Origin: Yuukianura sp. NJ FZ-2021
Taxonomy: Eukaryota
Assembly (NCBI GenBank): GCA_046563655.1
Contig: CM102287.1
Location: 8,122,001 to 8,186,000 of the forward strand
Reading direction: 5' to 3'
DNA: 64,000 bases
How positions within the stretch are numbered: position 1 is the stretch's first letter; every line of letters starts with the position of its first letter. This document shows, one piece after another, positions 1 through 64,000 of the stretch. The position numbers and the translations under genes are program-made. The notes under the pieces were generated by a model. The model saw only the letters and a list, made by a program, of their open reading frames with translations. It did no database searches and was not told where the DNA came from.

Positions 1-3000
1 GCCTAAGCCTGAATAAGCGAAATGGAGTCTCCAACTGTTCCTCATTCCATTTACGTCAGCACTCTTTTCGAGCAGGTCGAGTTCCTAGTAGAAGCCATCC
101 ATCCTCGTTTCCTGGATATTTCGGACATTCGGAGCTTCAGCAAAACGGGAACCGGGTAGTACGCTACTGCCACTCTTTTGGCCCATGCTGTGACTTGGCC
201 TAGGTTCCGAAATCCATATTTTAAATTCTCACACCAACCCACACTAAACCACGGAATCGGAGACTTTGGAACGGCAGGCGGAAGAGGTGAGATATGGCAC
301 CTCACTAGCCCCATCAACCTCAAATTCATTACGGTTCGCTCTGGGTGGCTGTCGATTTTAGAACAGTTTCAATTTTCAACAAAAAAAAGTTCAATTTTCA
401 AAAAAAGTTGAGTTGAAATTGGAATTGCTCCTTCATTTTTTTCATTTCCAGTCCCTAGCATCTAGATTTGTAATAAATAGTGTAGGTTTGATGATTAATG
501 GTGAAAGGAGATGACATGGAATTTTATTTGGGAAGGCCCTGTGTGTCTGCCCCCACTTCAGACAGTCCCTTCCACCATTTACTGTTCAAAAGACGAAAAA
601 AATGGTTTGGAACGATGAATCTTCGAGAACAAAACTTCCAATTTTTCTCATCATAATTTTTTTTCGGTGTTTTTCGTCCTGGGAGACTCTCCTATCTCAC
701 TGAGAAAAAAATATAAAAACCGAAACTGAAATTTAGGGGAGGTAGAAGGCTGTGGTGGTGCAGAAAATGGTTTTGACAATGGATGGTTTCTTATCTGGCT
801 TTCCCTATTTCATCAAGTTTGAACTTGGGGAGAGTTCCCATGGTCCTCATCATCCAATTTTAATTAACTTTTTAAATTAACACTCTCCAAAAAATAAGTT
901 AAGCTCAGATCGATTCAAAATTTTGAATAATTTCAAAACCGGTCACAACGTAACAATAAAATTGAGTCACAAATTTCAAAAACTTCTTTCAGTTTTCTTT
1001 TTTGCAAATAACGTGAGGGCTTTCGTATGAAGTTGGTTTCTTTTCAAAATCGAAAGATTCAAAATGAACGCAAAGATGAATATGTTTTGACTGAAAAGTT
1101 CAAAATGTTTTACGTAGTTGAGAATATTTTGATCTGCGGGAGAAGCTAGGGACGCGGAAGAGGAGGCTTACGGTGGAATGGGAAACGACGTGATATGAAA
1201 GACCAATTTGATCATATTATTTCCTTCATATTTTATATCAAAAACCGAAAAAAATATGGAATCCAATGGAGGAGAACCCGCCTTCGGGGGAGGTTGACTT
1301 TGAGCAGACGGCGAGGGATCGCGTGGCAGGGTGAGCCTAACCGAATTCGGAGCACATCTTTGTCATAAGTTGAGCACAGCCGTCGACAGGGAAAGGATGG
1401 AACATTGTTCACAGATCTTCATTCACCAACCGAAGGAGATTAGATTAGGGAATAATGCACAAGGTATTTCATCTCAGCTCCCTCCCAACATAACATCCAG
1501 AATACTAATCACCAACTACTTTCTCCAATATCTTCATCACAACTTCAATACCTAACATTACCATACTACAAGTTAGGTTATACGAACTTTAACCAACTAC
1601 ATATGTCAGGCTAGCCTAACTTCACAATTTAGGTTTTAACTAGGTTAACCAACTCACACGCTCTTGCCACGCATTGGCTTGATTTGACTTTCACCGACTG
1701 GGTGAGACTAATACAAGGAATAGCGGATATTCTTCTGCTCCTTCCGCATAACGAACAAAAAAACATCAGTTTTCCACTTTTGTTCATCAAGATTGTATCT
1801 TTTGTTTAAAAACGACTTGGAGTTGATGCGAATAATGCTAACGAGGCCGTTAAGATGTTTTGGTATGCAGTAGTAGTTAGACTGCAAGAATAAGGGAGAT
1901 ACTCAAGTAATGATACAATTTGTTGACATGAAGAGAGTGTGCATGCCTAGTACTTTTTGGAAGAAAAGTGAAGCTGAAGGCCAATCTGTCAGAGACTAAA
2001 CAATGGGATCCATTTAAGTTCTTAGTTCTTAGTTTTGTGTAGTGGGGTTACGTAATTTAGCCGAGAAATGTGTCAATTCACCTCAGCTTCCACATTCCTA
2101 CGGTGCACTACATGCCAATGGCAACAACTTCTGGATTGTGGAGTCGTGCCAAAAATGGCACCCTTAACCCGCTACGCCACAGAGTATCGCTTCAAAAAAA
2201 GCCGAACTAAAACTAAAACTGAGCTTAGAACAAACAAGAAATGAATTTTTTATCAATTCTAAAAACTGAACTTCTTCTATTTTGCAAAAACACCGTTAAA
2301 TTTTTCGTATACAAATAGAATGGTATCGAAGAATTATGAAAAGTTCACCGGTGGCAGTACCAAGACGCACATTCGAGAAAAGTCCTTTGTTATCATTAGT
2401 TTTTGGGTTTAGTGAAAGTACAATGACATTTTTTTTGTGTTTTGGCTACCAATTGGATCTAATCTGTGCAATATTTTGTAGAGTATCGTTGCGTTGGATT
2501 TTTAATGAATTTTTGTATCGGATGAATGTTGAAAGACTTATGATGATTGGAGTAGAAGTTGGTAGGAAGGGAAAGGAAGGGAGAAAAGTAATCTTCTGGC
2601 TCCTTCGTACCTATTTATGTTCTGGAGATAGGATACAAGGAACTGCAGAAGATGAGAAGCATGCGACTGAATATCTTTGAACAAGTCAGTTCCTCTCTGT
2701 CCTTAATTTATGGCAGCCCACAGTCACTTTTCTCCACTGAAAAAGTACTGTTTAACTCTCACTTTCTTCCATTAGGATCCGAAAGGAAGTGGAGAAAAAA
2801 TGTAGCACTTTTTCTACAACCACCGTCTCCTTATCTCGTCCAATTCCTAACCAGAAGTTAGCAAGCACTGCTCTCCTTGGGTGTAATTTTAATTACTTTA
2901 CTCAATTTACACCCAGAAAGACCTAGGTTCACCCCTCCACTTAATAAATTAACTCTCAATTTCATTTTTTCTAATTTATGAATCAACTTTCTCCGTAGGA

Positions 3001-6000
3001 GGAACCAATTTATTTAAGGCGAGGGGTGGGATTTGAAGAAAGAACAATAGAAAAACGAACAGGAATTAAAATCCCTCCTCCTGTGAGAAGAGTATCATTA
3101 GACACAGTTTCAGTTTTCTCAAAACACTAATTTTAGCTTTTTAGCCTAACAAACAGTTGAGCTTTTTACATTTACGAACATAATCAGTAACTGGTTACAA
3201 AATAAATTTTGAATTACCAAATAGAATTAAAATTAACAAATGTAGCTCAAATAGAATTATACTTTTTACTTCTTTAATGACACTTTTTACCACCAATTTT
3301 TACTTTTTGCTGTTTTTTTTTTACTCAAAATGAAAATAAAACTCAAAATGCAGATTTTCATCGAATCCACCCCATTCAGTTTTGTTTTCGTGCGACGCTA
3401 TATGATTTATATTAAATTTGCAGTTAAATAATACACACGATGAATTGCGATATTTCAGGGTTTGCAAGTTGCCAAACCATATTTTTCCTTCATTAAATTT
3501 TGGGGAAAAAATAGGTTGGACATACTGTTTGAACAACGAATAAGCAGACTTCTGCGCAGACTCACTCTAACGTTTGAGCACTGTATGAATTTTGTGAAGC
3601 AGAAACCAATTATAAGTGTTGCTTGCAGTTGCACCGTAGCGTAACCATTAAAATTCAAGTTTTCTTTTTAATGTGAAGAAGGCAGTTCATCATTTCACAC
3701 CTTTCCAAATGAAGAAATAAATCTGCAAAGAAGGATTGTTTAGTTGACAATGGAGGAAGGAGGCTGGACTTGATTTACATGCGAATAAGACTTTTTTAAA
3801 CAAGTTTTAGAATTTTTAAAAACTGTTCTAGATAAACCCTGGGCTGAAGAATACTGTGACTTGGAAGTTGTTGAACACAGAGGAAGAGGCAGGCCGAATG
3901 CGCAGTTAATTTAGTTCAGCCCAGTTCCTTTCCTTTGCTTTGTTCAGAAATTTATTACAAATTAGATTCATCCAGGGAGACTTTTTTGAATTTTTTTTAG
4001 AATTTGAAATTTAGAATAAACTCAAAAATGATTCATGGACCAGGGAGTCTTTTCTCATCTTGCTCCCCTTCTTTTTTTTAACTTAGGCTTGGCTTGGCGT
4101 TCTCTCTCTCCAGTTCTGGATTAATTTCATTCGTTTTGATTTTCTTACTGTTGGAATTAATGGAGTCTCTTTAAAAACGGGAGTCTATTATGTTGGGAAG
4201 GTCCCTTCGGAGACTTCCAAGGGCTTGAGAGCCCTTGAGAACAATCAGAGCAAGGGTTTTCCAATTGAGACTTTTCAGACACAATTAGTCACTCCTTTGA
4301 ATTTACAATTGAGAAAAACTGGAGCAGAGGGTTGGTCCTGTCTTGAGCAGGAGTGGTAGGGCATGAGCTGAATTTTGAAGACTCTTCTTTGCTAAATCAA
4401 AATTTTGATTTTTGAATTAGAAAGCATATTTTGGTGGAGAGGTGGGAAGATGAATGAGCTGTGAGGAGAGTCGTTTATGAGGAACGTGGGAAGTGGAGTC
4501 TGGAATAAATACAAACTTTGACTGGCCAAACGGCTCTCGTATGACTTATGAGTCTCCCGAGGCCTTCGAACCCTCTGCCCTTTCCCTCCGCCCTTCCACG
4601 ACCACTGGAGAAAGCATCGACATGGAGAAAGTGTCCACACTTTGGTGTCGGAGCATGCGTAGACATGGTTTTTGAAAAAAAAAGTTGACGAAGTTAGAAT
4701 TCCCAATTTTTCAGAAATGGCGGCCAGAACACAACCGAAAGATCAAAAGAGTTTCCAATTTGGACTTCTGACTGATGTAAGTACAAACTGAGGAGCATTT
4801 TCCTTTAAATGAAAAATTCTGGCTTGAAATCAATTTCTTGTGAATTTTCTGATCTTCTAATGAAGACGGCATAGTTTCAAAAGCATTCCTGAGGAAGATG
4901 AGCTCCACTCCAACTACAGATCTCTCAATCCAATTATTTCTTTTCAAAAATCGTGATTCGTGATGTTACACACGCATGAACAAACCAAAAAGTGGACTCG
5001 TTTCACTCTCGCATTGCCCCATCCAAACATGAAACGTACATCACACAATGTAGATGGACTTTGTAAAATTCAAAATTCAGAATTTGAATTTATTTCAGGA
5101 TAGCAATTCCAGACAAATCCGAAATTTCAAATCTCCCCGAAATAAAGTACAACCGCTTGCAAAATACGCAAACTGGTTTGAAGCGACGGAAAGTTAAATG
5201 TACTCTCAGTATTCTTTAAACATAAAGTCCAATTTTATTTAATACTTGTATACAAAAACGCATTTTGTAAATATAAAGATATAAATATCTAAGAATCGAA
5301 ATTTGATACGATCGAGACGCAGTGTTTACATTTCTCACGCCGAGAGAGCTCGCACCGCAAAGTTATTGATTTGTTGCGAATTTGCAAATTGCTGAGTTGG
5401 CACATCGGGAATGATGTGCGAACTCATCAATTTTGAAGATTGGCAAAGAGATCCGTTTGCAAAAAGAGTTGCGAATCCCATTACGAATTCCAAAAGTGCC
5501 ACTCCATTTTTGTTTTATAAGCAAAACCTAACGTTGTGTTGGGATTTAGGAGTGCGTATTTCCTTGTAATCAGACTCCAGCAGTATCCAACTTTCTAAGA
5601 TGTAATTCAATCTTGTTAATTCAAAAGAGTTTGGCTCCAAGATAGCACTGGCACAGGAGCATGTTCAGAAGAAGACAATGCGATCCTCTTATTTATTCTC
5701 CTCGCATCTTTTTTTATTTATTTTGGACAGGGGAAGAGGGATGAGAGCCATGAATCACCGACTCCGAAGCCACCAACGGCCTCAATCTCCACCAGAAAAC
5801 CCAAAATGGGACTTCCACAGTGGTGGTGGTGGGGCTTTTCGGTGGGACAAGGAAGCCCCTCCAGAATAAATTCCTGCAGCAAAACAACCATAGTTTCTGG
5901 AGAAACCTTCCACAAAAGTTTTCCCGGGGACTTTGGACCAGAAGAGAGATAGAGGAGTAACTCCAAGTGACGCCTCAAGATCTATTTCTTTCATCCAACC

Positions 6001-9000
6001 AAGGAAGGACCAAACTCCAAAGGAAATTCAGGAAAGAAGAACCGATTCCCGATTTCCATGAATCTGGAAGACTCTAGGCTCCGGCAGCCCAACGAAATTT
6101 ATAGGCGGGTAAGCAACTTTCAGGTTCAGGAAGAACAGCTCTTGAGACATGTCGTAGAGCGTGTAGTCGTGAAGTGAATGTAGCCTTTATAGTGCTTTCA
6201 CTTTGAGAATTCCAAAATTCCGAAACATGACAAAATTTCCAAAAAGTTCAACCTTGACTGGACTCGGTGTCATAAACTAATTTTCTGCGCTACAAGCTAC
6301 AAATATGTACTGGATTTTGCTTGTCAGTTGTGAGGACATAACAGGATGTCTAAAAATAAGTTGGTCTCAAATAAAAGTTTTCCCTAAATGAGTTTAAAAT
6401 GGTGGAGGACTCTAAAAGTATGTTTTTGGCACCTTTTGAAAGTAAGGCTACGACACATTAAATTTTGGCTATGTGATTTGGTTGATTCTTTTCAGGAGTT
6501 CGGGTCAAGTCGAAGGCAGAGAGATAAAGCAAAGAAAGTGGATGGGAAAGCTTAGGAAGACGAAAAGGTTTTGTTGGAGATTGATAGCCAAAGTTTAATC
6601 GAACATCGAAATTCATGACTTCCGCTTTTCTTCCATCGAAAGTCTGCCGGAGCTCCAGAGAAGACTTTCTCCCGCTTTTTTTTCACAATAACTTTTTTTT
6701 AGAAATTCTTTTTTTACTTGAGAAAAAGTAAAACAGAAAAGTTTTTATTTATATTTTCACTCAAACTTTCTCCGTCCGCCAACTTTTTACTTTTGACTTT
6801 CTCTGTCTCCTTATTCTTATTTTACAAAACTTAATTTTTTAACCAACTTTTGACTGCTTTCACTTCCTCTGACTTCCAAAATCTCTTCGTTTTTGAAACT
6901 TTTTGGTGCATTTTGAGCGGTTTTGAAAGTTTTTGGTGGTTTTGAGGTTAGTAACTCTGGAAGAGAGAGGTTCTTACTAATTAAAATTCAAGGAAGTAAA
7001 TTGAACTTGCGTTCCGAGTCGGACGGCTCATAATTCTCTGTTCTTCATAAATCAAGTTCTCCTTAAAGAAGGTTCTTTCTTCCTCCTATTCCCAAAATTA
7101 CAATGTGTAAATTCCTCTTTGCAAATAATTTCGAGCGAGCGAGAGAGATCCTTAGATTGGCTTTTCCTTTTCAGACGCTCCGTTTTGCTGGAAGAGAGCC
7201 ACGGTTTCCAGCATCTCCTGCGACGACGACGGACGAAGAAGAATAGAACAGGCGTGGAAGTGATCTTGCGGGAGTTTGTTCCAGAAGAACTTCTTAGGAA
7301 TGAAGATTTCTCATTTTCATTGGAGAACTCCACGAGATGAACTTCTGTAGAGGCCATAAATCTAGAACCTCTGAGCCACAAGATTCATCGATATCCTGGT
7401 ACTACGCTGCTTCAAAGGTTAGGCTGCTCTCAAAGCGGGTATTCAGTTTCAACGTTCTTCCTTTGGAGCTGAATCGCTGATTTTGAATTCTAAAAGGAAA
7501 GTAGCATGTTCGATTTCTCCATCAGGTTTTTTGAAACTCTTTTTTTTAGAAAAGCGTCAGCAAGAATCGATAGTTCATAAATTCAGAAGAAGAAGCGGAT
7601 TGGAGAAAAATGGAGAAAAGCCGTTGAGCCGTTGGAATGACTAGTGGAAATCCAGAGGCCGTCAAGCACGTCCTTCCCCAGCATCTTATTACAAAGTTTA
7701 AGTCACTTCGGATGCTTTCAATCCTTTCAAAAATCCTACTTTCTTTAGTGTATATAACTTTCAAAGTTTCTCACAGGCACTTCCGAGCGAAGGAAACAAC
7801 TTTAAAAAGGATTTGAGTCTCGACTTGACTTGACTTTTTCAAAGAAAACTTCAAAAAAGAAATTTTCAAAAAACGAAAAGGAAAGTTTCCTAATCCTTTT
7901 CACATTCTAAAACATCTTCCTCCTAAGCTCTGATTATTGGCCAAACATTCGCACGTCTTCGGAGGAATCAAAACTTTTAAATTTTTGAATTTGCATGGAG
8001 CAGAATCTCTGAGCTTGGATCAAAATTTGGCAAAATCTTGCCAAAAAAAAATTAAAATGAAGAAAGTTTTTTGAAATTCTGGTTTCTAGGGCCAGTGACA
8101 TAAAAATGGCGGCTTACGGAATGAGTTATGGCGAGGGATGGAACACAGGTGAGAAAGTTCACACCGTTGGACTTCCATTTCTGCATGGAACATGCTGAAA
8201 GTTCACGCAATTCTCCAATGAAATCAATCCCATTTACGATCTTGTTCAAAATTGATTCTGTCAAAAACTTTTGTGTTACTTTTTTTTTGTCTTGATCGAA
8301 TTTGTTGCCATTTTCTAAAAACAGGATTTTCTCTTGCTCTTAAATACATTTTTTGCGTCTCAGTTTTGTTTCGCGAACAACTGTAGTGTGTCAATCAGAT
8401 TTTGGAACTCAAAATTTCGTATTTTTAAAATCAGGTATTGCAGGCCTTGAACCTACATCACTGTCGTCCAGTTAACATTTTCCAAGGATTTGTTTTGAAA
8501 ACCATTTTTTAGAAAAGTGAGAGTCAAGACTTCGTTTTCAAAAAAAAAAACGAGAGGGGCCAATAAAGTGAAGTAAAAGTGTAATAAAACCATAAAAAGA
8601 GTCGTTTTTTAAGTGGAGGTCTACGGTAAGACGGAAGCATTTTCTTGGGTCATTCTTCCTATTGTAATTGTGCTGACCTTTGAGATTTCATTTTTTAGAA
8701 AGTGATCCTGGCCTATTCTTAAAAGAAAATGGTCCAATGAGTCCAGGAAGACAAGAGAATCTAAAATTAGTGCAATTCTATTCCTTTTTACTTTTTTAAG
8801 GGTCCACTCTCACTCCAACTTCAGGTTCCTCAACTTTTATTGGGGCCTATTTAAGGCCCTTTTCCCTAAACTTTGAATTCTAAAAAATAAAAGCGTTTTA
8901 AAATTTCTCAAGGTCCTTATGCAATTCGTCTTCCTCTTCCGTCATTTCTTGTCAGTCTTTCAGAAGCTACACTTCAATGTACATCTTAAGTCAAAGTTCA

Positions 9001-12000
9001 AAATCTAGAAGCTCAGATTCTTGTAGTGGAATTTCCGGAAAAACTTTCCACAGGTCAAAGGTGAAAATGTTTCTTTTTAGAATTTCACAAAGAGTGGAAG
9101 GTTTGTTGAGTGAAAGTTCAAAGTTGAAGTTCTTCGCTATTCGAATTTCGGAGATTTGGAGGGAACCGCAGTACTTACAACTGGATTCTAAAGTAAGCCA
9201 ATCTCTTGAATTCGAAAAAATTCGCATATTCGCTTAAATTTAAAACTGATGTGTGACGAAAAGTTTAGAAACTTAAGAAATTTAAAAATTAAAAAACATC
9301 CTTGAGTTTTTTAACATAATTTTCTCTTTTCGAAACTCTTTTTTCCGAAAACTTTTTCTCATGCTGCCTCCGTTCACTCTATCAGTAGAGCGGATCGATC
9401 TTTCCAAGTCCAAAAATTTCACCTCGTGAGCAGTGTCCCATGACGTCGTCCTTCCACTTACGGCTTGTGCTGAAGGTAGAGTTGTTATTATGTTTGTGTT
9501 AAATCCGTGAATCGTAGGTTTAGAAGACGATAAAGGAAGAAGGAGTGATGCTGAGAATGTGTCCATAAGTGCATTAGATTACTCCGAATTGCATTTTTCT
9601 TACCTTGCGTGAAACAATATTGGATTTTGGGGAAAGTGGGAAGACAGACCAAGGGGTGGAGGGTCGACAGAAAGTGGAATTCGGGAGATGGTTGGTCACG
9701 GAGTAATGCCTTTACGACCGTCGAGGGCCAAATAAAGAAAATGAAGGCAGTTTCTTCCTACTTTCTCCATCACAACTTTCTCCTTCCTCACAAAATTCCT
9801 TTTTCTTAGAACAAGTGGAGAACACTTGTGGAAGTGGATTATGAGGAGGGTGGAATAAGTAATTTCCCTCATGGAATTCAACTAAAAATCAAATTGATCT
9901 CATTCATTTCTTCTTCGAATTAAACCTCCTTTTACAAACAAAAGTACGGAGGAAGAAGAGCAGAACAGAAACATTTACTTTTCAAAAAAAAAAAGTTACT
10001 GTAGTTCAGTTTCCGAAAACTCTTCTTCTTTTTTCAAAAATCCGGCTTCACGTTTCCGAGAAACTTTGGCAGAGATGCATGAGCTCCATTTTTAAAACAG
10101 AGTTGATTAAAAACGGAATCTTTCATTGCGCGTTCTCCCTCACCGCCTTTTGGTAGAGTTCCAATCAAAATAAGCAAAAATTTAGTTGCAGAGTCATAAA
10201 TTTCGGAAGTGTTGAATTTATCAAAATTGTCGCCTCCCACCTCATTCTAAAATTTCACAAAAACAAAACAAAAATTCAAACAAAGCAGCAACATAATTCA
10301 ATTTTAGCAATTAACAACATTCTATGGTAAAAACTTGTATAACGGAAGTATAATAAAATAAATTAATAAATAAATAAGATGAATTAGTATACATAAATTT
10401 TCAATGATGCAAGCAGTTACTTCGAGGGAACTAACATGTAAAGCTATGTTAAGTTAGCTGATCTGCAATGTTATTAACCGGCGTACACTTCTGCAAAAAG
10501 ATTCTTCCGAGATTACTCAAATTTTGAAAATTCAAAAAGGCGAAATTAGATTGAGCAGAGATGTTATTTTGTGTTCCAACGAAACTTGGCAACAACGAGT
10601 GTGTAACTTTAGAGTGCCGTTTTGGGGGAAAGGCCTACAAGGCGTCCCCTAACGTTGTTCGTGTTCACAATTCCCACCGAATAGTTGCTCTCCTCCGGCA
10701 GCACTCGTTCCATAAACCAGTCACAAAAAACCGAATAAAACTAAAGCGGGTATTCTGCCGCTTTCTCTCCGAATCCCAAACAAATACGCACTAAAACTTT
10801 CACCCCTGCTACAAAACTCAGAATCACTGGACAACCCTACTTTTTTAAGCAACTAAACAAACCTAATGCAAAAGTGAATTTTCTAAATTTGAGCATCCTG
10901 TTGGAAAATCGATTCCCTTGAATTTAGAATTCCATATGTACTAGCAAATTTCATGAAATTGGATTTCGAGATTTTGGTAACTGCCAATTGATTCTTGTGT
11001 GTTTATACGATGACTGAAAAACAGAGAAATTTTTTCTTTAAGAGTTCGGTTATAAGCAGATTGCAAGCTTCCATTTTTTGTTTCGTTTCGAGTTGGGAAG
11101 AATAATGAAAGTTTCTACAATTTAGCCATCTTATTCTTTTAGGCGCTTCGAGTTTAAGAAATCTCGTGACCTTAGGAAAAGTTGTAAAAAAAAATTTCAA
11201 ACCGAACTCTTTCTTCGAAAAGTGGAATTGTGTGACATGGGAATCGTAATGTTATTCATCAGTTTATCCATGAAATCAAAATTAGACAGTCAAGTTCACA
11301 GTTCACAAAGTTTATGCTTTAAGTTAATTTTGTTTAGAATCTAAATTAATTCGTAGTAGTATACATCGTATTATTAACAATAAGTATTAGGAGTCCACTA
11401 GGAGGAGAATATGATGGTAGGACAAAATCAATACTGGAGGCGATTGACCTAAGGTCAAAAGGTCAAATTGCTCTACATTCCTTCTAAGTCTAAACAAACT
11501 TTAACTACTCACAAACTTTTTCTAAAACTTTTCTTCTCTACTACTTTTTCTTTCTAAAAATGTTTATACACAAAACTAGAAAGTCTGTCTCCCTGGACAG
11601 GACACAGAAGAGGACTTAAACACTACCAATAAAGTTAGTGTAAACTAACATAACTAGTCATTGTGTGTGGCCTATACAGAATCCTACCAAAAGTCTAGTA
11701 ATACTCGTCAATCCTTCATCAATTCTAAATTGCGAATCAATTCTCTCTGCGGGACTTTTGTAAAAGCTGCTCCAGTTGTTCGTTGTTTTAATTTACAGGG
11801 TTCATCCTTCCTGGTTTTAACTTATGCCTATGCTAACCTAAATTCGCAATTCGCATTTGCTTATGATCTCTGCTTTGGATAAGCTCCAGAAATTGCAAAT
11901 TTTACAAAGATACTCAACAGAAATAATAAATATTGCCACGTTTGAATTCGGAATTGGGTTTTTATGACTTAACAAAAGGACTTGGGTTTTACATTCTAAC

Positions 12001-12434
12001 TTAAAAATCAATACAGCAAAGAAACAAAATTTCGGATAAGTTTACATGCCAGACACAAATAGAACGGATGAGTTCAAATTCAAAAGTAATTTTCACATGC
12101 AGTTCAGTAATATTGGTGATCATGTTGCCCAAATATCAAACATGTTTAAAATTTTGAATCTTTGAACGAAAATTTTCGGTTTTGAATTTTAGAATAGTTG
12201 GCATAACTTGTGATAACGTTGTTCGAATTTGTAAAGCTGGAGACCAAGTTCAACTTTTCGCCTTCTTCCTGCTGGTTTTTGAACAGTTTTTAAATTAATT
12301 GAACACAATTTTTACTAATTAACAAAATAAAATAAAAATTAAAACTTTGATTTAAAAAAATCACACTTAACGTTACTAACATAAGTAAATGTTGACCTTG
12401 TTCAAATTACTCGGAATTTCTGCCAATCCTCTTT

Positions 12435-12973
12435 TCGTATACAAGTTTTTACGTGATTTTTAAAACTTTTTTTTAAATCTAAAGCATAATTACTTTCTCA
12501 ATTAAGATTTTTGCCTTTGCTTTGTGGAGAGATCCTAACTTTAAGGTTTAACTTTTGATTAGCCTTAGTTTGTAAATTGTATACAACAGGAGGAGACCAC
12601 CCTTTGCTTAACCTTCTTAAAATTTTATAAATTCTGGAAGAGTTTACCACGATTACGTTAGGCTAATCACCTAACAAAGTTAAGCTCTTAGCCTAACCTA
12701 ACCGTAGTAAAATTTCTTCTCTAACAGTATACACCTTAGTTAAAAGCTGAGAGTTATTCTAAACTGAATAGTTTGGGCATTTACGTATACGCTGCTTCTT
12801 AACTCTTCTGCTCGCTCAGGAAATGCTTTTCATTTAAAATTTAAAAGTTCTCCAGAGCAGCTTTCTGTCCTTAAGTTAATTGTTAACCTAAACATAGGAA
12901 TTAACTTAAACATAGTAGTTTAAGTTTGACGTACAACTTGGTTTCTTGGTTTCGTATAATTGGTTTCGTATAC
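12435..12973 (-). promoter_or_regulatory. Cluster of miR-iab-4-5p / miR-iab-8-5p seed matches in the presumptive Ubx 3' UTR
   Basis: Plus strand TCGTATAC at 12435 and 12966, TCGTATA at 12952 and TTACGTATAC at 12781, i.e. GTATACGA / GTATACGTAA in Ubx-sense RNA, 1.4-2.0 kb after the stop. Drosophila Ubx 3' UTR is an established iab-4/iab-8 target. Confidence 0.7.
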
Positions 12974-14416
12974 TCAAGTTAAAGTCCTATCCTTCTGGAT
13001 TATTTGGTATCATTCGCAAAGTTATAAATTAAGATTCGGGTTACGAATTGGAGCTGCAGACGGCCGTTGTTGGTTCTCTGTTTCGAATTATTCGTTTTTG
13101 AAATACATTCCAATTTTAGCAAATCTGAAATCAACAAAAACAAACCAAAATTAGAAAATTGGAAAAATTTTGTGCCGAAATTCTAAACAAATTTTTTCCA
13201 TTCCGAAATTAACTTATTGGTTATTTCTAAAATAAGTTTGAATTTAAAAATTAATAGAACAACGACTAAAACCTGCTGTTTCACACCCGAGGAAAGCCGA
13301 AAAGACTTAAAAGGGCCCTTGGTCCTTAAGAGCTTTGTTGTAAGTTTTAGTGAGTCATAAACCTATTTTGAAGGGCTCTTTCGAAGCCTCGACCGTTTAG
13401 AGCGTCATCTCTACAAATGCTTTCCATGCACAAAACATCTTTGAACAATTTTTGAAAAAGATCTGAGATGAGTGGCTCCAACCAAAGTGGAATCGAGCAA
13501 CTAGTGAGGACTAAACCGGGTTTCAGATGGCAGGGGACGAGTTATGGGAGATGCTAAAAGTTAGAATGAAGTAAACGCAGCAGTAACCTAGCCTTGGCTT
13601 AATCTGATCGAGTAGAGACGCTTTCCTGTGCAGAGTAGTTAACAATAATTTTAAGAGGTCATAAACACCGAAATTGCGGTGGTAAAAACAAAAAGTAAGA
13701 AACAAGGGCATAAAAACGTAGCAAACGGCCTATCATCCTCACCACAAAAGTTCACTCAAATTAAACAACTTTTTAAGTAGGAAAGATTTTATGATGAGAG
13801 AACATTGAAACAGGATCTGACAATATAAAAGCCCAGTAGCAACTTATTTGCGTACAGTTTGGTACTCTTGCCAAAGTAAATTGTAAAATTACCGTAAAAC
13901 TCCTCAAGAACTACACGAATGCAGAATCAAGGTACGACGTAAACTGCTTAATGCCTATTAACAACTGGAATGCGAACTTGTAACAACTAAAAATTTTGAA
14001 CTCAATCGCCGAGAAAGTGGAATTTTTTTTCAAACGGCAGGAATACGGGAGCAAATTGTCAGTTTCCAAATATTTCAAAATTTGAACTTTTTCATGTCAA
14101 ATTTTCCTTAAAAAGTGCTCCATTTCTAAATTCTCTTTTCTTTTTCCAGTTAAACGAACGTTGTGCTTAAACATAAATGAAACTTACCGTATTTGAAATT
14201 GAATTTTGTTCTGTTTGTCTGGAGAAAAGTTTTTAGATTTGAACATATTGAGAACGGAGATTGACTTGAATTCTTTGAAGAAGATTTTTTAAAGTTGAAG
14301 AATCTGAGGCTGAACGTTGTTGTTTTTTGTTGTAAAATACTTTGTGCTAAATTTGTTGTTTTCTGAGGGTGGGGCTGGTGGGGCTTGTGGAAATTAGTTT
14401 AGTTTTTGGTGGGTCT

Positions 14417-14533
14417 TCATGGCCCGTTTTGGTCATGGAGCCCGCCGCCCATTTTTGCCGCCTGGGCTTGCTTCTCCTGCTCATTCAGCTCCTTGATTGC
14501 TTGAATTTCCTTCTTGAGTTTCATACGACGATT
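14417..14533 (-). CDS. Ubx: Ultrabithorax coding exon 3 (end of homeodomain, UbdA motif, QAQA, stop)
   Basis: Acceptor ATTGCAG|AAT CGT CGT ATG. Encodes NRRMKLKKEIQAIKELNEQEKQAQAAKMGGGLHDQNGP* with TGA at 14419-14417. Too short for the ORF track, so it was read manually. Confidence 0.96.
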   Translation of the reverse strand, partial: NRRMKLKKEIQAIKELNEQEKQAQAAKMGGGLHDQNGP

Positions 14534-15056
<523 letters not shown>

Positions 15057-18000
15057 CTACTTCAAAGCGTTAAACCTTGACCTCTGACCCAACCAAAATT
15101 CAATTCTCCTTAATTCGGGAACCCCCTAATCCTCGGAATCCGGCAGATCAATCTTAGTTTTCTCCTGATCTTGATCCCTCTCCATCAATTCTCATCTCGA
15201 GTCCAAGGGACTTCAAATTATGGGACAGAAAATTGAAGTAAATGAACTTACGAGTCCAGGGAGACTTCAAATAACGTTAGACCCATCCATGACCTCATCC
15301 ATACATTTCCTCTTCAAAGTCAAAAAAACGCCTTGAGTCACTAATTTAAAACAGCGCAGACGCTTTCTCCTTGCTGCCCACCCATATTTATTTTTAAGTT
15401 CTAAAACATTACGCAACTTGGCAAAGCGTCACTCAGGAAGTTACAAATCAAATCTGACGAAACAATTTTTGTTTTAGAAGGTTCGGTTTTGACAAGAATC
15501 CAAAGTTGAGTGAAAATCATAAAACATGGGAAAAAATGATTGAAACTCATCGTTCAATTCGATAACTCTATAAACTAATTTTGTGTTTTCAATTTTTGCG
15601 TATTCTTCTTTTCAAATTTTTGTTTTTGAGTCTAACTTCACACGGTTTTTCAAAAGTTGATTAAAAAATTATCAAACTCTACAAAATAGGTGCTGAAAAG
15701 CTTGAAAGGTCGAAAAATTATTTAAACTCAATGCAGAACTAGTAAACAAATAATTTTTCTGCAACTAAAGGAGGGACTTAAGGGACGTGCTCAAGCTATG
15801 AAAAAAAGAACTTCTGGTTTTGCCAATTCCTTAATATTTTTTCGGTGGTATAAAACGCCAATCCATCATGGAAAAATGGCATGCCGTAATTCAATTTTTT
15901 GTAACATACACGCGGAATTGTTGTTTTTTGAAAATTGGATTTGCGGTTGGACCATTTTTTAGAACAAGTTTATTGCTTCGGATTGGATCGTCGGGAAAGT
16001 GTGAAAGAGAGATGGGAGGAGGGGTAAAAAAAAGTAATTTCTCATTATTCCCATTATCTTGATAGGAAATTATTGGAAGAAATCCCAGTTGGATTATAAA
16101 ACTAGAAGCTACGCAGTAGCAGCTTTTCCAGTTTTAGCAAACGGCTGAGCCACTACCAGCACTACCGTCATGGTGGCAACTGTGACCCTCCTGCACTTCC
16201 CTCCCCGCCCCACCCTCAAGCCACTTCCATTGTAATTGCTCCTCGAAAAAACAGAAAAAGTTTCGAATCTTTAGAATTGTGGAGGAGGCAGGCGGATCTT
16301 AATAGTTCCTTATTTCGATCTTCCCGAAAAAAAAAGTGCCTAGGCACAGCAGTTTTTGAGTAAGAAAAGAAGCCTGGAGGCTCCACTTTCTCCAGTTTGT
16401 GTTATGTTACCAACTGCTACGCTGTGAAAGTAGAAGATTGGTGCTTAATGGCTAGAATTGGTCGTCTGAGACTTTCTGGAAGGAGCGACAGGAGGGGGAT
16501 TAATTGGGCAGATGAGACGGATTTAGGCAAGTAGACTTATGGGAAAAGTGAACTTTCTCAGTGCCACGCACTTTCACCCACCACGCCCTCCAGTCTAACC
16601 TAACATAGCCTAACCAAACTCATCAACGATCCAAACACTTTCAAGTGGCTCCCGGAAGCACCCTAACTATGTAGCTCTGAATAACTAATCAAAATCATTT
16701 GTTCTAAAGTCTTAAACAAATCGTTCAACTCACACTACGCTTCACTTTAAACAACCTAAATCTTATTTTCTAACTCAAATAAGATTCTTCTAAAGAATGG
16801 AATTTGCATGCGAAAACATAACTTTAAATTTCAGTGCAAAATGACACCGTAAAGTATAACTAAGCTTTCCATCGACATTTAACTACAACAAAGTAAACTG
16901 GATGACTGTAAATTAAGACTAGTTTCTTATGTTTCTATGTTTTCACACAAGAAATGTGAAACTGAAAATTCTTTTTAAAAACAGTCATTTGGAAATCCAT
17001 TTAAACAAAAAGTTGTGAAAAAGGTCATAGGTCACCGACAAAAATTTTTTGTTGAGGAAGATTGAGTTGTGTGCGGCCCGTGAAGATGATATTTTAGTTA
17101 TTTTTTGGGAAATGGTGAAAGGGTTGAAGGAATAAGATGGTTGTGCTGATTTGGATGCCAGGCGAGTGGGAAAATGTTCAAAATGGAAAGTGGTGCTGGA
17201 GGAGGCTGGTGAGTCTTTTGCCATTTCGCTCCAAGGGAGATCACTTTGGGCAAGGAATCCTATCGGCCCAAAGTTGTCAAGCCAAAGTCCCAAGTCGACT
17301 GGATTTATGGCCTTAGTTTCGACGCCATGATTTAATGTCCCCTTTTTACACACCCGAACGATGGCACAAGGACTTCTTCCTATCTGTTTTCTAGCTGGGA
17401 GGAACTTACAAAGCAGGCGACTGGCCACACGGAGGGGAAAGCTCAAATAACTTTAGTCTCCCACAATTTCCAAAATTTCGGAGAAAACCTTATCAACTCT
17501 CTCCGAGAGGTTTCGCGTGCTAAGTTAGGGCACGCTGCGTGCCTAAAGTAACGTTGCAGTCCCGGATCAACTGGCGTAGGAAATTGCTTCATTTTTATAT
17601 AAAAAGTATGAGGCCAATCCATCTCAACCAGCAACGTATAGTGTCGTAGCCCACACAACACACAGAATGCAGACGATTACAGCACGAAAACTTTTTAGTC
17701 GGAATTTGAAATCAGGAATTTCAAATTTGTAGTTTGTTTTCCGGCGTGTAAGAACTTTGCATTTGCAAATTTTGACCAAATGTTAAGCTATGTGTTCAGC
17801 TTCTTTTTGTGTTTTGATAATTTTGAGCCACGGTGTAAAAGTTTCCGCTGTACGGGGACATACACCTTGGAATTATTTTGGGGAAAGCAAAAAAAGTGCG
17901 GGGAAAGTTGAACCGTTCAGAAAGCAATTGTGCTTTCCCCTCGCCCTTCCTTCACCCTACCCTAACCTATGATGATCAAACTCAATAAAGGAGACAGCCA

Positions 18001-20167
18001 TTATGATCTTACTTTTGGCCAACAACTCAATCAATCCACCATCCAATCCAGAGGGGTCAAACCCCTAAGTGACCTCACACGCCCCCCATTCAAGTACTCT
18101 CAAACATAATAATAGGAAGGGGGACCCTTTATGCAAACACCACTGATTTATGTCCGATTCCAAACTAAACAAAAGTAGAACAAATTTCCAAATCCAAAAA
18201 TTCAAATTTTGAAACCAAACAAACATAACATCTACTTGACCCAAAATTTCAAGGGTCAGTAGATGAGAATAGAGTTTTGATTAAGTCAGAGGGACCCTTG
18301 ACATGGCCCAGTTGATTTAAATTACAGTTTGTGCGGTTGAATAACTTTAGATTTTGAATTGATATTCCGCAAGAGTAGATTTTCAAAATTCAGAACCCTT
18401 GAACTGGTTAAGCGTTCGGTGGGAAGGGAGTGGGCTGATTGTATTGACTCGGGCAGTGGGCCAGAATTGAATTTTAGTGCCCTTAATGGCCTCTCTTTGG
18501 TTGTCTTAATTGAATCTTAAGTTAAGATTTAGAGGAGCCCTTAATGAAAGGAGAAGAAGATGAAGGGTTTTGTTTAAAAAGAAATGGAAAGCAGGAGTCA
18601 TCAGTCAACAAGGGAAGGACTTAAGTCCTTCCCTAGGTCAACCCTTCATCACTAGCTTCAATTTCAAAAGCTTCCTGTTTTTATACATTAGGTTAACTCG
18701 AAGAATACAAAATTGGGCTTTTCCTCGGTTTTTGATTGAAAACAGACTGTAAGTGCGTGGGCAGTTGAAGTGGAGAGAGTTTAAGGGAGGGGACCCTTAT
18801 TTGTTTTTTATTTGAAAGGGAGTGAGAGATTACCAGATTGGAAATTTACAAGAAAAGTACAGGATTTATACTTCAATTGAAAAATAAAGTGGTTCCTAAA
18901 TGATGGCTCTCAAATCTTTCTACTTCATCTCCAACGTCCCAATATTTTCTATTATACTCAACACAAACAATTTTATATTAAATATTATAATTATTTAAAA
19001 TTAATTAAGTTAATCCTTTCAATTTCGAAATGTAACGCAATATGTATGATGAAGCATTTCACGCAACTTTGTGAAAGTAGTGTAGTTCGCCCAGGAAAAG
19101 CCAAATTAAAATCTCCACTAGCGCTTAACTTTGTCAAGAAAGTGTGAATTAGTTTATGTAAATGAGGGGGCCCTTAACAATGGAAACCAAAGCGTGGAAG
19201 TCTTGTGTTGTTTGTATTTTGAAATTTTGAAATGCATTTGAAATTTTGAAATGTTGTTTTTGTGTGTTGTTGATAGTCTACAAATGGAGATACAGGCCCC
19301 TGATAAGTGGGACTTGAAGGGTCCAACCCTTGTTCTCAACTTCTAAATCCCTCTTGATTGTTTCTTTCTATTTTCAAACAAATTTCTACTATTGATCCTT
19401 TCCTTTGACTTTTCAAAACAAAATTATACTGTTTGAACAAGTCTTTTGAATATTCAAAACTTGTGTTAAGGGACGGACTTTTCTGGGTGACTGATTTTGT
19501 AAGAATTGGATTGGTTAGGTTCGCTTTGTCCTAAAATTTAAACAATCCTTGGTATGATTGGGGAAGGAAGTGGGCTTTTCAAAATTTGAATTTGCGCATT
19601 TTTGTTTTATGTTTTCAAAAAATTTCAAATCATGTTCCAAGCCAAATTTTGAGGTTGTGGTTCGCATTTGCTAGACAAAAGTGACACTGTTTGTAAGATT
19701 TAGTGAGTTCGGGGCACTACAACTGGTCCTTCCAGTTTCCTCCAACTAAAAGCATGTTCTGCTGAATTTTAACTTTTTGAGAGACGCAGCACTAGACTAG
19801 AGTCGGATATTATTAAAAGACTTGGAAGAATTCTCCTTTTTCTTCACGCCTCATGTACAAGATTTAGTAGTTGGAACTGTACTAGGAGGCATGCAACGCA
19901 CATTTCCATTCGTCTAATTATGAAGAGCCCTTGGCCAAAAAAGCATAAGGAACAACTAAAGTCCCACCAAAAGTCTTTTTTAGTCCTTTGGATGCTTTAT
20001 AATCTTAAATTTTCTACCACTTTTCATTTTGCCAAATTCGGTCCGTAACACTTCAAACACAGCAATTGCAATGTTAAAAAAAATTATAAAAATTGTGTTC
20101 AAAATCAAGAATGTCAACTATTATAGGTAACTTTGATACTTTCTGTCACTTTACCACAACAAGATTT

Positions 20168-20814
20168 GGTTGAGGTAAACTTTAACGGAACGCATTGTAG
20201 CCGCACAGTGTAGCCGCCGGCGGCCATCTTGAGTGGCTACAATGGGTGGCTACGCTTGGGCGGCAACATTTGTAGCCGCCCGAGAGAAATTTTGCCTTGT
20301 CGCCACTCTACTGTAGCCGCATATAGTAAATAATGCTGGCAACACTGTTTAGGAATTTAGGAAAGCTTATCCTGTATACAGACGTAATCAGTATTGCGAA
20401 CTTTAAAAAACCTAACTCCGCGCCTCCGGCGCGGGAAAACATAACAGGATTTAAGATTTACTGAATCAAAAAGAAATGGTTGCCAGTTTAATATTATTTG
20501 CTGTTACATTCGGAGAATATAGTTTCATTTTCCCGCGCCGAAGGCGCGGCGTTAGGTTAGGTTAGTACTTAACAATAGTGATTAGAATTGAGGTTTTGTT
20601 TTAGGTTATTGTATCTCGAGACCAAATTCTAAAACATGGTTGCCAGCGTTATTTAGCATGTGCGGCTACAATTGGGTGGCGACAAGGGAAGTTTTCTCAC
20701 AAGCGGCTACAAATGTTGCCGCTCAAGTGTAGCCACCCATTGTAGCCACTCAAGATGGCCGCCGGCGGCTACACTGTGCGGCTACAATGAGTTCCGTTAA
20801 AGTTTACCTCAACC
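20168..20814. mobile_element. Non-autonomous DNA transposon (MITE/fold-back), 647 bp, ~194-bp TIRs, 8-bp TSD
   Basis: Left end GGTTGAGGTAAACTTTAACGGAAC... is the reverse complement of right end ...GTTCCGTTAAAGTTTACCTCAACC, with 1 mismatch in the first 86 bp. TIRs span ~20168-20361 and ~20622-20814. CAAGATTT is duplicated at 20160-20167 and 20815-20822. GC-rich versus flanks, no ORF. Confidence 0.95.
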
Positions 20815-23800
20815 CAAGATTTTAACTAAAAATTTCACTTTTTCTGTCAAATTCTGAAATGAAATTAATTTGAACGATGTTAAACCTAACATTTTTTTTT
20901 GAATTAGTTGAACCAATTTTCATCAACGCACTTTGAAAGTGTTTTAGTTTTGGGCGTATTTGTCTCCTCGTTAGCCCAGGGCCCTTGGAAAACTTGAAAT
21001 TGGATTCTTGTGGCCCAGTACATGCGGTGTAGGAGGTGATAAGAGCAGATGGACTTAAGGGAGGGCCCTTCATCTTGAGAGGAACATGGACCAAATGAAG
21101 CTGGAATGAATCACTCCAGATCCAAGTCCATTTCCTTTGGTTCCTCATTAGAGCAGGGAAGGTGTGGGAAGGACCTTAAGGGCTCCTTTCATTGGAGAAC
21201 ACAAACCATAAATCCCCGTTTCTGCCACTCAACCATCACCGTATGGAAAGCATTCCTTAATTAGTGGAGTGTAAATGAGTCTTAAGGGCCCTGGTGCAGA
21301 GCCCTTGAGTCTCAAATTCTAAACAAAACTGAACCAAAAGAACCAATCACGAAACAACTTCGAAAGTTACGGTTAGTATGAAGGACGCAAAATTTTCAAA
21401 ATTTGCGTTAGTTAAACCTTAAACCCTGGTTGAAATAATATAAGATGTGATCGGCCAATTATTTGAGTATTTCTTCAGTTTGGATGAGAATTTCGGATTC
21501 GCGAAAACTTAAAATTTGTTAAATTGTTTAATACTGTTTAAATTGTTTAATTTTGTTAAATTTAAACTACATTTTAAGTCAACGTTATTTAGGCGGCAAA
21601 TGTGAAATTCTCGGTTTCAAAGTTGATACTTGAGACTGTTGTGGACATACGTAAACCACAAAATATATTTTGGAAGGGTGATGTTACAGAAATTGAGACT
21701 TTGGACTTGGTTTTTTTTTCAAGAATTCCTTGGCTAGCTCATGCTTCGATGGTTTCTTACTTTATTATTAGGCCTCTTTCTGTAAGAAAACAAGCCATTA
21801 ACACATGTTTTGCATCTACAGTCCGATCAATCATCTCCCATCTCTGCACAACCGGAACTTGTTTCAAAAATAATAAATTCTAATCCAAAAAGCAACGCAT
21901 CTTTTCATTTTTAACACAAACGGTTTCAAATTCAAAATCAAATTCTAAAATTCTTTCCAAATTTTAAAAAGAAAGCGAAAAAACTGGAATTAGGAATTTT
22001 TTGTTCCCGAATGCGGCTTATTTCTAATTAAAAAACATAGAAATTTTTGCTTCCCAACATCGACTTATTTCTATTTCGAAAAAATTCAAATAGAAATTCG
22101 AATCTTGCGTCCTCCCTCTTTTTCTTCATTTGAAATAAAAATCCAATTATAAGTAGAAATTATAAAAGCGTAAAATTAGAATCCTGAAGATCCTTTGATA
22201 TGCCCCTGGAGCATGGAAATTACACTCTTTCTCCTAAACATTAAATTTTTCCAACTCCTGCATCTTCAAAGCTTTCCCAAGTTCAAAAAAGTATCAAAAG
22301 GGGTTCTCAAAAAACTTTTTTTTTTTGAAAGTTGAGACAATGTGCGGATAAAAGAAAAGACGTGTCAGGGATAACTTATGGAGATAAAGCTTCGGAACCA
22401 ACAGCTATACGGTTAGGTTACTACTTTTTTTGAAGAATGAGCGAAGCGAATTTCTTCATTTCGCTTGCACCGCCGCGGTGCAGAAGAAACCCTCCAGGGT
22501 TTTGGAAAAGAAGGAATTGGAGTTGGTCATAAATTTGTCTATAAACTCCTTTTGGGCTCTTCCGACATGAGGAGAGATGGGAAATGGAGATTTAAGGACA
22601 CAACTTTCTCTTTTTTTTACTTTTGGGGAGAAAGTGGGGGGAAAGCTACTAGATTGGTTAGGTTAGGCGTTAGGCAGAATGGGGGGAAACAGTAGCTGTT
22701 TTTTTAGTTACCCCAACGGAGAAAGTATGGAGAAAGAAAAAAAAGCTGAGAGACTTTACGATGAATAGACTATTATCAAATGGCAATTTTCCGCCTCAGT
22801 TTTTATAACCTAACGTAAGTGACGCTACTTTTTCGGTTCAAGTGCTGGAATGGGTTGAAGCGTCTGCGCAGAACCTCATCTCCAGTGCATATCTATCCAT
22901 CTTTAGAGATTTACATTCAAAAGCGTCACGGAGTTAAAGCGTTTCCGCTGCACTTAGGCTACTTTTCTACACCCAAATTGCTCAAAGCAATCAAGACTTT
23001 CTTCTAACCTGCAAAAACATTTTCGTGTCACAGCAGGAGGCGTTGAGAGCACTTTGCAGCAAGCGCTGATCGTTTCTCTGCCAAAATTTTCTTTAAAGCA
23101 TCTGCGCGCGAAGAGTTATTTGGTGGTGATTTGTTTCCAAATTAATCACGAAGGTTAGTCTTTTGGCCATATGAGGAGTCTTTGGCAACAGAATTAGTTA
23201 GGTTTTGGAAGAAGAGTTACACAAAAATTTCCATCCTGATGAGCTAACGTTTTCGTGTTAGTTTGGTGTATGATGTTAGGCTATGTTGGCCATGTTGAAT
23301 AAGAATGTCCAAACTATGGCCTTGATTTATGGAAGACAACATAGGGATCCTCGGCTGTGCATAATTCATGTTGGCAAACCCATAACTCATCTTCCCAACA
23401 AAAAATCATCATCATCCATATTAGTTTCGGCCAAGATTTAAAGTTTTTGGAAGTGCAAGATCCTAGCACAGCTTGGATTTTTGAACCATCCACGCATGCC
23501 CAAGCAGTCAACTTATGTAACCAAATCGGAAGTGATCTTTGGTGGTGACAAATTCCTTTGAACAGTGCGTTTGTACCACCTAAAGGCTTGAAATTCCTTG
23601 ACTTGCGTATAGTTACACGTTGTGTTGTGGTTTCTCAAACGTGCCTTCAAGGAAGAATGGAGATTCGTTTTCGTTCGTGCATAAAGTTTAAAATATTTGG
23701 AGACGACTAGAACTTTGTATTGGAAGGTGATGAAGAGGGCTTTGAAGCGGCAGGCGGTTGAAATTTAAGAAAAAGCTGAACGTTTTATGATACCGCGCTT

Positions 23801-26800
23801 CGGCAACGTCTTCATCACTTTTCAATTTAAATTGGCCAGTGCACTTCAAGTTGCATGTGAAACTTTCAGAACAACTGCTTAGTAATGCTTATAGCTAAAA
23901 AACGAAATTCAAGAAGAATTTAACTCTAACACGCCGTTCAATAAAGCCTGGCCCGAAATCATAATTGTTTTTTTAAATTTTAAGTTTGTCTAGAGATACT
24001 ATGAGTCTTGATTCATTTTTGAATTTCAAATTATTGACAAGAAAAATCACCCGCCGAAACAAAAGGCACTTTCACCAATTTTTCTTAAGTTTATGAAGTT
24101 GAGCGATTGATATTGATTTTTTTTTTGTATAATTTTGAATTTCGTAATTTTGGAAAAATTGTGAGAATTGGTTGATTGTTTTGACTTAATCTGAAAGTGA
24201 AATCTAAAAATGGATTATTGAGATGTTAGTTTGGAAGGAATTGACTATTATTAAATCATGGTTTGTTTCTCTAGCCTTTTGTCTCATAAACAACATCCTA
24301 ATGACTCTGTTCCATTCAATTCCTACGAATTGACTTTGGTGGGTCATAAATCCACCAAACATAGGAGGACTCTATCTCTCTCCTGCCCCACCATTGAATT
24401 ATCCCACCAACTTGTCAATTATTTCTGAGGAGTCCATTTCCATTTCATTCAACCCCACCTTAGTCCAAGGGACTCTCTTCCTTCTAATGGAATTTCTAAT
24501 GAAGTCATCTCTCTTTCAATCCAATATTCAAGACAGCAGCTTATAGCAGGAACTTCCTTCCGCATTGTCTTTTGGCCTTCCTTCATTTGTCAAATTCCAC
24601 TTTCTTTTGTTTTGTTCTGAACAGAGAGAAATGAATTGAAGGCTGTTTGAACAAATCCAAAACGGGAGACAAAAGAATTTTTTGCTGTACAAATTATTTT
24701 AAAAAGAAAAGCTTTGCCTGGTAGGCTGACCACACCCACTCCAGGTTTCTTCCATTTTGGTAGGCAAGTCTTATCGAAGTGATCAACCACTTAATGTTAC
24801 ACTTCCGTTAAAACGTTAATGACTTCATTAATTACAACAGTGTGAATCACGTTCCAAAAAAAATTTGATTCCCACATAGCATAACATTTATCTCAAACAT
24901 GATTGTACTTTGCAAAAACAGCATTGTATTTCAGTTAAAACTGAATTTTCAGAAAAGCAAGAGTTTAATGTAGAAAAAATAAATTGTGATTCAAGTGCTT
25001 ACTGAAATGAATTAGCAAAGTAGGACCTTTGAGTCATTCGTTTTTAATTGTGAAAGCTGGAAGTTAGAAATTTTGGGACGGAGTTTTGCGAATTTTGTGA
25101 GTTCCTTGAGGAGAAAGTGTGAAGAAAGGGGGGACTTGAAGTAAAAGTTGATTAGAGCTGTGCGTTGCATAATTCGAGAGTCCTTAGTGCCAGGATTAGA
25201 ATGTAATTAACATCCACCATTAATCAGACATTAATTAATGGACGCCAGAAGAAGCTCCCCTCACTTCCTTCCCTGCGCCCTCCTCCCTCCTTCCTAATTC
25301 TTTCTAATTCCAAGCATGAATTCATTTCACTCATTTCCCAAATGAATTCAAATCCAAAATTTCACAGGAATAAGGACCTTGCATACTAATTCCTTAAGGC
25401 CTCAAAGGTCATGCGTCTCTTCCTCCTCAAACCGCCTGCAGTTTGAACTTGCGTTGTTCAAAAAAAAAATTCAGTTCTGATATTTTCAACTGTCGAGTGT
25501 CAAAATCGCACAAATTTTTTAAAACCGCTGGTGTTGGTGTATTTCGTATGTGATAAGTTTACTCTTCCATAAATACATATGTACTTGCTCTCGCTAGCCG
25601 GTTTGCCATTAAAATTTCAAAATTTTGAAGTGAAACTAGGAGTAGCAATAAGAAGTTTAAGAATTTTAAATTGAATTGTTCTTATTATTTGCCTGAACCG
25701 GGAGCCCTTAATTCTTCTAAATTCCTTTAATTATTGTCTTAGTTGAGACAATGTTTATGTGGGGGCAGATGGAACAGGATTTAAAACCCAAGTCCCCTAA
25801 GGCCTGTCTCGCTTCGCCATTCTCCCCTTCTCTTAATAACTTTTTCTCCCCATTTTCAAAAACGAGAGAAAAACCGAAATTCGGAGTTTTCTTGGGGGAG
25901 GAAGTCGGATGAGTCGGACAAAATTAGGAAATGTGTTTTATTACACTGTTGATCATTGCACCCTCGTGGACTCTAAATCATCACACCTTGGAACAAGAGC
26001 TACCGCTTACACCTCACCCCTTCAGAACGCTCCGCCCCTTTTCAAAAATTGTTCAAAAAAGTTCAATTTAAAAAATGCAACTCGGTAACTTTTTGGAAAT
26101 TGGTATTTTGCAGACTTCGGATTTTCCAAACTTTCGATTCTAGTTCATTTTCTGTCTTTTTTCTATTAACAATCGGAGAACTGCGCCTTAAGATGCGTTT
26201 GAAGTGGAATCGACAAGGTCAGTGCCGGGCTTTGGTTCGAGCCGCCATTGCGTCCGGTTTTGCGGGAAGTGGAATTTGACGTAATGCGGGTATTATCCGT
26301 TAGAAGGGGAATAATGGACACTTTACAGTCCATTTAATGGTTGGTTGAGGAATTTATGGTGTCAGGGAATGGCCCTTGGACTCTAAGTCCAAGGAATCCG
26401 TCTTACCACTTCCACAACAACCATAACCCAATACACTTCTGATGGCTACAATAATGGTCAAAGTCCCCCACCTCATTCCTCATCATCTTTGCATTGGGAA
26501 AGCTTCCAGAGCCTTAGATTTAGCAGTTTCTAGGAAACTCAAAGAAAAGAAGCGTACTTTGTTCTATTGACGGTGGAGGAGAAAGGAGATTCGGAGGATT
26601 TAAGGATTGGCGCAGGAGAAAGCAAGGCCTTAAATTCCCGCCCGCTCGATAAAAAGTGAAAGTGATGTAATGCGATGCTAATGGATTTTCCTTTCCCTGT
26701 CGAACATTAAGAGGAACACTTTATCATACCAGATCCGTTTCCAAAAACCAAACTAATGGCGATAGATTTCTTTTTTTTACTAAAATTCCAAAAACAAAAA

Positions 26801-26801
26801 A

Positions 26802-26852
26802 TTCGGTATGAAAATTGGGAAAATTTTCGGTATGGAAAATTGGAAAATTTTC
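26802..26852. repeat. Two-copy tandem repeat, period 24 bp
   Basis: TTCGGTATGAAAATTGGGAAAATT followed by TTCGGTATGGAAAATTGGAAAATT. Confidence 0.8.
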
Positions 26853-28791
26853 AGCAAGAATTTACTTATGAAAACTGATAGCCCAACAAAGTTTAAAAAA
26901 AATTATTATGGTGATTTTTTAGGCGGCAGTGTTGCATCTTTGAGTTTCAAGAAATTCGAAAACTAAAATCACTTGAAATGAAAGTTTTGCCAACCAAATT
27001 TTTTTTTAAAATCAAAATGGTTTTTCTATGGAGAAAGTATTTTGTGGTACATTTTGTAAAAAATCACGTTCGATATCTTTTTTTTTAGCTTTTGTTGTTG
27101 CTTTTTTTTTGGGGATGCAATTTAAACTTGCTCACTAGGTTGACATGTAAGTTTTTGTTTTCGAAAAATTACAGTTGAAATACGACGAAATTTTTGAGGA
27201 TCATTTTTGGTTTTCGAATTAGCGCCAAACATTTCGAAATTCAAAAGTTGGCAAACGCCGGCACTTTTTAACTTGAGAAGCCCTATAAATTCAGGGATTG
27301 ATGATTCCTGCTTGATTTAGTTTCCAATCCAAATGTTTCCTAATGGTCCCAAATCTATTTCCCATAACCTCTTAAGGTTCAACGCTCAACCAAAAGTTAC
27401 TCCAAAGAAAATCTCCAAGCATTATTGAATTTCCATACAACAGAAAAATATGAAATGTTGGCAAGAGTTTACTCCAGAAATCCAAAATTGGTTTTCATTG
27501 GAAAGCGTTTTGGTTGATGCTAATGTGGTAGTTGTGGGTGCTGTTTTAGAAATCATGCGAAGAGAGATACATAGCCTAACCATCATACTCGCTACTGTAC
27601 TAGAAACCATCTCTCCAGTTGCAAAAGATGTCTCCGAAACCCGGGTGATTTATGTGCCCTTATTTAGCTGTAGCCTGACTCTATAAATCCTCATTCCAAA
27701 CTTCCTCCTCCTCCTCCATTTTCCGTTTCACCCAAAAAGTATGGATTCCGTATGGTCCGCGGAGCTTCCTTTACAATATAGTTAGGTTTTTAGCTTTAGT
27801 CGGTACAAAACACAAGGCTGACTACGACGTTCCGACTCATTGACGTAGAACTGAAGGAGTTAAGAGTCGGAACAGCAGCAGTTCTAATCCTTGGATCTCG
27901 ATCCGGATTCTTAAAACGTTTCAAATATTTTAACATATTTTGTCCAAATTGTTTTGAATACAAAATGTTTAATGGGTCTTAAACGGAACTGGCAGAGATA
28001 GAGGAAGGCATCATGAACTTCTAATGCAATAAACTCTTGCTAATTCAACTTCATTTCAACTCAAACGGAACGGAGATGACCTCAGGGTCATGGTCATAAA
28101 TTGACAAACAGCCGCGTGTCACATTCAATCTGATCAACATAGCTAATCACACCATTTTGTTTTTAAGCTTCTGTTTTTTCGATGGTCTCGTTCGTGCCAA
28201 ATCTAAAATTTTGAATTTGGATTTCCAATTTTGAAATTGTTTAACAATTTTGAATTGTTCAAAAATCCTTGAGACGCATGAGCAATCGATTTGTCGCCGA
28301 TTCAAGTAGGTTGGAAGCCTTATTTAAAACACAGCCAAAATAGGGATTGCGAGGTCACGGAGGTCAATTCATTTGAAATTGCATGATCAGCATATTAAAG
28401 AGCATGAGTCAGGGTATGTTTAGAAACTAAAACAGAATAAAAAAAGTTTGTAAATTAAAAATATCCAGGCGGGTTTTATTGGTCCATGTATCATGCAAAC
28501 CATGTTGTCTAAAATTCTGGACATGCACGAAGCTGCTTTAGCTTTGCAAGGAGGGGAGTGTCGTCCAGGCTGCTTTCTCCTAGAAAACTTTCACTTTCAA
28601 ATTTTAGAAAATACTACAAAATTTCTCCCCTTCCACAGCAAACCAAAAACTATAGAAGCTTTAGAAATCCAAGAGCCTAACAGTTAGGAGTCGAAAATGG
28701 TAACAGATGCAACATGTCCTGCCTGTCCACCATAAATTCCTAGGCAGAGCCTTTTCCCTTCTTTTTTCCAAAATTAAACTTATTCGATTCT

Positions 28792-28814
<23 letters not shown>
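28792..28814 (+). repeat. Poly(A) tract (A23)
   Basis: Longest homopolymer I saw in the window. Confidence 0.9.
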
Positions 28815-28822
<8 letters not shown>

Positions 28823-31800
28823 GAATTCTTAAACTGAGCTGCTAGTCTCAGCTTTTTCAGAAAAAGGCTACGCCGAAAGTGAATTCGGAAACTAAAAAGG
28901 TTCCAAATTGAACTCCAAATTTTAAAATTGTGGAATTGCGTTAACGTTTTGTAAGTTTGTGTAACTTTTGTCTTGTTTGTTGTCTAACATTGTTAAGCTG
29001 CATAGCATAGTTTTGTATCTAAAGTTCCCTTACTAAAACACAGCAGTAATTGTAACTTGTGCTCAGCAGGATCACTTTTGAAAAACATTGCAGAAGAACA
29101 AGAATTAATTTCTGCAGTGAAAAACTGGTTCTTCTGTGCATTGACCGTTCCAGGGAACAGAAAATTGTGGGAGGGGTGAAACGTGTAAGAGGCTTAGCAC
29201 AAGTGTTACCATTGATATGCCCTAACAAAACATATTTTTCATATATTTGTATACCATATTATAACTAACTTGCAATAAAGTTATACCAAACACGTTAGGT
29301 TACATAGTTTTACTCTATGGAGCAAAGAAATTAATTAAGCAGGAGGATGGATGGAAATGAGCAACAATTGGACAACAATAAAAACATCCATTGTTCTGTT
29401 TTTTAAGAAGCTCAGAATTGTTGAATTGCTAACCAACGCATACCATCAGTTTTCTTTTCAATTTTTTTTTCATATCATCTTTCAAAACTGGAATATTGAA
29501 TGTAGCTTTTAAAATATTTGAATTGGTTTCGGTTGGCTAAACATTTTAAAAGCGATTTCCACACACTTGATTCCCACTTAATTTGTTATATGACTTAATT
29601 CACTTTCAAGTTTTTACAAAACCTGCCTACTAACATTTCTGCAACAACTTTTAAACTTTTCATTTTGTTAACATCGCTACGATTTAGTTCTCACCCCCAC
29701 AATTACTCCCCTCACATACAACCTAACATCAAAGTGCGCTTTAACTTTTGATGACTGGAATTTAGTAAAGTGAAGCCTTAGTGTATGGGCGGAAAGTGCA
29801 AAAAAGATTCCCTGTTCTTGCGGTTATATAATTTGAACCTCGCAAATATCTCTAGTGGATGACTTTGTTTATGCAACCGCAGAGGATCATTTTTTGTTAT
29901 GCCCATAGATTTTAAAGTACGAATCTGTTGAGGTTCAAATACAAAGATGAAGTGGAGGAACAGAAAGAGATGATGTTCTCAAGGCCGGGCGCATGTTCAT
30001 TCAGTTCCTTTGCCATTTGGAAGTTAAGAGCTACTGGAAGGATAGGCATGAGAGGCAAAGTTAAGGCGTTCCCACACTGTATATGTAGTGCTAAAAGAGG
30101 CAGGTCGGTCGTCTTCTGCAAGATGGAATACTTTTTGGAAGAAGGTGGTGGTGGTGGAACTCCAGAATCAACCAATTCATCTCTGTCGGGATAATAATTA
30201 CTTTGCTTTCGAACTGCTTGAACCTGAGACCAGCAAAAGCAATACTTAATTATTGGCAAACTTACTAAGGGGCAATTATATTCAGAGGAATTCAATTTAC
30301 AACTTAACTGCGTCTGCGCATTAACAAAATTTTGTAGAATTTTGAAAAATTTCATCGCTAAAAACGTTTCAGTGAAAGCTTTTATTCAAAAAGAAAGTTT
30401 GGAGCGGAGGATTTAAAATTTTTTGTCCATTTGGGATAGGAGGGTTTGAACAAATTTAGAATTTTTTAGACTTTTTGTTTCGTTTTTTGTGTTTTGTTGT
30501 TTTTTTAGAACTATTTGAATGAAATTGAAAGTGTTTTGAGGTTATTTGGGATTCATTCAATTGCCCTTTCCCGTAAGCTTTCTCACCTCAACAATTTCCC
30601 CAACACTTTCAATTTCCTTGAGCCTCCTTCATTTCCCCCATTTGTATTTCCAATTTGCCTTACAATGTTAAGAGTCCTGTACGGAAAACCACGGGAATTG
30701 GATCTCAAAATCACCATTTCCCATCTCTCTTCTCTTCGCGTCTTTCCAAATAATCCCATTTACTCTGAATTTCAAATGACAAAGGATCCATTGTTCCATG
30801 AATAGGATTTGAATAGATCTTGGACTGCAAGAGAAAGGCACAGAACCCGCCTCTCGTTCCCATTTTGCAAATACCAAAAAAAAAAACACAGGGAAAAGTC
30901 AATTTGGGCCATAAATCAAGCCTAGGAGGAGAATAACCGTAATTTAGTTCCAGGAACTGGACCTATGCTTTCACTTGGTACTATGTAAGAATTACGATGC
31001 AAATTTTGGAAAGGGTTCGTCCAGAAGAATCCGTCTCTCCTGCTCAGCCATAATTCTGCCACTTTTCGCATTGACTCCAAACTTTCTTTTTCTTTTCCAA
31101 CTTTTATGGAAGGACACATGCTCAGTTGAGGCTTTTTTGAGGAGGATTGTTCAGCACTAAGGTCTAATACTTCTAATGGAACTAGGATTTTGGATAGATA
31201 TGGTCTAACCTACAAAAGGAACTACTAACTCTTCTGCACTGCATCAGCAACCAGCCAAAGGCTTGGCGCTGCAGTAACCATGACTACGGAGCTTCCTGGC
31301 GCTTGCAAAAGCCCTTTTTCGCTTCTGTTCTAACTCGATGATTTATTGGACCAAGACCCAGCAGAACATTCAGCATTTTTTATTCTAGAAATTATTGGCA
31401 TTAGATTCTAGCTCTCTTAAGCTTAGAAGTGGGCTGTAGCCTAACCTACAGAACTTTAGTGTTTTGGTAAGAGAATTGAGCTAGAGACTGAGCACAACAA
31501 GGGGCCTAAGCGAATTCCTCTAGTTTTCCATTCTCGTAATGAATTCGACTCTTGCCAATTTTCACCGCACATACTTCTTTCACGAACCGAGAAATTATTG
31601 ATCCACTACCCGCAAAAAACGGTTAGTTTTGGTACAACTCCTCTCTATATCAAAACTTTGTAACAAAATTGAGTTGATGATAATTTGAAAGGAAGAAAAA
31701 AGTTCTTTTTCTTCTGTGTTTAGAAAAATTAGGTATACTTAAGATTAAGTAAAACTGTTGAGGAATAAGTGGACTTGGAAAAATCGGGGAACAATTATTA

Positions 31801-34800
31801 TGATTACAAACGGAAATTCGTGATGTAGACTTTAAAGTCTTGAAATGTGATAAAAATCTAAAATTCAGAGGAAATCAAAATTACTACACAAAAAATTCTT
31901 CAGCTATATTTACATCAAGCGAACAAGTCACAAACAATATTTTAAATGTTGAATTTTTTAATGAATATTCTTCAAAGTTGAAAAAAATCAGATACACCCG
32001 ATTTTTTTTGAAATCCAGTTTATGCTTGCAAGTTTTTTTTTTTTCGAGAGTTTCAAGATGTGAAAATTGAAACATTTTAATTAAGAAACATTTCAAGTTA
32101 ATTTATTGTGACAAGAATTAATTTATGGTTCGAAAATTTCAGACGTCACAAAATGAAGAAACTACGAACAGGGTGCGACTGCCTCTTGAAATCTTCATTT
32201 CTAAATCCAAAATTTCGAGATTTGAAAGTCTCCAGTTGTGCCAGATTTTTATCAGCTTTGCACGTTTTCAGTGAACCTCGGAGAAAGTCAAATGATTACG
32301 CCAGCAAAAGAGGCCAACAAAATATATTTTTTCTTGTATGAAACGTCTTTACTTTACTCCTGCTGTGTGAATGAAATCCTCATGAATGTTAATTTAGATA
32401 TGAAGGCCAATTCGTAGCCTGGTGATACACATGACTCTTCTTTAGAAGATTCACACTATGTCCTAAAGTCTATATATTCATGAAAGTATATGTTTCTGGA
32501 TTGAATTGAACCGAAAAGCAAGAGTTGTAGGACTGGATTTATAGCTCCCTGTTCGGCGGGACGCTTCACACTTTATGAGACTTTATTTCCGAAAGTCCTA
32601 TGATTCAAAATTCGGGTTTTGCTGGAAGTTATAAGGTTGAAAGTGGAGCTAGAAGCAGAACTTTAGAAAGTAAATCAGCGCTGGTGTAGTAAGCGCTCTA
32701 AAAACGAAATGGCGGCGGTTTGGCAAAAGGAAGAGAAAGAAGTAATTTTTGAGGCGTGAAGAGACAGATTCCAACCACTCTGAATTTACACTCCCAGAAT
32801 CATCATCATCCTTCACCAGCCACCAGGAAAAACCCTTCTATTCGCTTGACTTCAACTTTAGAAAACTAGAAACCTTTCACTTGGCGCATAGAAACAGCGC
32901 GCCTTTCTTTTTCGAATCTTTGAACCCGCATTTCTGCCTGTTTCTCCTGCTGTGACAACGATCTTGTCTCCCATTGTCCTCTGCAAAATAAGAGCACAGA
33001 GGAAAGCTACCTTATTTCCGTTTTCTCACCAACAATTTTGAATTGACGCTCTCTTTTTACCAAAGACGGAACTAAACTCCGGTGCCAACATTTTTCAAAC
33101 CAATTTACAAAACTAAAAACTTTCCCTACCACCATAATTATGCACCGGAAACGGAGAAAATGCTAACGTTTCTCTCTTTTCCAAATTGGAATTGGAGCTC
33201 TTAAATCATTCGTGCTAGTAAAGGCATAGACTTAGCTCAGAATCTAAGGTAACTTTCTCCATGCCCTGCACATGCGCAGATCCATTTCAAAAGAGAAAGC
33301 CAAGTCACCAGGGAAGCATTGATCGGTGGGCCCATCTCCAAAAGAACTCAGAACTCCACTTTCCCAAATAGGAAACTTTCTCCTCCGAACCCACCCACTT
33401 GCACAATGTCGCCTTTTCTCCTTTCTCCAGCAAAAATAGAAGAAAAAAGGCTTATAAAGAATTCTCTACTTTTTTTCTTGCTTTATATTCCAGAAAGGAT
33501 GAAGAAAAAAGAGAAAGGAACAATCCATTTTCCTAAGGCTGGATTTCCTGGAGCTACTGCTGGAGACTGGAACAGTTGGAAGGAATTCAAGTAAGAGCTT
33601 CTCTTTTTTTTTCTGGAAGCATAGCCTATGGACCTTATCCGTACGAATAACCTAACAATGCTTAAGGAAAGACACTTTGAATTTTTTTGGAAGAAGAAAG
33701 GACCAGAGGTCATATTTCCAGTACAGTTTCCAACTTTTTCAAAAAATGCTTTCACTTGCTTTCTCACAGCGTGAAACTTTTCAAAAAGTTAACAAATGTT
33801 GAGAAAAGAAATTTTGTTTTGGGGAAAAGGAAAGCAACATTTTGTTGACAAACTTCAAATATTGTGAGAATTCTCATGCGTGGTTCCTCCATTGTCGCTT
33901 TTCCAAAAGAGAAAGTTGGATTTTTTCATTTCGAAACTTTTTTTTGGCTGTGTTCGCAATGTTTTTTGTGCTTTTTTTTTGTATAGAGCATCCAGGAACC
34001 ATAATTTTGAAAATCAAAATGAATACAATTTTTTTTCTTCAAAAATGTGACAGATTTGTGATGCTTTGATGTAGGATGACAAAGTAGGCTTATTATTCGT
34101 AACCGGAAGGAAGTTTTTGTTCAGTTGATTATAACTTTCAAGAGTCAAAAACTTCTTTTTGTTCAAAAGTATTGAAGTGGAAAGAGATACAAACATTAGG
34201 TTAGGTTAAACATTAGGGAAAGAGGACATTATGAGTTCTCGACATGCTTTTTCAGAAACGCACGAGGGAAATAAGCAGCTAGCGTTTTTGGATCTCTTCT
34301 GGAAAGTCGTATGTTTCTAATAGGATTTTGGGTAGAAGGGAAAGTGTAATCTGAAGGATTCCCTGCCAATATAAGTCTCCCATTAAGAGCAAAGATCACG
34401 TAAAAGACTTCTATCTTCACTCCCCAGCACAAGTTACAAACCACATCAGTCCTTCCAGGAAGCTTCTATGGTGTCCAGTCTCTTTTTTGAAAAACTTTAT
34501 GCCGTGTTCTAAATCATTTTTTGAAATTCCGAATCTCAGCGAGCTTATTTGCATTTCGGAAGACCGGACACTGTACAGTGCACAACTACTTTATTTCAGT
34601 AATCTAACAATGAAATGCGCTCTCCAGGTCATTCTTCATCTTAAACTAGAATTGCATTGTTGCATTGTCTTTTCTCAACACGCACGAACGTCCACGATTT
34701 ATCATTTCCTCTGATTATGAGTATAAAAACATCCTTCCTAGAAAAAAAAATTCAAAAAAAGAGTTTGTCTTTCCGAAACGTTTGAAACTTTAAATTTTTT

Positions 34801-37800
34801 GAAAAGTTTTGACAAGATTCAGATTTACTCATACTTGTGAAAACGCATCGAACCTGCAAAACCCCAAAAAATTGTGATGTGAAATGCTCACTATTTCTAA
34901 TGGCGTGTTAACTAACATCATTTTTAATTTCCAGAAAAATTCAAATTTTTAGTTTCAAATTGACTTAGGTTTCAAGAAACTAAATTTTTGAAACAATTTG
35001 TTACGTTTTTTGCTAAAGTGCCTCGAAGGGACAGAGATTTAAGATAAAGCCGCAATGTCAATAACATTTTACAGGGAGCAATTCACTTTTGAGATCTACG
35101 ATCGGAGATTACGCATCGGAATGTGTGCAAAAAAGCGTCAAATAATTTCAAACTGAAAACGGAAACATTTGCGCAAGATTTCTTTCTTATGTCTTGTTAC
35201 GTTTCAAACTTTTGTGAAGTTTCATCACGAAGTTTCCGACGGTGGCCCTGGAGCCAAAAACTGCAAAAAAGAGAAAAAGTTGTGGTTGTTCTGAAATATG
35301 CCTTGGGCTTAAGTCCCTGTCTCTTCCGTGTGCCCATGCCTCCTTGCCTGGGAATTTGGTATGCAGAGAGGATTGTGTGAGTCCTTTGTATTCCAATTGG
35401 ACGTCTAATAAGTCGTAGGCCTCAGTTCTAAATCTCTGGGAAGAAAGTTTAATAGGGACGGGGGCCCTGGGAGGCCTACTCCTTGGCTCTGTCTCCCCGA
35501 TCACTTCCCCTAGTTATTTATGCAGTTAGTTATCCCACTCCTTTCTCTGGAGGAATAAGAAACTTACTTTCATTTTAGGAAAAGTGGAATTTAGTAAGGA
35601 GAAAGTAAAATAGGGAACAGAAAGTCCATTTTCCCTAAACCACCAAAGACTTTTCTCCTTCTTCTGCCAACAATAAACAGCCAACCTCCTCAAATAATAT
35701 ACTTCCCACTCGCATATTTCTAACACCCAAAAACTTAAGTCTCCACACTTTCCCCAAAACTCATAATTCTCACAGACATGCCCTTTAATTACATTTCTTA
35801 GTCCTAAACTAATATTTAAAGCCTCAAAAAACACTTTCAAAATTTTAGACTCAAAAAGACAGAAAAACATTTTCAGAAATACGAAATCGTATTTTTGAAT
35901 ATGCTTTTGGAGAAAAAACTGCCAGAAGTATTTTTAGACTTAGGTTAGGCAGAGCCTAGGCAGCTTAACTTTGAGCGAAGAAAAAATTCTTCTTTTTTTT
36001 TTGCAAAAAAAAGTGGTTGGAGATCCTAAAAGAGAAAACCGGAACAGCCGTAATTCATTTTGTAGACTTGAAAAAAGTAATTACGGAAGCTGTGTGCTTT
36101 CCCCTTGCCTTGAGAACTAGGACTTTCTTTACAAATGGAAAAATTAGAACTTTCAAATTTATGGCAAAGTCTCCCGGCCCTTCTTCCCTTAAATTTGCTT
36201 TGCAACTGACTCTTTTTTTGCATTAAAAAATACCGCCACCATCCCTCGCCTTTCTTTTCCAGAAGACTTAAAATGTGATTTTAATTTAGAATTCTAATGT
36301 TTTAATTAATTTGATTTAGGAGAATGGGAAATGGAATTAGAAAATTTCACAAGAGTTATGGCCATGACCCTTAACATGACCTAACTAAAGCCGTGCTAAC
36401 TCTTACACCAATCGCAACGTAAGTATTTAATAGTTATAAATTTAATTGAAACAAAAGAAAGCAACCTGGAGTAAAATCAATCTAACATGAGTTGAAGATG
36501 AAGTAATTTAAACTTTATATTTAACTTACCGGCTTGGATATACTGTAATAGACATCAGCTGCCACTTTTTCACTGTAAACTTAACAAAACTTATGATTTC
36601 TCATGTTAAGGGTGATTAATTCCACACAAACTACCTTTACCAAGCTATTATTTTGAATTTTGGAAACAATTTCTGAATTTAATGTCAAAATTTAACCTAA
36701 AAATTACCAATTTTTTAAATTTCAGAAACGAAATGGAGGGGACAGATGGATTGTGATCTCGGAAATGGCCGCCAGGAGGAGAAACTCCCACGAAGACCAA
36801 AGGGGCCCTTTTAAGTCCCCCTCGCTATAAGTTACGTAACACCTCAAAGGACCATACCAGAACCAGCTTACGTGATGCAGAGCACTCCCTTCAAGCAATT
36901 CAACCAAGGTTGCCTCCGCAGAATCCTTGAGCCTTATTCTTTACTTAGAAAAAGCCCAAAAGTACCCCAAAATAACGGTGTCCCGAAATAGTTTCATTTT
37001 TTAAGGCTCCCTTCATTCAACTTCAAGGACACTGGTCAAGGGTCCCTTGGCCCAGTTGTCATAAACTGATCTTTTTGAATTTTAAAAAAGGTAGATGACA
37101 CAGTTAGGTTTTTTCAAAGCCTTTTCCCTTAAACTAACGTTTTCCGAACCCTAATTTCGGTAATTTTGTCTTTTATTAGAACTGTAGTCGAGGAATAATA
37201 AAAGTAGAGGTGACAGAGTCCTACTGTTGGCTTGTTTTTTAGCGTCGATTCTTACGTAACTTAAAAAACTTCTGAGGGGTCAAAGGAGTCATAAACCTAA
37301 CAATAACTTAGGATAGGTTTGAACAAGGTGAAGGATCCAAACTGGATCTGTAAAGTCCAGTTAGGCTAATAAAATTTGGAAAAAATCTTTTTCAAAAATA
37401 GATTTCGGGCTTAAAAAATTTTTATTTGTCAGAGCTCGTCAGTCTCTTTTTAGTTTTGGTGTCACTTACAACAATTTTGAAACGTGTAAAATTAAATTTG
37501 AATTCAATTAGTTTTTCGCACACAACTCTTCTCTCTCTCTCTCAGCGGAAACTAATTGAGATTTGGAGTGATTCAAAATTTTATAATTTAAAAAAAAAAC
37601 AAGATTATGGAAATTCGGATCTAACAAGGTAAAAAATCATATTTCATTTCAGCTTTTACCTTCTCCTACTCTAATTTTCTTCAATAAATTTGGATCAACT
37701 TTTTTTTTTTCAAAAAAATGCTTTTGGAAATTTGGAGCTTATGAGAAATGGGATTTGATTCTGCAGTTCCCAAGAGTGAAAGTATAAATCATAATTTGTG

Positions 37801-40800
37801 CCCACTACGCAGCACTCATACTAAACACGTAAGAAAATGTTAGGCTAACTTTACCTAACCTCAGAAAGGGATGCTGTCTCTCGTTCTTTGTCTAAAGGTA
37901 CATTACCTTTTGTGTGTAAGTGAAAGTAGGAATTTCGGTGGCAAATTAGAAAGAGAAAGTGCGAAGGGAAGAGAGGATTGATCTTTGAATTGGAGTCTTT
38001 CCAAGCACTAACTCAAATCTTATCAAGGGCTCCCTGACATTTCCAATTTTAGTTTCAAATTATTCTGAATTTTTTGTCAAAAGAATCTTCCAGAAATCTC
38101 AAGAAACGAACCGACGCTGCGTAAGAAACATCAATCTTTGCCCTTCTTCACTTTCTCCTTCCTGTTCTTAGAAATTTTAGAATTTTATTTTCTTTTTATC
38201 TAGAAACACTTTTCATTGTGGTGTCATCGTCGCTACAAAATTTCAAATTTCAAATCTTATTTCAAAAATAGTAGCTAACATAAACGATGGCTACAAAAAC
38301 GCAAAGGCCTTTGTATTAAATTATAAGGCTTGACAGTTCATTCGGAAATGTTCAAGTTGTAATTTAATGGAGGTTCAAATGACATTTCTTAAATTCAAGT
38401 TTTGAAAAACTGAACTGAATTTGAATTGAATGGTTGGAAATTTGAAATATCTTTCTCCAAACCAAGTTATTACTTTTATAGGAAATTTTCAGTTCGAAAT
38501 TGAATCAATGGCCTATTTAATTAATCTGAAATTGTTAACGAGACACGCAAATGTGGTACTAGGTGGTTTGAGTTGATTAAAAAAAACTTGTCTTTTTTCA
38601 ATGAATTTGTGATGTTGTTAAAAGCTGAAATTTCAGTAAAAAGTTAAGATTTTGTTATAAAGCATTTCCGCAGGAACCAGCAGGTAGGGGTTTGCTGACT
38701 TTTTGAATGAATGTCGGTGTGTATCTTGTGACTTGAGCGGGATTGATTGATTAGAGCCAGTTTGAAGTCCAAAACCAACGGAAAACAGCGGGGTGGATTG
38801 ATGTGGTTAGGGAAAAAACTATGCTGCACCTTCATTAAAGTTGAAACAACTTAAATCATCCTCCAAAAAAAACTTCATAAAAACTGGATTTCAAATTTTG
38901 AAAAAAAGTGGATTCAGCACCCAGAAGGCACAACTTTTGCACTAACTAGCCAAATAAGCAATTCATGTGTGTTGGCTTTAAAAAAATTAGGACCTTGGCG
39001 TCACATCAAACAATTTTCAAAATTTGAGGTTCAAATCCAATTTAAAATAAACAGTTCGCATTCTGTCTTCTGTCTATGCTTTCCTTGAGTTGGAGAAAGT
39101 CGTGACTCGTTCCAGTCCCACTTGGAGCATGCAAAGCGCTTTCTCGGCTTTTCTCAAAGTTTCAAAATCCGCCGGAAGATGGCTCTTCATAGGCAGTGTT
39201 ACAGACACAACAGCTTTCCCTGACGCCATCGTATGCTACTTGAAGGTTAGGGACAGCTAAGTTTAAGGCTTAACCTAACATTAATAAGTTATGTTAAGGT
39301 TGTAGAGCTTTTAAATCTGGTTTAATGGTTCCATTAATTACAATTGACAGATTCATGAACATACAGAAGGTCGTTATGATGATCCAGTAGACTATAAGTT
39401 TTCTTGTGTTGTGTACATTACTTATCCTAGTTCCAATCAAAATCAGGTGTAAATTGAGCTTAACTTTCACACGGTCTGGCTGCTTCAAAAGGAAAGTGGA
39501 AAACGATTTGAACCAAAACTTTTCACCACGACTGACTACTTTTACTGACAGTTCGTATGAAAACTTACTTCGAGGCAATACGTATACAATACAAACGGGA
39601 CAAGAATGGGCGCGAAACACGCAGATGATTTGAAATGACGCAACTCATTTCTGCGGCATTTTTTTGAATTGATTGTATAGCCTAACCTCCACTTTTTTGT
39701 TTACTGAATAACGGGTTCGACAAATCAAATATAATCTACAGATCGTGTCCTCATAATAGAAGTAGCAACGCTGTAAACTGAAACCCGAGATTTAAAGAAA
39801 AAAACTTACATTTTATTTCTTAAATAAAGTTTGGAAACAACAGTGAGTTTTCCAATTTTGAGAGAAAACAACTCAGCGACTACTTTTGCAAAAACTTTAA
39901 GTTTAAGTTTAGTTTAATGTTGTCTCAAAGTTGTCCACGAAGTTTACACAAAGTAACTTTTCTGTCTCCCGATGAAATACTTTTCCTATTTATCATAATT
40001 TGGTCATTACAAAAGACAAGTCCACTTAACTTCAACTTCCTCAAGTGAAACAATCCATTTTCAAGTATCTCCAAATCTTCAACAATTTCTCACCTACTCT
40101 CCACTCCAAACATTTCCAAATTCAGAAACTACTTTTTCTAAAAATGTCTCAGGTTTGAAATTTGCCTTAGGAGAAAATCGGCGGGTAGATGAGGATAACA
40201 TTTTGTTTACAAAATCTGATAGACGTTCTCTCGCTACTTTCACTGATTTGAAGGTGTGAAAAGTGGCACTCCCAAAATCGGGTATTTTGGTAAATTTAAT
40301 TAAAGATGCTAATGGAATTAAGTGAAAGTGAGGAGAAGGAAGAGCAACAGTTGAAGTGCCTACTAAAATCTAATGACAACATCTCCTCCAAGTCTAATTT
40401 CATTAACACAGAAAGCCAGGATTCTTTCACTTGTGCAATTACTTTCACTCTCAATTAATCTGATACTTTTCTGATGTCTTTGATTTTTTTGTAAATTGCC
40501 ACATTTGACCGTTTTCTTCTCAAGTGAAAGTTGAGTTGAAAACTTAGAGAGAAAAAAATCGTAACTTTATTCACGTTCTCAATCTCAACATGAGCGGATT
40601 AATCAAGCAGTTTTTAATCCTGGGATTTTTCCTATCCAGACATGTGCGTAAGCAACAAAAATTCATTTTGATTTGAAACCAAAAATTAAATGAAAATTCA
40701 AGTTCTCTTTCCTTGAAGCTCAGATTTCAATCTTGCATTTGAGTAAAATATTTTTATGCTCTTTGATTACTCGTTAGAATGTTTCACAACATCTAAATTG

Positions 40801-43800
40801 AGCTGTACTTTTGATGAGAGGATTTTCACATCATAAAAGCAGTTTCCTCGTCTAATTATACTCGATTACCTTAGGTTTACCTTAGTAGGTTTTGAATTCA
40901 TTAGCAACATGAGTTACTACTTCCATAATTTCATATTTTCCCAGGGATTTGAGTAAGTTTATTGCATTATGTTAGCAAGTTGCGAAAAATGTTTTTCCCC
41001 TATTTCCATGTCCATTTGCTTTGGCCCTTGTATTGACTTTGCAAAATGGACTTTTGACATTGGGTCTCTCTAGGCGGGAATTATGCCTTTCACACTTTCT
41101 AAGGCTAATCTTTATTTCAAATCTGCAGGAAAAGAGTCTCGAGCTGGCCAGACAGAAAAGTTCATGTTGTTAAGCAGAGTGTTCAGAATACGGTGGCTGC
41201 CCTTAGCCAAGCCAGCGTATAACCTAACCGAGATTTCCTTCCCATAAATTCCAAGTCAGGACAGGAATAAAGCATATTTTTAGAAGAGCGAAGAGATTCG
41301 CAGGCAATAAAGAGGGACAATTCCAGTAGTGCTAGTGTGACGACGACGTTCAGGCTTCACTGCCTCCATTCTTTTCTACAAAGTTGGATTTTGGCCGGAA
41401 AACAATGATTGCCAAATTCTTTTCATGGAAATGTAGCCCAAAAACATGGGTCTCTTCGTGCATCTTCTTAAACCAAACATCTAACATGAAAAAATTTTGA
41501 GTTTGAGTGTTGAATCTTAACTTGAAACTAGCCAAGCTTCACGCTTTCTCTCCTGCAGCTTTCTCTTAACCCAAAGCTTAGCCTAACCTGGACGTTAGGT
41601 TAGTAATTTTAGCCTAACCGTGTGTAAGGACAACCTGAGGATGTTGGTTGGGTAATAACATCTTTTGTGGAATGATACTTTAATCTTGTGAGGAATTCGG
41701 ATGAACAATTGAATCTGATCCGAATGTTATTGTTGTGTGGGATAATGGAAAAAGTTATGAGGGAAAAATGTAGTAGAGACCAATTCATTGCTTTCTCTTT
41801 GCCCGTTTACATTCTGATCTCCAAACACACGAAGAAGAGTAGCCTCTCTTAAGCTTAGGTTTCCACCTAAACCTACGTTTTTGCTTAACTTCCTACCCTC
41901 CAACACGTCATGAGTCCCCAGTCCAAACTACTTCAACTGCGCCCACTAGAAGAAGATGGGAAATTTGTGGTAGTGGCCATGAATCAAGGTTATCAACAAA
42001 AACCGCGCGTCTTTCATCCACTGTAAATTGAATTTCAGCTCTCATGGGGAAGTACGCAAAGCTAATCCTCAGTTTAACACCCACCTCAAAATGTGTTACG
42101 GTTTAGCAACATTCCTCAAAAAAGATTTCAAGAAAAAATCTTCCAGTAATTTTTAAGAAAGAGTGAAAGTAAAATTTCAATTTTTCACTTCTAAAATGCT
42201 ATCAGGAGCGTCACTTTTTTTTGCAAATTGACAAATCTTGTTACTGTGAGTGTGAACTGATTAGAGTGTGACATGATTTATTTGTGACACCAACGAATGA
42301 TTTGTGTTCATGTCACTCTGAGCTACCCCAAGCCAATGCATCCAGTATGTTTTAGCTTAACCTAGCATTAACTTAACGTTTTGGAAAAGCATAACCTTAG
42401 GGACTTTGAATTTGGGCAAAGTCAATGCCCTTGTGCCGATTTGAGAAACTCAGCCTAAAAAAGAAGGCCTTTGATTAATATTTCTTCCTTCTTCCCTCAC
42501 ATCATCATTATTACAGATCTGTATGTTTTCATCTGCGGATTAATGAGTTCTAGCCTTGAGTCCTACCATATTCCATATACTTCTCCCTACTAGCCTAGGT
42601 TTCAGCGTTTAGGATTGGGTTATAGCCAATAGGTTATAAAGCATCTAAAGCCTTGTTTACATGGGATGAGAGGGTGGAAAGTCTCTGCGTTTTATGACCC
42701 ACTGTAAGTGTCCCATTAAATCCTCCACTGGGCCAAGGGACTCTGAGGCACACGGCTGCTTTCCTTGCGGAAGGTCAGTCAAGGCCCCTCTTTCCTAGCC
42801 GCTGATAAACATCTACACAATTGCAGCTTCATTTGCTGTCGACATGTAAACATTTCCATTACTGTGTAATCACTACCCTTCGGAAGTTATTAAAAAGTTT
42901 CATCTTTCTAAAAAAAATTGTAAGAGAAAGTAACCGGTTTTCCCCGGAGAAACAGAAAGCAATATACTACTCCATTTTTTGATTTATGGCTGTACAGTTT
43001 CGTTTTCTAAGAAAACTGGGAAGGGAAGGAAGAGTAATGAACCGATTTTTTAAATCTTAGAAACAGTAATTAATAAAATGGAAATTTCAAAAAGTTGAAA
43101 AACTGAAAAAGTTAAAACGGGAGCCTTGAGCTTGTAAGCCTACTTGGATCTCTGCCTAATTAAAATCATGCACTTTTCATCGATCTGTTGGCTTCCTGCC
43201 GGAGCTTATTCAAATGTCAGCTTTCACTGCAATTACTGCTACTCTGAGCTTTACAAATGTCATCATATGGAAAAATTCGGAAAAAAGGACAAAAAAAGTA
43301 AGTCGAATTTGAACAAATGTAGGGATTTCTTAGGAACAGAGTGAGATGGTGAAAGCAAAGTCATAATTCATTTGGTCCATGAAGAAAAGAAGATTCTGTT
43401 CCACTAACTTTTGTATTACTTCCACCAGTTCTGGAACCTTACTGTCCCACAGAACGACAAGGGAGAGTTTTGTACTAAAGTAACACTGACTCGTTCTCAA
43501 AGTAAAGCCACCGAGTAGAAAGTACGAGATAGGGAAAACTAACATAGGGAAAGTTGGTGTAGGGGAGCGAAAGGCAGAGGGTAGGGAACTAGATGGACTC
43601 GCGTCAGAAGCCAGGGAGAAAAGGTTCAAGTTTTGTGCCAGGGAAGCCGGGTAGTTTGGTAGTGGGAAAATGCCCAGGAAAAGTGGCAACGTCGGAGAGA
43701 AGAAACCGACGCCGGGAGTTAGTGGGCAGAAGAAAGGAGAAACGCAACTTTCTCTCCCTATTCATCATCACAACAAAATTCAATTTCCCTAAGAGCATAT

Positions 43801-46282
43801 AGCCTACATAGGAGTTAGGTTATAGCCAGGGTCTTGAACTGAGAAAAGTGAAAATCATTCTGCCAAAAATGTTGCAAAATTTTCAAAATTAGCAGCATTT
43901 CTAAATCGAATTTTTCAGTGCAAAACTGTTCATTAGCGCGACGAAAAACTAACCTTTTCATAATTTTTGTGGAGATTTCCACAAAAAATTATTACACGGC
44001 GTATTATTTTGACCAAAAAAAAAACTCAGATTTTGAATTTTCATTGTCGGGCTGGTTTGTCGTGTTTTGCTTTGTTATTTGAACAAAAAATTTTGTTTGA
44101 ACAAAAAAGTGATTCAAAGTAGAACAGGAAAGGGAAACGACTTCGAATTTTGCTCTAGTTTCCCTTTGCCCGACTTTTAGTTGTGCTTTTGAAGGGCAGG
44201 AGAGAGGCAGAGAACTTTCGCGTGGACTTTTATAGGAAATCAAGACTTTCTCTTATTGTTTCAAACTCAAATGGAAACCTTAACCCACAATAATCATTCA
44301 CTTTTGTTACCAAAACTATTTTCAAAACGATTCATTCTAGTACTACTCAAAGTCGTTGTAATGATAATAACAATAATAATTCACAAAATTGTAACATTAG
44401 GTTAGGTGCTACTTAAAAATGCATTTCAGACTCTCAAATACCTTGCATAAGAACCACTTATACATTCGCACTCAATATTGCAAAAAATAAAACTTCTTCA
44501 AAAAAAGTTTTGATTTTTCTAAATTTCTAAAAATTGGCATTTTCAAAAGAAATGCTATCGTACAAATTCCTTCGATTCTGGTTCAACTTTTTTCCCCACT
44601 TTTTGGTTAAACGAACTTTCATTTTATGTATTTTTTATTTTTACTTTCACAACCTCAGCGAGTCCTCAAATTTCACTCCTTCATTCATAAAAGTCAGAGT
44701 TTTACGACGGAGCTTCTTTTACTCCCAGTGTTTAAAACTACTTGAGCCTTTTGACTCTGCAAATTGTTTGCCTACGCACCTCATCAAGTTGGGACATAAA
44801 AACAGAAGCTAGGAGTCATAAAAGTCAATAGAACGTGTTTCTCAAACGACCTCGTAACTATAAACTAAAGGAGTCAACTTTTTGCAAATCTTTTCGCAAA
44901 CAGTCTTCTGACGGCCCGCAAATTTGCAAATTGCGACAAAACATCCGTTTTGCCTTTTAGGAAGTTTCTAAGTCTTAATTCTTCCTTTCTCTGATGCTAA
45001 TGAAAACTTTCTTCCCGTTGGCCCATTAATATCAATATCTATTTTCTATTAGGAGTTGGCCAGCACTAGACTAAGCTTTGCTAGCGCTCCGCTCGCTCGC
45101 TAACTTAGCTAGCTCCTTGCCGCCTCCATAACTCACTTCCTTGTCTCCGTGAAGCAAAAGGAAAGGGAACTAAGGAAGCAGAAGAGATGAATTGCCTTTT
45201 GCATTTCACAGGCCCAAAAAGAAACTTGTAGCCGCGGCAGTGGCAGCGACCGCCGCGGCGTACATTTTTTTTGCAACGCGGCTTTCTTTCTTGTATAAGG
45301 AACAAGGACACGAGCCACCACACTTAGGCCAAGGTTTACATAGGCATCAAGAACCTAGCCTTTTCGGAATCTTTTACACACAAGTGTACTAATGTTAAGT
45401 TAGGTTTTTTTGGAAAGAAGAAAAGTCGGTGGGCTTTGCGGAAAAAGAGGATGAAGGGTGTAATTTTTGTGCTGATTTATGGATGCATGCATTCCCCATT
45501 AGGCTAATAAAGCCCTTCCACCATAATGAGAATTCAAAAAAAGAATCGGCTACTACCTACTAAAGCTTTCCTCCACTTTCACGAAATCAAAACGCGCGCT
45601 TTCTTCTATTGATTCTTGACTTTCACTGCTTTCACCTTTTCTTTTTCAACAAATGTTAACAAAACCAGTTTCAAAATCAACTTGAGTAGACCAAGCATCC
45701 AGTATTTCTGAAATACGTTAAACATTTTGCTAAACTTTTTTGCAGACTGAACTTTGCAAAATTGAAAGTGCGAAACATGGAAGATTCTACATTTTCTTAA
45801 TTTCTTGGATTGCCTGCCATTGAATTTTTAACTTTCAAGCAGCTTTTGTTTAGTTTATGAGTTAAGATTTAATTTTTAATCGCACCTCAGGTACAAAACC
45901 AAAATTGTTTGCGTAAAAATTAAAATTTTTTGAAAATTGGAAAATTCGGATTGTTGTTACTACTCTTCAAATTCAAAATCGCAATAAATCTTCTTCGAAA
46001 TACAAAGCAGTAGGCAGAAGCAACTAGTATAAACGTAGAACGAGGTTGATGTCAAAGTTATAAAAAATTTCGAGTTGGAATGCAAATTTGGAATTATTAG
46101 TAAGTTCCAAACAGAAATACTTTCACTGTACTAAGATAAATTCATGTTATTGTTGACCTGAAAAGTTTGCTCAATTTTGGGTAAGAGTCATTTGGTCATC
46201 GACTTTTGTGATTTTTTAAAGCAAAAGCAATAACTTAAAATATAAATGTATGAATATAAAAATAGGAAAAAGAGTGTTGTAC

Positions 46283-46297
46283 CTAAATAGGACTGAC
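46283..46297 (-). other. Ubx: Candidate 15-nt alternative extension of exon 1 (second in-frame 5' splice site)
   Basis: G GT CAG TCC TAT TTA G|GTACAA: a second AG|GTA donor in the same phase, 15 nt downstream, would add GQSYL to the linker. Confidence 0.55.
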
Positions 46298-46859
46298 CTG
46301 CAATGGCCATCCAGGGGTAGAAGGTGTGGTTGGCGGATTGTTGAAGTTGAGATGCTGCCTGTGACGAGACGACTCCATTGTTGAGGGAGCATGTGGCATT
46401 CCATGAGGTCAGAGATCGGGAAGGACTCGTGGGTTCAACCGAAGGATGGCCAGGAGTTGCATAGCGTCCGTCTGGAGTACAAACGGCGGGGCGAACGGGG
46501 ACTCCCGAGCTGGACCCAGTTGAGCCACCGCTCCCACCGCTCGACGTCTGCCACCCGCCTGACCCCGCCCCATGTCCACCAACGCTACTGCCAGTGGTGG
46601 CGCTGAGGTCTTTTGAAGAGTAGCCATTGGCTTGATCCTTACATTCCAGCTTGTACTGCTGCTGAGAGTCTTGGAGGCTGGAAGCGCCGTAGAGTTTACA
46701 GGCAGCGGCTGTAGCGTCGTACGGAGAGTCTTGGGGGGCCCTTTGATGATGTTGTGAGTAAGGGGACATGCCGAGTCCTATTGGAAAGCGGTAGTTGTTG
46801 GGGTCAGAGGCTGACGGAGTTCCGTAGAATCCGCTCTGTTCAAAGTATGAGTTCATCAT
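46298..46859 (-). CDS. Ubx: Ultrabithorax coding exon 1 (N-terminus to YPWM hexapeptide)
   Basis: Translates MMNSYFEQSGFYG...YRFPIGLGMSPYS...SPYDATAAACKLY...RPAVCTPD...NHTFYPWMAIAG, all diagnostic Ubx motifs. ATGs at 46859 and 46856. Ends at a phase-1 donor GCAG|GTCAGT (intron starts 46297). Confidence 0.97.
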
Positions 46860-47209
46860 CTTGACCTGGTCAAGTTGTGTTGGGGTCAAAAAGTTAAAGT
46901 GAGGGTCCGAATAGGGTCCAATTGTTAACAAATCCGTTTTCACTTCAGAAGAATTTTGGATGTTTGAACCATTTTTTTGCAGTTTGAAGTTGAAAATTTT
47001 ATTGGAGGTTTTATTGCTCGTAAAGCTTTTGTGTTGAAATCATTTCGCTTAAGCACCTTGCTTTTAGTGTACTTACAACTCAAGGGTCCTTTTTTTGGTT
47101 TGTACACCCTTGTTTTCAAAACAATGTGAAAAGGTATTAGCTTTCACTTTCCACTTTGTCAAAAAACAGTATTTTTAAAAACTTTTTAAGTTGAATTTTT
47201 TTTCAAAGT

Positions 47210-47553
47210 TCGTATACACTTGAAGTGATGATGATGTTGACTTAATTGACTGGAATTTTAGTTTTCTTTCGTATTTTCTTCTCGTATACTTTGAAGAGTT
47301 GACGTATATTGAATTCGTTTGTTGACTTTTGTTTTTTTCACTTGTAACTTCACAATTTTTAAAACCTTGGGTATTGTGTCAAGATTTTCAAAGTTGGACA
47401 AATTGCTAAACTTTTTACTAAATTCTCCGAAATTCCGGAAGTGACTGACTTTGTTTTTCGAAGCAATTAACTTTAACTGAGGTTAACTTTAACTAACTGA
47501 CATGACCTTAGGTGATGTTGTGAAGACTTTTGGTGTGACCTTTAGTCGTATAC
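47210..47553 (-). promoter_or_regulatory. Cluster of miR-iab-4-5p-complementary motifs upstream of the Ubx start codon (presumptive 5' leader)
   Basis: Plus strand TCGTATAC at 47210, 47282 and 47546, and ACGTATATTGAAT at 47302, all in the orientation complementary to the miRNA in Ubx-sense RNA. Confidence 0.5.
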
Positions 47554-50500
47554 AGAACAATATTGAGTAAGACTGTGTGGATGTGTCTGCGTCAAGGTAC
47601 AAGTGAAGAATGAAAGGAAAGTGAAGAGTTGAGCTTCTCAAAATAATTTTTTGTTGTGTGTGGATGATGTCGGAAGCAAAAGCACGTGAAGTTAGGACCG
47701 TCGTGGTGGTGGTGCAAGAAGACGCTAAGGTTTTGCCAGTCAGTAGTTCTGCCAACACGTGAGTACTGGCCGCTTCTGCGACTCTCGAGCACTGCTGAAC
47801 TCTGTTTAGAACAAACTTGAAGCACTGTGAGCGTCGAATCCAATTCGAACTTGGAAAGCCTAAGCTAACCTTAGAGGTTTGGGAAGCGTCAAAGGGCGAA
47901 GCTTGCAGCTACCCCTATCCGACTCAATTCGAAACTAAACAAGCTCAGTGAAAGTTTTTTTTTGAAACTTTTTCGTCCCTTACGAAAGCACCCAAAATGT
48001 AAGTTTCTGTTCAAACAGGCTCGGGTTCAACTTCGGGTTCTCAGGGATGAAACAAACAGAACAAAAATTTCAAAGTTTTCCAAACTTGGCAATACGAGCG
48101 ACTCCCAGCGTCGAAGTTTCGACATTCTTCTCCTCTTTGCTTGTTCAAAAAATTGCGGCAAAAACTTGCACAAAATAAGTTTTTTTTTTACAATTCAAAA
48201 ATGAATTGTTCCAGTAGTTTTTATTTAAGCAAGAGCAGAATTTGATAATGACTAAAATAGTTTAAATATAAATAAACATTAATTAAAATTTACGATTTTA
48301 AAATTTTGTAAAAATTAAATTATACTGAGAATTCTTTCCACTTTCATTCCCCTAACTTGCTTCATCAAACCCAAAAAACTGCTCACTTAATGATAACACC
48401 TAAGACAAAAGAAAAGTTCTTTAGTGTTTGGAATGTTGGCCTAACCTAACCTGTGTTTTCCTGAAAACAGATTTGGATTTTTTTACGTTTCAATTTTTTT
48501 TTCCAAAATTTTGAGCAAGTTGAATAACGTTTCGTTGAAATGCGGAAACCTCATTCCCTGTATCCAGGCGGGACACTTGAAAGGGTAAATGAGCCCTTGA
48601 TTTTTATTTGATTGTCAAATGACAATAGTATGAGGGTAGAAAAAAATAGTATGAGGGGCAAATGGAAAAGTAGTTTGAAACAGAGCCTATTTTTCCGTCT
48701 AAAATAGCTTCACTAGAAACTAGAAACGGAGCCTTAGAAGCTATAATCCCAAGTTTCAAAAACTATTTCCTCTTCAGTGGTCCATTGTCATCAAGGCACA
48801 AGTGGGTACTTGGGCAGATGACTTCCCTAACCGCATCTTCACTTTCATTTGACCCATCCTTAGGTCACAACTTCGTTTGTTGTTGTTTCATCAATCACAG
48901 CGGCCCTTCTTTTTCAAAATTGCTTTCTCTTTTTCTCAAAACTTTTTTGGTTTTTGTCAAAATGAAACTTTTTGTGTCGCTGTTTTGAACTTTTGGAAAG
49001 GATTTTTATGAGAAAGAAATTGACGTGACTACGACCACTGTTGAGTTTATGGACCCGTTGAGTTGCTCCAATTTATGAGATTTTGGCTGGTTTTATTCAA
49101 GTTCTTGACAAAGAATTTCCTTGATATTCTTTTAGGTTACGTCTCCCATTGTCACAATCCACATCTTAACAAGCCTCATAAATTTCATCCTCCTCCGTAT
49201 AGCCTAACAACATATAAAAAAAAACCTACACTTCAAGTCCAATCTTCCAAAATTTCAAGGAAATGTACAAAATTTTTGGACAAAGTGGTTCGCCGCATGC
49301 CTCTCCGCACACTCGCCTGGTGTCGTTTTGCAACTTTTCCAAAAACAGGATTTGGAAAACAAGAAAGGAATTTCCAGTGGAAGCATATTGCTGGAGGGTG
49401 GTTTTTGGTGGTTTCCAAAATTGTGATCTTCATCAGGATCAGCAGCAGCAGAGGTCCGTGTGCCATCATCAACGTTAGGTTGGAATGATCATTTTCATTC
49501 CTCACACTTCATTCTGGAGCCCTTTGGTTCTGGATCGCAGAAGTAGCGGGTCCTAAGGCCTTCTAGAACCTCCTCAAATGGATGGAAAATGTAGAGAAAT
49601 GAGACTATTAGGAGAGGACAAATGTCATAATTTTCTCCTCAAAATGAAGTCATAGTCATGAAAATAAAGTGTTCTCAATTGCTTATGGAATGGCTAGAAA
49701 ATGAAAATCTCGTGAACAACTCTTGAATAGTGTATTTGGAGAAACTAGTACTAGAGGGATAGCTAGAGAGGGGAGTCCGCTTGTTGTCAATTGAAGAAAA
49801 AGCTTCCAAAAGTATTTGGAACCAACTTGAATTGTAAAAATGAAGAAAAAAACTTGTCAAAGGACTGGTTTATAAAGTTGTAAACACTAAATCAATCCAA
49901 CTGTAACAAAAAAAATCAAAAGTTTAAACTCGAAAGATGCACGAACACAATTCAGCTCTAGTCCTAGCTCCTGCTGTAGCAAAAAAAAAATTCATGCCGA
50001 AACTTCAAAAAAAAAGTGTTCCAAAAAACAAGAAAAAAATGAAGAAAATTTTCAAGAAGATTTCATTTTCAAACTCCCTCGAGAAACAATTTGAACTCAA
50101 TTTGAAAGTCAAAAATTTATTCTTCCTGCGTTTTGAAAGAGAAAGTTTTATTTGCGCCAACTAATTTCTTGGAGCTTTTTTTTCACCTCGATAGAGACTT
50201 ATATATTAAAAAGTATTTCCAAATGTGTAGAAGTTTGTTTTGATTCAAGTTTTGAAAATTTTGAAGAACTGTTCTGGCTTGTAAAAACGCACTCGACTTA
50301 TGTGAATGAATCTTGAATGTAGTGTTTAAAAGCAAATTGAAAAAGAAAATACTAAAATGAACGCCAGTGAAGCGTACGAAGTTCATCGAAAAGGCTAACC
50401 TTGGGATCCGCTATTCTTAAGATTTTTTTTATGTTCCGCAGGATTCTGTTTAAGTTTTGAATTGAAGAAGGGTTGATGGTGCAGAGAGTGGTGTGTTGAT

Positions 50501-53500
50501 GAAGGCATTTATCATGTTCCGTGTTTTGTGTTCTTGGCAGTTTGCGTTGGAAGTTTCATCACTTGGGCCTTGAGTTTAAGCTTTGAAAATCTGCTTTGGA
50601 ATTGTATTCTTTTGGGCTGGGACGATGTTAGCGTGTGGTTTTTGAATTCCATTGTGGGATTAGCACTACACTTTCCCCTTCATCTTATAATGTTGAAGAA
50701 CTAAGGCTTAGGTTGATCTTCCTTTGGTTTAGAGATGTACTTTGGCAGAGGATTCGCATCCATCGGGAGACTAACCCCATTCATCACTGTCACCCTGGCA
50801 GAAGGGAAGAAGTTAAGGAGGGGTCGTCTCTTCCGTCATCTCCAAAACCAATGCTAACATCTATCCACCATCACAGAGCTCAGATAGGACGAAATCCTTA
50901 TGTGTAGAATGGCTGCAGAACGATGGACACTCTGCACAATCTAAACCAAGACAGACAAAAACCAGAAAACTTCTTAAGTTTTAAAGAGAAATTTAACTTT
51001 CATTCATTTTCTCCCACACATTTTCACATTCCAGGAAAAATTGAAAAATCAGCGACTTTTCAAACATTTTCGGAAGTTCGACGGCCGTCGATCTGGAAAA
51101 TCTAAACTTTAAAATAATTTCATTGCCTCAGTTTCATATCCGTTTCCCGCGGCGTTTATATTTAAGAAAAAATGAAAAATATTCAATTATTGAATTTTTA
51201 CCAAATTTTTGAGGCAAAGATGATGCAAAACTTTCTCCAATGTAAAATTTCTTTGATATTCCAACATCGTCGAAACTGAAGTGCATTCTGTAGAAAAGGC
51301 GAGTCTTGAAAAATCGATTAAAAGTGTATATGGTAGGACTGTGTAGAATCACATTGTAGATGCGCTGGCGCTGTTTTTGAAGCGCCTTCAAATCCTGTTC
51401 CAGCTCCCTACTATTATATTCCACCGTTGTATAAAGTGGGATTTCTAGAAAAGGATTTTCTCTCAAAATGGAAAAGGATTGTTTTCGTTGTTCAAATGGC
51501 TTGAAAAACCTGGCTCAAAATGGACTCCCAGCCTTTTCCTTAATCGATTCACAAGAAAGTGGAAACATTTCTCTATTCTATAAAGTTCTGGAAGTTCCAG
51601 AACATGTTCGCATGAGCACAACGATTGCATAGTGTATGATTCAAGTGTCGCTCCTTATGAGGCTTGGATTTTCTGGAAGACACACCATGACCAAAGGGAT
51701 TAGAATCTTTAACTTCACAATTTTAAATTTGGGAAGCCAAAATGTTCCGAAGTCTAATGCAACTTTGTTACGCTTAATCTCAGAAGCTGAGAGGTGATCA
51801 GGAGACACTTTGTGGAGTAACCTAACTTTTTTTGGAATACTCTAACAGTCTAGAGTAAAGTTTAATCGCTATCCTTCAGTAAAAATCTTTTGGAGAGACA
51901 CGAGAGTTCAAAAGTGGATCATTTAGAGGATGAGGGTTGACAATTTTGATAAGATCCTTCACAGACCAAAGTCATCTTGGTCATTGGCAACTTTTCTCTT
52001 GGGACCAGTCCAAGTATCATCATCACCATCACATCACCAAAGTGTCACTTCTGTAAAATCTGGAACTTTGGAAAGTAGATAGGAGCGTTGGGTTAACTTA
52101 AGTGTGAGGTCAGAGGTCAAGGCAGAAATTGTGTTACTCTGTGACGACTTCTGGAACCTGGAATTAAATGGAGGGAAATGAAGAAGCTTCTTTTCTAATC
52201 CTAAAATCTCAGTTGATTTACTTTAGAGTTAGATTTGTGACGTTGATTCAAGGGGATGAAGTCTTGTAGAACAAAGAAAACGGGTTTCAAAGTCCTCCAA
52301 CTATGGTCATACAGACGGAGTTTTTAAATTTATGAAAAACTTTTATGAAAAACGCTCTGGCTACTTACTCCTTTGCTCCCTTGTTCGTATTCACAAAGAA
52401 TTTTATATTAAAATTCATCATCTGAAGTCAGTTTCCTATTTCATTCCTTGAAAAAACTTATGCAGAATGCAACAACGTATACTTTTGAACAAGAAAACAC
52501 ATTAAGGTATTGCATTTCCTTGGATTCAACATTTTTTAAAAAAGGTGTTCAGTGTCCCGGGGGTTCCACATTTTTTATATGAAGCAATTATTTAAAAAAC
52601 TAGTTTTTAAAAAAAAGTCCAAGAAATTGTGCCATTAGTAACACAATTGAACAATGCACTTGAGCTGGAGATTGCAAAGAGCCCTGAAGGCCCTACCCTG
52701 TTTTCGGCCAATTCTGTATAATGGCCAATTGGATAATTTCAAAAATTATAAATTTGAAATTTTGAATTTGAAAAGAGCATCTGCGTGTGTGTGATTAGCA
52801 CTCACTTGGCTTAGAGCTTAAACTGAGGTGGGAATTATAGCAATTTAAAAATTGAATTCATTCCAATTTTATAATTTCCAATTTCCAAAATGCTGCTGGA
52901 CATTATCTGATCAAGAAAAGTTACAATTTAAAATGTACAAAAGTTTCTTCTTTTTTTCAAAAAGTGAGACTTGAATTTTGATTTTGAGCCAAGAAAAAAT
53001 GTTTAGAGCTGGCGGAAGGCAGAGAGCTAGCTGAGCCAGAACAGTTTTGATTTGATTTTGATTTCTGTTTTGTTTCTTTCGTTGTTCCTGTCCAAAGCCC
53101 ACTTCATCATTAGAGTGAAGTGGTCTGTAATTAATTTAATCGGTTCTGGAATAGCAATGGACTGGCTAGTTCCACCACTGAATGAACTTACACTTGGAGG
53201 AGAAGTAGTTCTGCAGTCTGGTTTTAGTATTCCTTCAACGAAAACTTGGAAAGAAACAATGGAAACTTGTAATTACGTAAACACTCTTGCACAAAAAGTT
53301 ACGCTTTGAATTTTTTGGCTTTGAAACTTAAAAGGCAGAAAACACTGCGTTTTCAAAAGCAGAAAAAAAGTTGAGATTTGCGATTAAAATCAAAATTATG
53401 ATGAAGCAGGAGAAAAATGGTGGTGGCAGGAATGGAAAATATAGCACGACATGTTTCTCTCTCTACGAAACTGTAATTTTCTGTGTTCAAGAAAATCATG

Positions 53501-56500
53501 TTTTGATTTGCGTGTTTTGAACAAAAAGTCAAAACGAAATTTATTTTCTAAAGTCTACATTCTGGTTTCTATCATTTTTGAATTCAGATCTAAATCAGAG
53601 CCGACGTCATATTTCAGATTTTTCGAACTCAAAATTTTTCCATCCCGAAAATCAAAAATCTCAGTAAATTCGAAATTTTCATCTTTACAAATTGAAATTA
53701 CAATTCACAAAATTTTTGAAAGCTAAAAAAGTCTTTGGTACAAAACTACAAAAGGTTATCTAAAACTAAAAAACCATCTATAGTACTATTCCAATTCCAT
53801 GAAAAGTTTTCTTGGCGTAAAACTGTTTAACATAGATGCTAGTTTTAAAGTTAAGTTTTGTTTTGTTTTTTTTAGCTTAGTTATAGCCTAACATTTTTGA
53901 GTGTATAATTCAAAAACAAGTAATTTGGAAGCATTTAAGTTGACTTTGGGTTCAAGATGAGGAAATGATTGCAGAAATGCCAGTTGAGCATGCAAATCGA
54001 AACAAGAATCAAAGCCTCCATCAACCCTTCCCAAATGAGTCATTGTGCATAATCAACATTTAGTGAAGCCATTTCCATTAGGTTTGTTTCCATTAGTGGC
54101 ATAACGTAACTTTAACAGCATTTGTTCATGTAATTCATTCACAACTAGGCATAGCCTCTTCACTCGTCACCTTCGTACTTGAATCCCAAAGTCTAAGGAC
54201 CTTATTAAGGATTTGATGGACCAATACTCATAAAAATTATTGTTAATGGTTCCTCAAATGGCGATTTTATCACGTTTTAAAAGAAAGTAAAAACAGAACT
54301 GAAGTTGCCGTAACTGTGGCTATGCTAGACACCGAGTCGACTTTATGCCTCGTGCCATTGGGCCAATGGGCTATAAATCCAGTCACAAAAGTCCTGTAAG
54401 AAGCACGTCCTTACATAACCACTTCGGCAGCACAAGTAACTTATACCCAACTTCAACATTCTTACTTACTTCACGCTTTAAATTCTCAAGTTCTTGTCAC
54501 TCTGTCTAAAAAAATTTATCGTCTTTCAATTTGATTATAATCTAGCGCAAATCAAAGCTTTCACTAACTTTCACCCGATTTTAATTTTTTATATCGCTTG
54601 ATTCGGAGTGCAGCTAGACAGAAAAACTAAAATTCAAAATTTTCCAATGAAGCTGAAAACTTTCATGTCAATTTTGTGCAGGAAAATCAATACCCAACTT
54701 TAGAATTTTTAAAATTTAAACTCGGATTTTTGAAAAATAAAAATTCGAGGCGCTAAATCCATACCAAACCTTTGGGTTTGGGAAAAGTAAAAAAAATCCT
54801 GTGAACTTCGTCGTTTTATTGTTTTACGACGGAATTTTTATGATTCGAAGGTTCAAGGGTTACACTACCAGTTTTTTTTTAAATTTCGGAAATGGGCGGG
54901 GCAAGGATTTACGACATTGTAAAGCCTTTTGCATTTCATTGGTCCGCTACTGGTCTATCCGTCACTCAATTCCAGATTGATTTACGATACCCGCATTGCA
55001 GTTGCAGCGCAGAAACCCGCATTTTTACAGGATTGGCTGAGCTCAGGAAGAAGGTTAGGTTTACACTTTCTCTTCCTTTCGAAAACTTACGTAGCCTTCT
55101 TAAGTCTAAGTCCATCGCCCTCTTGCAAATCTTCACCATTATAAATCTGTCAATGTGGGTGCTACGGAAAGAGATCCAGCAGATCAGAATTTATTTTCAC
55201 CCGAACAAACTTGTTCCGAATTTCGGATCCGGGTAGCAGCAGCGGCAGCTTAAGCCTTAACCCCACACTGACTTAGTGGTTTGTTGATATTTATGAAGTT
55301 GAGAAATAAGCAAGCTTAGGCTAGCAAAGTACATTTTTTCTTGGCTTCGGCTCGTGCCTTTTCCAAGAAAACTTTTTTTTCAAACTTTTTTTAACCCTAT
55401 GAAGCTTGAACCGCGTTTTACCAATTCCCGAATCCTAAGACTAGAAGATGAAGTCCAATTTATTTTGGTCGATCGTCTCCTAAACTTTGTTGGTTTCTTT
55501 TGAAACTGAAGATAACTTCGTAGCCTCACCCCTTCTATTTTCTCTTCGTGCTTCTATGGATCCTAGGCGAGCTTAGCTAGAAGAAAGTTTTCTGGAAGGG
55601 ACGAGGACGTATATTTTGGCAACATTATGGATCAGGACCAAGGAAACTTAAGATTAGGGGATTTGCAGAACTTGCTCAGAATACAACTAGCTCAGCAGAA
55701 GACTCGAAAGTTTTTGGAGCTTACCATACGGTACCTCGGCTGCTGTTGGCTGAACACCATTTTGTTCTGGAATTTTCCTGGAATTGGGGCTGGAACCACT
55801 TAAAATCGATAAGGGTGTGGGACAAGGATTTTCACACGTTCTAAATAGCACTTCTTTAGGAAAAATGAGAAAACACGTTCATTTTTAACACAAATTTTCG
55901 AATTTTCTAAAGTTAAACTCGACATAAGCTGAAGTTGGCTTCCAGCTGATACAAAACGGTAGACTTGCCTAGTCGTTTGGACAAAATTTTGAATAGCTAA
56001 GTGGTAAGTCCATACGAAACCGAAGGGATTTTTAGAGTCAATTTTTAATTTGGTTTAAAAAACTAAACTTTTGTCTAAAATTTGTGCAGAATTTGAAAAA
56101 AAAAATCCGTTTCAAAATGACTACCGTCCTTTGCAAAGGGAGGAGGGCTATGAGAACAAAAGAATTTTCCAAAGGGGCTCCTATCCTCTTCCCAGTACCC
56201 TTATAAGGGCCCACGAACTTGTTTGTTATAGATCTGTATATTATATAACGTAACGTCTAGCACAACACAACAAGCTCAGATATTGCAGAAGCGGAGAGCA
56301 TAAAAATTCAGTCTACATTTTGCAAAAAAAAAAAATCAAAAAGAGAAAGTTTTTTTTAGCTCTTTGGTTATTACGACTTACGCAGAGTCCTACGTCCAAT
56401 TTTTGGAAATGTTGTTAACGAGTTGAAAAATGTAAAGGTTAGTTGCGTAAAGGTTAGTTAAAATGTTAGAGTTATAGTTGCGTCTATTTGTAATAATTGC

Positions 56501-59500
56501 AGAGCCAACAAATCATTTTGACTTGGTCATTCTGTCTCTGTCACACTCCCTTGTGCATGTGTAAATAACGACTTTTCCTTTCCCTTAACTTTTGCTTGGG
56601 ATTTAAATTCTCGTACAATGAAAACGAAGATATAAATTACACCACAGCCGAGTCTCGTCCATTCATCTTCCTTTTATTCCCTCGCATATTCCATATTGCA
56701 GAATAAGGAAGTGGTCCGTTTTTCATTTTCATTGGAATTTGGACAAGGAGGGCTTGAATTTCAAAATTTTGAAACAAATTTTTAACATGCAGCTCACCCA
56801 GTCAAGCTGAAAAAAGCCTAAAACGAAGTACATGGTTCAAAGACTGGTTTAAGGAAAATCCGAGTCTTAAAAATCCAGCAGACTCTTTCTGTCACTCCCA
56901 AACACTCCAATTTTTTTGAAATTTTACCAATTCAAATGACATGGCATGACGAAGGGACATAAGTGTACTAAAATTTCCATTTCCAAACACGTAACTCTAT
57001 AAGCGCCCTTGTGTTCTAACAATATGTGCATGGGAGGGTCAAGGTGGCTTGGTCGCCTCCAATGTCGCTGTGTTAAGCCTAACATAGTTAAACGTAGCAA
57101 CTCAAATGGTGCATAACCTCCCCCTCTCCGTCCTCTTAAATATTCAGTAGCAATTAAATCAATTAGAAAGAGTGTTTATAGTAGAACCTAATGCATAATG
57201 CATCACGACCAGCATTACTTTAAGTCCTTGCGCTGAATTCAAGCACAACTTGTAATTTTTAGTCTACGCTAAAGCAATCTGTGCATTTCAAGATCATTTT
57301 ATGAACAAAACACATCTTGACTCTCGCTAAACTTTAATATGTTGCTCAGATTTCACTCTTTATGTAATACAAATGTTGATGTAGTGCAACTTTTGAAAAA
57401 AAAACTTGCTCCTGCAGTGCAACTAATGTTTTACTAAAAATTTAGTAGTTGAATTGGGCACTGCGCTGCTACTTTTGAAAGTGAAAGTTGTTTTAGTGAA
57501 ATGGTTGAAAAAAAATTGCTGTAGTGCAGCTTGACAAAAATTCTTTTCGCATCGCAACTTTTTAATGAATTGCTTCAGTTCAACTGTGAAATTTTTATGG
57601 TAGTGAAGATAGATTTATGTATTGGATTTGACAGGATCAAGACTTTGAGTTGACGTGTTGTTTACATTAGGGATTAGTCACCTCAGTAGTAATTTTCATT
57701 CAGATTTGACAAAGGTTGACAACCTTAGTTTTTGCAACGATAAAGATTGACGACTTTTTGCAAATCGTAGATTCTTTTCGCGCCTTTTTGCAAAGTGGCA
57801 GTACTTTTGGCATTGGTAGGTTTGGGTTAGTAGTACTTTCTGTGAAGTAAAAAGCGACTCTACTATGACTGTGCCGTTGAGTCGTAGCTTTTATACCAGT
57901 ACGAAGAGGGGTAAATTTTTATTAGTCAATAAAATTCTTGTTTAAAGGATAGTAAAAATAAAATGTTTGTTGTGATGGTCGTGTGTGGTAGCGTATTTCT
58001 TCTGGGCTGCTGATTTTATGCACTTGTAAATTAAACAACCACTTCACACTTCAATGGAACTTTGCATTAATTCTATAGCTTCTCTTCCAAACGCAAATGT
58101 AGCCTGTACAGTTCAGTGGTGAAGTTGGAGGTAATTTGGACAGTTGGAGAGATGTTATGTAACCAGAGCTAGTTCATGTATCTCTTTAATCTAAAAAGTT
58201 TTTGCACATTTTCTTTTATTTGCACACTAACCAGTACCATTAATCTTACAAGTTTTGTTGCTTTTTGTGTTTTTTTCAAATGTCAAGTTCTCTGATTGAA
58301 TTGAATAGGGAAACTAAAGGACTCAGAGTCATGTCATCAAAACATTTGACTTTCATTTCATATTAGAGCCAACATGAGTCTTCAATTTCAACGAGCAATT
58401 TCCGAAAAAGCTTTTTGCAAATTGCAATTTCATGAATGTAGAGTGATCAACAACTGCTTTTTTGCAAACCAAAAAATAACAAAAATAAGACTTAATTCAA
58501 TCAAATTCTTTCAGTTTATGCGAAACTGCGAAAAACTAATATTTTAGCGGCTTAGATTTTAGTGGAACTTTCTCCGGGTTCTTTCAAATTCAAATTTGCA
58601 AAAATTTCTGCAAATGGATTTTTCGGAACAGGATCTTTTGGAGTTTAGTTACAGAGGGGAGGACGATGGTTGATTCGTGGGTTCTTTTGTGTCTGTGGAG
58701 CGTTGCCAGGGGTTTCCATACACTGTGTTTCCCTATGTTCCTTCCAAGACTTGATCTCTGTCTGTGCCTTCCCCCTTCCTTCCCCAGTAGTTTTCGCATG
58801 GGAACTGGGATGAGATGGAGAAAAATGATGGCCGCCACGCAGGCGAGTTGCAGAGCAAGAAGAAGAAGATGCGGGCGCGCTAAAGTTTGGCTTGGATATG
58901 GTTGGGATACCGAATCTTGTCCGTGATACACAGGCTCAGAATGAAGAGAAAAGCAAACCACTACTGTTACAATAGAAGTCGAATTCCAACTGCCTTTCAC
59001 TATTGACTTTCCCATGGATTTTTTTCGTATGTAAATATTGAAATAAGTTACATGCATGATATAAAACAGAAAAATTACTTTATTTATTTTATTTTATTTA
59101 TTACTTATTATATTATTTATTATAATTACTAATTTATTAAATCTTCATCAATGCACATTGGCTACGATTCTCAGAAACTGGGATCGGTAATCCATATTCC
59201 ATTGGTTCCTGAATAAATAATTCTGATCGGTGTGAAAATTTAGCATAGAAAAATTAATCCAAAGCCTGGAGAAAGTGCTTTCTCCTTTGCTGCGGTTATT
59301 AAGAAATTGAAACTTTACAAAATTGCTATTTTGCAGTAATTGATTTTTGTGAAATGGTTTTGGTTTAATTTTGGAATACAATTTACGACACATTGTGGTA
59401 GTCCATATACAGCGAAACCAAAAGTTGTAGTAGCCCTAATTGCTTGTACTACCACCGCTGGACATGGTAGGGAGTGTCCAGTGTCCCCATTTGAACAAAA

Positions 59501-60575
59501 CCGCGAAACAAGGCTATAAACAACGCTAAAAGGTCTCTGCACTTTCATTTCCGCCATTTTTTCAGCACAAGGCCTAACCCTATTATAGCCACACATAGGT
59601 TAGCAAAGCATGAACATGAGTTGAAGACCAACAATAAACCGTGTGAAAGTCATTAGGAGCGGAAGTCAACATTTAACTTTTGATTTTAATCGGACCTTAA
59701 TTTTTTCACTTCAGCGAACTGTCTAAAAAGGAGGAATGCTAAAGTTAAAAAGTTGAAAAATTACAAACGTAAGTTCAAATGAAGGAAAAAAGAAGAAAAA
59801 AATCTTTTGGAAAGTTCTCAAGAGTAAAATGAAAGGAGATGAAGATGATTTGTACTGGAGAAGGAGTAGAACTGAAAAGTTGGAATTGGATGGAGAACGT
59901 ATGAGGCATGGAGCGGAACATGGAAAGAATTCAAAAAACGTTTCCACTTTCTAGACACGATTTGGAGTGCAGTAATTCTGTATTCAGAGAGCGTTTAGAT
60001 TTTATTCCCTCTGCTTTCTCCGTCCATTTCCAAATGGAAAGTCACCAGGGAAATAATTCCACCAGCACAAGCACAAGTACAGAAATTTTAAGCAGCACAA
60101 AAACGTCTAAGAATTCTTGAAACGCACTCTAACGTCCACTTTTGACTCTGCACGCACTTGTACTTTAAAACAAAAGGAAATTGGATTCTGAGGTCCATAA
60201 AACTCCAATATCCATTTCCTAAAATTACACATTTCAAATGACAACTATTTCCTAATTTTTCAAAAAAATGAAACACAATTTTTCATCAAAAAATTGAGAA
60301 ATGAAATCATTCCGCCAAGGATTTCATGCTTTTCATTTCATGTAAGTCTGGTGGCCTATCCTGAGAAAGTCGTAAATAAAATTTTGAAACTTGAACTTGA
60401 ATTTTGAATCCTTTTCAAAGGAATTCAGAAAATCCTTCCCCTCCCACTAAACTTGGCGGCTTTTCTCACAAGGTGTTTAAAGGTCAATTCCATTGTCAAT
60501 GAAGTGTGACCTTTACTTTGGGGTTGGTTGATTCGTTCGGCTTAGCTTGAGCTTTGCTTTGAGTTGTTAGGTTAT

Positions 60576-60632
60576 GTTACTTTGTTAGGCTAGTATTAGG
60601 TTCAAGTTACTTTGTTAGGTTAGTGTTGGGTT
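60576..60632. repeat. Two-copy tandem repeat, period 30 bp
   Basis: GTTACTTTGTTAGGCTAGTATTAGGTT (60576) and GTTACTTTGTTAGGTTAGTGTTGGGTT (60606). Confidence 0.8.
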
Positions 60633-63286
60633 AAGGCAGCCAGAACTCCCAGAGTCAGTTTTCTTCGGCTTACCTAAGCTTCAGATTATGAATTTGAAGG
60701 GGTTCGGGGGTTCTAGAAATAGGGTGACACGGGATTTGGGAAGTGACTAAATCCAGAAAATCGGGAGCTGGGGGAACTAAGCATAAGAGAAACTGTGTTT
60801 AACGGGATCTTTAGGTTATGGTTAGGCCTCCTTCATTGTTCTTGTGTGATCTTCCTAATTCTGGGAAGAGGGACATAAAGGCCTAATGAGGCAGTGAGAC
60901 CCATCGTAAACCTGTCTAACCCTACAGGAATCTCATCAGAAACCTAACGAGAAGGAATCCTATTGCAATTTCTAATCTCTAATCCACCTTGTGGCTTCTA
61001 AATCACAATTTATCCAGCCATTGTTCTTCCGCACAAAGTTTAACATTTTCAGTCCACAAAGTTGTAATACGATCGTCTAAAAGTTAGGGTGAAAGTTCGT
61101 TCAGGAGGAATTAATATCCAACGACATTGTCATAATTTTCGAAGTTTTCAAAATTTTGAAAAATTGATATCCCATAACGTTGACACCTTAGTTTTAGTCA
61201 GAGCAAGCAAGATAATGTTAGCTTACACTAATGTAGACCAGACCTCGCGCCGCCTACACGAATTTTGAACTAAAAAATCCTATTTGAAAAACTATTCATG
61301 ATTTCGTTGCGAAATTTTTCGTGTGGTGACTTTCGCCGCTACGGTGGAGAAAACGAAGCTCTTGACTCTTAGCATTCAAGCTTTTAGCTTAAAATTTGGA
61401 TACTTTTTGTTCTGTTTTATTTTTCGAAATTTTGAAACTTGACATTTTGAAGTCTGAACTTTGCGAAGGAGGTAGTGGTGAGTGAAATGATGATGAAGTG
61501 AGATTGTAAGTTTTTGAGTAGTTTTATGCCTCCATGAAGGTTGCAGACTTTGAACATATCCCATTGTTGTAAAACACTCATCATCTCCATTTCCCTAACA
61601 CTGAAGAAAGTCTAGGTTGTTGAAAGTGTAGTGAAGAAGACTGTGGAAAGTCATGATGGAGATGATTAAATGTCAGACTGGAGAGGAATAATCCAACCCA
61701 AGTACTCTCCCTATGACTCCTAAAAACTATCTTCTAACGAATATGCATTAGCCCTCTACTTCCCTTCACCCTAACTTTAAACTCAAATCTCATTTTCAAC
61801 TTCCTTCCTTCCTTCTTCTATTATTCACAACCTCATCTTTATTCTTCTTCTTCCCTCAGAGACTCACATGGAAGTACAAAGCATAACCTATGTTAGAGAA
61901 AGCACTTAAACCTACCCTAGGTTTTTGTGTTCAGGAATTTTTGCATAAGAAGTTGGAAATTGGAAGTAGAGAACAGGGGATTCCTTAATTCTTTTTTCCA
62001 TCCTGGGCCATATTCTAATCCACTCTCTCCCGCCGCCTCCCTTGACAAATGTGACACTTTAATTATTTTTTGGAAAGAGAAAGCGAAGCACTTTTTCTCT
62101 AGGACTTGAAACGCATCTGGAACAGCAGGAGCGTCTGCTTTTACAAAATTTAACTTGGGTTTGAAACCAGGCGTGGGTAGAAGCTCATTTGAGCTGAGGA
62201 GAAAGTCTCCAATCCACTTTCTCTGCCTTTCCTTGTGTCTCCCATCCCAACAACGTTCTTAATGGCCTCAATTTCCAATTCAATTTTATTCAAAAGAAGC
62301 TTCAAGAGGGGGAACTTAATGGGCTTCCATTAATCCATAAAGAAGGAGGCACGGCTCAAGTGTACACAAAGGGGATAGACGGCACAATGTTGTTCAGAAG
62401 GAGAGAGGGATGTTGTGTTGTTCTGTTTGGAACAAAAATTAAGTAAGCCATTTCTCAGGACTTTCTCCGCCCTCGGCCCCTTCTGAGTTCAGACGAAATG
62501 GAAATCGATGTCAATTGAAACTAACTTAGGCTCCTCAGAGTCCATATGCTTCCAATTTCTAATATTGTTTCCTTCAGGAAATGTTAGGAAATGACTTATT
62601 CCTAACATAACCTAACCTGGCAGGAAAAGTTAGGTAGGTAGGCAGGTATTAGTTAGATTGATTACATTATGCAAGGAAAACAGCAGGTACAGGACTTAAA
62701 GTAGCTTTGTTATAATAGTTTTCGAGAACGTTTCAGTTTCTCAACAACAAAATCGTGATTTTTAGAAAAAGTTTGCTTTTTTTTGAAACAATGTAGTGAA
62801 TTTGCAACTTTTTGGTGGCTGAAAATGAAATGTCATCCAAAAATTTATTTAAAAAGGAAAGAAAACATGTAACGATGAGTTTTTCAGTTCAATTTTTTCA
62901 CCTACTCCAATTTTTCAGTTAGGGATGTTTTTTTTTTAGTTTTCATTTTTTGTCTGTATTTGAAATTGAATTTGAAAAATAGAATTAATTTGAATTTGGG
63001 AATTTAGTAGAAATAAGTCCTGAATTTTTTGAGGGAGTCTTTTGTTTGTTCACTTTTTGTGAGAAGTGGAGAAAGCTCTAGAGATATTTTTGAAATTTAT
63101 TCTAGAAACGAGAGTCTGTGTGTGTCCCAATGCAGCAGGATTTCATTTTCTGGAGGCGTAGAATGGGCCGTGAAGGACTTGTTCTCTACTGAATATTTAC
63201 TGAAATATTGAGACAGGGTTTATCTCCAATGCATGAATCTCATTTATTATTCCCAAATGCTCCTTTCCACTTCCAGTGACCATGGG

Positions 63287-63344
63287 AAAGTCACAACTCA
63301 CAAGGAAAAGTCACTTTCCAAAAGTCACTTTCCAAAAAAGTCAC
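63287..63344. repeat. Four AAAGTCAC copies (includes a 14-bp tandem duplication)
   Basis: AAAGTCAC at 63287, 63307, 63321 and 63337. AAAAGTCACTTTCC is repeated in tandem. Confidence 0.8.
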
Positions 63345-64000
63345 CACCAGAAGCCACCACGATTTACACAGAAAGTTGAGTAGGAAATTCCAATCGATCA
63401 AATCCAAATCGCCAAGCAATTCCACACCTTCGCAAACGCCAAAAGAATTTCTCTTGTATTTTGCCTGTTGAAAAAACAAAATCAAAGTTTCATAATAAAC
63501 GCAACAACACCGCAGTTGTCTGTAATCCATGAATGTTGACCTAAAGGTTAAAAATCAAAAACTCCTCAAACAAGTTAGAATTCGAAAATTTATTTTTTGT
63601 AAAATTCGAAATGCAATTCTACTTTCTCCATGATTGGAAATTCTGAGTTTCCATTTTGTAGCGGAAATGTTTCAACCAGCTCGCAATGTCAACCTTGGTC
63701 AGAAACAAATGTGAATCTTGTACATAGCGACTGCGATGATTCAGATCCTGGATGTCCATGGCTTCCGCCAAACCTAGCCTAACTGTAACTGTTGCCATAA
63801 CCCATAGGAAGGAAGTCACTCCAATAACTTATTCTGCTCTGTCATCATTTTCCAACAATCGTTTTCAAGTGGGAGGGGTGTTGAGAAGACTCTTGATCCA
63901 CCACTTTCAACAATACCCGCCATACCACTTCACAATGCCCGAATCCGGTCACGTGAGACTGTTTCAATGGCTGCCCAGAGTGATTGTCACGGCGGGTGTT

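Follow-up and report, generated by a model that had tools for sequence, protein, structure and literature searches.

Conserved candidate miR-iab-4-5p sites in the 5' leaders of springtail Ubx genes

The Ubx locus and its iab-4-type words

The stretch of DNA analysed here, which we refer to as the window, is 64 kb long and contains a complete Ubx gene on the minus strand. When the protein encoded by exon 1 was used in a BLASTP search, the closest named matches were Ubx of Orchesella dallaii (72%) and Ubx of Folsomia candida (56%), and other relatives reached up to 93%. Since this search matches springtail Ubx, we assign the window to the springtails (Collembola). The coding exons are as follows.

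46296..46859, minus strand: coding part of Ubx exon 1, with the ATG at 46859; 188 aa, MMNSYFEQ...FYPWMAIAG; splice donor CAG/GTCAGT
14832..14995, minus strand: Ubx homeobox exon, ending in ...KIWFQ; the next intron interrupts the homeobox after KIWFQ
14417..14533, minus strand: last Ubx coding exon, NRRMKLKKEI...; stop codon TGA at 14419-14417

Upstream of the Ubx start codon the plus strand carries the word TCGTATAC at 47210-47217, 47282-47289 and 47546-47553. Ubx lies on the minus strand, and therefore TCGTATAC reads GTATACGA on Ubx-sense RNA. Mosquito tables give miR-iab-4 as a 22-mer starting ACGUAUAC (PMC2834634). The complement of its nucleotides 2-8, GUAUACG, together with an A opposite nucleotide 1, therefore yields the 8mer-A1 word GTATACGA, and the three leader words, which lie 351-694 nt upstream of the Ubx ATG, have both the match to nucleotides 2-8 and the A opposite nucleotide 1 of a canonical 8mer-A1 site for miR-iab-4-5p. 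A weaker fourth word lies among them. The leader sites are listed here with their counterparts in L004, the contig of a related springtail that is described below.

47546..47553, minus strand: leader site 1, GTATACGA, 694 nt upstream of the ATG; collinear L004 counterpart at -809
47282..47289, minus strand: leader site 2, GTATACGA, 430 nt upstream of the ATG; L004 counterpart at -516
47210..47217, minus strand: leader site 3, GTATACGA, 358 nt upstream of the ATG; L004 counterpart at -443
47302..47314, minus strand: weak site, ACGTATATTGAAT on the plus strand and ATTCAATATACGT in the sense direction; 6-mer seed match (nucleotides 2-7)

The sequence-only reading of this DNA had reported three exact 8-mers and the word at 47302, all in one orientation upstream of the Ubx ATG, and we confirm their positions and strand. 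It had also claimed that the site at 47302 agrees with the complement of miR-iab-4-5p nucleotides 1-13 at 12 of 13 positions. This is correct, with the single mismatch opposite nucleotide 8, so that the seed part of this site is only a 6-mer; at the matching place L004 has CTATACGT. A loose TTCAA-n-GTATACGA context is common to sites 2 and 3. One further sense site is present at 52475-52482, 5.6 kb upstream of the ATG.

A second group of words was found after the stop codon.

12966..12973, minus strand: downstream site, GTATACGA, 1.45 kb after the stop codon, in the putative 3' UTR
12952..12959, minus strand: downstream site, TTATACGA, of the 7mer-A1 type
12781..12790, minus strand: downstream site, GTATACGTAA, a 7mer-m8 match to iab-4-5p that overlaps ATACGTAA (12781-12788)
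12435..12442, minus strand: downstream site, GTATACGA, 1.98 kb after the stop codon

Judged from the iab-8-5p sequence quoted in the earlier reading, a site for iab-8-5p would be expected to read ATACGTAA. In the 2.4 kb that follow the stop codon there are 3 sense 7-mers against an expectation of 0.026, and none of 1000 shuffles reached 3. The cluster at 12435-12973 resembles the classical 3' UTR arrangement and probably lies in the 3' UTR; at 1.45-1.98 kb it would fit a 3' UTR of the size of that of fly Ubx, which is 2,396 nt (PMC3041157). Inspection of 11900-14560 by eye revealed no clear AATAAA poly(A) signal. The sixth copy of TCGTATAC in the window is found at 2305, 12.1 kb after the stop codon.

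Enrichment and conservation of the words in springtail leaders

All six copies of TCGTATAC in the 64-kb window are on the plus strand. In 100 dinucleotide shuffles, counting both strands, the mean was 0.29 copies and the largest number was 2, so none of the shuffles reached 6, and the excess of the 8-mer that had been estimated roughly before is borne out (6 vs 0.29 expected). The 7-mer CGTATAC/GTATACG gave 10 matches in the window against an expectation of about 1.0-1.1. Nine of these are Ubx-sense, and the tenth is a palindromic partner at 12784/12785. Within the 1200-nt leader of the window there are 3 sites vs 0.014 expected, a number reached by 0 of 1000 shuffles.

A metagenome contig collection was scanned with an alignment of springtail Ubx exon-1 proteins, which yielded five contigs, L001-L005, with exon-1 proteins 74-95% identical to that of the window. 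L001 has 255 nt upstream of its ATG with no site in them, and because this is so short it does not enter the leader statistics; the cross-species sample consists of five springtails. Each of the four other contigs with at least 970 nt of upstream sequence holds 2-5 sense sites. Their GTATACG words are at these positions relative to the ATG, all in the sense direction.

L002: -524, -761, -1028, -2027, -2205
L003: -141, -238, -327, -949
L004: -443, -516, -809
L005: -542, -654

With the window included, five leaders have a length of 970 nt or more, and all five hold at least 2 sites. Per-leader counts in the five species were 3, 3, 2, 3 and 4, against shuffle means of 0.007-0.041, and in each of the five leaders the observed count was reached by none of 1000 dinucleotide shuffles. 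The word is not equally common on both strands, as the earlier reading had considered it might be: the 1200-nt leaders of the five species contain 15 sense and 0 antisense copies. The sole antisense copy upstream of any ATG is the palindromic partner of the L002 site at -2205. One antisense copy is present in the L001 intron. Outside the leaders and exons, 6417 nt of sequence (the intron of L003 together with far-upstream DNA of L004 and L005) contained no sense site, and neither did any of the coding parts of the loci examined.

We then have a scan that is blind to the identity of the word. All 7-mers were scored by the summed -log10 Poisson tail under a first-order Markov model, which corrects for composition. 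The highest-scoring 7-mer was GTATACG, followed by TATACGA. For four leaders that cannot be aligned with one another, GTATACG scored 23.3, compared with a largest value of 7.9 in 200 shuffles, and over five leaders it scored 30.5, compared with 9.1 in shuffles. A crude family-wise statistic, the largest number of leaders that hold any 7-mer twice, did not discriminate: with five leaders 14 of 300 shuffles reached the observed value, and with four leaders 61 of 300 did. This statistic fails because A-rich words reach the observed value in shuffles, and the composition-corrected score was therefore used instead.

Upstream of the ATG, blastn aligned the window with L004 alone, so positional conservation was judged for this one pair. 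The two leaders are 52.9% identical over aligned pairs and keep the three 8-mers in order, and the spacing from site 2 to site 3 is 72 nt in the window and 73 nt in L004. One block stands out in the alignment.

47580..47662, minus strand: leader block, 88% identical to L004 over 83 nt; likely place of a 41-nt exact run

This block holds an Inr-like TCATTC with A+1 at 47611, 58 nt upstream of site 1. It is possible that the block is a conserved leader element or an alternative core promoter.

We found that the leader sites show preferential conservation above background. The sequence-only reading had proposed that related Ubx leaders be compared, and the sense-only cluster is indeed kept in four other springtail leaders. 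Taken at the level of sequence statistics, the computational case for selection on the leader sites is strong.

The shape of the sites also carries information. Argonaute sites show an A at position t1 rather than a U that pairs with the first base of the miRNA. Position t1 of the 17 leader sites of the five species is occupied by A 14 times, by U twice and by C once (P about 1e-4 given 36% A), and t9 is A or U in 16 of the 17. Flanks beyond t1-t9 follow base composition, such that the information is confined to the 8-mer, plus the A/U at t9. When duplex energies were calculated with the full miRNA, 3' supplementary pairing at 0 of 20 sites beat 95% of flank-shuffled controls. By predicted pairing the leader sites are thus seed-only sites. 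The TTGAAG that follows two of the 8-mers had been read as an echo of the miRNA body, and this idea has to be dropped, since none of the 20 sites has excess pairing and the TTGAAG flanks are not kept in L004. The 8-mers had also been taken as canonical sites for iab-8-5p. From the iab-8-5p sequence quoted in that reading, whose seed lies two bases further along than that of iab-4-5p, the required word is ATACGTA, and not one copy of it occurs in the five long leaders or the 255 nt of L001. Because ATACGTA is absent from the leaders, the leader words are sites for iab-4-5p and not sites shared by iab-4 and iab-8. GTATACC, which we take to be the match word for iab-4-3p, likewise has 0 copies in the leaders examined. 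Predicted accessibility of the sites is unremarkable (median percentile 69, range 11-93, without a formal test), and 13 of 17 sites have flanks whose AU content exceeds the mean of the leader. A search of the whole window with Rfam gave no family at the gathering score.

Presence of the sites in Ubx mRNA and their likely reader

In L002 exon 1 is joined to the homeobox and last exons through KIWFQNRRMKL, and both introns are absent. This contig is a spliced Ubx transcript, or a copy of one, from an Orchesella-type species. It encodes a 282-aa Ubx (ORF 2292-3140) that is 96% identical to that of Orchesella dallaii over exon 1, and its leader of 2291 nt contains five sites and no other long ORF. 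As L002 is spliced and carries five sites, the leader sites are exonic in an Orchesella-type springtail.

For the window the extent of the leader is suggested by the distribution of ATG triplets. Positions -1 to -1265 contain 3 ATG vs about 18 expected, and 3 or fewer ATG are found in 0.13% of 1265-nt sliding windows on the sense strand of the 64 kb, all of which overlap the leader stretch. L004 similarly has 3 ATG in the last 1100 nt of its leader, and the 2291-nt leader of L002 has 13 ATG vs 56 CAT. As a 5' UTR that is scanned should be depleted of upstream ATG, we infer a leader of about 1.2 kb in the window.

46860..48124, minus strand: inferred Ubx 5' leader, an ATG-poor stretch that covers all three sites

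This would place the transcription start site near 48010-48125, with all three sites inside the predicted leader. Five Inr-like words are found near the window leader with no DPE-like partner, among them those at -752, -639, -619 and -587, and the word at -752 is inside the block that is 88% identical to L004. A start solely at -639, -619 or -587 would leave site 1 outside the mRNA.

The central claim of the earlier reading was that canonical miR-iab-4-5p sites are present both in the Ubx leader and after the stop codon. This claim is supported by the leaders of four relatives, by the blind scan, by the spliced L002 and by the ATG-poor leader. Both arms of the iab-4 hairpin are reported to be almost completely conserved in all sequenced arthropods (PMC3290615), the iab-4 seed is reported as identical in all species examined, Daphnia included (PMC3041157), and conservation extends to a tick (PMC3597655). 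miR-iab-4 is also present in the Hox cluster of Folsomia candida (PMC5490193). Springtails fall inside the bracket of insects, Daphnia and tick, and the window springtail probably has the same miRNA.

We consider it probable that the leader cluster and the downstream group are iab-4-5p response elements that lower Ubx output. Binding of iab-4-5p to the leader sites would recruit GW182 with the deadenylation and decapping machinery, and the bound leader complex may also hinder scanning by the 43S complex. As a result, Ubx protein would be reduced behind the domain where it belongs. The primary transcripts of iab-4 in fly embryos are made mainly in A4-A7 (PMC3290615), and the clearing of leftover Ubx output by a miRNA of the posterior would be in keeping with this arrangement. 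Fly Ubx has been reported to be regulated differentially by iab-4 by way of its alternative 3' UTRs (PMC3597655). Sites in the leader would be present in every isoform, whichever poly(A) site is used, and because fly Ubx regulation by iab-4 differs among alternative 3' UTRs, such isoform-independent action may matter. Two reports on flies speak against such an effect: in Drosophila embryos iab-4-5p is described as without major effect on its conserved Hox target (PMC3290615), and in Drosophila cells canonical sites are stated to 'function primarily in 3' UTRs' (PMC6172730).

Strand specificity and presence in mRNA would fit any RNA-level reader, so the sites could be recognised by an RNA-binding protein or by another small RNA with the same seed. 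The conserved positions, however, are t1-t8 plus the A/U at t9 of an Argonaute site, including the A at t1, and we know of no other arthropod miRNA with this seed. In addition, miR-iab-4 itself exists in a springtail Hox cluster (PMC5490193). We therefore regard a reader other than iab-4-5p as unlikely.

A different possibility is that iab-4-5p does bind but activates or stabilises the mRNA, or that the window sites belong to an upstream non-coding or promoter-associated transcript. Positive effects of miRNAs through 5' UTRs have precedents, for example miR-10a on 5' TOP mRNAs and miR-122 on the HCV leader (PMC3565276), and the sense site at 52475-52482 hints at other sense transcripts. The spliced L002, on the other hand, puts the sites in the coding mRNA of a relative, and the ATG-poor zone covers the leader sites of the window. 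Downstream sites of the ordinary type are probably present on the RNA of the same gene, and Ubx reporters are repressed by iab-4 in fly and beetle (PMC3597655). Taken together these points make activation, or a separate transcript, an improbable account of the sites.

The sites might instead form a directional DNA element just downstream of the Ubx start that is bound by a transcription factor or a core-promoter-associated factor, in which case the identity with the iab-4 seed would be coincidental. In all five species the sites are within about 1 kb of the probable promoter; the conserved block with its Inr-like word lies 58 nt upstream of site 1; and GTATAC is a palindrome of the kind liked by dimeric DNA-binding proteins. 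Such a palindromic DNA site would not show the one-sided extension that we observe, in which GA follows 13 of 18 leader GTATAC words on one side only. The absence of antisense copies from the leaders also speaks against a DNA element, as do the recurrence of the word in the same orientation beyond the stop codon (by 1.4-2.0 kb) and, in mature mRNA, at distances of up to 2.2 kb from the ATG, and the free variation of positions and spacing between species. Moreover, the top 7-mer of the blind scan is the seed match of the one miRNA known to regulate Ubx, for which the chance is about 1 in 16,000. A DNA element is for these reasons very unlikely. Finally, chance or a local repeat carrying the word, for which the TTCAA-n-GTATACGA context common to sites 2 and 3 might be cited, is extremely improbable and is refuted as far as sequence statistics go by the shuffles (0 of 100 reach the window count and 0 of 1000 each leader count) and by the blind scan, the cluster being common to four unalignable leaders in which the flanks of the sites are otherwise unrelated.

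Returning to the reading that iab-4-5p acts through these sites to lower Ubx output, a stronger version of it can be put forward tentatively, as possible and somewhat doubtful. The 5' leader might be the main and ancient iab-4 response element of springtail Ubx, a seed-only 8-mer cluster held through the sampled divergence of Collembola in a 1.2-2.3 kb leader that is nearly free of upstream ATG. RISC would then block scanning and trigger decay regardless of the 3' UTR isoform, and the element would help to set the Ubx/abd-A boundary between the retinaculum (A3) and the furca (A4). If this were true, Ubx would be the first case in which a Hox gene is shown to come under the control of its cluster miRNA from the 5' end, and it would offer a natural model of how a miRNA acts through a 5' UTR in an animal amenable to RNAi. 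Orchesella can be studied by parental RNAi and in-situ hybridisation, and its Ubx gives sharp appendage phenotypes (PMC3910676). From Folsomia candida a Ubx cDNA has been obtained by 5' RACE (PMC7616481), and S2 cells of the fly lack iab-4 according to PMC3597655.

Comparison with known miRNA target systems

The Folsomia genome paper describes Ubx as relocated and left open whether it is still under miR-iab-4 control (PMC5490193). Our results bear on this question, since the strength of the conservation of the leader sites argues that springtail Ubx is under miR-iab-4 control. Our literature search, which covered sources outside the subscription literature and in which the string '5' UTR' was not searchable, found no earlier report of iab-4 sites within the leader of Ubx, nor of springtail Ubx being controlled by a miRNA, and in the published springtail Ubx papers that were searched the words 'UTR' and 'microRNA' are absent. 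Control of Ubx by iab-4 is known through the 3' UTR, and canonical 5'-UTR sites are known as a class in Drosophila.

The action of a miRNA from the Hox cluster on a Hox gene close to it has its textbook example in iab-4 and Ubx, and the pair has been studied solely through 3' UTRs (PMC3597655, PMC3041157). The springtail sites share with the iab-4/iab-8 sites in the Ubx 3' UTRs of Drosophila and Tribolium the same miRNA, the same target gene, the same seed word, redundancy of sites and turnover (PMC3597655; PMC3041157). Whereas those fly and Tribolium studies searched 3' sequence only, the best-supported cluster of the springtail gene is in the 5' leader and is kept across springtails (PMC3597655; PMC3041157). 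It thus lies outside the 3' UTR, the location of a classical iab-4 response element. A further difference from the iab-4/iab-8 targets of the fly is that the springtail leaders are without an iab-8-5p-type match.

The in vivo reach of miRNA sites in 5' UTRs is unsettled, and flies give a weak general signal (PMC6172730). An estimated 840 or so canonical sites in Drosophila 5' UTRs are conserved above background, with weaker but detectable targeting (Agarwal et al. 2018, PMC6172730). Like the springtail words, these are canonical 8mer and 7mer seed matches. As described there, however, that signal is genome-wide within one genus and comes mostly from single sites, while springtail Ubx presents a cluster of 2-5 sites in one gene, in leaders that have diverged beyond alignment (PMC6172730). 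A multi-site cluster in a part of the mRNA that seldom carries such sites, held while the leader around it diverged, offers a concrete natural test case for miRNA control from the 5' end.

Two other systems are comparable. In miBridge two-ended targets a single miRNA has sites at either end of the mRNA (2009 work, via PMC3565276), which is also the likely arrangement in the window. The miBridge leader site uses the miRNA's 3' end, however, whereas the springtail sites are seed-only by predicted pairing, with none of 20 showing excess 3' pairing (PMC3565276). The engineered 5'-UTR sites of Lytle et al. 2007 (via PMC3565276) are likewise seed-type leader sites, and such sites can repress translation. 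Those sites were placed in artificial reporters, whereas the springtail sites are natural and under apparent selection (PMC3565276).

A possible motif beside the seed matches

The sequence AAACCAA repeatedly adjoins GTATACG sites, the seed matches to miR-iab-4-5p, both in the window and in two Ubx exon-1 contigs from other springtails (L003 and L004; negative positions are counted from each ATG).

Window 12940-12973, cluster downstream of the stop codon: GTATACGAAACCAATTATACGAAACCAAGAAACCAAG
L004, near -443: GTATACGAAACCAACC
L003, near -327: GAAACCAAGTATACGA

When AAACCAA was counted by strand in the five leaders, we found nine sense copies and no antisense copy. This sequence may represent a second small motif.

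Further GTATACG(T/A) words were found on the Ubx-sense strand outside the leader and beyond the 2.4 kb that follow the stop.

52475-52482, Ubx-sense strand: 5.6 kb upstream of the ATG
39580-39587, Ubx-sense strand: in intron 1
2305-2312, Ubx-sense strand: 12.1 kb past the stop

These three outlying sense words compare with approximately 0.55 expected per strand for the whole window (P ~0.02). Additional transcripts of the sense strand could account for them, as could a 3' UTR of great length, or simply chance.

The leader and noncoding elements around exon 1

The spliced Orchesella-type Ubx mRNA contig (L002) carries a leader of at least 2.29 kb (L002:1-2291), the distal half of which is especially poor in ATG, with three between -1100 and -2291. 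A leader of this kind is either scanned over an unusual length or relies on internal initiation.

Upstream of the inferred window leader two blocks align with L004, and within intron 1 the window shares an element with L003.

48574-48682: block aligning with L004, 71% over 112 nt
49064-49111: block aligning with L004, 79% over 48 nt
45452-45516 and L003:2164-2228, opposite orientations: 65-nt element in Ubx intron 1, 86% identity

The two upstream blocks are candidate promoter-proximal regulatory elements. The 65-nt element lies approximately 0.6-0.8 kb or less from the end of exon 1 in the window and L003 alike, and could be either a conserved intronic element or a small mobile element common to both.

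Splice junctions of Ubx

14533-14832, minus strand: intron of approximately 300 nt inside the homeobox, after KIWFQ
46281-46296, minus strand: second GT beyond the exon-1 donor, TTTAG/GTACAA, 15 bases after CAG/GTCAGT

The homeobox junction after KIWFQ was confirmed by the spliced L002 mRNA. Splicing at TTTAG/GTACAA would append QSYL to the MAIAG of Ubx exon 1. Read-through as QSYLG, QSFIG or QSFLG is also present in the relatives P0002-P0005, and the second GT is probably a conserved alternative donor. A 'GQSYL' linker isoform of Ubx is described in Folsomia candida (PMC7616481), and the QSYL extension from the second GT of the window matches this isoform.
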